NCBI GenBank assembly: GCA_963729715.1
Contig: CAVSPA010000003.1
Coordinates: forward strand, 64,001 to 128,000
Reading direction: 5' to 3'
Source of the DNA: an uncultured delta proteobacterium
GTDB lineage: Bacteria; Desulfobacterota; Syntrophia; Syntrophales; UBA2185
Length of the DNA: 64,000 bases
In this document: piece by piece, positions 1 to 64,000 of the stretch
Numbering within the stretch: position 1 is the first letter of the stretch
How the letters are laid out: the number at the start of each line of letters is the position of its first letter
Notes under the pieces: generated by a model
Told to the model about the DNA's origin: nothing
Databases searched by the model: none
What the model saw: the letters and a program-made list of their open reading frames with translations, nothing else
Position numbers and translations under genes: made by a program

Positions 1-442
1 TAGAAGCGACTATAACATTCTTGATCTTAGTCTTGGGGACGACTTTCTCAACTGTGGGATAAAAAGCATCCAGGGTAATGATTGTTTCTGCTTCAGCATC
101 ATTGAGTTGATGTTCCAGCTCCTTTTCCACCACCAACGGGCTGCAGGGGGTAAAAATCGCTCCATTCATAAGAATAGCGTAATAGGCAATGGCAAATTGA
201 GGGCAATTGGGAAGGTGAATAGCCACCCGATCGCCCTTCTTGATTCCCAGGCCGGCCAGGGCTGCAGCAAATCGTTCACAAAGGGTCAGCAGATCGCTGT
301 AAGTGATTTCCATCGCATCAAAGATGATAGCGATGCGAAAAGGACACTTGGCTGCGGTAGAACGCAGAATTTGGAAGACAGGAATGTCAGGGTAATTTAA
401 TGAACGAGCTACAAACTTTAGCCAACATTTGTATTCTTTCAT
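1..442 (-). CDS. Long-chain fatty-acid--CoA ligase (AMP-binding), 5' part; runs off the window edge
   Basis: Manual translation MKEYKCWLK...AAALAGLGIKKGDRVAIHLPNCPQFAIAYYAIL...ELEHQLNDAEAETII is a typical acyl-CoA ligase N-terminus; not in the ORF track because it is truncated. Confidence 0.85.
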   Translation of the reverse strand, partial: MKEYKCWLKFVARSLNYPDIPVFQILRSTAAKCPFRIAIIFDAMEITYSDLLTLCERFAAALAGLGIKKGDRVAIHLPNCPQFAIAYYAILMNGAIFTPCSPLVVEKELEHQLNDAEAETIITLDAFYPTVEKVVPKTKIKNVIVAS

Positions 443-458
443 AGCGCACATCCTTTTG

Positions 459-1448
459 TCACCATGCTTTTTTTCGGAACTCCATGATTAACGCCGGGAT
501 AAAAGTATTGATGTCTTCAACAACACCGAAATCCGCGTGTTGAAAAAATGCCGCAGCGGGGTCACGGTTGATGGCGACTATTGTTTGCGAGTCCTTCATG
601 CCGGCAATGTGCTGCATAGCGCCGGATATCCCGCAGGCAATATATAATTTAGGTGCAACCGTTTTTCCGGTAAGCCCGATCTGCAAGCTTTGCGCAATCC
701 AGCCCTGATCACAGGCCGCCCGCGAACCGGCTATTGCCGATTTCGGAAAAAACTGGGCAAGCTCATTTAAAAGTTCAACATTCTCAATTTTTTCTATTCC
801 TTTGCCAGCGGCAATGATCGTTTCGGCATCCCGCAGATTTGTGTTCTGTTCCTCAGCGGTTATAGTACCGACGGATCTTGTCGCCTTTAGCATCACTTGT
901 GTATTGCGTATGGTCACAGCCCCGTTTCTTTCCGCTACCCTTCCGTCGTACCGGAAAGCTCCCGGGAGTAGTGTTATCACTGTCACAGGCCTTGAAGACT
1001 CCATCGTTAGTGCCATCTTTCCGTGGAACCCTTGACGGCAGAAGCCTATCTTGCCGTCATAAAAATCAAGCTCCGCCACTCCGGAAATACAGGCGGCATT
1101 TAATTTCACGGCAACCTGCGGCGCGTAATCATAACCGCGCGGCGAATGAGGGATGATTAACAAATCTGGCCTGAGTTCGCAAGCGAGCTCATATAATACT
1201 GATATGTAGGCCTCTGCAGTATATCTTTCGAGACTATCTCCTGTTACGGCAATGGCGTCAATCCCGGTCTCTGCAGCCAGCCATCCGGCCTGAGGCAAAA
1301 CGTCTTTCCCCAGCACGGACACTACAACTTGCGCTTGGATTTGCCTTTCAATCTCTTTTGCGCAGGCAATCATCTCCCACGTGAGGGGCATTATTTTGTC
1401 AGGGCTGTGTTCTGCGGCAATCAAGATTCTGGTTCTCATAGTTTCCAT
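459..1448 (-). CDS. etfA: Electron transfer flavoprotein alpha subunit
   Basis: QIGLTGKTVAPKLYIACGISGAMQHIAGM...IVAINRDPAA FAD-binding signature. Confidence 0.95.
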   Translation of the reverse strand: METMRTRILIAAEHSPDKIMPLTWEMIACAKEIERQIQAQVVVSVLGKDVLPQAGWLAAETGIDAIAVTGDSLERYTAEAYISVLYELACELRPDLLIIPHSPRGYDYAPQVAVKLNAACISGVAELDFYDGKIGFCRQGFHGKMALTMESSRPVTVITLLPGAFRYDGRVAERNGAVTIRNTQVMLKATRSVGTITAEEQNTNLRDAETIIAAGKGIEKIENVELLNELAQFFPKSAIAGSRAACDQGWIAQSLQIGLTGKTVAPKLYIACGISGAMQHIAGMKDSQTIVAINRDPAAAFFQHADFGVVEDINTFIPALIMEFRKKAW

Positions 1449-1457
1449 TCCGGAGAT

Positions 1458-2237
1458 TTATATTAAAAGAGATTTACCACGCAAAATTTCCCCGAGCTTG
1501 GCCGCCTTTTGTTCAACTGTCCCGTCTAGAAAAATGCATTTGCGCGCGGCGGCAATGCCTGTAATGTTTCTGATCTTTTCATACCCGTAATTAGGGCCAA
1601 GTTCATCCGCAGCAACTGTCGTAATATCCTGCTGACGCGCCCGCAGGACATGAGACAGGGCAGGATAGCGGGGCGTATTGATGCCGGATTGTATCGTCAG
1701 CAATGCCGGCAGGTTTAAGATCACCGCTTCCCTCTCGGTCGCATCTATTTCCCGTTCCACATATATTGCATTTTCCTCTTCCTTCAATAGCTCCAGTATC
1801 ACTGATGAAGCTGCCGGAATGTCCAGCAACCCGGCAACCATTTGCCCGGTCTGGCCGTGCATATCGTCCTCAGACATGGCGCCGGTTAAGATAAGGTCAT
1901 ACGCATTTTTGGCGGCAAAGCCGGCGATTAGGCCGGCCGTTGTCCAGGGGCTAAGATAACCTTCCTGTTCAAGCAGAATATGAAAACCGTTATCGGCTCC
2001 GATCTCCATCGCCCTTTGTACAATATTGCGCACCCGCTGGGCTCCCACGGATACAACATCAACTACGGACAGATTAATTGTTTCCTTGATTCTTAGAGAT
2101 TCTTCCAGCGCAAATTCATCGAAGCGATTCATTCTGTACACGGTGTCTTTATCATACCGCAGCGATTTATTATCTGCCGCAACCGAAAATCTCGCTTCCA
2201 CATCCGCGACCTGTTTCACACAAACCAATATTTTCAT
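1458..2237 (-). CDS. etfB: Electron transfer flavoprotein beta subunit
   Basis: MKILVCVKQV, NRFDEFALEE, INTPRYP motifs; adjacent to etfA. Confidence 0.95.
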   Translation of the reverse strand: MKILVCVKQVADVEARFSVAADNKSLRYDKDTVYRMNRFDEFALEESLRIKETINLSVVDVVSVGAQRVRNIVQRAMEIGADNGFHILLEQEGYLSPWTTAGLIAGFAAKNAYDLILTGAMSEDDMHGQTGQMVAGLLDIPAASSVILELLKEEENAIYVEREIDATEREAVILNLPALLTIQSGINTPRYPALSHVLRARQQDITTVAADELGPNYGYEKIRNITGIAAARKCIFLDGTVEQKAAKLGEILRGKSLLI

Positions 2238-2292
2238 GACGTCACCGGCAAGAAGTATATTACATGGTTGATTTCAATTCAATCTAATTTTA

Positions 2293-2308
2293 GAGCGAAC
2301 GTTCGTTT
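2293..2308. promoter_or_regulatory. Palindromic operator candidate (likely the local TetR) between divergent etfB and phosphatase-ACAD operons
   Basis: Perfect palindrome CGAACGTTCG at 2296-2305, just upstream of TTGACA (2319-2324). Confidence 0.5.
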
Positions 2309-2371
2309 TATTTGTTTATTGACAGCATCACCTTGTCCGTGCTATCGATAAGACACAAGCGGGGCAAATAC

Positions 2372-3082
2372 ATGAGTGATCTATATTTTATTCGCCACGG
2401 CCAGGCATCTTTCGGCAAAGATGTATACGACAAAATATCGGACACCGGCGATATTCAGTCCGGCCTGCTGGCGCAATATCTCTATGATTCGGGCATTATT
2501 TTCGATGGCGTCTATTCCGGCACACTGGAGCGCCACAAGCACACAGCAAACCATCTTATAAGTTATTATGCGGAAAAGAAATCACTCCCGCTGCAATTGA
2601 ACCTCATGGAAGGGCTCAACGAATACAACTCCAAAGAAATCATCAAACGTTATCTGCCTGTGGTTCTTAAGGAAGAGCCTTCTTTATCTTCACATCTGGA
2701 AAATATTTACATGGACAAAAAAGCTTTTCAAAAAATATTCGATGCCATCATGCTGAGAATGGTGTCGGGCCGCTATCACTTCCCGGATCTGGAAACATGG
2801 CTGGTTTTTTCCGGAAGAGTGATAGCAGCCGTGAAACAAATTATGGCCGATAACGGCAGGAGTAAGAAGATCATTATTTTTACTTCCGGCGGGCCGATAT
2901 CCGCGGTAATTCAGCTGGCCCTCGGCACTTCCGATGAAGCAACAATTAGACTGGGCTGGCATTTGGCTAACACATCCATCACCATATTCAAATACGATGA
3001 TAGGAGAATTGCCCTGCACTCTTTTAACAACTATCCCCATCTGGAAAATGTCCGGCAAAGCGGCCTGATAACATTCAGATGA
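2372..3082 (+). CDS. Histidine phosphatase family protein
   Basis: YFIRHGQASFG (RHG motif), SGGPI, FNNYPHL; start taken at ATG 2372. Confidence 0.9.
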   Translation: MSDLYFIRHGQASFGKDVYDKISDTGDIQSGLLAQYLYDSGIIFDGVYSGTLERHKHTANHLISYYAEKKSLPLQLNLMEGLNEYNSKEIIKRYLPVVLKEEPSLSSHLENIYMDKKAFQKIFDAIMLRMVSGRYHFPDLETWLVFSGRVIAAVKQIMADNGRSKKIIIFTSGGPISAVIQLALGTSDEATIRLGWHLANTSITIFKYDDRRIALHSFNNYPHLENVRQSGLITFR

Positions 3083-3100
3083 TTTTTTTAGGAGGCATTT

Positions 3101-4309
3101 ATGGATTTTGCAATATCGGACAAAATGAAAGCGATCATCGGAATGATAGACGAATTTGTCTCCAAGGAACTAATTCCGCTTGAGCCGGAATTTTTAACCA
3201 AGGATTTCAAAGCCATGCTGCCTGTCCTTGCTGAAAAACGCAAAATCGTCAAGCAAATGGAGCTCTGGGCGCCGAATCACCCGAAAGAATACGGCGGCAT
3301 GGGGCTTGATCTTGTGGAGCACGGCCTGGTGTCCGAGGCTCTGGGTCGAAGCTCGCTCGGACATTATGTGTTCAACTGCCAGGCGCCGGATGCGGGCAAT
3401 ATTGAAATACTGCACAAATACGGGAGCAAGGAGCAGAAAGAAAAATACCTTAGGCCGCTTATTGAAGGCAAAATCAGAAGCTGTTTTTCTATGACGGAAG
3501 TGGAAGTGCCCGGCTCCAATCCGGTGATGATGGATACGACGGCCGTGAAGCAGGGGGGTGAATATGTGATCAACGGCCAGAAGTGGTACTCCACGGCGGC
3601 CGACGGCGCCGAATTCTCCATTGTTATGGCCATTACCAATCCCGAGGCCAATCCCTATCTGCGCGCCAGCATGATCATTGTTCCTGTTAATTCACCCGGC
3701 TTCAATCTTGTCCGCAATATATCCGTCATGGGGCATGCCGGCAGCGATTATTTCAGTCATGCCGAGATTTTGTTCCAATCATGCCGGGTACCTGTGGGGA
3801 ACCTGCTCGGGCCGGAGGGGCATGGTTTTGTAATCGCGCAAGAGCGGCTCGGGCCCGGCCGAATTCACCACTGCATGAGATGGATCGGGGTTTGCAATAG
3901 AGCTATGGAGCTGATGTGCCGGAGAGCTTCCGAAAGAATAATCTCCCCCGATAAAAAAACGCTGAGCTCTAAACAGATAATCCAGTCCTGGATTGCCGAA
4001 TCCGCTGCTGAAATACAGGCTGCCAGGCTGATGACGCTGCATGCCGCCTGGAAAATTGAAAAACTCGGACAGAAAGATGCGCGCGTCGATATTTCACTCA
4101 TCAAATTTTTTGTTGCCGGCGTCATGCAAAGGGTTGTGGACAGAGCGCTGCAGGTGCACGGGGGCCTCGGCATGACTGATGATACCATCCTGGCTTTCTT
4201 CTATAGGCATGAACGTGCGGCAAGAATTTATGACGGCGCCGATGAAGTACATAAAATCAACGCCGCTAAAATCATTCTGAAAAACTTTGCCGGCAACAAA
4301 GCCAAATAG
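3101..4309 (+). CDS. Acyl-CoA dehydrogenase (ACAD10/11-like C-terminal type)
   Basis: NCQAPDAGNIEIL, CFSMTE, AQERLGPGRIHHCMR, RIYDGADEVH. Confidence 0.95.
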   Translation: MDFAISDKMKAIIGMIDEFVSKELIPLEPEFLTKDFKAMLPVLAEKRKIVKQMELWAPNHPKEYGGMGLDLVEHGLVSEALGRSSLGHYVFNCQAPDAGNIEILHKYGSKEQKEKYLRPLIEGKIRSCFSMTEVEVPGSNPVMMDTTAVKQGGEYVINGQKWYSTAADGAEFSIVMAITNPEANPYLRASMIIVPVNSPGFNLVRNISVMGHAGSDYFSHAEILFQSCRVPVGNLLGPEGHGFVIAQERLGPGRIHHCMRWIGVCNRAMELMCRRASERIISPDKKTLSSKQIIQSWIAESAAEIQAARLMTLHAAWKIEKLGQKDARVDISLIKFFVAGVMQRVVDRALQVHGGLGMTDDTILAFFYRHERAARIYDGADEVHKINAAKIILKNFAGNKAK

Positions 4310-4317
4310 GATTCACA

Positions 4318-5013
4318 ATGACCTTCGATGAATTCAGAAAAATAGTGAGCATTTCCAAAAAAGAGATTTCCCGGCAGATATGGGAAACCAACCGCGCTGC
4401 CATAAAAGTAAAAAAGGAAGAGAAGGTCATCGAAAACCTGATTAAAATATTTGACGCCGCTTTGGAAATCAGCAACGCAAAGGGTTTTCAGGCGATGAGC
4501 ATGCGCGATTTGAGCGCCAAATGCGGCTTAAGCATGGGAGCTATTTATTCTTATTGTTCCAGCAAAGATGAATTGCTCCACCTTCTCCAGATGCAGGGTC
4601 GGCAAATAGCCAATAAGATCTTGAATGATCAGATTAGTTTGGTGAAAGGGCCTACCCAAAAGCTCAGAATCGCCATCCAGACGCACGTCTATTTGAGTGA
4701 AATAATGCAACGGTGGTTTTACTTTAGCTACATCGAGGCGAGAAATCTGGCCAAAGATGAGCGAAAGAGAGCAATTGAAAGCGAATTGTATACGGAAAAG
4801 ATATTCATCGATATCCTGACCGAGGGGGCAAAGCTGGGCGTCTTCAAAATAAGCAATATTATCCTGACAGCATCATTAATCAAGGCAATGCTTCAGGATT
4901 GGTATCTCAAACGCTGGAAATACCAAAAGAGAAAAATCAACGTGGATGATTATGCAGAGCTTATCGTTGGCATTATCGAATCTTATTTATCCGGAAAAGT
5001 TAAAGGAGTTTGA
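4318..5013 (+). CDS. TetR/AcrR family transcriptional regulator
   Basis: HTH KGFQAMSMRDLSAKCGLSMGAIYSYCSSKDELL. Confidence 0.9.
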   Translation: MTFDEFRKIVSISKKEISRQIWETNRAAIKVKKEEKVIENLIKIFDAALEISNAKGFQAMSMRDLSAKCGLSMGAIYSYCSSKDELLHLLQMQGRQIANKILNDQISLVKGPTQKLRIAIQTHVYLSEIMQRWFYFSYIEARNLAKDERKRAIESELYTEKIFIDILTEGAKLGVFKISNIILTASLIKAMLQDWYLKRWKYQKRKINVDDYAELIVGIIESYLSGKVKGV

Positions 5014-5015
5014 GC

Positions 5016-6086
5016 ATGCAGGATTTAACGGATAAAGCAACAGCGGTAAGAGTAGGCGAAGAGTTGGATTCCCAAAAAGTTTTCAAATATTTAAAGGACA
5101 ATATTCCGCAACTGGAAGAGGATCTGGAAATAAACCAATTCCCGAGCGGATTTTCCAACCTGACTTACTGTATCAAATCCGGGACAAAGGAGTTTGTTCT
5201 ACGTCGCCCGCCTTTCGGAAAGAAAGCCAAAAGCGCCCATGACATGGGCAGAGAATATAGGATGCTGCAAGCGCTCAAACCTGTTTTTCAGTATTGTCCG
5301 ACTCCCATTGCCTATACTGAAGATGAATCAATTATCGGTTGCCCTTTTTACATTATGGAGAGAATTTCCGGTATAATACTGCACAAAAATCTTCCCGCGC
5401 AACTGAAGTTTTCCGCCGCTGATGCCCGGAATCTGTGCGTGGAGCTGCTGGATGTGCAGATAAAGCTCCATGCCATTGATTATAAAGGAATCGGACTGGA
5501 ATCTCTGGGAAAACCGGAAGGCTACGTGGAAAGGCAGACGGCCGGATGGAGTTCACGCTACCGTGATGCGCGCACACCTGACGCGCCTGATTACGAGCGG
5601 GTTATGGCCTGGCTTAAAGATAAAATACCAGCTGCGCCGGTTAAACCGGCTATCATTCATAATGATTATAAATTTGATAATGTGGTGCTCGACGCGGCCA
5701 ATCCGCTGAAAATCATCGGCGTACTGGACTGGGAAATGGCGACAATCGGAGACCCCCTTATGGATCTGGGCAATTCCTTGGCGTATTGGGTGGAAAGCAC
5801 AGATCCGGAGGCCATGCAGCTGATCAGATTGATGCCAACCAACATCGAAGGCGCTCTTACCAGAAAAGAAATTGCCGAGCTTTATGCAGCCCGCACCGGC
5901 ACATCTATTGCCAAATTTGATTTTTATTATTGCTTCGGACTGTTTCGGCTTTCTGTAATTGCCCAGCAGATATATTACAGATCTTATCATGGCCAGACAA
6001 AGGATGAACGTTTTAAAACGCTGATATTCGCGGTTAAAGCGCTGGAAGAAACTGCGACTAAAGTAATGGATCAATCTAAACTATAA
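5016..6086 (+). CDS. APH-family phosphotransferase (ACAD10/11 N-terminal, LvaA-like kinase)
   Basis: GFSNLTY, VLRRPP, AHDMGREY, HNDYKFDN, VLDWEMATIGDPLMDLG. Confidence 0.9.
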   Translation: MQDLTDKATAVRVGEELDSQKVFKYLKDNIPQLEEDLEINQFPSGFSNLTYCIKSGTKEFVLRRPPFGKKAKSAHDMGREYRMLQALKPVFQYCPTPIAYTEDESIIGCPFYIMERISGIILHKNLPAQLKFSAADARNLCVELLDVQIKLHAIDYKGIGLESLGKPEGYVERQTAGWSSRYRDARTPDAPDYERVMAWLKDKIPAAPVKPAIIHNDYKFDNVVLDAANPLKIIGVLDWEMATIGDPLMDLGNSLAYWVESTDPEAMQLIRLMPTNIEGALTRKEIAELYAARTGTSIAKFDFYYCFGLFRLSVIAQQIYYRSYHGQTKDERFKTLIFAVKALEETATKVMDQSKL

Positions 6087-6124
6087 AGAATTTACTTAAT
6101 ATTGCCATAGACAGGAGAAAAAAT

Positions 6125-6889
6125 ATGTCTAAATTGGAATTGAATTTTCAGGGCAAAGCGGCATTGATAATCGGGGCCAGCCGGGGAATTGGCGAGGCCA
6201 TTGCCCGCGCTCTGGCAGCCAACGGCGCGGAAGTGATCCTCGTCAGCCGTAAACTGGAAAATTTAAAATATATTGCCGATGATATCGCCAAAGCGGGCGG
6301 CAAAGCGACAGCGCTGTCCTGCCATATCGGCGAAATGGCGCAGATTAAACATTTGTTCGCAGAGATTAAAAAGAAATGTGATCGTCTGGATATTTTAATC
6401 AACAACGCGGGGACAAATCCTTTTTTCGGCGACGTGCTCAGCGCTGATGAGCAAGCGTGGGATAAAACATTTAATGTCAATCTCAAGGGGTTCTTTTTTA
6501 TCAGCCAGTTTGCGGCAAAAATGATGAAGGAAAAAGGCGGCGGAGCGATTGTCAATGTAGCATCGGTCAATGCTGTCCGGCCCGCCCCTTTTCAGGGAAT
6601 ATATTCGATTACCAAAGCCGGTATTGTTGCAATGACAAAATCTTTTGCCAAAGAACTTGCCCCCTTTAATATCCGCGTTAACGCTTTGTTGCCGGGTCTG
6701 ACCGATACAAAATTTGCCGCATTCCTGACCCAGAGCCATGAAATCATGGAGACAGTCCTGCCGAGAATCCCGATGGGCAGAATAGCAAAACCGGAAGAAA
6801 TGGCCGGAGCCGTATTGTATTTGGTTTCGGATGCGGCCTCTTATACTACAGGCGCCTGCATTAACGTTGACGGCGGCATGCTTGCTTAG
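6125..6889 (+). CDS. Short-chain dehydrogenase/reductase
   Basis: GASRGIG, NNAGTNP, YSITK catalytic motif. Confidence 0.95.
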   Translation: MSKLELNFQGKAALIIGASRGIGEAIARALAANGAEVILVSRKLENLKYIADDIAKAGGKATALSCHIGEMAQIKHLFAEIKKKCDRLDILINNAGTNPFFGDVLSADEQAWDKTFNVNLKGFFFISQFAAKMMKEKGGGAIVNVASVNAVRPAPFQGIYSITKAGIVAMTKSFAKELAPFNIRVNALLPGLTDTKFAAFLTQSHEIMETVLPRIPMGRIAKPEEMAGAVLYLVSDAASYTTGACINVDGGMLA

Positions 6890-7091
6890 AGGATAATAAT
6901 AATTTTGTTATAAAACATTGCTTCCTGACAGACGAAATATAGGAAAATTCCATTTGTGCCTCAATGTAATCAATAACAAGCGGGTTCAAAGATTACGATT
7001 GAAATTTTGCATCAAGAATGGAAATTGAAGCTCTCCGCAACCTAACCGTCTCTTGTCTTATCCCGTCATCTGTCCGCTTTCCTTTGAAACG

Positions 7092-7997
7092 CTAAAATCC
7101 AGCAACGAATCCCGGCTGCCGATACCGAGGTCCGGGATAGCTGTAGAATCCTCTACCCGACTTCCGGCCGAGATGCCCCTGGTCGATCATCTTTTTTAAA
7201 AGATCAGCATTTTTCTGCTGCTGTTCGTTCTTTGTCTCTTTTGCCCAGTAATCCGTGATCTTCCACACCGTATCTAGTCCGATGCTATCCATGATCCCGA
7301 AGGGTCCTATCGGCATGTGTGTTACGCCCATCCATGCCCGGTCGACATTTTCAACAGATGTCACCTCGTTTGCCACAAGGGCTTGCGCCGAAAGCATGAG
7401 CGCATCCAGCATGGCATTGAAGACATATCCGCTGTTCTCCTTGTTCAGCCGGATGGCAATCATGCCCATTCTTTTCGAGAAGTCCTGGACAATCTGCACC
7501 ACTTCTGGATCCGTCCCCGGATGGGGCATGATATCCACGACGATGTTGGTGCGGAGATCGTGGAAGTGAAGGGCGAGGAATTTTTCCGGTCTGCCGGTGG
7601 CCTGGGCGAACATGGAGGGAAATAGCATAGACGTGTTTGTAGTAAAGATCGTGCGGGGGGGGCATAATGTATGGAAGAGGGAAAAGACCCTGCCTTTCAG
7701 CTGGGGATCCTCGGGCACGGATTCACTGACTAGGTCCGCAGCCGCGGCCGCTTTTTCAGCAACGGTTGTCGTCGAAATCCTGCCCATGACAGCATCTAAA
7801 GCTTCCTGTGTGAGTTGCTGTAATTTGATCAGGCTTCCCCCCATCTTGCGGATGCCCGACAGGGCTTTCTCCAGTATCCGGCCCTCGATATCGTAAATCA
7901 TGATGTCACAGCCGTGGATGGCAAAATAAAAAGCGATCTGCTGCCCCATCGTGCCGCCACCCAGAATCAATACGCGCTTAATATCATCCGCTGTCAC
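7092..7997 (-). CDS. 3-hydroxyacyl-CoA dehydrogenase
   Basis: GGGTMG Rossmann motif, ESVPED, TNTS, HF, PIGPFGIMDSIGLD, LGRKSGRGFYSY. Confidence 0.92.
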   Translation of the reverse strand: MTADDIKRVLILGGGTMGQQIAFYFAIHGCDIMIYDIEGRILEKALSGIRKMGGSLIKLQQLTQEALDAVMGRISTTTVAEKAAAAADLVSESVPEDPQLKGRVFSLFHTLCPPRTIFTTNTSMLFPSMFAQATGRPEKFLALHFHDLRTNIVVDIMPHPGTDPEVVQIVQDFSKRMGMIAIRLNKENSGYVFNAMLDALMLSAQALVANEVTSVENVDRAWMGVTHMPIGPFGIMDSIGLDTVWKITDYWAKETKNEQQQKNADLLKKMIDQGHLGRKSGRGFYSYPGPRYRQPGFVAGF

Positions 7998-8220
7998 GTT
8001 TCATCTCCTTTTCATTTCAAATCATCGGCATGCGGCGCCCGATGTACCGATGGTTTCTGTCTTCTTTCCCCCTATCTCCTGCGGCTGCCACCACCTGTGC
8101 AATCCCTGAGACCATGCAACCTGAACTTGTAACCATAATCTTCCTTGTATTCATTTTTTTCCCTCTGTTTCCGGCGCTGTTAGAGATGAAAAGATATTCT
8201 AAGTAAACTTGAACTGTCTT

Positions 8221-8496
8221 TTACTTTGCATAGGTTTTCCTTAACTCCACTTTATTAATCTTCCCCACACTGGTCCGGGGAATGGCATCGACGAACTCGT
8301 ATCGATCGGGGACGCCATATTTCGGGAGTTTTCCTTCATCGGACATCTTCGTCAGGTATTCTTTCATATCCTTGCTGGTCACCTTACCTTTGAATTCCGC
8401 TTTCAGGATGAGGACCACCAGTGGTCTTTCCCCCCACTTCGGGTCCGGCACTCCGATCACGGCCGCTTCGGAAACCGCAGGATGCATGCTTACCAG
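8221..8496 (-). pseudogene. C-terminal relic of a fatty-acid--CoA ligase
   Basis: HPAVSEAAVIGVPDPKWGERP...IPRTSVGKINK is only the AMP-binding C-terminal domain; the upstream part is replaced by the DUF1566 gene. Confidence 0.85.
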
Positions 8497-8554
8497 GTAT
8501 AGCTGCGACCTATATCCAAAGGAAGATGATCAAAGAACTAAATGACCAAATGAA

Positions 8555-9001
8555 CTATTTGGCATAACGCACCGGCAGCGCCCGGTCGTGGGAGGCGTGC
8601 GACTGGGGCATCAAGGACCGGGGGCCATTGCCGAAATGGAAGCCGGCAGCATCGGAGCCGCGCGTCTCAGAACCCCATACCCACCAGCAAGTAAGATAGA
8701 TTAAGTCAGTAGCAATATGGTTGGGGGAAATGCCGCATTCTACTTTTTGGGCTTTGTTCGCATCATACAACACCGCCAGCTCCTTCCGTGTCGGCATCTG
8801 CCAGTCCGTATAACCGCCCCCACGATAGTTTTCGCAATAGGACTTGGCGTTCACCCAATCTATATTGCTCCCGTTGTCCCTCGCCGCCCACATCAGGTTC
8901 GTACTCGTGTCTAGTACCGTTCCGTCGTCATATGCTATGAAACGACCGTCTCTGCCCTTCTCTCCGGCAAAGACAAACCCCGCATACAGAACCAACACCA
9001 T
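8555..9001 (-). CDS. DUF1566 (Lcl C-terminal, C-type-lectin fold) secreted protein
   Basis: RFIAYDDGTVLDTSTNLMWA, AKSYCENYRGGGYTDWQMPTRKEL, C-terminal RALPVR. Confidence 0.85.
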   Translation of the reverse strand: MVLVLYAGFVFAGEKGRDGRFIAYDDGTVLDTSTNLMWAARDNGSNIDWVNAKSYCENYRGGGYTDWQMPTRKELAVLYDANKAQKVECGISPNHIATDLIYLTCWWVWGSETRGSDAAGFHFGNGPRSLMPQSHASHDRALPVRYAK

Positions 9002-9359
9002 CGAAACAGCGATAACTTTTTTGATGCTATCCCCCCTTAGTTTCTAGCCAAATAGCGGATGATCTCTAGACGCTACACCTTAACATCGATTTTTTCCGTT
9101 ACCTAGTCTATCGCGAACCTGTTGTTAAAGAGTATTTCGATAAGATGTTGCTTGTTCATGAGTAAACCATAAAATTGTCGGTCTCGTGTGTCAATGAAAT
9201 TATGACCATAAAATATGTGGCGTGTTGTTGATGTTTGTCGTCGGGAGTGAAGTGTGTTTATTACGTAATGAAGTCCAGCATTTTCTTCGAGGTCGACGAT
9301 TTGAGGAAGATATAGGGCGATGAACAAGAATAATTGTTTTCGATATCTGCAGGTAGTTA

Positions 9360-10571
9360 TCACTCAACAAGTTTCTTGAAATCAACGTCACTCCAGAGCG
9401 ACTGAAAGTTTTTGTTTGTTTTTGCTATTTTCTTAAGCGAGCTGTTGATACGTATTGCTTTCCCCAGCGCTGCGAGCGATTTTTCTTTCTCACCGATGAG
9501 GGCATAATACACCGCTATATTCCAATGCGTCCATGAATTATTCGGCGAGAGGCTAAGGCTTTTGTCAAAATCATCCAATGTCTTTCGTTTGTCCCCGAAG
9601 CCGTTGTGCGCCCATGCCCGCATTTGATAGACATACGGATTTTTGGGGTCCATTTGCGCAGCTTTATTCAAATCCGCGAGGGCCTGGTTGTAGTTGCCGA
9701 GGCCGCTATATGACCATCCCCGGTAAATGTATGGCCAGGCTACAGATGAGTCCAGGCTTATTGCTTTTTCTTCATCGAGAAGCCCCTGCCGGTAATTCTC
9801 GAGGAAGTTGTATGATGCGCCCCTGTTTACATATATCCACGGGTTCTTGGGGTCGATGTCAGAAGCTCTGTCAAACTCTTTCAACGCCTGATTATAATTT
9901 CCCAGTGTGTTCAGCGCCCATCCTTTGTTTATGTGGGCCCAGGAGCTCATGGGGTCAATTTCCACCGCGGTATTAAATGCACCAAGTCCCATTTCATAAT
10001 TTTCCGCATTCATGAAGGCTACACCTTTGTCGATCCATTCCTTAGCCTTCAGTTCAGCGACTGCCCTTGAATACTCATTCTGCTTACTCTCAAGGCGCTT
10101 CCCCGCAACACGTTCGTCCTGCAACTGTTTTATCTTGTTTAAGGCTTCGTCCACCTTCCTTTTCATTTCTTCCAATTCCCGGTTCTCCTTACTATTTTCT
10201 CTTAACCCCTCGAGGAATCTTGTTACATCCTGAGGGGCTATGGACATCTTTGCCTTTAGATAGTAAGTTCTTCCGTCCCATTTTTCGGTCAGGATCTCGG
10301 CCTGAACGATGCCGGCAGTCAGGGTTGTGATCCTGTCTTTGGTCAACTGGAAATCCTTTACGTCAGTCTCAGAGATAAGATAGGTGCCCACTTCTTCAAG
10401 CAGGAGCCTTTTCACCTGTTCGAGAGCAATTGTGCGGCTCGACATCTTGCTGTCAAAATCACTCGCCTGATAGGTATATTCTTTTATGAAGGTTTTTGTT
10501 TCAGCGAGGGCGGATGAAAAAGATAACAAGAGGTGCAAGGCAATAATTAGCGTGATTGTTTTTTTCATCAT
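9360..10571 (-). CDS. Secreted tetratricopeptide-repeat protein
   Basis: Signal peptide, coiled coil, then about 6 TPR units (e.g. WAHINKGWALNTLGNYNQALKEFDRASDIDP). Confidence 0.9.
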   Translation of the reverse strand: MMKKTITLIIALHLLLSFSSALAETKTFIKEYTYQASDFDSKMSSRTIALEQVKRLLLEEVGTYLISETDVKDFQLTKDRITTLTAGIVQAEILTEKWDGRTYYLKAKMSIAPQDVTRFLEGLRENSKENRELEEMKRKVDEALNKIKQLQDERVAGKRLESKQNEYSRAVAELKAKEWIDKGVAFMNAENYEMGLGAFNTAVEIDPMSSWAHINKGWALNTLGNYNQALKEFDRASDIDPKNPWIYVNRGASYNFLENYRQGLLDEEKAISLDSSVAWPYIYRGWSYSGLGNYNQALADLNKAAQMDPKNPYVYQMRAWAHNGFGDKRKTLDDFDKSLSLSPNNSWTHWNIAVYYALIGEKEKSLAALGKAIRINSSLKKIAKTNKNFQSLWSDVDFKKLVE

Positions 10572-10797
10572 CTACTCCTGCAAGAACAAAACCCCGCTTT
10601 TTTGAAGAACGGGGTATCGGTAAACTGTCCATGGTAGCATTGCCAATGCTAAAGGGTTTATGAATTTTAATTTCTGACATTACAGAGGTGTTTTTTAAAT
10701 ATCATGATTTGCATTAGAAATCTACTGTGAAAGGGGAGCCCGGATGTCTAAGACTGTCAGGAAGGAAACGGTAAATAGGAGAATGTTGAGTTCACCT

Positions 10798-10908
10798 TGT
10801 CACGCCTGGCTGCATCACTGAGAATCAACGATAACCGTTTGTACCGGTGAATATGCCACCATCTATGTTCTATCCAACTCTTTCTTCACGGCCAGTCCCA
10901 GCTTCTCT
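10798..10908. repeat. About 110-bp direct repeat, copy 1 (3' end of a receiver-domain gene plus downstream sequence)
   Basis: Near-identical to 31586-31696 (e.g. CCACCATCTATkTTCTATCCAACTCTkTCTTCACGGCCAGTCCCAG); the minus strand reads EKLGLAVKKELDRT*. Confidence 0.85.
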
Positions 10909-10929
10909 CCTGGAGTAGCCGGATTTATA

Positions 10930-11700
10930 TCAGTTATTATAATTTAAAGAGAATCTGATGGGGATATCCACAGTCACAGTGAGGGGCAAGTCCGCTTTTT
11001 TTGCTGGTTCAAATTTCCATGTCCTCACTGCCTCAAGGGCAGATCTATCCAATACTGCATATCCAGATGATTTTTTAATATTTAACCTGCCAACCCTTCC
11101 ATTGGCAAATATCTCCACGGAAAGAAGAACGATCCCTTCATAACCCCGCATACGTGCAATCAATGGATAGACAGGATGGGTATTTTCTCGATACCGTGGT
11201 ACAATCAGGGACACCGCTCCAATCGATGAATTGACGGATGTAATAGAATCGCCCTGAGCTTTATGGTCCTGCTGCATTGAGGCTAGATCCTTCGTTCCAG
11301 AACCGGTGAATTGAGGTATCGCAACAACTATGGGATTGATTGACTGCACCTCAGCAACGGGATGGCTTCTTGTTTCTGCAGGCAATCTGGCTCTTTCCTT
11401 TTTTTCAATTGGTTTAACCGCTGCCACAGGTTCAACAACCCCTTCACTGCTTTTGCTATACCCCTTTTCCTGTATCTTAGACTCGGGCAATTCATTTGAA
11501 TATGGTTTCTGTCCGGTATTCATCGGTATGAGGGATACATGAATGATTGGATCTTCGTCCAACTTTAATCTGGTAAAAATAGCAGTGCTAGTGATCAGAA
11601 TCAAGGCTACACATATATGCAAGACCAATGATGCAGAGACAGCATAAAGGATGTGTTTGTCTGTGTTTCCGTTATTCCTGAACGTTTCTCGAAACTGCAT
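10930..11700 (-). CDS. tonB: Energy transducer TonB
   Basis: N-terminal TM (SLVLH), C-terminal PVYPLIARMRGYEGIVLL...SSGYAVLDRSALEAVRTWKFEPA. Confidence 0.9.
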   Translation of the reverse strand: MQFRETFRNNGNTDKHILYAVSASLVLHICVALILITSTAIFTRLKLDEDPIIHVSLIPMNTGQKPYSNELPESKIQEKGYSKSSEGVVEPVAAVKPIEKKERARLPAETRSHPVAEVQSINPIVVAIPQFTGSGTKDLASMQQDHKAQGDSITSVNSSIGAVSLIVPRYRENTHPVYPLIARMRGYEGIVLLSVEIFANGRVGRLNIKKSSGYAVLDRSALEAVRTWKFEPAKKADLPLTVTVDIPIRFSLNYNN

Positions 11701-11938
11701 TCAATAATACTTTCTCTGGCAAGGGCACTCGCCATGCTATTAATGTCACCCTATTATCACTGGACTTTTATGGCCTCTCGGGTAATTGCCTTGCAATATA
11801 AAATTTAGCATAGTCTGTTTCAAATAGACCCGGTGGAACTAAATTGTTAATGAATGGCCCCCCTTGCCCCGATCCAAAACAATCACACATTGAAACAAGG
11901 GGGGCTCTTCAGGAGATTTCAAATAGTCGACCATTTCT

Positions 11939-12766
11939 TTATTTTCTTATTATTTTAAACCCGTTCTGCTTTCCGAGTGCCTCTATGACAGCCTCGTGCA
12001 CTGCCTTTCCTATCAGCTCGCCGATTCTGCTATGCCCTCCGGTGTAAGTAACCCTCGGCCCTGCCGTTCCTGAAACCACAATGACACTGTCTGTGCCTGT
12101 TCCTGTCGCCTGAACATTTTTTGTATAGCTGCTTGGAACGTTTAAGTCCTCAAAGGCTGCGGTCTTTGCCTCTGTTATGGTAATCATTGCCCTTGACATT
12201 GCGCCATCTGTAAGTTTTGCATTGGTAAGGATAAGGATATTCACCGTGCCTTTTGGCTCTTCGCCCTCTACATAAATGCCTTCATCGACGCCTGTGCGCA
12301 AAGCATTTGTTTTTGCACCTGCCGTAACCAGTGCAGTAACAATAAACGGCCTGTATTCTTTTGTCACCACCGCAAGATTATCCATATCAGCGGCAGTTCC
12401 CATTTCTGCGATGTCCTCACTTCTTATTCCGAGCCTTTTTGCAATCTTATTTTTTATCTTCTGCAAATAGACCTTTCCGCCATCCTCGTTCCCCGTCTTC
12501 ATCTCCAGGCTTACTTTCTTCCACAATTCCGGATGGGCAGAATGATTGACGACTGCCATTGCATCAATAAAGCCGTCACCGGAGGAAAGAACTCGTCTCT
12601 TATCAGGGAACTGAACAACTAAACTCTTTTCCCATAAACCATCCCTCTCCGCGTTCACTATAAACGCCTTTGCATTGAAGTTTTGTGTTAGGGTGATTTC
12701 TCCTGACACTACAATCGATGGAACAAAAAACAATAAAAAGATTGCAATAAACCATCTCATTCTCAT
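11939..12766 (-). CDS. cbiZ: Adenosylcobinamide amidohydrolase with an N-terminal signal peptide
   Basis: MGTAADMDN, VTAGAKTNA, GTVNILILTN, TITEAKTAA, ATGTGTDSVIVV; RBS GAAAGGA before ATG 12766. Confidence 0.85.
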   Translation of the reverse strand: MRMRWFIAIFLLFFVPSIVVSGEITLTQNFNAKAFIVNAERDGLWEKSLVVQFPDKRRVLSSGDGFIDAMAVVNHSAHPELWKKVSLEMKTGNEDGGKVYLQKIKNKIAKRLGIRSEDIAEMGTAADMDNLAVVTKEYRPFIVTALVTAGAKTNALRTGVDEGIYVEGEEPKGTVNILILTNAKLTDGAMSRAMITITEAKTAAFEDLNVPSSYTKNVQATGTGTDSVIVVSGTAGPRVTYTGGHSRIGELIGKAVHEAVIEALGKQNGFKIIRK

Positions 12767-12943
12767 CAGTGTCCTTTCTTCTGCGTATATTAAAATATCC
12801 GATTCACCGCGGCTGTAAATTTTCTCCTCGGCATTATGTAACCCAGGATATTGTTTGTCTCTATTGCAGGGTTTACCATAGATGCTGTGACTTAACCGGT
12901 TTATAGGTACCCTTCTCATTTACAATTGCGAAATCACCCTTTA

Positions 12944-13157
12944 TTAAGCTTTTCTTGCCCACTCAAGCAGCCGACAGTCCTTTTTAATGCTTTTTATACT
13001 GTCTGCCATCTCCTTCAGTGTCTTTACCGTGGCAGCATCCGGCAGGTTGGTGATTTCATCCGATTCAAACAACACCAGCTCAATGTCATCCACTTTGCCT
13101 GCCAGAAAGTTGACGTTAGGCAGGAGTTCCGACGGAATAGGGAAAACGGTTTTTCAG
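12944..13157 (-). pseudogene. cbiR: Relic of cobamide-remodeling phosphodiesterase CbiR N-terminus
   Basis: Manual translation LKNRFP / (frameshift) [41 protein letters not shown] matches recalled CbiR-family N-termini; located between btuB and cbiZ. Confidence 0.6.
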
Positions 13158-13170
13158 AAACCCGAATCCC

Positions 13171-15276
13171 TTAGAAGCTAAAGGAAAGCCCTCCTTTAAA
13201 TGAGATACCAGGCATGGGATAGAAGGTATCGGGAGCCCCCGGTCCATATGCCGGGGCATTATACGAGCCAAATGACGCATAACTTATATCGGCCAGATTA
13301 TCCACACCGATGAATGCCGTCATATTGACTTTACCAAAAAATGGTTTAGGTGGCTTATAAAAAAGATAAAGGTTGATGAGTGTATAACTTGGTAACTTCT
13401 CGTCAACGTTATAGTAGTCCTGAGACAGAAAGGCATCTCCCACATAGCGCACTTCGGGACGTAACATAAGGTCATAGGGAAGATAGATCTCCACGCCGGC
13501 ATTCGCCATCCGGTTGGGTACCAGAGCCAGCTCCTTTTGATTGTAGGGTCCATTCTCATAGGTAGCTTTATGATAGGTGAAATTGCCGTAGAGCCTGGCC
13601 CGTTTTTCCCAAAAATAAGATAAGGAAACCTCCACACCATCGTGGCGCGTGTTATCTTGATTTTTATTATAGCCTGTAAAGGGACCTGTAGCGTACCACG
13701 AGATTTCATCTTCCATATCGATCCTGAACAGGGTCAGTCCTATTTTTAGGTTATCCAGAGGATAAAATTGCGTACCCACCTCCATACTGACTCCTTTTTC
13801 TTGTTTAAGGTTATTGTTAAACAAGATACCTCCTCCGAAGCCATTTATAGAGGCCACTTCATCCAGAAAAGGGATACGATAGACGGTGCCATATTTTGCA
13901 AAGACCTTTGATTTCTGACCTACGAGCCAGGTCAGACCCACTTCATAGGACTCGCAATCGTAAGTTTGTTCCTGGCCTGTGAAATTATTGCCTGGATTCA
14001 CCATATCCGTATTGGACCCCTTGATGCTTGCCTGCTCCGATCGGTAACCGGCACTCAGAATCAGGGTTTTCAGGAGACTGAATTCATCCCGGGCATAGTA
14101 GCCCAAGCCGTCTCTTGTTAAATTGGCAGTACTGGTTTCTGAGGTTCTCTCGCGGCTACTGAAAAAGTCTTTCTGGTAGGGTTCGTGGTAATAATCCAGC
14201 CCCATAATCAATTTGTTATTGAAGCCGAAGATTTCCTTCGCCAGAATATATTTCGGGGTGATACTGTACGTATCCGTCCTGGTAGCTGAGAAGACACCCC
14301 AAGTCGTCATATTAGTCTGAATATCCTTATTACCATAAAGAAAATTGATATCGATTTCGCCCAGGGAACCTAAAAGAGATTTAATGCCCAGACTAGCATT
14401 CGTATATTTTTCGGAAGCATCATCGTTGTTAGAGGGTTGTTCAAATAACGATGGCGTAAGCGGCTGGTATTGCCGTGGGTTCTGTGCCATCTGAGCCGCC
14501 GTAAGGGTGCCCGGCATTTGATAGTCTATTTTGTTGAAGGAGACCTTTGAGGAAACACTGAGCCACTCGCTTACGTCATACCCCAAATTAAGGCCTCCTT
14601 GATCCGACAAGAATTTCGATCGTTCCCGGTAGCCGAAAGTAAAATTATTTTCCCCGGTCAACGCGTAGTTCCATTTGCCAGTGGAACCGCTAACGCTGAC
14701 CCGTTCATCATGGAGACCATAGCTTCCCATCTGGACGGAGGCATCGAATTTCGGTTCGCCTTGCCCCTTCTTGGTGATGATGTTGATGCTGCCGCCGATG
14801 GCCGCATCGCCATAGAGGACGCTGTTCGCACCGCGAACGACCTCGATTCTCTCGATGCTCCCCAAGGGGAACTGCATCCAGTTAACGGAAGCCATGTCAG
14901 GCCTGTTTATCCGCATACCATCCACCGTGACCAGGGTCTTGCCGAAAGGATTATCTCCCCCGAAGCCACGCATGTCGATGATCGATTGAGTGGAGTTGCC
15001 ACTGTAATCGCGAAATTGAATACTCTCCAATTTATCCAAAACTTCCACAATGTTCGTGGCTCCCGACTCTTTGATCTGTTGGGCTGTGATGACAGTAACA
15101 TTGGCGGGGACCTGGCGGATGTCTTGCTGGTCCCGGGTGGCCGTCACAACCACCTCTTCCATGGTTACGGTCGTTTCCGGTGCCGGCGCTTTGGCTTCAC
15201 CAAAAACGTTTGTAGGCATTAGCAGGACGGATAGGAACAAGGCACAAATTGGGAAACATTTCGCATAAAGCTTCAT
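13171..15276 (-). CDS. btuB: TonB-dependent receptor, probable cobamide receptor
   Basis: TonB box EEVVVTATR, plug IERIEVVRGANSVLYG, C-terminal F; directly downstream of a cobalamin riboswitch. Confidence 0.85.
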   Translation of the reverse strand: MKLYAKCFPICALFLSVLLMPTNVFGEAKAPAPETTVTMEEVVVTATRDQQDIRQVPANVTVITAQQIKESGATNIVEVLDKLESIQFRDYSGNSTQSIIDMRGFGGDNPFGKTLVTVDGMRINRPDMASVNWMQFPLGSIERIEVVRGANSVLYGDAAIGGSINIITKKGQGEPKFDASVQMGSYGLHDERVSVSGSTGKWNYALTGENNFTFGYRERSKFLSDQGGLNLGYDVSEWLSVSSKVSFNKIDYQMPGTLTAAQMAQNPRQYQPLTPSLFEQPSNNDDASEKYTNASLGIKSLLGSLGEIDINFLYGNKDIQTNMTTWGVFSATRTDTYSITPKYILAKEIFGFNNKLIMGLDYYHEPYQKDFFSSRERTSETSTANLTRDGLGYYARDEFSLLKTLILSAGYRSEQASIKGSNTDMVNPGNNFTGQEQTYDCESYEVGLTWLVGQKSKVFAKYGTVYRIPFLDEVASINGFGGGILFNNNLKQEKGVSMEVGTQFYPLDNLKIGLTLFRIDMEDEISWYATGPFTGYNKNQDNTRHDGVEVSLSYFWEKRARLYGNFTYHKATYENGPYNQKELALVPNRMANAGVEIYLPYDLMLRPEVRYVGDAFLSQDYYNVDEKLPSYTLINLYLFYKPPKPFFGKVNMTAFIGVDNLADISYASFGSYNAPAYGPGAPDTFYPMPGISFKGGLSFSF

Positions 15277-15321
15277 AGGACGTTTCTCCTTTCCCCCTCG
15301 GGAATAAAGTTATTTGGTCCA

Positions 15322-15475
15322 TCAGAAGAGTGTCCTGGCTTGCGGCTTTCTCCTACTCTCCACGCCTTCCCGATCTTCCCTATATGGAAGACCAGTGGCA
15401 TCCTGTGGATTTCGTTCCGCTCACAGTTGCGGGGCAGCGCCGGAGTTGGACCGGCTTCCTCCCTCCAATGGATGT
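15322..15475 (-). ncRNA. Cobalamin riboswitch (upstream of btuB; overlaps the end of btuD)
   Basis: Minus strand GGAAGCCGGTCCAACTCCGGCGCTGCCCCGCAACTGTGA...GCCACTG...GGGAAGGC...AAGCCAGGACAC (B12 box). Confidence 0.92.
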
Positions 15476-16251
15476 GAACTCAGAAGAGTGACACGTGGCT
15501 GACCGGTCACCGGATTCCTGTCGACTGTTACATTCGTTTCATAAACTTCCTTAATGTTTGATTCGTCAATTACTTCGTCAGGACTTCCCATGCAGTGTAT
15601 ACAACCGCTTCGTAGAAGAATAATCCTGTCACAATACAGCGATGCTAAATTGATGTCATGTGTTACGGCAATCACCGTGAGCGCCTGCTCTTTGTTTAAA
15701 GTCTTTACCAGATCAAAAAAATCAATCTGATGTTTTATATCCAGAAAGGCTGTAGGCTCGTCCAGGAGCATGATCTGTGGCTCCTGCGCGAGAGCCCTGG
15801 CTATCAAAACTCTCTGACGTTCTCCGCCGCTCAAGGCATTCATGCTCCGGTTCATCAGGGAAAGGGTATCCGTCATTTCCATGGACTGGTGGGCAATTCT
15901 GAAGTCTGTTTCTCCTTCAAATCTCCATTTGCTTAAATGCGGCGCCCTTCCCATCAGAACGATCTCCTGGACCGTGAAGGGAAAGATCATTGGGGAGTCC
16001 TGAGAGACAACGGCAATAGTTTTTGCAAGATTCCCCCTTTTGAGCTTTTTACAAGTAGTACCGTTGATCCATATTTCCCCTTCCTGTGGTTTGAGGATAC
16101 CGTCGATGACGTTAAGAAGGGTTGTCTTGCCGGAGCCGTTGGGGCCGAGTATTCCCCAAAACTCTCCCTTATTCACTTCGAAAGAGACATTCTTTAGAAC
16201 CCAGTGTTCGTTGTATCTGAATCCGATCTGTTCAAGTTTGATTATGGACAT
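15421..16251 (-). CDS. btuD: ABC transporter ATPase (cobalamin/Fe-siderophore type)
   Basis: GPNGSGKT, LSGGERQRV, LLDEPT, THDINLA. Confidence 0.9.
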   Translation of the reverse strand: MSIIKLEQIGFRYNEHWVLKNVSFEVNKGEFWGILGPNGSGKTTLLNVIDGILKPQEGEIWINGTTCKKLKRGNLAKTIAVVSQDSPMIFPFTVQEIVLMGRAPHLSKWRFEGETDFRIAHQSMEMTDTLSLMNRSMNALSGGERQRVLIARALAQEPQIMLLDEPTAFLDIKHQIDFFDLVKTLNKEQALTVIAVTHDINLASLYCDRIILLRSGCIHCMGSPDEVIDESNIKEVYETNVTVDRNPVTGQPRVTLLSSHPLEGGSRSNSGAAPQL

Positions 16252-16254
16252 AGA

Positions 16255-17349
16255 TCAGACGGCCCTCCTGCGTAAGAGGTAGATGAAATAGGGAGCCCCG
16301 CACATTGCAGTAATTACGCCCACCGGCAACTCGGCGGGGGCGATGATCGTTCTGGCGATGGTGTCGGCCACAATAAGAAATGAACTGCCAAAAAGCAAAG
16401 AAGAGGGAAGCAGCAGTCTGTGATCTGAGCCTAACAACATCCTCATCATGTGCGGAATGATCAGACCGACAAACCCGATGATGCCGCTTACCGATACCGC
16501 TACTCCTGTTACGAGAGATGCGGCAAGGAGGAGAATCTTCTTCGTTTGTTCCACATTCACACCAAGTTGCATTGCTGTTTCTTCGCCGGTGACAATGAGG
16601 TTTAGGTGTCTCGAGTAGATATAAATGACGATGAACCCGGATATCAGAAAGAGGCCGGTCAGCATTATCTCATTCCATTCGGCAAGGCTCAGGTCTCCCA
16701 TCATCCAGAACATGACACTATGGAGATTTCTATCGCTGCTAGTGAAAATCAGGAACATGATCAGGGCAGTGAAAAAGGCATTCACGATAACGCCTGCCAG
16801 GAGAAGGGTGGTGGAGTGGATTTCTTTTTTCGTTCTGGCAATTCCGTAGACCAGGATGATCGTGAGCAAGGCGCCTAAAAAGGCCAGCCCGGGAATTCCC
16901 AGAGGAATAATACTTATTCCCGTTATTATGGCAACTATGGCTCCTGCGGCTGATCCGCCTGATATCCCTAAGATATAAGGATCTGCAAGGGGGTTGCGGA
17001 GAAGTCCTTGAAATACAACACCGGCTACTGAAAGGGAAGCGCCAACAATTCCGGCAAAGATGATCCTGGGCAGACGAATGGAAAAAAGGATCGTCTTTTC
17101 CATCGGAAGAAGACTGGTGTTTCCTTCATACCAGCCTGACAGTAATCGCTTGAGGATAGAAAGCGTACCAATCTCGCTTGATCCAACTAACATGGAACTT
17201 GCCGAGACAACGATAATAACCGCCAAAAAAAAGAGGCTAACCCGAATGACCCGGGAGAGAGTTACAACCTTATCAGCCTTGCTATTGGTTATCGCTAAAA
17301 TTGAAATAGAGGAAAGAATAAAAATAGGTGAGAAATAAGATCTAAGCAA
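16255..17349 (-). CDS. btuC: FecCD/BtuC-family ABC permease (start uncertain)
   Basis: IRLPRI, LLRNPLADPYILGISGG, SGIIGFVGLIIPH, ELPVGVITA; TTG start after a GGGAGGG RBS. Confidence 0.9.
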   Translation of the reverse strand: MLRSYFSPIFILSSISILAITNSKADKVVTLSRVIRVSLFFLAVIIVVSASSMLVGSSEIGTLSILKRLLSGWYEGNTSLLPMEKTILFSIRLPRIIFAGIVGASLSVAGVVFQGLLRNPLADPYILGISGGSAAGAIVAIITGISIIPLGIPGLAFLGALLTIILVYGIARTKKEIHSTTLLLAGVIVNAFFTALIMFLIFTSSDRNLHSVMFWMMGDLSLAEWNEIMLTGLFLISGFIVIYIYSRHLNLIVTGEETAMQLGVNVEQTKKILLLAASLVTGVAVSVSGIIGFVGLIIPHMMRMLLGSDHRLLLPSSLLFGSSFLIVADTIARTIIAPAELPVGVITAMCGAPYFIYLLRRRAV

Positions 17350-17373
17350 TGTCCCTCCCGCGAGGATAATCAC

Positions 17374-17516
17374 GATGGACTGGTCTTCCGGCTTCGGGCA
17401 ACCTACTCACCCGCCTTCCCATCACGAACTGATCATGACAGTGGCTCTTTGGGTTTTCGTTCCCTTCACGGCTACGGGGCAGCGGGGGCTTTTAACCCCT
17501 CTTCCGCTAATCCACG
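17374..17516 (-). ncRNA. Cobalamin riboswitch (upstream of btuC)
   Basis: Minus strand GGAAGAGGGGTTAAAAGCCCCCGCTGCCCCGTAGCCGTGA...GCCACTG...GGGAAGGC...AAGCCGGAAGACC. Confidence 0.92.
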
Positions 17517-17598
17517 TGCATTCGCTTTTTATTTATAACAGCTCTGACATTGCTTCATAATAAAGAAAGAGCTATTTGTCAAGAGCAAATAGAAAGTT

Positions 17599-18459
17599 TC
17601 AATACTCTCTCAGAAAGCTCGCTATCTCATCGATTCCAGCAATAGCTGTGGGTGCCAGTCTGTATAGCGCTTCACTCGTGTAATAGATACGTCCTTTCTT
17701 GACGGCATCAAGCATGCCAAGCCTTCTTAACAGGCTCTTTGAACTTTCCTTGGTCATTATACCTTTCCCCATAAAAATGATATCGGGGGAACGGCGGATA
17801 AGCTCCTCAATAGAATATTTGGGGTATCGTGAACCTGCATCGGAGGCTATATTCTGCAATCCCAGGAGCTTGAAGGCATCGTCAATGACAGTTTTGGGTC
17901 CTGCAACAACCAGGGGTTCTGGTTGAATTATGAAAATCGCCTTTTTGTTAAAATAGCGAGGTGGGGATTTCTGGATATTCCTCTCGTACTTGCGAATCTG
18001 CCTCTCGATCTTTTCCGCCCTTTTGAAAGCCTGATCTCTTATACCAAGAACGACCCCTAAATCACGTATGCCCTGTGGCAGTTCCACAAGACGTTTTGCT
18101 CTAAATACGTACGTGTTAATACTGAGCTTCTTCAATCTACTCCTGATTTCCATAGGATTACCCTCATCGGCCATAATGACCAGATCGGGCGCAGCAGCAA
18201 TAATGGCCTCCAGAGATGGATTCGAAAAGGCGCCGATTTTCGGTTTTTCTTTAGCCCGTGGGGGATAATCACAATAAATGGTAACCGCTACGATCCGGTC
18301 TTCGAAGCCAAGGTCATAGAGGATCTCTGTAATAGAGGGTGCCAGAGAGACGATCCTTCCCGGTGGGGCAGAAAAGGCAGTACCGGAAAGATAAACAGTT
18401 AAAAACATGATGAGAAAACAAGCCTTCATCATGACGAGAAGTTTGTGTGAAGTTTCCAT
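17599..18459 (-). CDS. btuF: Periplasmic cobalamin-binding protein
   Basis: RIVSLAPSITEILYDLG, VTIYCDYP, SIEELIRRSPDII; start taken at ATG 18459. Confidence 0.9.
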   Translation of the reverse strand: METSHKLLVMMKACFLIMFLTVYLSGTAFSAPPGRIVSLAPSITEILYDLGFEDRIVAVTIYCDYPPRAKEKPKIGAFSNPSLEAIIAAAPDLVIMADEGNPMEIRSRLKKLSINTYVFRAKRLVELPQGIRDLGVVLGIRDQAFKRAEKIERQIRKYERNIQKSPPRYFNKKAIFIIQPEPLVVAGPKTVIDDAFKLLGLQNIASDAGSRYPKYSIEELIRRSPDIIFMGKGIMTKESSKSLLRRLGMLDAVKKGRIYYTSEALYRLAPTAIAGIDEIASFLREY

Positions 18460-18592
18460 GGCATACTTTCCTCTGCCTATCCGAACCAGCCTATCCAAAA
18501 TACACATATTGAGAGCTTTAAAATAGATTGAAAGTTTTGCAGAAGGGATTTGACCTGCCCCCAGAACATTTACAACATCCGGAGTTAGAGTT

Positions 18593-19480
18593 CTACTTTC
18601 TCTCGCCGATCCCGGCAAGCGCAGCCCTGTAGAACTCAAAACCCTTCAGGTGACGTCCTGAAGCTCCCATGTAATGCGCCCTGTACTCAGTTGAGCCTAA
18701 GTCCGCGAGGAGCGTAAATCCGCGCTTGGTCAAATAACTGGAAAGCTCCTCGGGGTGGAGGCCGAATGTCCATTCCTCGCCGGATTTTCGGAGAGTGGCG
18801 GGCACGCGTCCCATCTCCCCGAAATTTATAGAACCGTCAAGCAGGCCGCCGTGAATATAAGTAAACAGGAGCTTGCTTCCGGGTGCTGACAGTGACTTTA
18901 TTGATTTCAAGGTAATGTCTACGGCCTCCTTTGAAAGGTAGTGCATCACCCCTTCCCAGAGAAAAAATGCTGGTTTTACGCGGTCGAAGCCGGAGTTTTC
19001 CAGTGTTGTCGCGAAGTCCTGCCGGTTAAAATCCACTTCCAGCATGGTTATATTGTCCGGGATTGAATTTATAAGATGCATCAGGCGCTTGATCTTAACG
19101 GTTCGAGTGCCTGGATGATCCAGTTCGAATACACGGGTTAGCCCGATCCCGGGTAGCCTGTAGGCCCGGCAGTCATACCCGGCCCCCAGGATAACTACCT
19201 GGGTAACACCCTCTTTGAGCGCATCGCAAAGCTGCTCGTCTATCCAGCAGGTACGGCCGAGGTGTGCCGTTCTGACTCCCGGCCATTTCACGTCTATATA
19301 AAAAGGCACGAGCCAGCCTATCAAAGGCACCCGCGACAAAAGGTAGGCGTACTTCAAGCGGCCCAAAAATCCGGCGGCGAGATGGTCCTCAAAGAGGCGT
19401 TTGCCGGGTTTGCGGGACGACTCGGTGGCACGGAATAGTGCGTTGAACTCGGCGGTTCGGCTGGCTGATTTAATATTCAT
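18593..19480 (-). CDS. SAM-dependent methyltransferase (LCM/TIGR00027-like)
   Basis: QVVILGAGYDCRAYRL, FELDHP, FLWEGVMHYL. Confidence 0.88.
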   Translation of the reverse strand: MNIKSASRTAEFNALFRATESSRKPGKRLFEDHLAAGFLGRLKYAYLLSRVPLIGWLVPFYIDVKWPGVRTAHLGRTCWIDEQLCDALKEGVTQVVILGAGYDCRAYRLPGIGLTRVFELDHPGTRTVKIKRLMHLINSIPDNITMLEVDFNRQDFATTLENSGFDRVKPAFFLWEGVMHYLSKEAVDITLKSIKSLSAPGSKLLFTYIHGGLLDGSINFGEMGRVPATLRKSGEEWTFGLHPEELSSYLTKRGFTLLADLGSTEYRAHYMGASGRHLKGFEFYRAALAGIGERK

Positions 19481-19508
19481 TGTACTGTTTCGGTCCGGTT
19501 GAGCGTGC

Positions 19509-20048
19509 TCAATGCTTGTGCATTTTTTCCATTGCTGATGCGGACACGGCCATCCGGAATTCCGTCTTCTTCCCATTCACCATGACTGCGATGGAATAGG
19601 TCCCATTGGGCATCACCACATTATTGCCGTAATGCGTGGATTGCGGCCCCTGACCGATGGCCTGCATGACAACAACAGGAACATCCACAACTGCGCCTTT
19701 CGGCTTTCCTTTGTCGTCGAGCAATTGGAAATTCATACTGACCGTTGCGTTGGTTATGGCTTTGCCTGTCTTCGCGTCGAATACGTGCACGACAAGATGA
19801 TGGTTGGGATGCGAAGCCGCATCAATCGCGATGGGCTTGGCACCTCCCATGACCAACATCCCTTCTTTCACATGACTGACGGCAACTTCATCTGCTGTAA
19901 AGAACGGCTCAGCCGGCAGCACGTGCAACTCTACCCGAAGGCCATCCATGGTCGCTGTCTTCATCATGTCTCCGGCCCTGACAGAAACCGCGCATAGGAT
20001 CATAATGATGAGTGCTGCAGCTAATAAAAGATTTGAGCGTTTTTTCAT
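19509..20048 (-). CDS. Periplasmic Met/His-rich probable metal-binding protein (P19/FetP-like)
   Basis: Signal peptide; NHHLVVHV and THYGNNV motifs; C-terminal MEKMHKH. Confidence 0.6.
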   Translation of the reverse strand: MKKRSNLLLAAALIIMILCAVSVRAGDMMKTATMDGLRVELHVLPAEPFFTADEVAVSHVKEGMLVMGGAKPIAIDAASHPNHHLVVHVFDAKTGKAITNATVSMNFQLLDDKGKPKGAVVDVPVVVMQAIGQGPQSTHYGNNVVMPNGTYSIAVMVNGKKTEFRMAVSASAMEKMHKH

Positions 20049-20227
20049 GTGTTACCTCCCTTTCACATTTGACCTTCTCCACGAAAAATAATCAAATCAT
20101 AAATTCAGCCTTGTAAGCATTTGAGGGTTGTCAATTTCCACATCAAACATGAAACTCTGCCTATTATATCATGCGTGCCTAGTTCAAGAAGCCAACGGCA
20201 TTTTGCATAAACAGAAAATACCCTGAA

Positions 20228-20965
20228 TTACAATATCCTTGTTACAGCAAAACGGTTATCCCTATCTGACAGATTAAGGGCCTGTGCGGAATCCAGGCGT
20301 GAACTGGCTACCAGATTGAGATGTCGCCGGCTGACCTCCTCCGATAAGGCCATCTGTCGCTGTAAGGGCTGCGGATAAGGCTGGCCGGGCACAGGGATAT
20401 ATCCCATGATGTGAAACGGGATGTTCCGGTCAATTGCTGCCAACCAGGCAGCGATTGCCTCAACCTGATCGACATCCACAAGACCCGGTATAAACACCAC
20501 GTTAATCTTTATGTCCATTCCCGCTCCATATGCGGCGGCAACATTTTGGAAGATGGTTTCTCTTTCCCGCCCTGTGAGTGCGAGGTGAAGATCATTGTCC
20601 CAGGCTTTTAACCCCACATTCGCCCCGTCAAGATAAGGCAGAGGAAGGCTGCTGCCGTTGGTGTGGCCAAGCTTGGTTCCGACTCCGAGTTCCTCCTTTG
20701 CGAAGCGGAGCATTTCGGGCAGGTCCTTCGCCACTGTGGGTTCTCCACCCATGAAATAAAGGTTTTTGATAGGCAGTTGGCGAAGAGCTTCCTTGATATC
20801 CGCCGTTTTCAAATACCCGTCAGGTTCGGGGTAGGCTAGACCGGGCCTTCCCGTAGGACCACTGCGGAGCCTGTAACTGCATGTCGGGCAACGGAAGGTG
20901 CACCCGTAGTTGTGGACAGTCGCGAAATTATGATGCTCATTGTAGGTGACTTTGTAAAATGCCAT
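20228..20965 (-). CDS. Radical SAM protein (activating-enzyme-like)
   Basis: GCTFRCPTC (CxxxCxxC), MGGEPT, HTNG. Confidence 0.9.
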   Translation of the reverse strand: MAFYKVTYNEHHNFATVHNYGCTFRCPTCSYRLRSGPTGRPGLAYPEPDGYLKTADIKEALRQLPIKNLYFMGGEPTVAKDLPEMLRFAKEELGVGTKLGHTNGSSLPLPYLDGANVGLKAWDNDLHLALTGRERETIFQNVAAAYGAGMDIKINVVFIPGLVDVDQVEAIAAWLAAIDRNIPFHIMGYIPVPGQPYPQPLQRQMALSEEVSRRHLNLVASSRLDSAQALNLSDRDNRFAVTRIL

Positions 20966-21040
20966 TATTCATTCCCTTCTATAGTCCTATAAAAAGGTCC
21001 TATGCTGTTTCATGTTTTATCATCCCTCAATCGACATAAT

Positions 21041-21661
21041 TCAAATTCCGCCATAGCGGGAGGCACTGATGATTGGTCTGCTCAGATACAAGCCGAGGGA
21101 GGCGCCTATCATTGATCCTCCTATCCCTTGCGCCGTCTGGATGGCAATATACCAAGGTGCGTAAAATTGATGCCAGATAAAAGGGGCAGAAAAACAGTAA
21201 AAATAAAGGTAAACAGTAAGCCCCCGGAGAAACCCCGCGCCGAGAGCATTTCTTATGGTTTCCAGGTAGCTTTTAGTGACAAGAAAATACAATTCCAGGA
21301 CGAAACCAGCCAGAAGGGCGTAAGGCCACCACAAGGGATTTACGCCGCTGGAGATTGTTTGGGAGAGGAGACTGTGACCGCAGATTATGAGAGTGGCCGT
21401 CCCTGCCCGTGGAATGAGGCGGATGCCGATGAATAGCATGGCCGTGTAAGGGATGGAAAAAAAGAACGATTGAATTATGGGTATCCGGCTTAGTCCGAAC
21501 TTAAATGGTAAAATGGCTATATAGAGAAGGCTGCAGAAAAGGGCTACGGTTACCAATTCCTGTATGCTGAAGGACGGGATTGCTTTGCGTGTCCGAAGGA
21601 GATGAAATACTATTCCCCCCAAGATGGCAATGAAGATGACAGAGCCTATATAAGGGTTCAT
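21041..21661 (-). CDS. Putative ECF transporter substrate-specific (S) component
   Basis: About 6 TM helices, 206 aa; overlaps the T-component stop by 4 bp; follows ECF A-A' and T genes. Confidence 0.7.
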   Translation of the reverse strand: MNPYIGSVIFIAILGGIVFHLLRTRKAIPSFSIQELVTVALFCSLLYIAILPFKFGLSRIPIIQSFFFSIPYTAMLFIGIRLIPRAGTATLIICGHSLLSQTISSGVNPLWWPYALLAGFVLELYFLVTKSYLETIRNALGAGFLRGLTVYLYFYCFSAPFIWHQFYAPWYIAIQTAQGIGGSMIGASLGLYLSRPIISASRYGGI

Positions 21662-22449
21662 GATAAATGCCCCTGGTACAGAATGAGAATAATCATGCCC
21701 ACTGCAGAGAAGCCTAAGACAGCCCAGTCCCGCAGGGAGAATCTCAGTTCTCTTATCTTGGTCCTCTTTCCTGTGAAGGCCCTTACCTCTGCAGCAAGGG
21801 CGATGCGACGGGCGTTCCTCAGGCTGTCTATGATGAGGGGCGGCAGGAGGTAGCGGAAGGCCCTGAACCCGCCCCGTACTCCCTTTACGTCAAGTCCCCG
21901 CAGCTTCTGGGCGAGGAGAATTCTTCCCGCCTCATCCATCAGGGTAGGGAGGAAACGGATGCTGACCGTGACGACAAACCCGATCCGTTCAGGAACGCCG
22001 AGACCCTCCATGCCGAGGAGGAGATCGGAGGGGTAGGTGGACATGACGATAGCTGCGCTCAGGAGCATTGCGGAAAACAGCCGGAGACTCTGCAGCACTC
22101 CGTAAATAATACCTTCCTGGTACAGGGCAATCCCTCCAGTGATGCTTCCCAGCATACCTGAATCCGGTGTAAGGATCGTCAGAATCGTGGTCCGGGGTTC
22201 GAGGGCATAAAAAAATCCCTGTGAAATCATTGTAAAACAGAGGGCCGTGGCCATGAGCATGATCATTGTCCGGACGGTTCGTCGAGCTGGACGAAGGTAT
22301 CCGAAGGCTGCTGCAACAGTTAAAAAAAGAAGCGACAACCCCGTCGGTGTCTTCAGGACAACAACAAGAATCGCTCCCATGAATCCCAAGATGATCTTGG
22401 ACCTCGGATCCAGGCGGTGTAGGAAAGTTTCTTTATCCAGATACTTCAT
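21658..22449 (-). CDS. ecfT: ECF transporter transmembrane T component
   Basis: LHRLDPRSK, RFLPTL, AQKLRG and AAEVRAF coupling motifs; true start ATG 22449. Confidence 0.9.
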   Translation of the reverse strand: MKYLDKETFLHRLDPRSKIILGFMGAILVVVLKTPTGLSLLFLTVAAAFGYLRPARRTVRTMIMLMATALCFTMISQGFFYALEPRTTILTILTPDSGMLGSITGGIALYQEGIIYGVLQSLRLFSAMLLSAAIVMSTYPSDLLLGMEGLGVPERIGFVVTVSIRFLPTLMDEAGRILLAQKLRGLDVKGVRGGFRAFRYLLPPLIIDSLRNARRIALAAEVRAFTGKRTKIRELRFSLRDWAVLGFSAVGMIILILYQGHLS

Positions 22450-23797
22450 CGCTGATAATCCTGCCATTGTCGAGAGTGATCCGACGCCCAGCTGCGGATG
22501 CGGCATGTTCGTTATGGGTTGAAAAGATAACAGTCCCCCTCCTGTTGGCATAGTCGTAGAGGAGGGAAAACAGTTCATGCCAGCTTCTGCCGTCCAGACC
22601 TGTTGTCGGTTCGTCAAGGATGAGTATTTCCGGCTCCATAGCCATAACGGACACGACAGCTAAGATCTGCCGCTGTCCCCGTGAGAGAGTCTGAGGATGG
22701 CAGCGTGAGTGGGCTTTAAGACCTGCTATGCCTAGATAACGCTCTACTTCTGGTTTCTTTCCGAGGTGGGAAGGCCCGAAGGCAACCTCTTCTGCCACCG
22801 TCTGTGCAAAGAGCTGTTCGTCGGGATTCTGAAAAAGAAAACCCACGCGGCTCACCAGAGATTCCAGTGTGGGTCCGGGAACGCCCAGAATCGCGATTCC
22901 CCCCTGGAGGGGCCGGAGGAGCCCTCCAAGGATCTTCAAAAGCGTTGTCTTTCCAGAACCGTTATCTCCCTTCAGCGCCACGACTTCCCCTCGTTGAATA
23001 GTCATATCTATATTATCTAAAATATTTTTCTCCCGGTCGTAGCCGAAGCTGATTTCTTTCAGGGATATCACCGTTCCTGCAGGTGCCGCCGTTGTTTTTC
23101 TTGCGGTCATGGGGCTGCTCATTGCCGTGCTGTTATTTACGATCCTTCCGTTTTCCAGGGTTATAATCCGGTCCATGAGGGGAAGATAATCTTCGTACTG
23201 GTGCTCTACCAGGACAATGGTCTTTCCCTTGTCTTTGAGATTCCTGATGATCTTTATGAACTCCTGCCTTCCCGCCCCATCCAAGTCCGTTGTGGGTTCA
23301 TCAAAAAGGAAAACCTGGGGACCCATGGCATAGACAGAGCTAATGGCCAGGCGCTGTTTCTGCCCTCCGGAAAGCTTGAAGGTCTCGCGACGCCGCAAAT
23401 CCCATAAATCCATGGATCGGAGAGCTTCGTCCCGGCGGCAGATGATCTCTTCCCGCGGCAGGAGCAGGTTTTCACAACCGAAGGCGACATCGTCCTCCAC
23501 GCGCATCATAAAGACCTGACTCTCAGGGTTCTGAAAAACTGTTCCTACCGTCCGAGCGATCTCCCGGAGGGGTACCTCCGACGGCAGAAAACCGTTCAAC
23601 CGGACCGATCCAATGGAGGCTCCGGCAAAAACGTGAGGAATGAGACCATTGAGACAGTATAGAAAGGTCGACTTGCCCGATCCCGAAGCACCGCGGACTA
23701 ACACCGCTTCGCCCGATTCAATCCGCAGACTGATATCCTGCAAAGCGGGAGTATCCATGCCGGGATAGGTAAAGCTGAAGGAGTCAATGGCAATCAT
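22433..23797 (-). CDS. ECF transporter fused double ATPase (A-A')
   Basis: Two Walker A motifs (GASGSGKS, GDNGSGKT), FQNPESQ/FQNPDEQ, two DEPT. Confidence 0.92.
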   Translation of the reverse strand: MIAIDSFSFTYPGMDTPALQDISLRIESGEAVLVRGASGSGKSTFLYCLNGLIPHVFAGASIGSVRLNGFLPSEVPLREIARTVGTVFQNPESQVFMMRVEDDVAFGCENLLLPREEIICRRDEALRSMDLWDLRRRETFKLSGGQKQRLAISSVYAMGPQVFLFDEPTTDLDGAGRQEFIKIIRNLKDKGKTIVLVEHQYEDYLPLMDRIITLENGRIVNNSTAMSSPMTARKTTAAPAGTVISLKEISFGYDREKNILDNIDMTIQRGEVVALKGDNGSGKTTLLKILGGLLRPLQGGIAILGVPGPTLESLVSRVGFLFQNPDEQLFAQTVAEEVAFGPSHLGKKPEVERYLGIAGLKAHSRCHPQTLSRGQRQILAVVSVMAMEPEILILDEPTTGLDGRSWHELFSLLYDYANRRGTVIFSTHNEHAASAAGRRITLDNGRIISDEVSG

Positions 23798-23855
23798 ATC
23801 GAGTAAATCTCGCTGGCATGACTAAAGTCTTGTGTACCAGATTTAGTTAATCCAA

Positions 23856-26078
23856 TTAAATTTTCACTTCCAGCCCGCCAAACCACGATCTGCCCGGCGC
23901 CTTGTAATAGTTAAAGTAAGAGTTGTCAAAGATATTATCAACGGAAAATGACAATGTGGCAAATTTGGTCACCTTATATGAAACCTTCGTATCTGCTGTA
24001 AAAGCAGGATCCATCGACGTGTAAACACCGTTTATCGTATCCCTGTTCTGGTCATCACCATAGCGTTTGCCGACATATCTGCCCGTGACAGATGCCATGA
24101 ACGGTCCTATTTCGCACTCCGCTCCCACATTAACCATCGTATCCGGCAGATAAGTCAATCTTTTGCCCACTGATAATGGCTCAGCGCTGTTTTCCGTTAT
24201 CCTGGCGTCCGTGTAGGTATAATTAGCAAACAGCCTTAACAATTTTTCAAACCGCTGCTCAAGCTCAAGCGTAATCCCTTTGCTTTCAGCCTTCCCTGCA
24301 TTTATCTGCTTCTGTAGCGTTGCAGAAACTGTCTCTAAATAAATAAGGTCTTTCAGATAGTTGTCAAAATATCTGGCAGTGAACTTCGCGCCCTCCCACA
24401 GCACCTGCACGACAGCCACATCCCATGAGGTGTCTGTTTCGGGTTTCAGGTCTGGATTGCTGGCAAACGTAATACCATAGTATTGCCAAGTCCCGTAAAG
24501 CTCATAAACTGTTGGCCCTCTGAATGCCTGTCCCGCGGATGCCTTTAATGTGGTTACTTCAAACGGTTTATAGACGACTGCTAACTTTGGACTGAAATAG
24601 TTGTCACTCCTGGAGTCATATGTCGTCGCAAAACCTCCGGTGCCGAACTGATTGGCATAACCATCGTATGTTTCCCACCAGTCCTCTCTGAAACCGATGT
24701 ATGCAGTGAGATTGGGGAGGATCAATATTTCGTCCTGGATAAAAGCGGCATATGCCCTGTCCTTCCCCCCCGAATTGTATGTGAGTGCGGTATTGGAGGT
24801 TTCATCCGTAAAGTTGGTCAGATTATATTGCGAGGTGTTAGCCGAATCTGTTTTGAATGATCCTCCAAAGGTAAGGACATGCCTGGTAAAAAGGGGTACT
24901 GTGAACTGAAGGTCGGCAGAATAATTCTGGGAAGGGGTGGATGAAACCTGGCCGGGGCCCCCGTTTAAAGTCGTAGCAGATGTATAGCCGGGGCTTACAT
25001 ACCATGATTTTACATAGTCATTAAGACCAAGCGTAAGCTTTGTTTTTACGTTTCCAATCTCGGTTTCATATTTGATATAATATTTATTAACTTCTTCCCC
25101 GCCTGACCCATCGACATAGCTGCTTTGATTCACGAAGCCATATGAATAAACGGGTTGGCCCGAGGCGTTACTTAAATAAGTATGAGGATCATCGTAATTA
25201 TACTTGAGGCGTGTTCTCATAAAAGATAAGCTTAACTTTGAGTCAGGTGTTAAATCTAATCTCGTTTTGATGCTCAGGCTGTCGTCCCACCATGTGTTGT
25301 CTCCTTTATCACCTATGAGGTAACTGGTCTTTCCCCCGGATGTGCCATTATCGGTAGTATATGAATAACCTGTAATTCCGGCAGGGGGTTGCGTCGACTG
25401 AACGTTAAGATCTTTTGGATAGCCATTTGTTGCCTTGTATCCATAACTCACAAGCAGGCTTATTTTGTTGTTGAGTTTATCGCCGTAAGACACATAATAC
25501 TTTTGAAAATCATCCAGGCTTTCTCCCCTGTGCCAGCTTGAGCCGTAACCGCTTATTACGGTGAATTCTCTCTTCTCCGGCATCTGCGTAATCATATTCA
25601 CGACACCGCCCATGGCGTACCCACCGTAAAGGCTTGACGAGGGGCCCTGAACAACCTCGACCCTTCCCACATTTTCTGTTGGCAACGCTGTAAAACTGAC
25701 CATTCCATCATAGGCATTATTAAGCGGCATCCCATCCATCATTATCAAAGTCCTGTTTTGTCCAGGAATTCCGTTCAATGTAATAGAGGGCAGAGCATCC
25801 ATGAGATTCTGTCGATTAACAAACACACCCGGCGTTGTATTTAAAGCATCGTCGATTGTCGTTATGTTCCTTGTCTCCATTTCCTTTTTCGTGACAACAT
25901 TCACGCTTCCCGGCGCCGATTGCAGCTCTTTTTCTGTCCTCGTTGCCGTGACTACAATATCCTCAAATTTCGTCGCATCTTTTTCTTTTTTCTCAGGTTC
26001 CGTCACATTGTTTTCTTCAGCAAAGGTGTTTGACGAAAATAAAATCAATAAGAGCACCAGTAAAAATCTTTTAAACAT
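23856..26078 (-). CDS. TonB-dependent receptor
   Basis: EDIVVTATRT TonB box, RVEVVQGPSSSLYGGYAMGGVVN plug, NPDLKPET, PGRSWFGGLEVKI; RBS GGAGG before ATG 26078. Confidence 0.92.
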   Translation of the reverse strand: MFKRFLLVLLLILFSSNTFAEENNVTEPEKKEKDATKFEDIVVTATRTEKELQSAPGSVNVVTKKEMETRNITTIDDALNTTPGVFVNRQNLMDALPSITLNGIPGQNRTLIMMDGMPLNNAYDGMVSFTALPTENVGRVEVVQGPSSSLYGGYAMGGVVNMITQMPEKREFTVISGYGSSWHRGESLDDFQKYYVSYGDKLNNKISLLVSYGYKATNGYPKDLNVQSTQPPAGITGYSYTTDNGTSGGKTSYLIGDKGDNTWWDDSLSIKTRLDLTPDSKLSLSFMRTRLKYNYDDPHTYLSNASGQPVYSYGFVNQSSYVDGSGGEEVNKYYIKYETEIGNVKTKLTLGLNDYVKSWYVSPGYTSATTLNGGPGQVSSTPSQNYSADLQFTVPLFTRHVLTFGGSFKTDSANTSQYNLTNFTDETSNTALTYNSGGKDRAYAAFIQDEILILPNLTAYIGFREDWWETYDGYANQFGTGGFATTYDSRSDNYFSPKLAVVYKPFEVTTLKASAGQAFRGPTVYELYGTWQYYGITFASNPDLKPETDTSWDVAVVQVLWEGAKFTARYFDNYLKDLIYLETVSATLQKQINAGKAESKGITLELEQRFEKLLRLFANYTYTDARITENSAEPLSVGKRLTYLPDTMVNVGAECEIGPFMASVTGRYVGKRYGDDQNRDTINGVYTSMDPAFTADTKVSYKVTKFATLSFSVDNIFDNSYFNYYKAPGRSWFGGLEVKI

Positions 26079-26228
26079 TCGTTTTCCTCCCGTTACTTTA
26101 CATCCGGCCCCCTTTCTGATATAAGAGATATCAGAAGGGTGATGTTCTTTGAGTGTTATCCTTCCGAGGCGGGGAGTCCTAGCCAAAGGTAGCTCCCTGC
26201 CTCCCTTTTAATTCAATGATATCTTTAA

Positions 26229-26609
26229 TCATCCCTTTCTCTCGGTTTGTATTGCAACTTTTTTGAACCCCCGGCTGTTCACAATATCAAGTACATCTAC
26301 AAAAATCTGGAGAGCCACGTCTTTATCAGCCCGGACAATGAGGGGGGTGTTTTTATCAATATCCCTGATTTTCATGCCTAATTCTTCCAGGGCGACTTTC
26401 GTGGAGTTAAAATAGATCACACCACTTTGATCTATGGATATTATTTGCCTCTTGATGGCCTCCGTCTGTGTTTCTGATGCCTTCGGTAGAGACACGGAAA
26501 TCATCCCTGTGGCAATAAATGTCGATGTCATAAGAACGATGGTTAAAAGCACAAGCATCACATCAACCAGAGGGATGACGTTGATGTAATCAAATTCCTT
26601 TTCTTCCAT
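26229..26609 (-). CDS. exbD: Biopolymer transport protein ExbD
   Basis: [23 protein letters not shown]. Confidence 0.95.
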
Positions 26610-27024
26610 TTGTTATCTCCCAACGCATCATGATAACTTTCACTTTTCTCAACAGGAGGTTGTAAAAAACCACGGAAGGTATGGCAACCACAAGGCCCAC
26701 CGCCGTTGCCTTTAATGCGAGGGCAAGACCAATCATTATCTTCCCCGTGTCAAGGAACCCCTCTTGGCCTATTTTGTAGAAAGTGAGCATAATGCCTAGG
26801 ACAGTGCCAAGCAGTCCGACATAAGGGGCATTGCTCCCTATGGTAGCTATGATATGGAGCTTCTTTGTAAGCTGAAGCTCCAGCTCTTTTCTATCCCGGA
26901 ACCGTTCTATCTTAATTTTTCTGTACGTAAGATGCCTTTCGACGGCGATTGAAACTGCAACGATACTCATAACAATAAGGAGTCCTATGACTCCATAATC
27001 AATTATTGCACCAAGATATTCCAT
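26590..27024 (-). CDS. exbB: Biopolymer transport protein ExbB
   Basis: [37 protein letters not shown]. Confidence 0.95.
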
Positions 27025-27046
27025 TCTCGTTGTCCCTTAAAATTTC

Positions 27047-27691
27047 TTATTCTAAATTGAACCGAACAGAGAGGATTGCTTTGGAAGGCACTTTTTCCCC
27101 ATTGCTATAAGCTGGAGAAAAGGCGGATTTTTTTATTGCCGCAACAGCGGCTTCTGTGAAGCCAAATCCCGATGTTTCTATAACTTCAATGTCCTGTAAA
27201 GTACCGTTTTTGTCGATCAGCAGTTTAAGAACGACCCTTCCCTCTTTGCCCAATCTCCTTGCTAATAAAGGATAAACCGGCATCTCCCGATGGATAAACG
27301 CTGGGGCGCCTGAATTTCCGGATACCGTTTCCGCGACATCCCGATTTACCGCTTTTCCTATGCTTGTGATTTCCGTTTTCGCGATGGTCAGATTTTCTGC
27401 TCTTTGCACTGCGGCCGTAACCTGCTTTTCATTCAATAAAAACTCATCTTGCCGGTCTTTTATTTCCATGATCTCTGGCTCGTTGATGCTTTGTACATGT
27501 TCTGCCTTAGATCGCGTTATCGATTTCACTTCCCTTTGGCTGGTTGAAGATAAGGCTTCCTGTTGCGCGAAACTGATATAGATGGTTTTCATATAGGGAA
27601 TCGCATTCGCAACAGGTATCGTGAGAAATAAAATCAGAAACGCGGCATGAATCGCCAAAGAAGTGACTATCCCTATACGCTGCTCATTCAT
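27047..27691 (-). CDS. tonB: Energy transducer TonB
   Basis: SLAIH TM; PVYPLLARRLGKEGRVVL C-terminal domain. Confidence 0.9.
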   Translation of the reverse strand: MNEQRIGIVTSLAIHAAFLILFLTIPVANAIPYMKTIYISFAQQEALSSTSQREVKSITRSKAEHVQSINEPEIMEIKDRQDEFLLNEKQVTAAVQRAENLTIAKTEITSIGKAVNRDVAETVSGNSGAPAFIHREMPVYPLLARRLGKEGRVVLKLLIDKNGTLQDIEVIETSGFGFTEAAVAAIKKSAFSPAYSNGEKVPSKAILSVRFNLE

Positions 27692-27741
27692 ACTGGTTCA
27701 GCCTTGCCTCTGTTTCGCTGGTGATATTTTTACCACTATTT

Positions 27742-27778
27742 GTGTTACTATATTAACAACCGTGCTACCCACTGACAA
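27742..27778 (-). promoter_or_regulatory. Sigma70 promoter with overlapping NikR-type operator for the tonB-exbBD-TBDR-ECF operon
   Basis: Minus strand TTGTCA-N17-TAATAT; plus strand GTGTTAC-N13-GTGCTAC at 27742-27768. Confidence 0.75.
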
Positions 27779-27797
27779 AAAAATAATACCTATTTCT

Positions 27798-28211
27798 TTA
27801 TTTGATTTTACCGGTACCGGAGATGCTTAATGATCCGTGCATGACTCCCTTATGAGCTTTTAATGTGTCGGACAGTTTGTTGACCTTCTTGGAATTCCCT
27901 TTTACCGCCACGATCTCCAGGCAATTATGATGATCCAGATGGATATGTTGTGAGGACTGGATGATGTCCTGATAGTCGTGCTGGACGTCAATAATTGCAT
28001 TCAAAAGGTTGCGCTGATGATGGTCATAGATGAAAGTGATTGCCCCGGCAACTTCCCGGTCTTCTTCCAAATCTTTCTTGAGCAACTCCTGACGGATTAA
28101 ATCACGAATGGCCTCCGACCGGTTTGAATACTTACGCCGCTTGATCAGGTTATCAAAATTATCAAGCAATTCATTTTCTAATGAAATCCCAAATCTGACT
28201 ATATCAGACAT
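27798..28211 (-). CDS. nikR: Nickel-responsive regulator NikR
   Basis: VRFGISL ribbon-helix-helix, NRSEAIRDLIR, YDHH, HIHLDHHNCLE. Confidence 0.97.
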   Translation of the reverse strand: MSDIVRFGISLENELLDNFDNLIKRRKYSNRSEAIRDLIRQELLKKDLEEDREVAGAITFIYDHHQRNLLNAIIDVQHDYQDIIQSSQHIHLDHHNCLEIVAVKGNSKKVNKLSDTLKAHKGVMHGSLSISGTGKIK

Positions 28212-28222
28212 GCCTTACCTCG

Positions 28223-28268
28223 GTATTACTAATGTAGCATTCGTAGCACAATTGCCTATACGTGTCAA
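28223..28268 (-). promoter_or_regulatory. nikR promoter with autoregulatory NikR-type operator
   Basis: GTATTAC-N13-GTAGCAC at 28223-28249; minus strand TTGACA-N17-TACGAA overlaps it. Confidence 0.65.
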
Positions 28269-28340
28269 GCAGAATATGTATGATTACTATTACATGGCAT
28301 AATGTTATTTTAGCCGACAGCCGTTTATTTATCTGTCAAA

Positions 28341-28389
28341 ACCACTGACATTGTCAGTGGTGGGGTGTGGGGGCGGAGGCCCCACACCT
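28341..28389. repeat. Pair of GC-rich hairpins (REP-like or terminator)
   Basis: CCACTGACA-T-TGTCAGTGG and GGTGTGGGGGC-GGAG-GCCCCCACACC. Confidence 0.5.
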
Positions 28390-28516
28390 TAAGTGAACCA
28401 ACAATGTTGGTGAACAATATTTTAGAATAGCCGTTTCAACCCTTATCAGGCAAGGCGAAGGACATTGTCCGTAGGCTTGCCGCATTTTGAAGGCCACCGA
28501 CAAGGTCGGTGGTAGT

Positions 28517-28792
28517 TTACTCCTTCTTTTTGGTGTGTGTATGTTCGTGGATCTCTTCATCATGGAGCGGATGATCGTGCTCATGGGTACCATGATCTCC
28601 CTTATGTTCATGGTCATGCACATGAGAGTCCCCGATATGTTTATGCTCATGCAAATGTTCGTGCAGATGTTCGTGGGCGTGTTTATGCTTATGATCGTGG
28701 CTGTGCTTCGTATCACCATGGGCGTGGTCATGCTCGTGGTCATGGGTGTGCGGATGTCCATGTAAATGCTTGTGCTCATGCTTTCCTTTCAT
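28517..28792 (-). CDS. Small histidine-rich protein (putative Ni/metal storage or chaperone)
   Basis: RBS GGAGG, 91 aa, 35 His mostly in (HX)n runs; followed by hairpin CCACCGAC-AAG-GTCGGTGG at 28494-28512. Confidence 0.8.
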   Translation of the reverse strand: MKGKHEHKHLHGHPHTHDHEHDHAHGDTKHSHDHKHKHAHEHLHEHLHEHKHIGDSHVHDHEHKGDHGTHEHDHPLHDEEIHEHTHTKKKE

Positions 28793-29183
28793 AATGCCTC
28801 CTTCCATGACTTGGGGTGTAGTAAATTTAAATATATTTCGAATGCTTTTATCAACCTTCAGTTTATAAGCGGATATTAAGTCAGAGTTCTTCATGTTTCA
28901 ATATATAAATAGTGGATGGGGTTACATTTTTTGATTACTATCGATTGAAATGTTGCATGGATAATTTGACTTAGAAGAACAACAGTACAGTTACAAATAC
29001 AATGTTTATCAGAAAATTTCACGCTAAGAACTATGCACCTTTCATCCCGTTATTAATAGGCTGCTCTGAAAAACCAATAAGTTGATTTGTATTTGTTATA
29101 CTCAACTCCAACCACATGCAATTTCCATTTTCCCTTGACAAAATCCTTCCGCCTTTCTATCGTCACGCCACTGGATTTCTCAT

Positions 29184-31289
29184 ATGGAGCAAAATGATGA
29201 ACAGCCGTGCCCCGGTGCGGCGGGAGGAACAGCGAGCATGAGCATGTGCGATAGAAACGTCGGCAGCAAGAGCGGGTTCTGTTTCCGGAGGTTTTTGCTG
29301 ATTCTGCTACTGATCCTGCTGTTGCCCGTTTACTCAGTAGCCGAAAATCTTACCTGTAACCGCCTACCCATGCTGATGCAAGGGTTACTAACCAAACACT
29401 ACGTAACGAAGAATATGACCGGGGAGATCAACACTCACGCCGTCGACCAGATGATCAAGAGGATTGACCCCTCTAGAACGCTGCTGTATGAGTCCGATTT
29501 GGAAAGGCTAAAATCGGCTCTAGAAGGCGCGTTTGCTCGCATGCACGCGGGCAACTGTGAGGTGCTGCAGCAGGTTTACGACGTGCTCGTCGCGCGGGCG
29601 CGGGAGAACGAGGCCATCGTCAAAAAGATTTTGGGACCGGACTATCAACTCGACGAGACGCTGGAGCTGAACGTCAACGTGGACAAGCGCCCCTATGTGA
29701 AGACGACCGCGGAAAAGCATGAGCTCCTAAGGAAAGTCGTGCAATTCCAGATTGAAAGCGCCATGCTGGCAGGCGCCGACTTGGCGGAAGCCAAGAAGCA
29801 GCAGATTCACCAGTATGAACTGCAGACGATGCGGGTAGTCGAGCGCAATCCCGAAAAGCTCATTACGAGCGCCGCCAAGGCTTTCGCCCTGGCCTTGGAT
29901 CCGCACACGAACTATCTATCCCCCGAAAACCTTGCGGACTTCGACATTCAGATGCAGCATTCCCTGGAGGGGATCGGGGCCTCCCTCAGCAGCGATAACG
30001 GCTTTACCGTTATTGAGGAGTTGATTCCCGGCGGAGGCGCCGAGCGCTCGGGCCTGCTGAAGTTAAAGGACAAGATCATCGCTGTGGCCCAGGAAGGGGA
30101 AAAACCCGTTAACGTCATCGATATGGACCTGTCCGACGTTATCAAGATGATCCGTGGCAAAAAAGGCACGAAGGTAACCCTGACAATCCTGCGACAGGCA
30201 GAACACACGAACCGCTTCGACGTCACTATCACGCGTGACAAGATCGACATCAAGGAACAGGAGGCCAAGATCAACTACGAGACACGGACAGTTGGCGGCA
30301 GGCAGTACCGGTTTGGTGTGATCGATCTTCCTTCCTTCTATGGCGACGAGAAGGAAAACACGTCCTGCTATGAAGACGTGAAAAACCTTCTCGCGGAGGC
30401 CAAACGTCAGCATGTCGATGGGATCGTACTGGATCTGTCCCGCAACGGGGGCGGGCTACTCGGAGAGGCGGTGCGCCTTGCTGGCCTTTTTCTTGACAAG
30501 GGTGGAATCGTGGCGACCAAGGACAACGACGAGCAGGTGACTATTCTCGCCAACGGTTCAGCCGCATCGGGGACGGAGGGCGACAAGATCAAGGTGATTA
30601 CGTTCCCCGCGGAAGACCCCCGCGCGGTCTATACGGGACCCCTCGTCGTACTGACGAGCCGCCTGAGCGCGTCGGCCAGCGAGATCGTGGCAGGTGCTCT
30701 CAAAGACTACCATCGTGCTGTGATCGTCGGATCGGACCATACCTTCGGCAAGGGGTCTGTGCAGGCACTGATGTCCCTGCCCTGGGATCTGGGCGGCATA
30801 ACAGTCACAACGGCGCTGTACTTCCTACCCGGCGGCAAGTCTACACAGAAGATGGGCGTAGAAGCGGATGTGCGGCTGCCTATCTGGTTCATTCTCGAAG
30901 ATGTTGGTGAAACGGCTCTGGATTACCCGCTTCCGGCCCAGGCGATCACGTCCTTCCTCGGCGTCCCGGGAAACGCCGCGCCGCTCTGGAAACCTGTGGG
31001 GCAGCCGATGATCGCGGAACTGGCAGCAAGGTCCAAGGCCCGAGTCGCCAAAGACGCGAAGTTCGCCGAGATCATCAAGAACAACAAAGAAGCCGCCGGC
31101 AAGAAGGGCGTGATACGGCTTTCAGACTTACGCAAGGGGATGGAGAAAGAAAACGGCGGCCAGAAGAAGGAAACGCTTACTGAGCTTAAGCAGAAAGCTC
31201 GGGACCAGTATGCTCCCTTCGTGAACGAGAGCGTCAACGTTCTACTCGATATGGTGACGCTGGGTCCAGCCATGCCTGCGCAGCAGTAA
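29184..31289 (+). CDS. prc: Carboxy-terminal processing (tail-specific) protease, S41A; start uncertain
   Basis: LDPHTNY, LEGIGA, PDZ, DLSRNGGG, SASASEIVAG, TFGKGSVQ. Confidence 0.92.
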   Translation: MEQNDEQPCPGAAGGTASMSMCDRNVGSKSGFCFRRFLLILLLILLLPVYSVAENLTCNRLPMLMQGLLTKHYVTKNMTGEINTHAVDQMIKRIDPSRTLLYESDLERLKSALEGAFARMHAGNCEVLQQVYDVLVARARENEAIVKKILGPDYQLDETLELNVNVDKRPYVKTTAEKHELLRKVVQFQIESAMLAGADLAEAKKQQIHQYELQTMRVVERNPEKLITSAAKAFALALDPHTNYLSPENLADFDIQMQHSLEGIGASLSSDNGFTVIEELIPGGGAERSGLLKLKDKIIAVAQEGEKPVNVIDMDLSDVIKMIRGKKGTKVTLTILRQAEHTNRFDVTITRDKIDIKEQEAKINYETRTVGGRQYRFGVIDLPSFYGDEKENTSCYEDVKNLLAEAKRQHVDGIVLDLSRNGGGLLGEAVRLAGLFLDKGGIVATKDNDEQVTILANGSAASGTEGDKIKVITFPAEDPRAVYTGPLVVLTSRLSASASEIVAGALKDYHRAVIVGSDHTFGKGSVQALMSLPWDLGGITVTTALYFLPGGKSTQKMGVEADVRLPIWFILEDVGETALDYPLPAQAITSFLGVPGNAAPLWKPVGQPMIAELAARSKARVAKDAKFAEIIKNNKEAAGKKGVIRLSDLRKGMEKENGGQKKETLTELKQKARDQYAPFVNESVNVLLDMVTLGPAMPAQQ

Positions 31290-31585
31290 CGGCAGGCCGA
31301 GGCGGGTATGTCGGGACGTTGAACAAGCGGCGGGCCGCCAGGCGCAGTTCGTTTTTAAAAGAGGGGCTCTCTTTTTCCTTCCAGGAATCGCCTTAATGAT
31401 GAAGTCAGCAAGGGGTTGGCTGTAACAGAATTCCTCAACAAGTACGCAGTCGAGAATTGCATTGTCAGCAAGAGGACGGGCAACGTAATGGGGATAGCCT
31501 GAAAAACCGATGACTCGCAATTGGTAATGTGCAAGAGTGATCAAAGAAAAAATGAAATGCGCCGGTTATTTGGTTACACCTACAA

Positions 31586-31696
31586 TGTCACGCAAGGCTG
31601 TCTTATCGAGAATCAATGATAACTTTTTGTACTGTTGAATATACCACCATCTATTTTCTATCCAACTCTGTCTTCACGGCCAGTCCCAGTTTTTCT
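31586..31696. repeat. About 110-bp direct repeat, copy 2
   Basis: Matches 10798-10908. Confidence 0.85.
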
Positions 31697-31791
31697 ATGA
31701 CATAGGGATTTTTCACATTGGCGCCCGCACCGAGGGCCTGGGCAGCATGCACGCGATCAGCCTCCGGGAAACCGCTGACGATAATCGCCCG
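31651..31791 (-). pseudogene. Relic C-terminus of a response-regulator receiver domain (hybrid kinase type)
   Basis: Manual translation RAIIVSGFPEADRVHAAQALGAGANVKNPYVIEKLGLAVKTELDRK*. Confidence 0.75.
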
Positions 31792-31966
31792 ACATCCATC
31801 AGTCACGGGAAAAATATTTCTTTACGGGTCGGCCCGCATCGCGGCAGGCAAAGAGGTCCGGTGTGATCGCCCGATAGACGAAGGTGCTCTGAATCCCGAT
31901 ACTGGTGATGTCTGCCATCCGGGTTTCGTTTGTACGCGTAACGGTTGGGCTCTGTCCTGTTGGGCA

Positions 31967-32854
31967 TTATGTGGGTGTCGCAGTCCTCCGGGTACGGACA
32001 ATCTTGGCGACAATCCAGGTGATTGCGTAAAATGCACCCAAGAGAACGACATCCGCTGGACCGACAGGCAAATCCAATCTATATGCGATGCAGAAACCGA
32101 GGAAAGCGGCCACGCCACCGATAGAAGGGGCCAGCAGCGTAAACTGGTACATGTTGCGAACAACGAGGTGCGCCGTCAAAGCAGGAATCAGAAGGAAACC
32201 GAACGCGATCAGCGGGCCGACGCTGAGCACTGCCATCGAAACAGTCAGGCCGATCAGTAAATAGAGCAGCACGTCCCAGAAAATGACATTCTTGCGCAGG
32301 ATGATTGCCATCTCGCGGTCAAACGAGACAAGGAGCAACTCCTTGTGGAACAGTCCCAGCACTATGATGACGAGCGTAAGCGTGGCCGCCGTCAGCCCAA
32401 GATCGAAATTGGAGATGGCGATGACCTCTCCTTTCAGCATATCGAGCCAACCGATTTCGCCGTAAGGGTTTTTTGACAGCAACAGAATGCTCATCGCGGC
32501 GGCCACCACGTATGCGGTGCCAAGTCGGCCTTCGGGTTGTCCACGCCCGCCTCTTTCCAAAAACGCCAGCACCATGATCGCGGTCAACGAGAATGTAATT
32601 GAGCCGACAAACGCAAGCGTGTGCGCGCTGTGTGAGCTATGTTCGGACAGATTGAATCCGAGCCACAATGGAAGCGAGAGGGCGATAGCAACGCCTGTCG
32701 AAGAAATCTGCGGCAGCGCCACGCCCAAGAACACCAGTCGGCGCAGCACGAGAAACACTCCCACGAGCGGGCAGGCGAGACCAACGAGCACGCTGGTGTA
32801 TATCGAATTGCGCAGGAGAAAATCGGGTGAGAGAATCTGATAAAGTGTTTCCAT
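31967..32854 (-). CDS. Zn/Mn-type metal ABC transporter permease
   Basis: LVGVFLVLRRLVFLGVALPQ, KELLLVSFDREMA, DLPVGP. Confidence 0.9.
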   Translation of the reverse strand: METLYQILSPDFLLRNSIYTSVLVGLACPLVGVFLVLRRLVFLGVALPQISSTGVAIALSLPLWLGFNLSEHSSHSAHTLAFVGSITFSLTAIMVLAFLERGGRGQPEGRLGTAYVVAAAMSILLLSKNPYGEIGWLDMLKGEVIAISNFDLGLTAATLTLVIIVLGLFHKELLLVSFDREMAIILRKNVIFWDVLLYLLIGLTVSMAVLSVGPLIAFGFLLIPALTAHLVVRNMYQFTLLAPSIGGVAAFLGFCIAYRLDLPVGPADVVLLGAFYAITWIVAKIVRTRRTATPT

Positions 32855-32855
32855 A

Positions 32856-33569
32856 TTAGGCTATCTCCATTTCAAACATTTTCGCCATGCGTTCAGCAGT
32901 TAGAAGTTCTTGAGTTGCGCCGTGGGACATCTTGCCTTCGTGCAGCCAGATGACTTGCTCAGCATAGTGACGCACCGCTGCAAAGTCGTGTGTGACGAGA
33001 ATGACCGTAATTTTCCTTTCTTTGTGGATCTGCGAAATAAACTCCAGCACCAAATGCTTTGTTTCACGGTCCACACTCACGGTGGGCTCATCCAGCACCA
33101 ATACATCGGGGCGCGTCGTCAGGGCGCGGGCAATGAGCACACGCTGTTTCTGGCCGCCTGAGAGTTCGGCAAAGCGCCGATGGGCAAGCCCCTCAGCACC
33201 TGCCGCACGCAGGCATTCGCGAGTGAAGGCGCGTTCGACCTGGGGGACGATACGTCCCGGCCGGACTCGCCCGTACACGCCCATAAGGGCGACGCCGAAC
33301 CCCGTGAGCAGATAAATCGGGTCGAACTGAAAAGCTTGAGGGACGTAGCCGAACTCGAGCGGTGCACCTGTCGATCCGGTATTGATGCGACCCGCGACTG
33401 GTGGAAGCAGTCCAAGCACCGTCTTGATCAGCGTCGATTTCCCCGAGCCATTGGCACCGAGAATGGCGGTGAAACTGGCACGGGCAATAGAGAGTGAAAT
33501 GCCGGACAGCACAGGTTGGTTGTTATAGCCGATACTCAGGTTGTACAGCGTGATGAGTGCTTCATTCAT
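32856..33569 (-). CDS. Metal ABC transporter ATPase
   Basis: GANGSGKS, GYVPQ, LSGGQKQRV, VTHD. Confidence 0.92.
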   Translation of the reverse strand: MNEALITLYNLSIGYNNQPVLSGISLSIARASFTAILGANGSGKSTLIKTVLGLLPPVAGRINTGSTGAPLEFGYVPQAFQFDPIYLLTGFGVALMGVYGRVRPGRIVPQVERAFTRECLRAAGAEGLAHRRFAELSGGQKQRVLIARALTTRPDVLVLDEPTVSVDRETKHLVLEFISQIHKERKITVILVTHDFAAVRHYAEQVIWLHEGKMSHGATQELLTAERMAKMFEMEIA

Positions 33570-33623
33570 AGTCTGTTGTGTGTGTCCGCCCGGAAAGCAC
33601 GGGCGGACACATTCTCCTTATTT

Positions 33624-34556
33624 TTATTTTCTCGATTGTACGGCAGTGACCGTTGTATTAATAATGTAATCCATCATCTTGATGTACGTTTCCGTATGCG
33701 GTACGCCGCCCGGCATAATGGGGAGAGTTATCATGGTTGCGCCGGTCTGCTCGGCGATTCTTTTTGGCACCTTTTCAGGAAACTGCGGCTCGCGCACGAC
33801 GATGGCAACATGCTCGGCCTTCATTGCTGTGACCAATTCCTGGATGTGACGCGGGGTCGGGTCGATACCCGGCTTCAGCTCAATCGTGCCGAAATAGTTC
33901 AAGCCGAAGCGTGCCGCGAAGTATGGCCAATGCTCGTGGTAGGATACAAACTTCGTCCCCCTGAGTGGCTTAACCGCTTTCTCCCATTCGGCAATCTTGG
34001 CATTGAGTTTGGTGAGATAAGCGTCGCGATTGCGCGTGAATTCAGCTTTATGCTGCGGCGCAAACGCCACCAGTGCGTTATAGATGTTCGCGATCGCAGT
34101 CTCTGCCAATACTGGATCGAGCACGTAGTGCGGATTGCCGTAGGGATGAACGTCGCCTTCGGAATGATCGGTTGATTTGGGCACGTCGCGCGGGATGATC
34201 CCCTTGGAGCAGTCAACATAACCGGGCTTATATATCTGAATACGCGGGTTCTTGCTCGCCTCCAGGAGAGCGGGAAGGAAGGCGTGCTCGCAATCAAACC
34301 CCACCAGGATCATCAGGTCCGCCCGGTTCATCATCGGCACGAAGCTCGGTTTCATCGGCACCCCGTGGGTGTCTTCGACGCCGGTCGCCAGGCTGTGAAC
34401 GTCGACCAGGTCGCCGCCGACGGCACGCGCAAAATCCGCCAGGTCGGTAAGCGTTGTAACGACGCGGATCTTCTCGGCGTGAGCGGGGGTTGCCCACCCG
34501 CACAATACACCGGTGAGCGCGATGATAAATAATAGACAATATAACTTAGATTTCAT
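33624..34556 (-). CDS. Metal ABC transporter substrate-binding protein (ZnuA/TroA family)
   Basis: EDTHG, GDVHPYGNPHYVLDP, SYHEHWPYF, ELKPGIDPTPRH. Confidence 0.92.
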   Translation of the reverse strand: MKSKLYCLLFIIALTGVLCGWATPAHAEKIRVVTTLTDLADFARAVGGDLVDVHSLATGVEDTHGVPMKPSFVPMMNRADLMILVGFDCEHAFLPALLEASKNPRIQIYKPGYVDCSKGIIPRDVPKSTDHSEGDVHPYGNPHYVLDPVLAETAIANIYNALVAFAPQHKAEFTRNRDAYLTKLNAKIAEWEKAVKPLRGTKFVSYHEHWPYFAARFGLNYFGTIELKPGIDPTPRHIQELVTAMKAEHVAIVVREPQFPEKVPKRIAEQTGATMITLPIMPGGVPHTETYIKMMDYIINTTVTAVQSRK

Positions 34557-34569
34557 ATTGAATTTCTCC

Positions 34570-36039
34570 TTAACGTTGCTGCCAGCCATGCGAGTGTGAG
34601 CCGATGATCCATGCCCACTGCAGATAAACGGCATTATCGTCGGGCCTGCCGGACGCGGCGTTGCGCTCGGTGTACGTGTACTGAAGGCGCAGTTGACTCC
34701 AGTGACTCATTACCCAGGTGATGTAAGGCGAGTAGGCGTAGGTTTTGTCTTCATTATTCACCTGGTTCTCTACATATTCAAACAGGAACCCGGTTGACCA
34801 CTGGCGATGGAACTTGTACGTGAGATACGAGTACAGTCCGAGGGAGCCGACGGACTGGCTGGGGAGGGGGGTTCCCGATGGATCGGTTACGTCGTAGCGG
34901 TTATCGCTGTAGAGCACTTCCGTGCCCCATGTGAGGCTTTCGAACTGATTGTTGCGCAGCGGCTTGTAGCTTACAACCCAGTCTACTCCCCAAAGGCGTC
35001 GCTCGCGTTCGGTGAAGGTGTTGCCGGCTACTGTAGGAAGCGGAGGATTAACACCGCCGGGGTCTGCCCACTGTGCATCCGTACTTGGATTCCACAGGAC
35101 TGAAATGCCTGGTTCGAATGAGATATCGGGAGTCAGGTCGAAATATGTGGACAAGCGGCTCCAGTAATTTAACCCGCTGCCGTTACGGAAATCGCCGACA
35201 TAGTTTGGCGGATTATCGCCACCGAACTGATTGCCCACGCCGACGGTCAGGCTCACGTAGTGCTCGATCGGCACCAGCCAATTAAGCTGCAATCCGTCCG
35301 TCCTAGATTCACCGCCGATATATTGGGCGAGCGGCAGCGGACGGTTGACGAATGGCAGTTCATGGTCATGAATATACCCCAGTCGGCCGAACTCGCCGAA
35401 GAACCGTCCTGCCTTCAGCTCCAGGTTCCACGGCAGCGACGTCGTCTGCAGCGCGGCCTCTTCGACTCCCAAAGTCGCTTCGCCGGTAATCGGGTCGGCT
35501 GACGCGTTGACCACCGCGTAGGCCTTGGCAAACGGGTCCACAGCCGCCGCCACATTCAATTCCATTGAACGTTGAAACATATCAAACCCGCCGGGACGAT
35601 CGCTTCCCGTCTGCGTCGATCCCTTACTGCGATAACCGAAGACTGTCTCACCCACGAGCCCGATGGAGGGATTGAAAATGCCCGGGGAAGTCCTCGTCTG
35701 AGCTTCGGCCACCTGCTCCACCTTCTCCTTCAGCTCTTGCACTTGCTGCCGAATATCGCCTGACGGCGCCGCCTGCTCGGCAGCAACGCCCTCAGGCTGT
35801 GATGAGGGATACATCCGTTTGACCTCGGCCTTCAAATCTTCAATCATCTTTCGCTGCTCATCAATAGTTTGCGCCTGCTTCTTTAGGGTTTCCTGGAGGA
35901 CTTTTTGCTCCTGGATGATCTTTCCCTGCTTCTCAAGCGTTTCTTCGAGGGCTTTCAGTCGATCTTCCAAGGTTTGAGCAAATACGCCCGTGGAAAATAA
36001 AAAAACACAAAGCGTGATGAACGTGGTCATGATTTTCAT
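34570..36039 (-). CDS. Outer-membrane beta-barrel (metal-uptake porin-like) protein with N-terminal coiled coil
   Basis: Signal peptide, coiled coil, FNPSIGLV, GRLGYIHDHELPF, C-terminal WIIGSHSHGW. Confidence 0.75.
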   Translation of the reverse strand: MKIMTTFITLCVFLFSTGVFAQTLEDRLKALEETLEKQGKIIQEQKVLQETLKKQAQTIDEQRKMIEDLKAEVKRMYPSSQPEGVAAEQAAPSGDIRQQVQELKEKVEQVAEAQTRTSPGIFNPSIGLVGETVFGYRSKGSTQTGSDRPGGFDMFQRSMELNVAAAVDPFAKAYAVVNASADPITGEATLGVEEAALQTTSLPWNLELKAGRFFGEFGRLGYIHDHELPFVNRPLPLAQYIGGESRTDGLQLNWLVPIEHYVSLTVGVGNQFGGDNPPNYVGDFRNGSGLNYWSRLSTYFDLTPDISFEPGISVLWNPSTDAQWADPGGVNPPLPTVAGNTFTERERRLWGVDWVVSYKPLRNNQFESLTWGTEVLYSDNRYDVTDPSGTPLPSQSVGSLGLYSYLTYKFHRQWSTGFLFEYVENQVNNEDKTYAYSPYITWVMSHWSQLRLQYTYTERNAASGRPDDNAVYLQWAWIIGSHSHGWQQR

Positions 36040-36132
36040 TATAGACACCTCCATCGTTTTGCAAAGATAAAGTGCAACTGTTCAAACCTCTCTGTCGGTT
36101 TGGCAGCCTAAGACATTACTTGGATTGATAGA

Positions 36133-36423
36133 TTACGCCTGCGAAGTTAAGGGAGGTGCCCTGTAGGCAAATGTGGGAAAAATCGGCCAGGAAATGTCGA
36201 TTATTTCCGTGTATGAATAAAGATAAGATATATCCTGCTGGAAGGTAAAACCGGCATCACCCTCCGCACCTGCACAGCAAGACGGACCGCTTGCCACGCA
36301 TATAGGGCAATCCGAATGCCGACAACTGTCTTCGTGATGATGAAATCCGATTATGATGATAGAGAAAAGGAAAATGAGAGAAAAAAGGAATACTATTTTC
36401 TGGCGGTGCAATATTGAAAACAT
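36133..36423 (-). CDS. DUF2946-like leader protein with HHH-CxxC and C-terminal RAPP motif
   Basis: TM segment, HHHEDSCRHSDCPIC, YRAPP near the C-terminus; first ORF of the metal-uptake operon. Confidence 0.75.
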   Translation of the reverse strand: MFSILHRQKIVFLFSLIFLFSIIIIGFHHHEDSCRHSDCPICVASGPSCCAGAEGDAGFTFQQDISYLYSYTEIIDISWPIFPTFAYRAPPLTSQA

Positions 36424-36639
36424 GAATGTAAATTACAGACTATTTCCGTTTTTGTAAATACTTATTTACGGGGCTTCTTTATTTCCAATTGAAACGTCGT
36501 ATTGAAAGCCAGGAAACAAAATTCTCTCTTCCCTAGAAGCAATTGACCCCGGTGCTACGCAACGGTGTTATTCATGGAAGAAACTGGCTTTATTAAATAC
36601 AATTTTATAAAGTAGGCAGCGGGTGCGCCCCGGCAGTCA

Positions 36640-36795
36640 ATATCGACTCCTCACTGGTGTTTTCATACCCGTCTAGAAGCATGGTACCGAGTTTTCTTTG
36701 GTTATTACATTGGTGACAAATCATGTCTTTTCGGCATGTCAGATCCCGTTCAGGAGATTAACCGTTTTTTACCGACTCGGGCCGGGGCATGCCCC
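36640..36795 (+). ncRNA. Putative IS110 bridge RNA (target- and donor-binding loops)
   Basis: Two stem-flanked internal loops, each with a left guide ending in AG and a right guide containing CT; outer stem GGCATGTC/GGCATGCC. Confidence 0.55.
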
Positions 36796-36819
36796 AAAAA
36801 CCAATCAGGGGGCAAGTTT

Positions 36820-38220
36820 ATGGGGAACAGTCTTAAAAGGCAACAAAAGAAGTTATCCGTCCAATCTAAGGATTCCGGTATGCTATCCAAGCTTAATTTA
36901 AATGCCGCCGGCATAGATATCGGTGCAGAGGAGCATTATGTCGCCGTCCCCGAAGATCGTGATAAGCGTCCCGTGCGTCCCTTCCGTTGTTTTACATCCG
37001 ATCTTCATGCGATGGCCCAGTGGCTGAAAGAGTGCCGAATCGATAGTGTTGCCATGGAGTCAACGGGTGTTTATTGGATCCCGGTGTTTCAAATTCTTGA
37101 GACTTACGGGTTTGAGGTCAAACTGGTTAATGCCCGGCATGTGAAGAATGTTCCCGGCCGTAAATCGGATGTTCAGGATTGCCAATGGCTGCAAAATCTC
37201 CATGCCTACGGTCTTTTAAGCGGTTCGTTTCGACCGGAAGACCAGATTTGTGTTATGAGGAGTTATTGGCGCCATCGTGACAATCTTCTTCGTTATGCAT
37301 CCTCTCATATCCTGCATATGCAGAAGGCGCTTACGGAGATGAATATCCAGTTGCACAAAGTCATCTCGGACATTACCGGTGTTACCGGCATGCGTATTGT
37401 TCGTGCCATCATTGCCGGTGAACGTGACCCCCTTGTTTTGGCCGACATGAGAGATCGCCGTATTATGTGCAGTGTCCAGGACATCGTCAAATCTCTGGAA
37501 GGGGACTATCGTGAAGAACATATGTTTGCTTTAAAGCAGGCCGTTGAACTTTATGATTTTTATCACCAGAAGATTGAAGCCTGCGACCGGCAGATAGAGA
37601 ATTGTTTGGCCCAATTCGACTCCAAATTAGACATAAACACTAACCCGGTGCCTCCTTCAAAAAAGGCAAACAGAAAGCGAAGACGCAACGAGCCTAAAAT
37701 CGATTTGCATACTCACTTATACCGGATAACCGGCGCCGATTTAACCCGGATTGACGGGTTGGATGTAATGACTGTCCAGACGGTCATTAGCGAGGTTGGC
37801 CTTAATCCTGGATCTTTCCCTACGGAGAAGCATTTTGCATCCTGGCTGGGATTATGCCCGGATAATCGCATTACCGGCGGAAAAGTAAAATCCAGTAAAA
37901 CCCGTAAAGTGGTAAATCGAGCCGCTGAAGCCTTTCGTATGGCCGCTGAATCTTTGCACAGCAGCGCAAGTGCCTTAGGCGCATATTACCGCCGTATGCG
38001 TGCGAGGCTTGGGGCACCCAAAGCGATTACCGCGACAGCCCATAAGCTTGCCCGCATATTCTATCGTCTTTGGAAAAACGGAGAAGCCTATCTGGACCCC
38101 GGAGTAGACTATTATGAACAAAAATACAAAGAACGAGTAATTAAAAATATTAAAACTAAAGCCAAACAATTAGGTTATGCCATTACTTTGGAACCTCTCG
38201 CTAGCAATGTACGTTCTTAG
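36820..38220 (+). CDS. IS110 family transposase/recombinase
   Basis: AAGIDIG, VAMESTGVYW, GRKSDVQDC (DEDD), FASWLGLCP, AITATAHKLAR. Confidence 0.95.
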   Translation: MGNSLKRQQKKLSVQSKDSGMLSKLNLNAAGIDIGAEEHYVAVPEDRDKRPVRPFRCFTSDLHAMAQWLKECRIDSVAMESTGVYWIPVFQILETYGFEVKLVNARHVKNVPGRKSDVQDCQWLQNLHAYGLLSGSFRPEDQICVMRSYWRHRDNLLRYASSHILHMQKALTEMNIQLHKVISDITGVTGMRIVRAIIAGERDPLVLADMRDRRIMCSVQDIVKSLEGDYREEHMFALKQAVELYDFYHQKIEACDRQIENCLAQFDSKLDINTNPVPPSKKANRKRRRNEPKIDLHTHLYRITGADLTRIDGLDVMTVQTVISEVGLNPGSFPTEKHFASWLGLCPDNRITGGKVKSSKTRKVVNRAAEAFRMAAESLHSSASALGAYYRRMRARLGAPKAITATAHKLARIFYRLWKNGEAYLDPGVDYYEQKYKERVIKNIKTKAKQLGYAITLEPLASNVRS

Positions 38221-38407
38221 GAAACCCTTATTGGACGTGAAGTTTCTCAGGAGAGGAAGTAGGTGAGGGTTTTGAGTTCACATATTTATCCTCAATTTAT
38301 GTGATGGGATCATACCGACGATTACCATTTGAAATGCACATATATATGTCAGGATAAGCGGCAATCCGTGAGTTTATGAAAGCCCCTACCGGAAATCAAC
38401 ATAGAGG

Positions 38408-39001
38408 TCATTTTATAGGAGACCCATCATAAAATAATTCAAAGGATTGTATCCCGTTAAGAAAACTCGGAGCGGTTCTTTGATGGTCCCCCCTGTATAC
38501 GGGTTTAAATTCTAATCTTGAGATTCCGTCTTTCACAAATATGTCAAACTCTCCTGCATATTCGTCTTCCGGAACACCTAAAAATAATTTATGCGGACCT
38601 GTTGCCAAACTTATTTTCTTGTTAAGGATATATCTGGTGCCTCTGCCGCCATCAGGTATCCTTTCACCTTCTTCATCATACGGCGAGGTAACTTCCTCTT
38701 GTCCATCGATCTTCCATACGGCAGCTTGTCCGTCGATATTAAATACGAATGGAAATCGCGGTTTTCCGGAAAATGAATCGTTTGACTCCCATAGATAATA
38801 TCCTGCGGGCAGAGTTTTAATAGACGCTTTAATAATGACATTCGCATGGCCGCCGGGGATCGCCTCGCCATTCTTGATCTCAATAAACACATCCGATCTC
38901 GTACTTAGAGATTTTGCATTTATTTCTTTTAAAGCGCGTCCGCACCCGGGAAGCAGGACTACCAACAAAACAGAGAAAAGAATCATGGATGTTTTCTTCA
39001 T
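38408..39001 (-). CDS. Lipoprotein of unknown function
   Basis: Lipobox LLPGC; 197-aa ORF with RBS. Confidence 0.75.
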   Translation of the reverse strand: MKKTSMILFSVLLVVLLPGCGRALKEINAKSLSTRSDVFIEIKNGEAIPGGHANVIIKASIKTLPAGYYLWESNDSFSGKPRFPFVFNIDGQAAVWKIDGQEEVTSPYDEEGERIPDGGRGTRYILNKKISLATGPHKLFLGVPEDEYAGEFDIFVKDGISRLEFKPVYRGDHQRTAPSFLNGIQSFELFYDGSPIK

Positions 39002-39195
39002 TCTGATGCCCCCGATAACGTTTTCAGATCATGACCATTCTTCTTTCGAAACACTCCAATAATGAGCAGGACTGAAAAAAAGAGTGCACTCAGTGAAGCG
39101 ACTATAACGAGGGCTACAGGCAAATCCCATTTATACGAGGCGACAATTCCAAATGTGCTTGAGACAAGGCCGAGCAGCCACCCGGTAATCAGCAC
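38998..39195 (-). pseudogene. C-terminal relic of a metal ABC permease
   Basis: GWLLGLVSSTFGIVASYKWDLPVALVIV resembles the ZnuB-family last helices (compare YRLDLPVG at 31967-32854). Confidence 0.65.
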
Positions 39196-39196
39196 C

Positions 39197-39472
39197 TTAA
39201 TAGGCTTCCGCGTGAAAAGCCGCCCGGTAAAGAATTACAGAATGTAAACTGCCCTCGTCCATTTGTCCCTGGCTCATTCTTTTCGCTTGTTCGTCAATCC
39301 ACGTACGGACACTTGGCTGAACCTTTGGTGCCAACTTAGCATGAAGCGCCATTGCCTCAGGGGGAATTTCCGCTGGACGAACAGTATTAGCGGCGCACAG
39401 CATGCTCGGTAGCAACGCTAACAGCAACGATAGTAACAGAACACGAGCATTACGTAAGATACACGTTCTCAT
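39197..39472 (-). CDS. Secreted hypothetical protein, probably truncated
   Basis: Signal peptide, RBS GGAGGG; short; abuts the permease relic. Confidence 0.45.
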   Translation of the reverse strand: MRTCILRNARVLLLSLLLALLPSMLCAANTVRPAEIPPEAMALHAKLAPKVQPSVRTWIDEQAKRMSQGQMDEGSLHSVILYRAAFHAEAY

Positions 39473-39852
39473 AGTCGTTCTGCCCTCCTACGGATATTTT
39501 ATTGCATTCAACCTGAGCAAAAACAATTTATCCGGCAAACCATGGTTATTCATGCGCTTCATAGCATCGAGCCCTGCAAGTGTGGCTAGGCATTCTTATT
39601 TATAAGAAATCGCCTTATCATTATTTGATAGTACAAAAGAGAGATTTGCATGTCAACAAGAACAACAACGGGAAATACTGATTTGAATTGAATATCATTT
39701 GACAGGCTTGCCAAATCTCACCCAAGTGAATCTTTTCGCAGGCACAAAATGCATACAAAAATTTACGGCTTCCAGTCAAATTGTGAAAACTATCGGAGGC
39801 ACCGTGAGCAAGTCAATTTATTACTTGATATGTGCGAGATGATCTATATTAA

Positions 39853-40323
39853 TTATTCTGGATACACTTTTTTTAGAAAGTCTGTCATTATAATCACCAC
39901 TGCATTCTGATTATCAGACATGCTCATCTTTGCCTGGGTGCTCACTCTGAATAATTTCACGGGTTCCAATTTTATTGAAATCGAATCAGCGTCAGAAGCG
40001 AAAGTTATTGATGCCTTACTGGGGGAAATGCCGGGTGTTCTTTTTTCGATGTCTGTTGTTAATTTTATTTCCTTTGTGCCTGTTATTCCGGTACGACCAT
40101 CTGTATAGGGAACCTTTTGGATAGTGCACTCATAAGATTTGTCCTTCAGGACAGTTGCAACTTGTGCCAATACTGGATGGATTATATCTTCCACAAATTT
40201 TTCCCATTCTTTGCTTAATTCTTCTTTCTCTCTTTTCCTTATTTCGTCAGCTTCTTCTTTAGATTTCGTTTCCTCCGCTTCTCTTTTATCATGCTGATTA
40301 ATGATGTCCTTAACCCAGTTCAT
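39853..40323 (-). CDS. Hypothetical protein
   Basis: RBS GGAGG before ATG 40323; charged N-terminal helix. Confidence 0.65.
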   Translation of the reverse strand: MNWVKDIINQHDKREAEETKSKEEADEIRKREKEELSKEWEKFVEDIIHPVLAQVATVLKDKSYECTIQKVPYTDGRTGITGTKEIKLTTDIEKRTPGISPSKASITFASDADSISIKLEPVKLFRVSTQAKMSMSDNQNAVVIIMTDFLKKVYPE

Positions 40324-40500
40324 AGTTTGACCTCCCGGCATCTTGATAAAGGAAAAGAAAGAAATATCCCTGAATGGCATAGTGCAGCGTCTTCATCTTC
40401 AACAAGCCCTTCCATTTTAGTCTCATTAGAAAGACGTTCTTCAGTAGTCAATACTGTCCGACCTTTTGAAATCCCTTAATCTCTTTTCGCAATCCTGTGT

Positions 40501-40923
40501 TTATACTTTGGCCTTTTTCTTATCCAGGGCGGCATTGAATTTTTCTGCATTTATCACGAATCTTTCGTGAGTCGCCTCGGATATCTTTTCCACATCGTCG
40601 TATGCTTCCATGAAAAACGTCAGTTTGCGTCCTTCCATCTTTTCCAGTTTCCCTTTGACGGTGATCGTCATTCCCGCAGGAGTGGCTGCTGTATGGGTCA
40701 TATTAATGCCGACACCAACGCTCTGTTCATTCGGCCAGTCGAGATGAGGGTTCGTGGCCTTGATACAGGAAAATTCAAAGAGCGCTAAAAGAAAGCCCGT
40801 CGCAAAGACCTTGGGCATGATATGCCCCTCACTGAATTCCGGATAAATATAGGGCACGGTCTTGTTCTCCGGAACCTTGTACTTGAACTCCACGGTCAGT
40901 CCGGGCTGCAAGGAATCTTTCAT
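40501..40923 (-). CDS. Fluoroacetyl-CoA thioesterase-like (FlK) hotdog thioesterase
   Basis: VFATGFLLALFE, SVGVGINMTHTAATPAG, HERFVI. Confidence 0.88.
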   Translation of the reverse strand: MKDSLQPGLTVEFKYKVPENKTVPYIYPEFSEGHIMPKVFATGFLLALFEFSCIKATNPHLDWPNEQSVGVGINMTHTAATPAGMTITVKGKLEKMEGRKLTFFMEAYDDVEKISEATHERFVINAEKFNAALDKKKAKV

Positions 40924-41100
40924 GGCAAACCTCCATTTTGAAATTTAAACGGCATTGCCCGCAATAAAGCGAAATTTTCCCAAGAAGTCAAACATAAAAA
41001 ATAGCCGCTCCTAGGCCATTATGTGGTAATCGGAAGTGGCAAAGACCGGCCGGAAGTGCTATTAATAATCAAGTGCGCCGGATTGCCAATGAGGAACTCT

Positions 41101-41358
41101 ATGGACGATCATACTGCCTTGAGTCAACTTGAAGGACTGGCATATATGCTCGGCATTCCCGTACGCTATGAAAAAATCGCGGAGGAAGATGTGGCGAATG
41201 CGGGCGGTCTCTGCCGGTTAAAGGGAGAAAGCGTCATAATTGTCAATTCCAGAGCACCCCTGAAAGATAAAATCCAGACCCTCACAAAGGCCCTGAAGAA
41301 TTTTGACCTCCATGATGTCTACGTACGGCCCGCTGTAAGAGAGTTATTGGAAAGATAG
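41101..41358 (+). CDS. Conserved hypothetical protein
   Basis: LGIPVRYE..GGLCRLKG..VYVRPAVRELL pattern. Confidence 0.7.
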   Translation: MDDHTALSQLEGLAYMLGIPVRYEKIAEEDVANAGGLCRLKGESVIIVNSRAPLKDKIQTLTKALKNFDLHDVYVRPAVRELLER

Positions 41359-41733
41359 GCATTCACATATTTCATGTTAGCAAAGTACATGATCAACCTC
41401 TGATGCATTAACACATCCCCTGTCATCCATTCTTTTTTTCAAAATTAAACCCAATAATCACCTGCATGGCAGTCTCGCAATAATCATAGAAGGTCCCGCG
41501 TCCAACATTTAACCCTTACGTCGTTAAGGAGTTTAGAACAGGAAAATCAGAAAATGACCAATGGATGTTTGCATGGTCTTGTAATATGGTAATAAAAAAT
41601 AAATGTTTACAGCGAGTCTGCAGATCTTTCTTGAATTCGGTAGCGAGCGCATTCCTCGTAGCTTGCGGAAAGCTTCAATAAACGGCAGTATGAATTAGCA
41701 AGAGACGTGACTATCCTAAGAGGGGGATGCAAC

Positions 41734-42108
41734 ATGCAGAAGGCGGGTCAAAAAGCGGAAGTCAGAAGTTTCAATAAGCCCGATGAAATAAGAACTTTTC
41801 CGAAGGAAAAGCTGGAACTGTTAAAAATCGGTGGCGCAACAATCGGACGCGCCACATTCGAACCGGGATGGAAATGGTCCACCTCTGTGCAGCCGCTTGT
41901 AAAGACAAAGAGCTGCGAAGCGCCGCACTTTCAGTATCATCTCTCGGGAACCATCAAGATTGTGATGGACGCCGGAGCGCAATTTGAGTGCAGGGCCGGC
42001 GATGTATCGTTATTGCCCATGGGTCACGAGGCATGGGTGGTGGGCAATGAACCCGTCGTGGTTGTGGATTTTCAAGGCATGATAGACTATGCAAAGGTAT
42101 CCTCATAA
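41734..42108 (+). CDS. Cupin-domain protein
   Basis: FEPGWKWS, SCEAPHFQY, GHEAWVVG. Confidence 0.88.
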   Translation: MQKAGQKAEVRSFNKPDEIRTFPKEKLELLKIGGATIGRATFEPGWKWSTSVQPLVKTKSCEAPHFQYHLSGTIKIVMDAGAQFECRAGDVSLLPMGHEAWVVGNEPVVVVDFQGMIDYAKVSS

Positions 42109-42395
42109 GATCAAATACGCCGGCAGAATTTTCGACCTCCTTCGGTCGTTTCTGCCTGAAAGAGATATAGGCGGATTTAGCCATCCGTTGATGGGGAGCT
42201 GCCGGAAACCCGATGTGTTCATCTGCCCTATCCCCAGGAAAGGGCTTGATGCCAAAGTTAAGTTTCAATTTATCCGGCTTGTGCCATTTTCCGAGGTTCT
42301 CTTCGGGATGGGGAATCAAAAGGCCGCGGACGGATTAAGAGGAATATAAAGGGGCGCACCCGCGGCAGTAGAGTTCCAGGTAAAGGGGTAAAACC

Positions 42396-42833
42396 TTGGC
42401 TGACAATATGCCCGATATACTACTCGTAGACGACGACAGATACGCTGTGGAGTTTATACTTGAGGCCCTCACGAAGCGTGACCTCAGCTACAGGCTCAAA
42501 GTTTTTAGAGATGGCGGGGAAGTCCTGAATTATCTATTTCCGGCCGAGGCGATTAACCCTCGCGATTCATATGAACTGCCCAAGGTGATCGTCCTGGATC
42601 TGAGACTGCCCAAGGTTAGCGGGTTTGAGGTTCTCCGGAAAATCAGATCCAATGAGGAAACGAAGATGATACCAGTCGTAGTTTTCACATCATCCACTGA
42701 AGACAGAGACAGGGTGGAGAGCTACAGGCTGGGAGCAAACAGCTACATTGTAAAACCTTTTGAGTATGAGAACTTCGTCAATACTGCCGCTGAAATAGGC
42801 CTGTATTGGACGTCGCAGAATATACCCCCCTGA
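42396..42833 (+). CDS. Single-domain response regulator (CheY/Rcp1-like)
   Basis: ILLVDDD, LDLRLPKVSG, FTSS, GANSYIVKP. Confidence 0.92.
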   Translation: MADNMPDILLVDDDRYAVEFILEALTKRDLSYRLKVFRDGGEVLNYLFPAEAINPRDSYELPKVIVLDLRLPKVSGFEVLRKIRSNEETKMIPVVVFTSSTEDRDRVESYRLGANSYIVKPFEYENFVNTAAEIGLYWTSQNIPP

Positions 42834-42906
42834 TGAAAACGGACAATAACGAGGCGGCGTTCCCTAAGCCGTTTATCTTCCTCGTGTCTTAAAGTCCTTC
42901 TTTGAC

Positions 42907-43536
42907 CTAAGCAAACCTTGGTCCGATTCCTATTTCAAAATCCATCTCCTCTGCGGGGTATGGCTTCAAGATGGAGAGCAGCATGGCTCTGTCTTCGATA
43001 CCATCGCTCATCCATGTCTGCTCATGTTTCTTTGGCACGATTGCGGGCATCCGGTCATGAACGGGCGCTATCAATTTATTCGCTTCCGTCGTGATGATTG
43101 TGCAGGATCTAATCTCCCTTTTGTCAGGTGAAGTCCACGTCTCATAGAGACCGGCAAGGCCGAAAGGCTCTCTTGACTTCAGGTGGAAATATAACGGGGT
43201 CTTCTTTGCGCCATCTTTTTTCCACTCATAAAAACCGTCGGCAACTATGAGGCACCGTCTTTTTGAAAAAGCGTTCCTGAAGCTCGGCTTTACGTCGATA
43301 GTTTCTGCCCTCGCATTGATGAGCTTATTCCCTATGGAAGGGTCTTTAGCCGTTGACGGGATGAGTCCCCAGAGAAACGGCACCAGATAGTTCCGGCCCT
43401 CTCGGCTGATAACGGCGCCGATATGCCGGCCCGGAGATACATTCCAGTCCGGCTTGAAATCATAATAGCCATCCTGGACAGCGAATTTTTCCGCGATGGC
43501 CGCTGCCTCGGAAACCAGAGCAAACCTGCCACACAT
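42907..43536 (-). CDS. SOS response-associated peptidase (SRAP/YedK)
   Basis: Starts MCGRF; NARAET, RRCLIVADGFYEW, HDRMP. Confidence 0.95.
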   Translation of the reverse strand: MCGRFALVSEAAAIAEKFAVQDGYYDFKPDWNVSPGRHIGAVISREGRNYLVPFLWGLIPSTAKDPSIGNKLINARAETIDVKPSFRNAFSKRRCLIVADGFYEWKKDGAKKTPLYFHLKSREPFGLAGLYETWTSPDKREIRSCTIITTEANKLIAPVHDRMPAIVPKKHEQTWMSDGIEDRAMLLSILKPYPAEEMDFEIGIGPRFA

Positions 43537-43601
43537 ATTGAACTTCTCCAAATAGAAAAATTATAGCAGATAACAATTTCGGCGGATACGCAAATTTTTC
43601 C

Positions 43602-43630
43602 TTGACAATAGAACGATTGTTCTATATATG
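43602..43630 (+). promoter_or_regulatory. lexA promoter with an SOS box
   Basis: TTGACA (43602) - ATAGAAC-GATT-GTTCTAT palindrome - TATATG at 17-bp spacing. Confidence 0.75.
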
Positions 43631-43636
43631 GCAGTT

Positions 43637-44224
43637 ATGGAGAAAAAGAGAGGGGTCAAGGCAGTCGAAAAAGAAATCCAGTCCTTCTGTAGCGGAAAGA
43701 GGAGAATGCCCACATATAAAGAGATGCTCGACCTTCTCGGGGTCCGGTCGAAGAGCGTCGTCCACTATTGGATGGAGAAGCTTTGCGCCCAAGGCGCCCT
43801 CGCGAGAGATGCAAAGAGATTTCTTAAGCTTGTGAGGCCGGCTCCCTGTATCCCCGTGGCCGGAGCCGTAGCTGCCGGGTATCCGTCAGCTGCCGAGGAG
43901 GAGCTTCGGGACATTGTCTCCATCGATGAGTATCTTATAACCCGGCCGGAATCTTCCTTCCTTGTCAAAGTAAACGGGGATTCAATGACCGGCGCGGGCA
44001 TCATGGACGGCGACATGGTAATCGTGGAGAAGGGGAGGGAACCGGAAAATGGGGACATTGTCCTTGCGGAAGCTGATGGGGAGTGGACCATGAAGTATTT
44101 CGTGAGTAAGGGAAAAGAGATTGTTCTTGAGGCGGCAAACCCGAAATACCCGACCATCAGGCCAAAGAATGAACTGCGGCTGGGCGGCATCGTCATGGCC
44201 GTCATAAGAAAATATCACCTTTAG
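43637..44224 (+). CDS. lexA: LexA-family repressor (S24 peptidase)
   Basis: N-terminal HTH (PTYKEMLDLLGVRSKSVVH), cleavage VAAG, catalytic GDSM and TMKY. Confidence 0.85.
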   Translation: MEKKRGVKAVEKEIQSFCSGKRRMPTYKEMLDLLGVRSKSVVHYWMEKLCAQGALARDAKRFLKLVRPAPCIPVAGAVAAGYPSAAEEELRDIVSIDEYLITRPESSFLVKVNGDSMTGAGIMDGDMVIVEKGREPENGDIVLAEADGEWTMKYFVSKGKEIVLEAANPKYPTIRPKNELRLGGIVMAVIRKYHL

Positions 44225-44239
44225 CAGGAACTAATAAGA

Positions 44240-44491
44240 ATGAACGCAAGCTCGAATTATAAAAGACAGGCAAATGCAGATATCCCGGCGTATATGCGGC
44301 GGATGGGGAAGGCAAGATATGTTTCACCGCCTGCGGGGTTCATTACGCGGGTCAGACGCTTCGTAGTGGATACCAACTGGGATCAGGATCTTTGGGGATT
44401 GGAGAAATGGATAGACCTCTTTTCTTGGACTGTTATCGCATCTTCCCTCCTCTTTCTTATCACTGTAACCATGTCTGTATTTGGGAAGTGA
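44240..44491 (+). CDS. Small hypothetical membrane protein
   Basis: RBS, C-terminal TM helix, directly after lexA. Confidence 0.55.
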   Translation: MNASSNYKRQANADIPAYMRRMGKARYVSPPAGFITRVRRFVVDTNWDQDLWGLEKWIDLFSWTVIASSLLFLITVTMSVFGK

Positions 44492-44554
44492 GAGAGGAGA
44501 AGTTTTTTGGATGTTCCTCAGATGCGGCGATCATAACGAATGGAGATTGGCGCA

Positions 44555-45165
44555 TCACAGCTTATGGTGGCTGATAATGTGTACTCCTCTTTCGGTCATG
44601 TGCTGCAGAGCGTTCTTGATATTGTCCGCAGGGAAATCGATGCCTCTTGTCGCATCGATGATGACATACACGTTGAAACCGAGATTCCTGGCATCGATAG
44701 CGCTGAAATAGACGCAGTAATCGGTGGCAAGGCCCGATAGATATTCTCTATCTCTAATCCCTTGAGATAATAATGGAGCCCTGTCATTGTCTTCTTGTCA
44801 TTTTCAAGGAAGGTGGAATAGGAATCTATCTCCGGGTTGCTGCCCTTCCGGATTATCAGGTCAACTGGCCGCGTGTCGAGGTCCTTATGGAATTCCGCTC
44901 CCCATGTGCCGGGAACGCAGTGTACCGGCCAGAGCACCTGCTCTACCCCCTTCAGACGGATGATATCATATTCCTTCAACCTGTGCTGCACGGCAAAGGA
45001 CATATGATTTTTCGGATGCCAGTCCTGAGTGGCGACTACCTTGTCGAAGCGCGAGGAGATCCTGTTGATGGCGGGGATTATCGCATCGCCGTCCGGAACG
45101 GCGAGGGCCCCGTCGGGACAAAAATCGTTCTGCACATCAACAATAAGCAACGCCTTTTTCTCCAT
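44555..45165 (-). pseudogene. pncA: Nicotinamidase/pyrazinamidase with a frameshift near 44735
   Basis: LLIVDVQNDFCP, TQDWHP, LWPVHCV in frame 1; GLATDYCVYFSAIDA...HIISHHKL* continues in another frame. Confidence 0.88.
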
Positions 45166-45179
45166 TCCTGACAGCCTCC

Positions 45180-46184
45180 TCACCATTTGCCTTCTACCGG
45201 CGTCGCGCAGAACTCACATTTCCCTTCCTTCACGTGGGATTCATTGACGGTAAAATAGGTCCGCTTTGCAAGGAGGGCATGGCAGTTACAACAATACGTA
45301 TCCGATTCTTCATTGACGTTCCCCATGTAGACGTAACGGAGCCCGTGTTTTTCTCCTATGGCCTTCGCCTTTCTGAGAACACTTAAGGAAGTGGGCTCAT
45401 GGGCGTCGAACTTGTAATCCGGATGAAACCTGCTGATGTGCCATGGGATCTCTTTTCCGGTCTCGGCAATGAAGGCGGCAATCGCGTTGAGCTCCTCCTC
45501 TGAGTCGTTCTCACCGGGGATGAGGAGCGTCGTAACCTCAACCCAGATGCCAAGTTTTTTCATGAGTCTTATGGAGTCGAGGACAGGCTGAAGGCCTCCG
45601 GAGCAGACCTTTTTGTAAAAATCATCCCGGAAGCTTTTTAAATCGCAATTGGCGGCGTCGAGGACGGGATGAATTGTTTCGAGAGCTTCTTTGGTCATGA
45701 AGCCGTTGGTGACAAAGACGTTAAAGAGGCCGTTCTTTTTCGCAAGCCGGGAGATATCATAGGCATATTCAAAAAAAATTGTCGGCTCCGTGTACGTATA
45801 GGATATGGATCTGCAGCCGTTTTCGAGCGCGCCTCTGACGATATCCTCAGGCTTCGTTTCCTGGCCCGCGAAATCGCCTTTTTTTATGGAAAGCTGCGAT
45901 ATCTGCCAGTTCTGGCAGAAGCCGCACCTGAAATTGCAGCCTATGGTCGCAATGGAAAAGGATCGCGATCCCGGGAGGAAATGGTAAAGCGGTTTTTTCT
46001 CGATGGGATCTATATGGGAGGCGATGATGTTTCCGTAGGCATAAGTGTAGAGCTTCCCCTCCTCATGCCGGCGCACACCGCAAAAACCGAATTTGCTTTC
46101 GGAAATCTTACAGTGATGGTTGCAGAGAAAACAATGAAGAACTCCCTCCTTATATTCTTCATAAAACATTGCTTCTTTTTTCAT
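45180..46184 (-). CDS. amrS: AmmeMemoRadiSam system radical SAM enzyme
   Basis: CFLCNHHC, GFCGVR, DPIEKKPLYHFLPG, GCNFRCGFCQNWQISQ, YTYTEP. Confidence 0.93.
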   Translation of the reverse strand: MKKEAMFYEEYKEGVLHCFLCNHHCKISESKFGFCGVRRHEEGKLYTYAYGNIIASHIDPIEKKPLYHFLPGSRSFSIATIGCNFRCGFCQNWQISQLSIKKGDFAGQETKPEDIVRGALENGCRSISYTYTEPTIFFEYAYDISRLAKKNGLFNVFVTNGFMTKEALETIHPVLDAANCDLKSFRDDFYKKVCSGGLQPVLDSIRLMKKLGIWVEVTTLLIPGENDSEEELNAIAAFIAETGKEIPWHISRFHPDYKFDAHEPTSLSVLRKAKAIGEKHGLRYVYMGNVNEESDTYCCNCHALLAKRTYFTVNESHVKEGKCEFCATPVEGKW

Positions 46185-46393
46185 GTTCCGCTTCCTCACT
46201 TTTTCCGGTTTGAGGAAAATCTCTACGGGAGATATATTTGATCTATTCGTGGCGCTCGGACAGGCATGAGCGCTTACTAACCCGGTGGACTAACTATAGA
46301 AAATAATGTTCTTCTCTGTCAAGAACAAAGGGAACAAAGGGTCGCGGAGGCAGGTTTCGCCCCTTCGCATGCATCGCGGGGAACAATCTCTTG

Positions 46394-46440
46394 TATGAGT
46401 TTTTACCTACCATTAAACTGCTATTTAACCATCATTGCCT
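46394..46440 (+). promoter_or_regulatory. Recurrent promoter motif, copy A (upstream of usp)
   Basis: TATGAG-N7-CTACCA-N5-CTGCTA-N11-TTGCCT. Confidence 0.6.
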
Positions 46441-46600
46441 TCTGCCATCAACTACACTAACTCTTACAACATGATATTGAGCTCTTTTAGTGCAAAAGAA
46501 TATCTTTAGAAAGAGTTATCTTCTTGCAGTCCATGGCGCTCTTATTGGACATCTGGCAAAGGCCTTCAACTCCGGCAATAAAGAGAAAGGAGGCATCCTT

Positions 46601-47022
46601 ATGTTTGAACCTAAGAGAATATTGGTGGCGACGGATTTTTCCAGATATTCGGACAAGGCATTAAGAATAGCAGTCGATATGGCAATGGAGTATAAGACAC
46701 ATATTTACCTTCTCCATGTCATCAGTGAGGCGGTGTATGACTGCGGCAACGATTATTGTCTCAGCGATGCGGATCTTGCGAAGATTGAGAAATACGGTTT
46801 GAAGACCTCAACGAATAAGCTGCATGCGGGGTAAATATAACCTTTGACATAAAGAGGGGACGTCCCTTCGAGATGATATTGAATGAGCAAAGGAAAAAGA
46901 ATATTGATCCCATCGTTGTTGCCTTCCACGGCAGGACGGGGGTCATGAAGTATCTCATAGGAAGCGTAGCAGAAAAGGTCCTGAGGGGCGCTAAGTGTCC
47001 CGTGCTGCTCGTCAAGTCCTGA
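46601..47022 (+). pseudogene. Universal stress protein, interrupted by a deletion/frameshift near 46825
   Basis: KRILVATDFS...LLHVI then, in another frame, GRPFEMIL...HGRTG..YLIGSVAEKVLRGAKCPVLLV*. Confidence 0.88.
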
Positions 47023-47134
47023 CGGACGGCTGAAAATAAAAGGGTTGATCAGTGAGGTTCCGGAGGGGGATGGTCCTGCCTCTTGGCCTTATACAAATTT
47101 TTGTACTAAATAAAGAACATTGAGGGAGGTAGTC

Positions 47135-47593
47135 ATGAGCAAGAAAGTCATCGATTTATTGAACGCCGCGAGATCAAGAGAGCTTACCGCGATTACTCAG
47201 TACATGGCCCAGCACTATGAATTGGAAGACAAAGATTTCGGCAAGCTCGCCAAGAAGATGAAAGAGATTGCCATACAAGAGATGAAGCATGCCGAAGCGC
47301 TGGCGGAAAGGATTCTGTTCCTGAAGGGTGTACCCACTACGAAGCCGGATTCGGAAATCCAGAAAGGCCAGGATATTGAGGCAATGCTGGCCACGAATGT
47401 CAAGCTCGAAAGCTACGCGGTCAAGATGTACAACGAAGCCGCCCTCGTTTGCGCGACTGAAAAAGATCAGATCTCCAAACAGCTCTTCGAAAAGCTTCTC
47501 GGTGAGGAAGAGGACCACCTCAACTTCTTCGAGAATACCGAAGACCACGTGGAAAAGCTCGGCGCGGCTTTCATGGTGACTTTGGCTGATTAA
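47135..47593 (+). CDS. bfr: Bacterioferritin
   Basis: ELTAITQYM, QEMKHAE, EEEDH di-iron ligands. Confidence 0.9.
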   Translation: MSKKVIDLLNAARSRELTAITQYMAQHYELEDKDFGKLAKKMKEIAIQEMKHAEALAERILFLKGVPTTKPDSEIQKGQDIEAMLATNVKLESYAVKMYNEAALVCATEKDQISKQLFEKLLGEEEDHLNFFENTEDHVEKLGAAFMVTLAD

Positions 47594-47792
47594 TCTCGAA
47601 GGCAAACTGCATTCTTAGAAGAACAGTATTCACGGATATTATCCCTGCATGAATCCAGTGGTATGTCCGTTCGTCTACCGGTATCAGATAGGACTAAAGT
47701 GCTGCACCGTGAGAGTGATTGCGTGGTCATCGCGAGGCATGCAGTGACGAATCAATCTCATCCAATCTGTGTTCCTGTCACAGGGGGAATTC

Positions 47793-49418
47793 ATGGAATT
47801 TAACGTCGTCATCGGCGGGGAGGCGGGGCAGGGCCTTTTCTCAGTCGAACTCGGCCTGACGGATATCCTTTCACGGCTCAACTATTATTTTTTCGCGACC
47901 AAGAACTACATGTCCCGGATCCGGGGTGGCCACAACTTCCACATGATCCGCATCTCCGAGGAGCCTGTCCATGCCTTAAGCGGCCGGAGATGGGACATGG
48001 TCATCGCCCTCGACGGAGAAACGGACATCCGGCACAGGCCGGACCTCAGCGGCGACGGCATCTATCTTTCCCGGGAATTGACAAAAGAGATCGAAAAGGA
48101 AGCTAGGGAAAAGTTCCAAGACGTCAAGTTCGCAAACACGATGCTCGTCGGCTGCGTGCTTGCCGTAATCGGTGTGAGCCCCGACAGAATGACGGAGGGC
48201 GCCGAAGACGAAACCGCAAAATACTTGAGGGCGGGTTTCGACTACGCCATCATCTCTAACCTTGCCGGAAAATATCTTCTCCGACCTGTGGCAGGCGCCC
48301 ACTGCAAATTCGACGGGAATCAGGCCATAGCCTTAGGGGCGCTCTTGGGCGGCTGCCAGTTCATGGCGGGGTACCCCATGACGCCGGCCACATCCATCAT
48401 GCATTATTTTTCTACGGCAGCTCTTACGATGCCTGTCCATTTTGAACAGGCCGAGGACGAGATCTCCGCCATCAACATGGCCTTGGGCGCGTCCTATGCG
48501 GGCGTGCGATCAATGGTGGCCACTTCCGGCGGCGGCTTCGCCTTGATGCAGGAGGGGGTTTCGCTTGCAGGCATGACGGAAACGCCTGTTGTTATTGTTC
48601 TCGGCCAGCGGCCGGGCCCGGCTACAGGGCTTCCCACGCGGACCGAACAAGGGGAACTCAACCTTGTCCTTCATGCGGGCCATGGCGAATTTCCCCGGAT
48701 TATTTTTGCACCGGGCTCAATCGACGAAGCTATCGCCCTTGCCCGCAAGAGCTTCGCACTGGCCGACCGCTACCAGATACCCGTTTTTATCCTGACGGAT
48801 CAGTACTTCGCCGACTCCATCCAGATCATGCATGATGAAATACCCAAGGAATGCCTGAGCCGTGAGTACCCGGTCTTCGACGTTAGCTACAAACGATACA
48901 TGCTTACGGAAGATGGCATCTCCCCCTTAACATATCCCGGCCTTTCCGATGCGAGGGTCAGGCTCGATTCCGATGAGCACGATGAAGAAGGAAAAATCAC
49001 GGAAGATCTGGGCCTGAGGGTCCGTATGGTGGACAAGCGCCTGAAGACATTCGCACTGCTTGCGGGAGATTTCATGCCACCCACATTTTACGGTGACAGA
49101 AATGCGGCTTCCGTAATCCTCTCTTGGGGCTCGAACAAACTCATTGTGAAGGAGGCGCTGGAGAAGATCATAGAGGACGGGCAGAGCGCCGCTGCGCTTC
49201 ATTTCGGTCAGGTCCATCCCCTCACGGCGGCTATGGTTGCTCCATACGGCCTGGATGCGAAGAGGCTTATCTGTGTGGAAAATAACGCGAGGGGTCAGTT
49301 CGCAGGACTTCTGAAACGTGAACTGGGTCTTAATGTTGCCCACCCCGTGCTGAAATACAATGGCGAGTGCTTCACAGTCTCAGAGCTCTATTATATATTA
49401 AAAAAATTGTTGACGTGA
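47793..49418 (+). CDS. 2-oxoacid:ferredoxin oxidoreductase alpha subunit
   Basis: GGEAGQG, SRIRGGHN, YPMTPATS, QAEDEI, ATSGGGF, QRPGPATGLPT. Confidence 0.95.
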   Translation: MEFNVVIGGEAGQGLFSVELGLTDILSRLNYYFFATKNYMSRIRGGHNFHMIRISEEPVHALSGRRWDMVIALDGETDIRHRPDLSGDGIYLSRELTKEIEKEAREKFQDVKFANTMLVGCVLAVIGVSPDRMTEGAEDETAKYLRAGFDYAIISNLAGKYLLRPVAGAHCKFDGNQAIALGALLGGCQFMAGYPMTPATSIMHYFSTAALTMPVHFEQAEDEISAINMALGASYAGVRSMVATSGGGFALMQEGVSLAGMTETPVVIVLGQRPGPATGLPTRTEQGELNLVLHAGHGEFPRIIFAPGSIDEAIALARKSFALADRYQIPVFILTDQYFADSIQIMHDEIPKECLSREYPVFDVSYKRYMLTEDGISPLTYPGLSDARVRLDSDEHDEEGKITEDLGLRVRMVDKRLKTFALLAGDFMPPTFYGDRNAASVILSWGSNKLIVKEALEKIIEDGQSAAALHFGQVHPLTAAMVAPYGLDAKRLICVENNARGQFAGLLKRELGLNVAHPVLKYNGECFTVSELYYILKKLLT

Positions 49419-49427
49419 GGACTTAAG

Positions 49428-50252
49428 ATGCTGAAGAGAACAGACATGGCGTGGTGCCCGGGCTGCGGCGATTTCCCCATCCGGGACGTTCTGGAAAAAG
49501 CCCTCGACGAGCTTTCCATACCCGCGAAGGACATCGTCTTCACATCGGGGATCGGGCAGGCGGCCAAGATGCCGCATTACCTGGACGTCAATTACTTTAA
49601 CGGCCTCCATGGCAGGGCCCTGCCCCTTGCCGTGGGGATCAAACTCGCCAGACCTGACCTTACCGTCATCGCCTACTCGGGCGACGGCTGCAATTACGGC
49701 GAGGGAGGAAATCACTTCATCCATACGATCAGAAGGCGGCTGGATATTACGATACTGACATCGAATAACCAGGTATACGGGCTCACCAAAGGGCAGAGTT
49801 CTCCTACGACGGACCTATCCGTGATAAATGACCTCTCCCCCGCTGGGAACGAGAACATTCCCTTAAACCCCATAGCCCTGGCTATCACCATGGGAGCGCC
49901 TTTCGTAGCACGCTGCTACGCCTCCGACAGAGACCACATGAAAGAAGTTATTAAAGAAGCCATTCTCTTCAAAGGAACGGCGCTCGTCGACATTCTCCAA
50001 CCCTGCGTCACTTTCAACAAGATCAATACCTACCAGTGGTTGAGGGAAAGGGCGTTCAAGATCAAGAAGCCCATAGAGGACCGTTATGAGGCCATAAAGA
50101 CGGCGGAGCTATGGGGAGACAGGATTCCGATCGGCGTCATTTACAGAAACGACGCTGCCCTGTGCCGGGAAATAAAAAAAATCTTCCGCGAGAGGATAAG
50201 GGAAGAAGATATTGAAAAGCAGCTTGACATGCGTTGCGTCATGATGAGATGA
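49428..50252 (+). CDS. 2-oxoacid:ferredoxin oxidoreductase beta subunit
   Basis: WCPGCGD, SGIGQ, LHGR, GDG..N TPP motif, YGLTKGQ, QPCVTFN. Confidence 0.95.
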   Translation: MLKRTDMAWCPGCGDFPIRDVLEKALDELSIPAKDIVFTSGIGQAAKMPHYLDVNYFNGLHGRALPLAVGIKLARPDLTVIAYSGDGCNYGEGGNHFIHTIRRRLDITILTSNNQVYGLTKGQSSPTTDLSVINDLSPAGNENIPLNPIALAITMGAPFVARCYASDRDHMKEVIKEAILFKGTALVDILQPCVTFNKINTYQWLRERAFKIKKPIEDRYEAIKTAELWGDRIPIGVIYRNDAALCREIKKIFRERIREEDIEKQLDMRCVMMR

Positions 50253-50277
50253 CGGCGCATCGTGAGGCACGCGTTGA

Positions 50278-50348
50278 TGGTAGTTTATGCCTGTCAATAG
50301 ACCTTCAATTAATCACTATTGTCTTTATCATGCAGATAACATTAGCGT
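50278..50348 (+). promoter_or_regulatory. Recurrent promoter motif, copy B
   Basis: TGGTAG-N7-CTGTCA-N5-CCTTCA-N11-TTGTCT-N18-TAGCGT. Confidence 0.65.
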
Positions 50349-50484
50349 GTAACATGCGGGATACGCAGTGAAGAATATTAAAAGCCTGAGGCGAATGACG
50401 GTGGTTGTCAAGCTATATGCACGTTGCGCGCGCATGGGGCTTCAACTTCAGAAAGACAAATTCCTTTCCAAAGGAGAATGCATA

Positions 50485-50664
50485 ATGAATAACATGGGAA
50501 CAGACCAGGCATGGCAGCAGATACAGGCAAAAGTCGAGGAACTGCTTCGTCAATCCCTTGCGGTAAATCCATTCTACAGGAGCGAATACAAACCTTCTGA
50601 TGTAGTCCATCTCTTAGAGATGCCCCGGGAGTATGGAAAAGATTATCAAGAGATAAAGCCCTGA
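50485..50664 (+). CDS. Small hypothetical protein
   Basis: RBS AAGGAG before ATG 50485; downstream of motif copy B. Confidence 0.55.
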   Translation: MNNMGTDQAWQQIQAKVEELLRQSLAVNPFYRSEYKPSDVVHLLEMPREYGKDYQEIKP

Positions 50665-50810
50665 CGAAAAATCCGAAGGGGGAAAGCGCTGCATTTAAAT
50701 TAACAGTTGATTGCATTTGAAAAAAAAGTTAGGACATCCCCGCAGGGATGGGGTTTTGTGCATAATCGTCTTCTTGTTTTGCGCAGTGCGTGAAGGAGTA
50801 AGTCGTTTCT

Positions 50811-51269
50811 GTGGATAATGTAGATATCCTGATCATCGAAGATAATCGTCACGATGCCGAGCTGATACTGGAAGCCCTGGAAGGACTGGACATTGGCAAC
50901 AGGGTTCGTGCCATACACGATGGCGTGGAGGCCTTGGATTATTTTTTTGGTCCTGACGGGTCCCTCAAGAAGGCAGACGCCCATCTGCCCAAGCTGCTCC
51001 TCCTCGATTTGAAACTGCCTAAGGTGAGCGGCCTGGAGATTCTGAAACGCATAAAGTCCGACGAACGGACCATGCACGTTCCCACCGTCATATTTACTTC
51101 CTCAAGCGAGTCGCAGGACAGGAGCGAAAGCTACAAACTCGGCGCCGACAGCTACGTCGTGAAGCCCATGGATGCTGATACGTTCTCTCGTTATGTTCAT
51201 GACATCGGAAAATACTGGCTTTCGATGAACACGACAATCTATAACGGCGGTCCGGCCCGGGCTCAATAA
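50811..51269 (+). CDS. Single-domain response regulator
   Basis: ILIIEDN, LLDLKLPKVSG, FTSS, SYVVKP. Confidence 0.92.
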   Translation: MDNVDILIIEDNRHDAELILEALEGLDIGNRVRAIHDGVEALDYFFGPDGSLKKADAHLPKLLLLDLKLPKVSGLEILKRIKSDERTMHVPTVIFTSSSESQDRSESYKLGADSYVVKPMDADTFSRYVHDIGKYWLSMNTTIYNGGPARAQ

Positions 51270-51362
51270 AGAGCATTCGCCTATGCGTTTTAGCCGAGGC
51301 GATATCCCCCTTAGTCATGCTCGCTCAGAAATGAATGCCAACCCGTCGGTGTGAGGCCACAA

Positions 51363-51409
51363 TAGTAGGTAAATACTACCAATCAACTACCAATAAATCC
51401 CTATTGTCT
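51363..51409 (+). promoter_or_regulatory. Recurrent promoter motif, copy C (upstream of wrbA)
   Basis: TAGTAG-N7-CTACCA-N5-CTACCA-N11-TTGTCT. Confidence 0.7.
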
Positions 51410-51526
51410 TTACCCCTCCGATGACAATAATCATAATCTGGTTTACGTAAATAATTTAAGTCCTTGCACCGCTAAGATCAGACTCAAGTTGAACACCATG
51501 AAATGGGATAAATCGCCTCAAGAGGA

Positions 51527-52156
51527 ATGGAGCACATCATGAAGGTCCTCATCGTTTACTATTCCATGTACGGCCATATTCACCGCATGGCGGAGGCCGT
51601 GGCGGAAGGTGCGAGGATGGTTAAAGGGGCTGATGTTTACGTGCATCGTGTTCCGGAAACCCTTACGGAAGAAGTCCTGGGAAAGATGGGCGCTCTCGAG
51701 GCGCAAAAGGGTCTTGCCCACGTCCCTGTCTGTACGGTGGATGAAATCGCCACTGCGGATGCTATCATCTTCGGCACGCCCACGCGCTTCGGGAATATGT
51801 GCGGGCAGATGCGGCAGTTCCTCGATGCGACAGGCGGCCTCTGGGCCAAAGGAGCCCTTATCGGCAAGGTGGGGAGCGTTTTTACAAGCAGCGCCACTCA
51901 ACACGGCGGTCAGGAATCCACCATACTTACTTTCCTTACGAATCTTCTTCACCAGGGCATGGTAGTTGTCGGCCTCCCGTACTCCTTTGACGGACAGATG
52001 CGGATCGATGAAATCACCGGCGGTTCACCCTACGGGGCTTCCACGATCGCGGGAACGCAGGGCGAGCGCATGCCGAGCGAAAATGAATTAAATGCGGCCC
52101 GGTTCCAGGGCCGGCATGTGGCTGAGATAGCGGCCAGACTGACATACAAGAGCTGA
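51527..52156 (+). CDS. wrbA: NAD(P)H:quinone oxidoreductase WrbA
   Basis: [31 protein letters not shown]. Confidence 0.97.
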
Positions 52157-52553
52157 CATAGGAGATTGCAGGTGAGCCCGACCAGAGAAGATCGGAGATT
52201 GAGGAAAGTTACTGTCAGAGGAAATTGTTTTCCGTGATTCATGTGCCGGAACGGCCTCCGAAACATAGGAAGACAAGATAGAGAGATGAGAAGAGGATAT
52301 GACGCGCTTTAAATATCTCGTGAATTTTTATCACCACACCTTTTCCATCAATTTAAATTTCACCGGCTCAAGTAATAATCTATTTTTCACACTATTTCCC
52401 ATGTCAGAAAAAATGAAAACCAAGGCTTGAATGGAAAAGGGGATTCATTTACATATGGCCGGAATATCTTAAATCCGGCAGGAGAAAAAACGGAAAAAGG
52501 AAGTAGGCGATAAATAGAACCATCCCTTTTTCCGATAAAATACTGGCGGAGCC

Positions 52554-54149
52554 ATGACGAAAAGAATACCTGCAGCAGATAAGCGCATCGATGAGCTCAG
52601 GGTGAGGGCGGAAGATGCCCTGTCCGGGAAGGCCGCAAAGCGCGGTGAGCCATCCGCCGATATCCAGAAGCTCATTCACGAACTCAATGTTCATCAGATA
52701 GAGCTGGAGATGCAGAATGAGGAACTGCGAAAGTCGCAGATGGAGACCGCCGCAGAACACCACAAGTACACCGACCTTTATGACTTCGCCCCTGTCGGGT
52801 ATTTCACCCTCGATAAGAAGGGACGTATCATTAAAGCGAATGTCACGGGCGCCTCTTTGCTCGGCTCTGAGAAGAGATCGCTCATAGGACAACCGTTCCG
52901 TCGTTTTATCACACCCGGGCATTTCAGTATCTTCCAGTCCCATCTTCAGAATGCCCATGAATCGCAAAGCAAACAGACCTGCAAACTGAAGCTCACCGGG
53001 AAGGACGGCAGCCTGTTCGACGCACTGATCGACACCATAGCAGTAATGGATGGTGACGGTAATTTTGATAACTACCGTTCTTCCGTCACTGACATCACGG
53101 AGATTACGAGGGCAGAGGAGAAGATGGCGTATCTGGCCTCGTTTCCCATGCTCAACCCGAATCCCGTGGCAGAAGTGGATTTTGCGGGGCAGGCCCATTA
53201 CCTTAACCCCGCCGCCGAGCTTTTATTCCCGGATCTCCGCGAGCGCGGAGCGGCGCATCCGTGGCTTCACGATTGGAAAGCGGTGGTTTCTGCCTTGCGC
53301 AAAAACGGGTCAAGAGAAATCGTACGGGAAGTGAATGTTGGCGAGCGCTGGTGCCAGCAAACGTTGCATTTAGTGGAAGGAGCCCAGCGCATCCGCATCT
53401 ACGGAATGGATATCACTGAGAGCAAGCATGCGGAGTTGGAGATGAGGGAAGGGAGAAGGCAATTGGAATATGCCATCAAGGAACTCGAAAGCTTCAGCTA
53501 TTCCGTCGCTCATGATCTGCGCGCCCCGCTCCGGGCCATAGACGGCTATGCGCGCCTGATCCTCAAGAGGCAGGGGGATAAGTTTGACCAAGACACCCTC
53601 GATAAATTTAACGTGATCAGGTCCAGCACGCGCCTGATGGGGCAGCTCATCGACGACCTCCTGACCTTCTCCCGCCTGGGGAGGAAGCATATATCCCCCA
53701 TGCCCTTGGATATGGATATCCTCATGAAAGACGCGTGGAAAGAAGTGCAGGTGAGCGACCCGGAGAGGGACATTAAGCTTGAAGTAGGGAGCATGCCTCC
53801 GGGCTACGGGGACATGGCCCTCATCAAACAGGTATTGATCAACCTCCTTTCCAACGCCGTAAAATTCACGAAATACAAGGATGCCGCAAATATCGAGGTG
53901 GGAGGCTACGCCAACGGCAATGAACACGTGTATTATATCAGGGACAACGGTGTAGGCTTCGACATGGCCTATTACGATAAGCTCTTCGGCGTCTTTCAGA
54001 GACTGCATAGTACGGAGCAGTTCGAAGGCACCGGCGTAGGCCTGGCGACCGTCGAGCGCCTCATACAGAGGCATGGCGGCAGGGTATGGGCGGAGGGTAA
54101 GGTGGATGAAGGGGCCTGTTTTTATTTCGCACTAAACATTAAGGAGTGA
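52554..54149 (+). CDS. PAS-domain sensor histidine kinase
   Basis: HELNVHQIELEMQNEEL, two PAS domains, SVAHDLRAPL H-box, NLLSNAVKF, DNGVGF, GTGVGL. Confidence 0.95.
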   Translation: MTKRIPAADKRIDELRVRAEDALSGKAAKRGEPSADIQKLIHELNVHQIELEMQNEELRKSQMETAAEHHKYTDLYDFAPVGYFTLDKKGRIIKANVTGASLLGSEKRSLIGQPFRRFITPGHFSIFQSHLQNAHESQSKQTCKLKLTGKDGSLFDALIDTIAVMDGDGNFDNYRSSVTDITEITRAEEKMAYLASFPMLNPNPVAEVDFAGQAHYLNPAAELLFPDLRERGAAHPWLHDWKAVVSALRKNGSREIVREVNVGERWCQQTLHLVEGAQRIRIYGMDITESKHAELEMREGRRQLEYAIKELESFSYSVAHDLRAPLRAIDGYARLILKRQGDKFDQDTLDKFNVIRSSTRLMGQLIDDLLTFSRLGRKHISPMPLDMDILMKDAWKEVQVSDPERDIKLEVGSMPPGYGDMALIKQVLINLLSNAVKFTKYKDAANIEVGGYANGNEHVYYIRDNGVGFDMAYYDKLFGVFQRLHSTEQFEGTGVGLATVERLIQRHGGRVWAEGKVDEGACFYFALNIKE

Positions 54150-54157
54150 CTTTTTTC

Positions 54158-54601
54158 ATGGGCAATATTGATGTTCTTCTCGTCGAAGACAATCCTCACG
54201 ATGCTGAGATGATCCTGGATACCCTCAGCCGGCAGGATATCTCCAACAGGGTCCGGGCCATAAGCGATGGCGCGGAAGCTCTCGATTATTTGTTCGGGCC
54301 CGAGGGATGCCTTGCGAAGGCGGAGGTTCATCTCCCCAAGGTGATCCTCCTCGATTTGAAACTCCCCAAGGTCAGCGGCCTGGAGATTCTGAAACGCATC
54401 AAGTCCGATGAACGGACAAGGCATATCCCGGTTGTCATATTTACTTCCTCCGATGAAGAGCGAGACAGGACGGAAAGCTACAGGCGCGGGGCGAACAGCT
54501 ATATTGTTAAGCCCATGCAAGCGGCGGCGTTCTCGCGTTTTGTTGCCGAACTCGGGGCATACTGGGTATCGATGAATATAACGCCCTATGCGGATGCGTA
54601 A
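54158..54601 (+). CDS. Single-domain response regulator
   Basis: VLLVEDN, LLDLKLPKVSG, GANSYIVKP. Confidence 0.93.
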   Translation: MGNIDVLLVEDNPHDAEMILDTLSRQDISNRVRAISDGAEALDYLFGPEGCLAKAEVHLPKVILLDLKLPKVSGLEILKRIKSDERTRHIPVVIFTSSDEERDRTESYRRGANSYIVKPMQAAAFSRFVAELGAYWVSMNITPYADA

Positions 54602-54716
54602 TCGCAGGGCGGATGGTCATTGGCCGATTGCAAGAGTTGCCTGGCGTGAATGTTATGATTCAGCTCAATTACGTAAAAATCTTCCCTTAGTGTCGGAGAG
54701 TTTGGAGGCTTAGACG

Positions 54717-55961
54717 ATGTCCGAGAAATTGAAAGTATTAATCCTTGAAGATGTCCCTACGGATGCGGAGTTGATGATAGAGGAGCTCGCGGATGCAGGC
54801 ATGACGTTTGTTTCGAAGCGTGTCGTCACGAAGGCGTCCTTTGTCAATGCGATTGCTGATTTTTACCCGGACATTATTCTTTCCGATTATTCTCTGCCCT
54901 CATTTGACGGTCTTGCGGCCTTGAAGATCGCGAGGGAGAGATGTCCAGATGTGCCTTTTGTTTTTGTTTCGGGAGCGCTGGGCGAGGAGATGGCGATTGA
55001 CCTTCTCAAGAAGGGTGCTACGGACTATGTTCTGAAGAACAGGTTATCGCGTTTGGAGCCGGCGGTATCGCGCGCGTTGCATGAGGTTGAGGAGCGGCGC
55101 GAGCGAGAGCGTGCGGAGCATGCGCTGAAGGAATCGGAGGTCAGGTACCGGACGATATTTGAGAACACGGGGACGGCGACGGTGATCGTTGATGAAGATG
55201 CGACTATAGTTTTGGCGAACAGGCAGTTTGAGAGGTTGACGGGTTTTTCCCGGTCGGAGATCGAGGGGAAGAAGAAGTGGACGGAATTCGTGCTTGAGGA
55301 TGATCTTCCGAAGTTGAAGCTCCTCTCGCGCGCGGTGGGCAAGCATTCCCGGACGCCCTCTGACGGCTATGAATTCCGGATCACTAATAATCACGACGGG
55401 GTTCTGAATGTCCTGGCAAATGTGGCGTCCATACCTTCCACGAAGAGGGTGGTCATGTCTTTCCTTGATATTACAGAGCGAAAAATGGCCGAAGAAGTCC
55501 TGAAGAAAAGGGAGCAGGAGCTGCAATTGAAATCGCAAAGTCTTGAGGAAGCCAATACGGCGTTGAAGGTCCTGTTGAAGCACCGGGAAGAAGATAAGGC
55601 TACCCTCGAAGAACAGGTGCTGGCCAACGTCAAAAAGCTTGTTTTACCCTACCTGGAAAAATTGAAGGGCCCGAGGCTGGATAGCAGCCAGCGGGTTCAC
55701 GTAGAGATCATTGAGGCCCATTTGAATGACATCGTATCACCCTTCTTGAGGAATCTGTCCTCCGCGTACCTCAGTCTGACACCGAGGGAAATTGAGGTGG
55801 CTACACTCGTCAAGGAAGGAAAGACGACCAAGGAAATAACCAAGCTTCTTAATATATCCACCACTGCGGTAGACTTCCATAGAAAGAATCTGCGTTCCAA
55901 GTTTGGTATAAAAAGCAAGAAAACGAATCTGAGGTCATTTCTCACGTCCCTCTATTCATAG
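54717..55961 (+). CDS. Response regulator with REC-PAS-LuxR HTH domains
   Basis: N-terminal receiver, central PAS, LTPREIEVATLVKEGKTTKEI...TAVDFHRKNLRSKFG. Confidence 0.92.
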   Translation: MSEKLKVLILEDVPTDAELMIEELADAGMTFVSKRVVTKASFVNAIADFYPDIILSDYSLPSFDGLAALKIARERCPDVPFVFVSGALGEEMAIDLLKKGATDYVLKNRLSRLEPAVSRALHEVEERRERERAEHALKESEVRYRTIFENTGTATVIVDEDATIVLANRQFERLTGFSRSEIEGKKKWTEFVLEDDLPKLKLLSRAVGKHSRTPSDGYEFRITNNHDGVLNVLANVASIPSTKRVVMSFLDITERKMAEEVLKKREQELQLKSQSLEEANTALKVLLKHREEDKATLEEQVLANVKKLVLPYLEKLKGPRLDSSQRVHVEIIEAHLNDIVSPFLRNLSSAYLSLTPREIEVATLVKEGKTTKEITKLLNISTTAVDFHRKNLRSKFGIKSKKTNLRSFLTSLYS

Positions 55962-56272
55962 CAGCTTGCGCCTGCCATTACCCTGTAATTTTAGCGTCGT
56001 TGGTTCGGCTGGCAGGTCTTCCGGTTTGTGATAGGCTTGATTTATGTCTCCGTGGGTAGCTAGCGCATTCCCGGTACGAAAATAAACTCTTTTATGTCAT
56101 TCAGTGCCCGGCGACAGTAGTGTAATTATTTTTCTTGTCATCTAAAATGATAGTGAAACGAGAATTTTTTATGACGATAAGAATGACATGTTTTCCTGAT
56201 ATTACAGAGCTTCTTGGCAGGATTTAGAGATCAGTTATTTTTCCATATTGTAACACACTCGAGGAGGATGCT

Positions 56273-57688
56273 ATGGGAAGAAGAATCGGTGCTTTTTATA
56301 TTACCAAGGGTTTGTTCATTCTCGCTCTCGCTTTGATTGTTTTCGCCGCCGCTTGTCTTAATGACAAGGGGCGCACCGAGGCAGTCGGCTTTCCCCAGTC
56401 CTTTGCTGAGCTTGCCAAGAAGGTCACGCCTGCCGTTGTAAATATCAGCACAACAACGACGGTCAAGGTACCAGGCAATCCTTTCAGGCAGTTCTTCGGA
56501 CCCCGCGGCGGGCCATTCGAGGACTTCTTCGGTGACATGCCGGACAAGGAAATGAAACAGCGAAGCCTCGGCTCGGGCATCATTGTAGATAAAGAAGGAT
56601 ACATAATCACGAACAATCACGTTGTCTCCGGGTCGGGAGAGATCAAAGTCAAGCTTACGGACGGAAGGGAATACACGGCGAAAGTGATCGGCAGGGATCC
56701 CAAAACAGATCTGGCCCTGATTAAAATATCATCTATCTTCAAAGACCTTCCGACACTTGCCTTAGGTGACTCAGACATTATGCAGGTAGGCGACTGGGTG
56801 CTGGCTATCGGAAACCCCTTCGGGCTGGAACACACGGTTACGCAGGGCATTATCAGCGCCTCCGGCCGTGTTATCGGCTCCGGACCGTACGACAATTTCC
56901 TCCAAACCGATGCCCCTATCAACCCGGGAAACAGTGGGGGACCGCTGGTGAATATGAAAGGCGAGGTCATCGGGATAAACACTGCCATCGTTGCCGCGGG
57001 TCAGGGTATCGGGTTTGCAATTCCGAGCAGCACCGCAAAGGGTGTTATCGCCCAGCTTCGGGAAAAGGGCAAGGTAGTGCGGGGCTGGTTGGGGGTCTCG
57101 ATTCAGATGGTCACGCCTGAACTGGCGCCGTCCTTCGGGCTGAAAGAAGCGCGCGGAGCCATAGTTGCCGATGTTGTCAAGGGCAGTCCCGCAGAAAAGG
57201 CCGGCATCGAACAGGGAGACGTCGTCCTTGCCTTTGACGGCAAGGACGTCAAATCCTCAAACGACCTTCCATGGATCGTTGCAGAGACTCCCGTGGGGAA
57301 GACCGTTAATGTCAAGTTGATACGGCAGGGGAAAGAACTCGATGTTAAAGTGACGATAGTGGAAATGACGGAGCAGCGCCAGGCGCTGCAGGCGGGCAAG
57401 ATAAAAAACGTCTTCGGCTTTACAGTCGACAACGTAAAGCCTGAGTGGAGGAGGCAGTTTGATCTGACTGCAAAGGCGGGGGTCGTGGTTACACAGGTTG
57501 AGACGGACAGCCTCGCCGATGACGCAGGCATAGAGCCCGGCGATGTGATCGGGGAAGTGAATAAAAAAGTGATCAAAGATTTAAACGATTTCAAGACGGC
57601 AATGGCGCAGGTTAAGTCGAATGAAAGTGTGGTCTTTCTTTTGAGCCGCGATGATCAATCGTATTACGTGTCCATAGCAGTGCCTTAG
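56273..57688 (+). CDS. degQ: DegQ/HtrA serine protease with two PDZ domains
   Basis: TNNHVV, DLALIKI, QTDAPINPGNSGGPL. Confidence 0.95.
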   Translation: MGRRIGAFYITKGLFILALALIVFAAACLNDKGRTEAVGFPQSFAELAKKVTPAVVNISTTTTVKVPGNPFRQFFGPRGGPFEDFFGDMPDKEMKQRSLGSGIIVDKEGYIITNNHVVSGSGEIKVKLTDGREYTAKVIGRDPKTDLALIKISSIFKDLPTLALGDSDIMQVGDWVLAIGNPFGLEHTVTQGIISASGRVIGSGPYDNFLQTDAPINPGNSGGPLVNMKGEVIGINTAIVAAGQGIGFAIPSSTAKGVIAQLREKGKVVRGWLGVSIQMVTPELAPSFGLKEARGAIVADVVKGSPAEKAGIEQGDVVLAFDGKDVKSSNDLPWIVAETPVGKTVNVKLIRQGKELDVKVTIVEMTEQRQALQAGKIKNVFGFTVDNVKPEWRRQFDLTAKAGVVVTQVETDSLADDAGIEPGDVIGEVNKKVIKDLNDFKTAMAQVKSNESVVFLLSRDDQSYYVSIAVP

Positions 57689-57781
57689 GTTTCTTAAGTT
57701 TGCAGAGATGAATAGCAGCCCGTCCTTGCGGCGGGCTAAAGGATCAATAAGTTTAAGTAAACGATGGGAAAGGAGAGAGAG

Positions 57782-58360
57782 ATGAAAAGGCAAAAGATTC
57801 TTATGAGGTTATTTTTGGTCGCGATCATTTGTGCTTTTGTTCTGCCTGCGGGATGCGCGAAGAAGGCAGTCATGAAGGAAGAGCCCGCAGTGGAAAAAGA
57901 GGCGGCCGTGGAGAAGCATGCGCCCGCGCAAGCGGCGGAGGCCGCTCCTGCGAAGGCTCCGGAAGAACAGAAGGGTAATGAAGCGGCTATGGCGGCTGCG
58001 GCACTCGCCGACAAAGAGGCCTCCGAGTTTATGGACATCCACTTCGCCTTTGACCGCTTTGACCTCAGGCCCGATGAGAGGAAGATTCTCGATATGCACG
58101 CCAAGTGGCTTAAGGCTCATCCGGAATTCACGGCCCGTATCGAGGGAAACTGTGACGAACGCGGAACAGTTGAATACAACATAGCCCTCGGTCAGAGACG
58201 GGCAACTAGCGCAATGAAATACCTCGTTGACCTCGGTGTCGCGAAGAATAGATTAAGCACGATAAGCTACGGGAAGGAACGTCCCCTCGATCCGGGTCAC
58301 AATGAAGAAGCCTGGGCAAAGAACAGAAGGGATCATTTCAGCGTTACGAGAAATAAATAA
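57782..58360 (+). CDS. pal: Peptidoglycan-associated lipoprotein
   Basis: Lipobox AGC, IEGNCDERGTVEYNIALGQRRA, SYGKERP, AKNRR. Confidence 0.95.
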   Translation: MKRQKILMRLFLVAIICAFVLPAGCAKKAVMKEEPAVEKEAAVEKHAPAQAAEAAPAKAPEEQKGNEAAMAAAALADKEASEFMDIHFAFDRFDLRPDERKILDMHAKWLKAHPEFTARIEGNCDERGTVEYNIALGQRRATSAMKYLVDLGVAKNRLSTISYGKERPLDPGHNEEAWAKNRRDHFSVTRNK

Positions 58361-58394
58361 TTATTGTTTTTTTTACGCCCTTCACGTTTTTTCT

Positions 58395-58428
58395 CTTCTT
58401 TCTTGCAAAGGGGGATCGAGGGGGATTT
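58395..58428. repeat. REP-like palindromic repeat; related inverted copy at 62418-62449
   Basis: CTTGCAAAGGGGGATCGAGGGGGATTTT vs ATCCCCTCTCTCCCCTTTGCAAAGTGGGATTT. Confidence 0.45.
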
Positions 58429-58608
58429 TGCATGGCAGAGTAGGTCCTTCATTGCCCCCTTTGTCAGAAGGAGCCGATGCCGCATATACGAGCCGCTTGC
58501 GATGTTCGTCCGTGTGGGGAGGGCTTCCCGCATGACGCGGTAGTCTCAAAACTGCAGCGGGCTGCGCTTGCAATGAGTGAGTGAGTCTGCTCCGGACAGG
58601 GAGCGGGT

Positions 58609-59097
58609 CTATTGATGGGGATGGGCCTTCTGTGAATCGACGGAGAGTATCTTTTCTAGCTCATCGAGAAGCCCGATCTGGCCATTGAAGATCTTTTCTC
58701 TCGCTGCCACCATGGAAAACCATGCTGCGCGGTCGATCTCCGGGAATTCGCGTGTGATGCCCGAATGCGGCGGCCATTCGAGAGGGAATGTATTGCTCCT
58801 TGCGGCGGCGGCATCGCAGTCACCCTCTATTGCCCAGGCATATACGAGTTTGTTGTTCCGTTGCCTGACCGGTGTGAGCGCCGTGAAGTGGCCTACTGCG
58901 TTAAAACCCGTTTCCTCTTCAAATTCTTTCTTGGCGGCGGCGAGCGGGTCTTCGTTCGGGCCTAACTCCCCCTTGGGAATTGACCACGACCCCATATCTC
59001 TCTTCGCCCATATCGGTCCGCCGGGATGTACGAGAAATACTTCGAGGGCGCCATGGCGCTGCCTGTAAAGAAGTAATCCTGAGCTCTTCTTCTCCAT
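58609..59097 (-). CDS. NUDIX hydrolase
   Basis: FLVHPGGP, WSIPKGE....AAKKEFEEETG Nudix box. Confidence 0.92.
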   Translation of the reverse strand: MEKKSSGLLLYRQRHGALEVFLVHPGGPIWAKRDMGSWSIPKGELGPNEDPLAAAKKEFEEETGFNAVGHFTALTPVRQRNNKLVYAWAIEGDCDAAAARSNTFPLEWPPHSGITREFPEIDRAAWFSMVAAREKIFNGQIGLLDELEKILSVDSQKAHPHQ

Positions 59098-59128
59098 CCT
59101 GCATTCCTGCGAGTTACTCATCCGCGCA

Positions 59129-61657
59129 TCAGCCGTACCACAGAACCTGCGGAGCCTCGAGAGGCACCATGGCGCCGCCGAGTGCAGGAATCACGCGTGG
59201 TGTGAAGTCTGCAGGCGGCCGGCTGGTCTTGATCTCTGCTTCATAGCGATATGTATTTGTCGGCGCGTCTACGACGCTTGTGCGCGTCATTACGTGAACC
59301 TCATGCGGCTTGTCTAATACGTAATCGGTATAGAGCTGCACCTCCACTGTATCGGGATTCACGGCGCCGAGTCGGAGATCCACCCTGAAGACATGCGAGT
59401 CCGTGCCCGCGTTTTCGAGTGATAGATTATGCATCGACAACTGTGGCCAGAGCATTTCCATCGACTTCTGCCATTGGCTGATCTGCTTGGCGATTTGTGC
59501 ATCATTTGCCTGGCGCTTTGCAGAGGCCTCGATAGCCGGCATGTATATGCGCTCCACATATTCCCTCACCATTCTGTTAGAGCTGAAGGCCGGTGTCAGC
59601 TCCGACATGCTGGCGCGCATGCGCGCCACCCACTCCACCGGAATGCCTTTTTCATTCCTGTTATAGAAGCAGGGCACAACCTCCTTTTCGAGAAGACGGT
59701 ATAACTCTTCCGCTTCGTATGCGTCCCAGTTCGGGTCATCTCCGTGTTGATGGCCGTCGCCGAGGGCCCATCCAACTTCAGGGCGATAGGCCTCGGCCCA
59801 CCATCCGTCTATCTCAGACAGATTCAACCCCCCGTTGACGAGAACCTTCATGCCGCTGGTGCCGCAGGCTTCCCAGGGGCGGCGCGGCGTGTTGATCCAC
59901 AGGTCCACTCCCTGTACGAGCTTCTGCGCGAGTGTCATATCGTAGTCTGCAAGATAGACGACGTGGGGCCGCACTTCCGATTGTCTTATGAACCGGGTCC
60001 AGGCCCGGATCATGTCCCTGCCTTCATCGTCCTGCGGATGGGCTTTGCCGGCAAGTATAAGCTGTACGGGCAGCTCGGGATTGGTAAGGAGACGGATAAG
60101 CCGATCCGGATCGTGAAGGAGGAGGTTCGGTCTTTTGTAGCCTGTGAACCTCCGGGCGAAGCCGATGGTGAGGCTTTTATGATCGAGCAGTTCTTTGCAC
60201 TGCCTGATGTCCTTACCGGGGGCGCCTACGGAGGCGAGCTGCCGCGACAGCCGTTCCTGCACATACCGGATCAGCTCCTTCACGCTTTCCGTACGGAAGT
60301 TCCACAGGTTCTCTTCCGGCACCTCTTTCAGGTTCTGCTCAATCAATTCGAGCGTTCCCTGCCAGCGTGCATCGCCGCAGAAATCGGTCCACAGCGTATC
60401 GGCTACGGCAGAATCCCAGGAGGGCACATGCACTCCGTTGGTGACGTGCGTGACAGGGACTTCATGCTGAGGGATGCGGGGGAATAGGGGCTGAAAGATG
60501 TTGCGGCTGACCTCGCCATGCAGCCGGCTCACGGCGTTGACGGTTCCCGACCCTCTGATGGCAAGATACGCCATATTGAGAGGTTCTTCCTGATCCGAGG
60601 GGTTCTTACGGCCCAGTGCGAAGAGGCCATCAAGGCCAATTCCCAATTCATTTGCGTAAGAAGCGAGATAGTGTTCTATCATGTACGGTGGAAATCTGTC
60701 AAAGCCGGCTTCGACCGGTGTGTGGGTTGTGAAGACGTTGGCGCTTCGCGTTGCCGTTAAAGCGACGTTGAAGGTATGCTCTGTCGCAGCCATGAAATTT
60801 CGCACCCTCTCCAAAACGGCGAGCGATGCGTGTCCCTCATTGAGATGGCATATCTGAGGTTGAATGCCGAGCTTGGAGAGTACGCGCCAACCGCCGATGC
60901 CGAGGGCGATCTCCTGCTGTAGACGGAGTTCCGGCCCGCCTCCGTAAAGTTCGCTCGTGATGCCCCGGTCAATGGCGCTATTGGTAAGATCATTACTGTC
61001 CAGAAGATAGAGCTTGATCTGTCCCACTGTGGCTTCCCATACGCGGAGGCGTACCATACGTCCGGGGAACTCAAGTTCCACGTGCAGCCATTCCCCCTCC
61101 TGATCGCGAACGGGCACGACGGGCAGCTGAGTCGGATCGTTGTAGGGATAAACTTCTCTCTGGCTGCCGTCTGCATTCAGCGTCTGGCGGAAATAACCCT
61201 GCTGATAGAGGAGACCAACGCCTACGGCTGCCACCCCGAGGTCGCTCGCCGTCTTGAGGTAATCACCGGCAAGGATTCCGAGTCCCCCGGAGTAGATGGG
61301 GAGGGCTTCCCCGAGGCCGTACTCCATGCTGAAATAGGCGACAGTAACCGGCGACAGGGGGTAGGCCTGCTGAAACCAGCGGATGGTTTGCAGAGACTCC
61401 CGGTGGGCGGTCAAATATTTTTCCATCAGCTCATGAAACTTCTCATCGGTTTTGAGCGCCTCAAGCCTGGTGCGGGATACCGTCTGCAGGATGAGCCAGG
61501 GGTTGCCGGTAAGATTCCATATATCGGGATCGATATATTCCCACAGCGGGTCTGCCGTATGGCTCCATGACCACCGGAGGTTGAGCGCTAATTCCGTGAG
61601 CCCCTCCAGCCCCTCTGGCATGGGAGGTAAGAAGTAGTTTGCCGGTGCCGTTGCCAT
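59129..61657 (-). CDS. glgP: Alpha-glucan (glycogen) phosphorylase
   Basis: AYFSMEYG, YSGGLGILAGD, HLNEGH, FARRFTGYKR, EACGTSGMK (PLP lysine). Confidence 0.97.
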   Translation of the reverse strand: MATAPANYFLPPMPEGLEGLTELALNLRWSWSHTADPLWEYIDPDIWNLTGNPWLILQTVSRTRLEALKTDEKFHELMEKYLTAHRESLQTIRWFQQAYPLSPVTVAYFSMEYGLGEALPIYSGGLGILAGDYLKTASDLGVAAVGVGLLYQQGYFRQTLNADGSQREVYPYNDPTQLPVVPVRDQEGEWLHVELEFPGRMVRLRVWEATVGQIKLYLLDSNDLTNSAIDRGITSELYGGGPELRLQQEIALGIGGWRVLSKLGIQPQICHLNEGHASLAVLERVRNFMAATEHTFNVALTATRSANVFTTHTPVEAGFDRFPPYMIEHYLASYANELGIGLDGLFALGRKNPSDQEEPLNMAYLAIRGSGTVNAVSRLHGEVSRNIFQPLFPRIPQHEVPVTHVTNGVHVPSWDSAVADTLWTDFCGDARWQGTLELIEQNLKEVPEENLWNFRTESVKELIRYVQERLSRQLASVGAPGKDIRQCKELLDHKSLTIGFARRFTGYKRPNLLLHDPDRLIRLLTNPELPVQLILAGKAHPQDDEGRDMIRAWTRFIRQSEVRPHVVYLADYDMTLAQKLVQGVDLWINTPRRPWEACGTSGMKVLVNGGLNLSEIDGWWAEAYRPEVGWALGDGHQHGDDPNWDAYEAEELYRLLEKEVVPCFYNRNEKGIPVEWVARMRASMSELTPAFSSNRMVREYVERIYMPAIEASAKRQANDAQIAKQISQWQKSMEMLWPQLSMHNLSLENAGTDSHVFRVDLRLGAVNPDTVEVQLYTDYVLDKPHEVHVMTRTSVVDAPTNTYRYEAEIKTSRPPADFTPRVIPALGGAMVPLEAPQVLWYG

Positions 61658-61810
61658 GATGCCCTCCTATGAAATGTCTATATGCGGTGAGCCGCTGTGG
61701 GATGCTCCTGAGTAAAGTTTCTTATTCCGGACAGTCGCCAAGAGGATTCCGGGAGCTCGAGCATCTTATCCCGTATTTAACTTTCAACGATCTTCCTAAA
61801 AATGATAAAA

Positions 61811-61932
61811 AAAATAGATTATCCAATAGTTAGATTCAATAAGGGTAAAATGGTCGTGAATTGGTAGGAAATAGCTCCCATTCCTCTTCCATTTAATACT
61901 CATTGCTTTCCCGCATGCACCGCGCTTACTTT
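61811..61932. promoter_or_regulatory. Recurrent promoter motif, copy D, used bidirectionally (glgP and the secreted-protein gene)
   Basis: Plus: TGGTAG-N7-CTCCCA-N5-CTTCCA-N11-TTGCTT-N18-TACTTT; minus: TGGGAG-N7-CTACCA-N5-CGACCA-N11-TTGAAT-N17-TATTTT. Confidence 0.7.
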
Positions 61933-61990
61933 ATAGGGGACATATTGTATTTCCTATTCCTGAACGCAATCCTTGAAAATACGGAGGTCT

Positions 61991-62371
61991 ATGATGAAGC
62001 GACAAGCTAGTCCCTCGATTCTTGCATGGAAGGCAGCCTTGATCTTGTTGACCCTTTACTGTCTGTATCCCCAGGTGTCTTTTGCCACGTCGCCTTAGGA
62101 CGTGAAACTTGCATACGACGCAGGCACGCAAATGCTGACAGTCACGATCACACACCCGTCTTCCTTTCCCAGTTATCACTATATAAAATATGTCGCAATC
62201 ACGAAGAACGGAGCCGACGTGATGAAAAACACTTATGAAAGTCAGCCCGACACGGATACCTTTGCCTACACATTCAAAGTGCCTGCCGCCGAAGGCGAAA
62301 CGCTGGAGGTGACAGCCACGTGCAGTTTGTAAGGATACAAGACGGTGAATCTGACTGTCGGCAAAAAGTAG
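61991..62371 (+). pseudogene. Secreted desulfoferrodoxin/SOR-like-fold protein with two in-frame stops
   Basis: Signal peptide, then TAG at 62096 and TAA at 62330 in an otherwise open frame; ITHP...HYIK...ATCSL*G resembles SOR metal motifs. Confidence 0.65.
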
Positions 62372-62546
62372 CATACCGAGAGCTTTCCGTCCAGAGATAA
62401 GGACGGACGTTATAAAGATCCCCTCTCTCCCCTTTGCAAAGTGGGATTTTCGGCGCGGCCCTTCTTCTGATTTCATTGAAGATGATATTTTCAAAATAAC
62501 AGGCCGCAGCTATTTAATCCCAGGTCATTTTCCCATTCGTATCGAC

Positions 62547-62616
62547 AGGTAGCTTATACCTACCATTCTTCTTCTATTTTATCCTCATTGCCTTCCTTTG
62601 CTTGGCAAAGTAGTTT
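62547..62616 (+). promoter_or_regulatory. Recurrent promoter motif, copy E
   Basis: AGGTAG-N7-CTACCA-N5-CTTCTA-N11-TTGCCT-N17-TAGTTT. Confidence 0.7.
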
Positions 62617-62706
62617 ACAGAAATAAAATACTCATTCGCTCAATCCGGGCATGGATATACAGATCCGAGAGAAAAGGCCAGGTTATCCGCATTATATGTC
62701 TGACAA

Positions 62707-62904
62707 TTGAGGCGGGAATGCGAAGGGGGACTGCAAAAAGTCCGTGAGATAGTGAAGAAAAGGGGCATTGATATCAGGGTGGGCCGCAAGAAAGAGGACA
62801 TGATCCGCGACTACCAGATGATCGAAGGCTATTCGCCGTGCTTCCATACGAAGGATTCATGCGCAGAGGATTGTATGTGGAAGGAAGACTGCCTTAACGT
62901 CTGA
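62707..62904 (+). CDS. Small SAP/Rho-N-like protein with a Cys4 tail (start uncertain)
   Basis: KKEDMIRDYQMIEGYSPCF...CAEDCMWKEDC. Confidence 0.6.
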   Translation: MRRECEGGLQKVREIVKKRGIDIRVGRKKEDMIRDYQMIEGYSPCFHTKDSCAEDCMWKEDCLNV

Positions 62905-62994
62905 TGTGTCCGGATATCTTTTTCCGCCATTTGATATGACCGCTGCGCCGGCGGGAGTTGTATACACAAGGATGGATAAGGGGAGCCGGGATCG

Positions 62995-63153
62995 ATGGGC
63001 AATCTACACATTATATCAAGAAGTGGCCATCCCTTCTCCGATAGAAAAGAGGCGGGGGGCCTCCTCGGCGATGAACTGAAAAAACTGGGGCTCGAAAAAG
63101 CAAAACCGCTGGTGGTCGCGATTTTGCGCGGGGGAATGTTCAAGATTCCATAG
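62995..63153 (+). pseudogene. N-terminal fragment of a phosphoribosyltransferase
   Basis: PFSDRKEAGGLLGDEL...PLVVAILRGG then a premature stop. Confidence 0.7.
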
Positions 63154-63660
63154 AGCGCTCAAGCAGAAGGATGAGAGAATCCTTTCGAGCTACGATCACG
63201 CAGCCATACGTATGCTATGCAAAAAGGCTGAGGGAAAACGCCCTGACTATGAAGAAGTTTTGAAAATGATGATAGGACAATGTCTGTCGGAGGCGGAATT
63301 AAAGCAAAGTGATCCGGAGTCGTTCTGCTACAATCACTTTTATGCTTATAAATGCTGATCTCAACATATTTTAAAATAGACCGTGGGCACGACTGAAGAG
63401 GCCTCTAACTCTTGAAATGACCGGGACGCCGCAGGGCACGCGGGCGGCACATAAGGGCCGGTCATATTTTGAGGTGCACGCGGAAAGAACAATCCTCTAT
63501 CGCCAGTTCGTGTTGTTCTTCTCTCCTGTGGCGGAGGGTGCTGCCTCTTCACCCTCCGCCAGACACATTTCCCGGAGATTCTTTTCTGAATCGGAGAACT
63601 CTGATGGGCGCGGCCGGTTTGGAGATTACGAAGTGCGGCGCTCTTTGCGGAGGACCAGCC

Positions 63661-63897
63661 ATGAGATTTGTATTGATATTTTTTATTATTGCGCTTTTCT
63701 GTCAGGTCATCATTCATTTACCCGTCGAATCGCGGACAATATTCGGTCCGGTGCACTGGCAGTCGGAGCGTGAGAAGAAGGAATTTCATAGATTGCTCAA
63801 GAAACACGGGCAGCACAGACAGATATCCGTGATCTTTGATGACGGGTCAAAGACGTATTTCATCAACGACAAAGGCGAGAAGTGCCTCTTTAAGTAG
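63661..63897 (+). CDS. Small secreted/membrane hypothetical protein
   Basis: RBS GGAGG before ATG 63661; hydrophobic N-terminus. Confidence 0.6.
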   Translation: MRFVLIFFIIALFCQVIIHLPVESRTIFGPVHWQSEREKKEFHRLLKKHGQHRQISVIFDDGSKTYFINDKGEKCLFK

Positions 63898-64000
63898 GAT
63901 GGAAAAGGCTGGACAGAAAGCACGACCTTCTTATACATATTGGTATCTGACCTACATAGAAAGGCGAGAAGGATTGTGAACATGGCCAAGATGCGTCAAA

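Follow-up and report, generated by a model that had tools for sequence, protein, structure and literature searches.

What is imported by an operon that combines a TonB-dependent receptor, an ECF transporter and a radical SAM enzyme behind a nickel-responsive repressor, and what the enzyme does with the cargo, are the questions raised by positions 20228-28249 of the 64,000-nucleotide stretch of DNA analysed here (the window). The ORF positions and family profiles bore out the gene set and order given in the initial annotation, with all nine genes on the minus strand as nikR-tonB-exbB-exbD-TBDR-ecfAA'-ecfT-S component-radical SAM. The NikR repressor (27798..28211; 137 aa) matched PF08753 and PF01402 and scored 171.5 bits against NF003381, for which the cut-off is 105. 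It is followed by TonB (27047..27691; PF03544, TonB_C), ExbB (26590..27024; PF01618, with TIGR02805 over cut-off), ExbD (26229..26609; PF02472), the TonB-dependent receptor with plug and barrel (23856..26078; 740 aa from the likely start at 26078), the fused ECF ATPase A-A' (22433..23797; TIGR04520 and TIGR04521, both over cut-off), the CbiQ/EcfT-type T component (21658..22449; PF02361, 263 aa from the likely start at 22449, as in relatives), the S component, a 206-aa membrane protein of an unnamed family placed by its model and fold match (21041..21661), and the single-domain radical SAM enzyme of 245 aa (20228..20965; PF04055, Radical_SAM). The presence of A, T and S parts in one operon and the fold of the S component make the transporter a member of the ECF class. 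A B12 operon lies directly downstream within the window, and this neighbouring btu operon carries two cobalamin riboswitches; no such riboswitch was found in 20228-28249, and the nickel operon contains no cob or cbi genes.

The deltaproteobacterial NikR motif is GTGTTAC-N13/14-GTAACAC (PMC545781), and operator 1, a 7-13-7 palindrome without strand assignment at 28223..28249, differs from it at 2/14 positions, sites this close occurring seven times in the 3.76-Mb genome. It precedes the nikR start by 12 nt, and a TTGACA hexamer (28268-28263) is found 13 nt upstream of it. Operator 2 (27742..27768, likewise unstranded), which was missing from the initial annotation, differs at 3/14 positions and overlaps a promoter-like -35 (27778) and extended -10 (27750) before tonB. 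A matrix built from 30 sites, all from other genomes, ranked operators 1 and 2 first and second genome-wide (25.8 and 22.6); the third-ranked match is within a coding region and looks false, while further matches flank a second nikR on either side and fall in the leader of the nikM operon. Counterparts are present in L002 and L003, that of operator 1 located 38 nt before the nikR match and that of operator 2 before tonB. The earlier proposal of a NikR-type operator over the promoter agrees with both the published motif and the genome-wide ranking. The repressor carries both the RHH and the nickel-binding domain and the deltaproteobacterial-type operator is kept in relatives, which assigns the operon to the NikR regulon; repression by NikR via the predicted operators is in our judgement very probable.

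To extend the comparison across loci, the matrix was trained on other loci only and a score of at least 10 in the operon leader was used as the threshold. The operators proved to be kept across phyla, and the tallies were 11/11 for ECF loci, 14/43 for ABC loci (29/43 leaders having no site at this threshold), 5/9 for stand-alone loci and 2/33 for corrinoid-context controls; at four Methanomethylicia-type loci no operator was seen. NikR was matched in 43/50 host genomes and a NiFe-hydrogenase-like subunit in 42/50, the sole cultured strain (L075) being included among the 7/50 and 8/50 without a match. One archaeal copy of the radical SAM gene faces away from nikR-hypA-hypD, which is followed by hypE and hypF.

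Whether the S component is a plain NikM/CbiM homolog, which would have pointed to a bare ion, was answered in the negative by its family matches, N-terminus and fold. No Pfam or NCBIfam family was matched over cut-off, PF01891 (CbiM) gave no match at E up to 1, and none of the YkoE, RibU, ThiT, BtuM, CbrT and Trep_Strep profiles scored over cut-off; the alignment search of PDB sequences gave no match at E up to 10 and Foldseek nothing under 0.001, and in the Atlas search the first match was an unnamed cluster, with Trep_Strep at only 0.82. An N-terminal Met-His is the metal-ligand motif of NikM/CbiM proteins; it is seen in the genome's own NikM, which belongs to a separate transporter elsewhere with a predicted operator, and is absent here, the N-terminus differing in 45/45 aligned S components. 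In the same alignment of 45, the loop regions hold aromatic residues and a histidine, His164, that do not vary. The model (pLDDT 89.7) best matched 5edl, which we take to be YkoE (Z 14.5, rmsd 3.1, 171 aligned), and scored higher against vitamin S components (Z from 14.5 down to 10.3) than against those for metal ions (Z 9.8 and 8.7). In comparison to this YkoE-type group I protein (PF09819, which some distant S relatives match), the S component has 15-18% identity, an extra N-terminal helix and other conserved residues; a shared fold does not reveal the substrate. Distant relatives in 11/301 Thermoproteota have mixed contexts, with 1/6 inspected beside a split CobN-type chelatase, which is too thin to use. 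The S component belongs to an unnamed ECF S family and, judged from its vitamin-like fold and the genome's separate NikM, is probably not a bare-ion carrier. Group I NikMNQO/CbiMNQO systems resemble this operon in their A, T and S components and in being controlled by NikR through the same operator motif (PMC545781), whereas here the S component is outside the CbiM family and without N-terminal metal ligands, NikN is absent, A and A' are fused, the TonB-dependent receptor and the radical SAM enzyme are added, and the true nikM is elsewhere.

The radical SAM enzyme keeps the three CxxxCxxC cysteines, which are invariant in an alignment of 52, although most members are without the usual aromatic residue before the third. 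Its model is one domain covered by PF04055 only, with the partial TIM barrel of the radical SAM superfamily, and its nearest fold is that of PFL activase (Z 19.6), an enzyme whose target is a protein, while HemN comes at rank 35 (Z 10.6). Assignment as a glycyl-radical enzyme activase was rejected at a best NCBIfam score of 42.5 against a cut-off of 250, and a partner glycyl-radical enzyme is absent from the conserved neighbour clusters of 80 loci. For the DUF3344 partner, no meaningful solved relative came up. Membership in the ChuW/HutW class C methyltransferases was likewise rejected, given the length of 245 aa, the single PF04055 match, the lack of a HemN/CpdH-like second domain and the distance of HemN, so that the analogy drawn earlier to ChuW/HutW can hold for function and not for homology. 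The logic proposed here is that of Chu/Hut anaerobic heme uptake (PMC10114669), in which a metal-regulated receptor and an inner-membrane transporter go with a tetrapyrrole-opening radical SAM enzyme freeing the metal; in the present operon the enzyme is single-domain and activase-like, the regulator is NikR, the receptor is without the heme-receptor loop His, and in this lineage an ECF transporter takes the place of the ABC one. The enzyme adjoins a chelate transporter in 69/80 related loci, of the ECF type in Syntrophales and other deltaproteobacteria and BtuCDF-like in PVC bacteria and archaea; a lack of conservation with the transporter would have refuted the initial annotation. No ligand-synthesis gene was found conserved across the 80 loci, and lar genes flank four of them (L005, L012, L043 and L078).

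Among the receptors, those from nickel contexts form one clade apart from the riboswitch-controlled ones (SH-aLRT 94), and the binding proteins of nickel contexts also group apart from those of B12 contexts. The receptor of this operon, a member of the nickel-context clade, has no His between its FRAP-like and NPNL-like motifs, a loop His there being presumably a heme-receptor feature, and the nearest solved receptors, Cir and BtuB, are generic. Elsewhere the radical SAM enzyme pairs with class III binding proteins; heme and B12 binders are among the best-ranked solved relatives of these, the fold also taking in, at lower rank, an H. pylori nickel-binding protein (4ino).

The context of the sister enzymes and the nesting of the nickel clade, both new here, bear on what the enzyme may act on. 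At L102 and L103 the sister enzyme belongs to a btuBFCD operon controlled by a cobalamin riboswitch; other sisters are part of btuF-rSAM-btuC-btuD-cbiB-cobA-cobT-cobS strings or have genes for mutase/MeaB, reductive dehalogenase or hgcAB as neighbours, and a corrinoid context is seen in archaea as well. In 80 metagenome loci, gathered with profiles built in this analysis so that the sampling is biased, a corrinoid gene was present in 38, 9 were of the nickel type, and nikR together with a corrinoid gene was present in 0; at none of the loci L099-L188 do nikR and corrinoid genes occur together. The nickel-context enzymes form one clade in both trees (41/90 rows, SH-aLRT 98; 28/55 rows, 99/98), nested among corrinoid-context lineages under a rooting that rests on distant outgroups; in a first tree without extra archaeal rows two nickel clades were unjoined, and they joined after those rows were added. 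Cobamide salvage by BtuBFCD has the sister enzymes inside it, often in the order binding protein-rSAM-permease-ATPase that is also seen in nickel-type ABC loci, whereas the present operon carries a NikR operator in place of a riboswitch, has no cob/cbi genes, and falls into separate receptor and binding-protein clades.

Copies of the radical SAM gene without a transporter are almost confined to MCR-bearing archaea, where many retain an operator in front. The carriers are kin and the following counts are thus not independent: in mcrA-positive Thermoplasmatota the gene is present in 7/35, in an operon with a transporter in 0/7 and behind an operator in 6/7, 28/35 methanogens searched being without it, while in mcrA-negative Thermoplasmatota it is present in 6/216, all adjoining binding-protein or permease genes; in Thermoproteota mcrA is present in 10/11 nickel-clade carriers in comparison to 1/21 other carriers. 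That producers of F430 do without the importer does not hold as an absolute rule, since in 6/10 MCR-bearing Thermoproteota the radical SAM gene still adjoins a gene for a binding protein or permease, and the two of these six that were tested have a CfbD-like gene.

Sequence and comparison give the gene content, the operators, the S-component fold, the linkage and the clade structure, and the following scheme is proposed for them. When nickel is scarce, NikR would leave the two operators and the receptor and ECF transporter would be made; these would import a nickel tetrapyrrole, most likely F430 released by methanogens or its epimers, with the receptor powered by TonB; and the radical SAM enzyme would attack the macrocycle and free the nickel for nickel enzymes of the host. 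An organic nickel complex, as the initial annotation had suggested, is the likely substrate, given that the S component is not NikM/CbiM and that the enzyme is kept with the transporter. A tetrapyrrole is favoured, if not strongly, and an F430-type compound stands at about an even chance, as does this reading taken as a whole; that the enzyme sets the nickel free, and does not instead mend or tag the ring, is put slightly below even. The support is one of association, and against the scheme stand the 29/43 ABC leaders and the four Methanomethylicia-type loci without a site, the hosts without a NikR or hydrogenase match, the 28/35 Thermoplasmatota methanogens without the enzyme, the 6/10 MCR-bearing Thermoproteota with a transporter gene, the activase-like fold with its distance from HemN, the missing aromatic residue, and the reach of the class III fold to a nickel-binding protein. 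According to the available part of PMC8549059, cell death is followed by the release of free F430 and by its epimerisation, and a salvage route is named there only as a possibility. The earlier speculation on F430, still a hypothesis, is independently supported by the placing of the sister lineages among corrinoid-salvage genes and by the distribution in MCR-bearing archaea. In this anaerobic bacterium, an enzyme with relatives in B12 salvage genes, placed in a predicted nickel-repressed import operon, may harvest nickel from the F430 of methanogenic neighbours. A broader picture is tentative and somewhat short of an even proposition: F430 shed by methanogens would be taken up by syntrophs, PVC bacteria and archaea and would lose its nickel to a radical SAM enzyme that arose from an unrecognised corrinoid-processing family, and methanogens would use this enzyme to recycle their own damaged F430.

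Other readings account for parts of these data. Import of a non-tetrapyrrole complex, such as a nickelophore, Ni-histidine or the nickel-pincer cofactor, with the radical SAM enzyme breaking or altering the ligand, would agree with the lar genes at four loci, with the generic character of the nearest solved receptors, and with Helicobacter FrpB4/TonB2, where TonB-dependent nickel uptake under NikR is known and where the available text of PMC13367063 mentions neither an ECF module nor a radical SAM enzyme. This reading is unlikely, as it leaves unexplained both the nesting among corrinoid-salvage enzymes and the stand-alone copies in MCR-bearing archaea, and as lar linkage is limited to 4/80 and no ligand-synthesis gene is conserved. 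If the substrate is a nickel tetrapyrrole, the enzyme could still repair or remodel it (or corrinoids in sister lineages), or act on a protein partner, with no release of nickel; here the rdh-associated 'rdhI', possibly a member of this family, is listed as corrinoid-modifying in the available part of PMC5574268, and sister enzymes do occur in dehalogenase loci. The sister enzymes are in operons that rebuild rather than destroy cobamides, the fold is activase-like, and methanogens would presumably gain from mending epimerised F430. The bacterial hosts, however, carry nickel enzymes, are not methanogens and have to our knowledge no use for intact F430, and we consider this possibility doubtful.

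A corrinoid or cobalt importer brought under a NikR-family regulator would account for the ancestry among B12-salvage genes and for the adjacent B12 operon, yet it is improbable in view of the riboswitches being confined to that neighbour, the separation of nickel-context receptors and binding proteins from B12-context ones, the absence of any pairing of nikR with corrinoid genes among L099-L188, and neighbours that are hyp and lar genes. Least probable is an extra route for free Ni2+ with the radical SAM gene as a passenger: His164, invariant in the close S family, speaks for it, but the CbiM family match and the N-terminal Met-His are missing, and the enzyme accompanies transporters of two unrelated types and, where it stands alone, still has its operator.

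No description of this system was found in a partial literature collection that excludes supplements, where regulon tables could mention the genes, in agreement with the earlier view of the combination as an undescribed one. The available parts of PMC2667541, PMC11697101 and PMC7689651 do not describe it, and that of PMC11672702 gave no match for the terms looked for; the available part of PMC3087415 does not mention a link between NikR boxes and the CobN-like genes in Methanothermobacter. If the F430 reading is true, the operon would set an equivalent for nickel beside heme piracy and B12 salvage, methanogens in digesters, peat and guts would pass metal on to their partners, and there would be a biological F430 sink that bears on the use of F430 as a biomarker. 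Even with another substrate, two unnamed families are gained, one of ECF S components and one, widespread, of radical SAM enzymes that has a corrinoid and a nickel branch; both can be assayed directly with known compounds.

Two small genes flank the operon on the minus strand. The downstream one encodes a 179-aa protein with a signal-peptide-like start (19509..20048), whose cluster is present in 3/81 stretches; it is confined to the two closest relatives and is therefore not a core part of the system, and a likeness to P19 was unsupported by any family hit or meaningful solved relative. Upstream of nikR, a 91-aa histidine-rich protein (28517..28792), also present in L002 and not seen in 11 other loci checked, is possibly a nickel store or chaperone.

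Profile searches confirmed the string nikR-tonB-exbB-exbD-receptor-ecfAA'-ecfT-S component-radical SAM that the initial annotation had assigned to window positions 20228-28249, with all nine genes on the minus strand and in the order and families proposed, and the nearest relatives were found in Syntrophales. The reading of the operon as an uptake-and-processing system for a nickel complex is supported as an interpretation, with the substrate unproven. Parts of the operon follow known kinds, i.e., metal-cofactor scavenging, and a literature search of mostly open-access papers found no title or abstract that describes such an operon, its radical SAM family or the uptake of F430.

Two palindromes at 28223-28249 and 27742-27768 were compared with the deltaproteobacterial NikR motif (published in PMC545781), from which they differ at 2 and 3 of 14 positions, respectively. 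A first operator matrix, built from 30 sites of other genomes only, ranked them first and second genome-wide, and also matched the nikM leader and both flanks of a second nikR in the host genome, which has a separate NikM-type ECF operon and codes for NiFe-hydrogenase subunits, a CODH-family protein and a LarA-type protein. Repression by NikR at both predicted operators is proposed. A second matrix, trained on 14 sites of eight loci that were kept out of the test to avoid circularity, was applied to operon leaders, excluding those truncated at contig ends; a site scoring at least 10 was found in 11/11 leaders of ECF loci, 14/43 of ABC loci and 5/9 of stand-alone loci, in comparison to 2/33 of corrinoid-context controls.

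The 206-aa S component gene (21041-21661) had no family match in profile searches. Its predicted model (pLDDT 89.7) best matched the ECF S component 5edl (Z 14.5, rmsd 3.1, 171 aligned), followed by eleven further S components that are vitamin-type or have no assigned substrate type (Z 12.9 to 10.3), in comparison to 9.8 for the metal-ion type 4m5c, 8.7 for CbiM, 8.3 for BtuM and 6.6 for CbrT. The loops of the family keep a conserved Trp, Tyr and one His in the alignment, which would fit a flat metallo-macrocycle. A distant relative of the S component (L277, G674) belongs to an ECF operon that includes a gene for a beta-propeller protein, and lies divergent from the two genes of a split CobN/Mg-chelatase.

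A GTDB scan for the close family of the radical SAM protein (245 aa, 20228-20965; hereafter the enzyme) gave 139 loci. Among the best 80 of these, the enzyme follows the same S-T-AA' module in 17, adjoins a class III binding protein or FecCD permease in 52, and stands alone in 11 (nine of them in Methanomassiliicoccales, the other two at contig edges), so that the constant part is the enzyme and not the ECF module. NikR is encoded within the stretch in 27 of the best 80 of 139 loci, and anywhere in the genome in 43 of the 50 whole genomes examined, which host 50 of the 80. The PVC loci carry an additional prepilin-type gene, often also DUF3344.

An enzyme tree without extra archaeal rows left the fork between the corrinoid group and the two nickel groups unresolved, and with these rows every nickel-context copy fell in one clade (41/90 rows, SH-aLRT 98; 28/55 rows, support 99/98 in the careful run); the set of rows had been reduced by identity and manually, with one long-branch row left out, the models were non-mixture ones and the rooting relies on distant enzymes. 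The clade spans both ECF types, the ABC type and stand-alone archaeal copies, the latter emerging at several points, and corrinoid-context rows form the branches outside it. Receptors from nickel-context operons likewise formed one group (25/32 rows, SH-aLRT 94, with a long-branch warning), apart from riboswitch-controlled receptors and independent of which inner-membrane transporter follows, and binding proteins showed a like split (32 rows on one side, SH-aLRT 96). Since both group apart, the two trees point to a single substrate class other than B12.

The distribution of mcrA provides a further clue, which would point to F430. In Thermoplasmatota, the enzyme occurs in 13/251 genomes: 7/35 with mcrA, 0/7 in an operon with a transporter, and 6/216 without mcrA, all six adjoining binding-protein or permease genes and four having operators. 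An operator sits some 65-70 nt upstream in six of the seven mcrA-positive carriers, convergent permease genes are present in one, and a close binding-protein orthologue was absent from the four examined (at most 32% identity versus 63% in the control). For Thermoproteota, where 36/301 genomes carry the enzyme family, 32 of the 36 were classed by tree or profile score, and mcrA was found in 10/11 nickel-clade carriers versus 1/21 others; 5/11 nickel-clade carriers have the enzyme alone, six MCR-bearing ones retain a gene for a transporter no more than 1.5 kb away, and both examined MCR-bearing genomes with a transporter have a CfbD-like gene. This pattern is only suggestive of F430, because the genomes are akin and partly incomplete. 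In four loci of related methanogens (L202, L203, L204, L211) the gene next after the stand-alone enzyme codes for a PNPOx-family split-barrel protein, a fold which includes heme-binding proteins. A genome titled Bathyarchaeota (L280, G402) has an mcr operon and a CfbD-like gene alongside the nickel-type ABC operon, the last together with nikR and larC.

In the mechanism we propose, one branch of an enzyme family that goes along with corrinoid uptake and use would have been brought under nickel control, retained alone in F430 producers and with importers in non-producers. The simplest substrate would be a nickel tetrapyrrole, F430 being the one known from biology (PMC2667541). Free F430 epimerises after cell death (PMC8549059), so that its nickel would otherwise be lost; salvage of F430 by the nickel operon is a tentative reading, to which we give somewhat less than an even chance. 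As to the chemistry, ChuW/HutW set a precedent for radical SAM ring opening (PMC10114669), and the initial annotation had drawn an analogy to them, which has to be corrected, since the enzyme is of a different class: its fold is nearest to PFL activase (Z 19.6, rmsd 3.2, 208 aligned), with HemN at Z 10.6. The chemistry is thus not fixed by that precedent, and besides ring opening, repair of the ring by the enzyme or action on a protein are both live alternatives.

The sister lineages often occur in corrinoid contexts. The enzyme search matched 12/401 genomes of the host's phylum and uncovered relatives at about 30% identity. In two loci of one genus (L102, L103), btuB-F-C-D, an enzyme relative and a PF01902 ATPase are under the control of cobalamin riboswitches. 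Of 136 metagenome loci the best 80 were classified, with cluster labels from one representative each: 38 have a corrinoid gene in the vicinity (cbiB, cobA, cbiP, cobT, cobS, mutase/MeaB, dehalogenase, hgcA or B12-binding proteins), 1 has PF01902 only, 15 BtuF/FecCD only, 17 none of these, and 9 are of the nikR/ECF type with the same S family. Many Thermoproteota copies lie in btu-cbiB-cbiZ-cobS contexts, and named protein matches of the corrinoid branch include Dehalococcoidales. The dehalogenase-associated rdhI, classed as corrinoid-modifying in a figure legend of PMC5574268, may belong to this branch. The host genome also has a sister copy, between meaB and a mutase (L100, G000:C7:305700-310400), and the string meaB, metallo-beta-lactamase fold, sister enzyme, methylmalonyl-CoA mutase family is kept in L100, L145, L150, L167, L170, L174 and L188. 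In L108, L153, L155, L173 and L186, a MarR-type regulator and hgcA-/hgcB-like mercury-methylation genes are directly followed by the sister enzyme and then an M24 peptidase. Paired divergent copies, possibly a two-subunit enzyme, were seen in dehalogenase and archaeal B12-salvage loci (L141, L142, L144, L147, L152, L158-L160; L247, L250, L253, L261). The PF01902 (diphthamide-synthase-like) ATPase, which recurs next to the corrinoid-branch enzyme in L102, L103, L245, L247 and L258, may act in the amidation of corrinoid side chains or in repair.

Downstream of the nickel operon and separate from it, a minus-strand B12 uptake/salvage cluster (10930-18639) contains BtuF-, BtuC- and BtuD-like genes along with CbiZ, TonB and a second receptor, and cobalamin riboswitches occur at 17361-17530 and 15308-15499; operon and cluster are likewise neighbours in L001, L002 and L015. 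On the other side, a 198-bp repeat (28323-28521) between nikR and a histidine-rich gene has 16 more full or partial copies genome-wide (92-100% identity). A remnant (L099, G000:C9:28322-28872) fuses a portion of the histidine-rich gene with the latter half of the gene for the radical SAM enzyme (97% identity to the window) and is either a deletion product of the nickel-operon island or an assembly artefact. Further along, a ZnuABC-type transporter and an unassigned 494-aa gene (31967-36054, minus strand) have a higher GC content of about 55% and adjoin an IS110 transposase (36736-38220).
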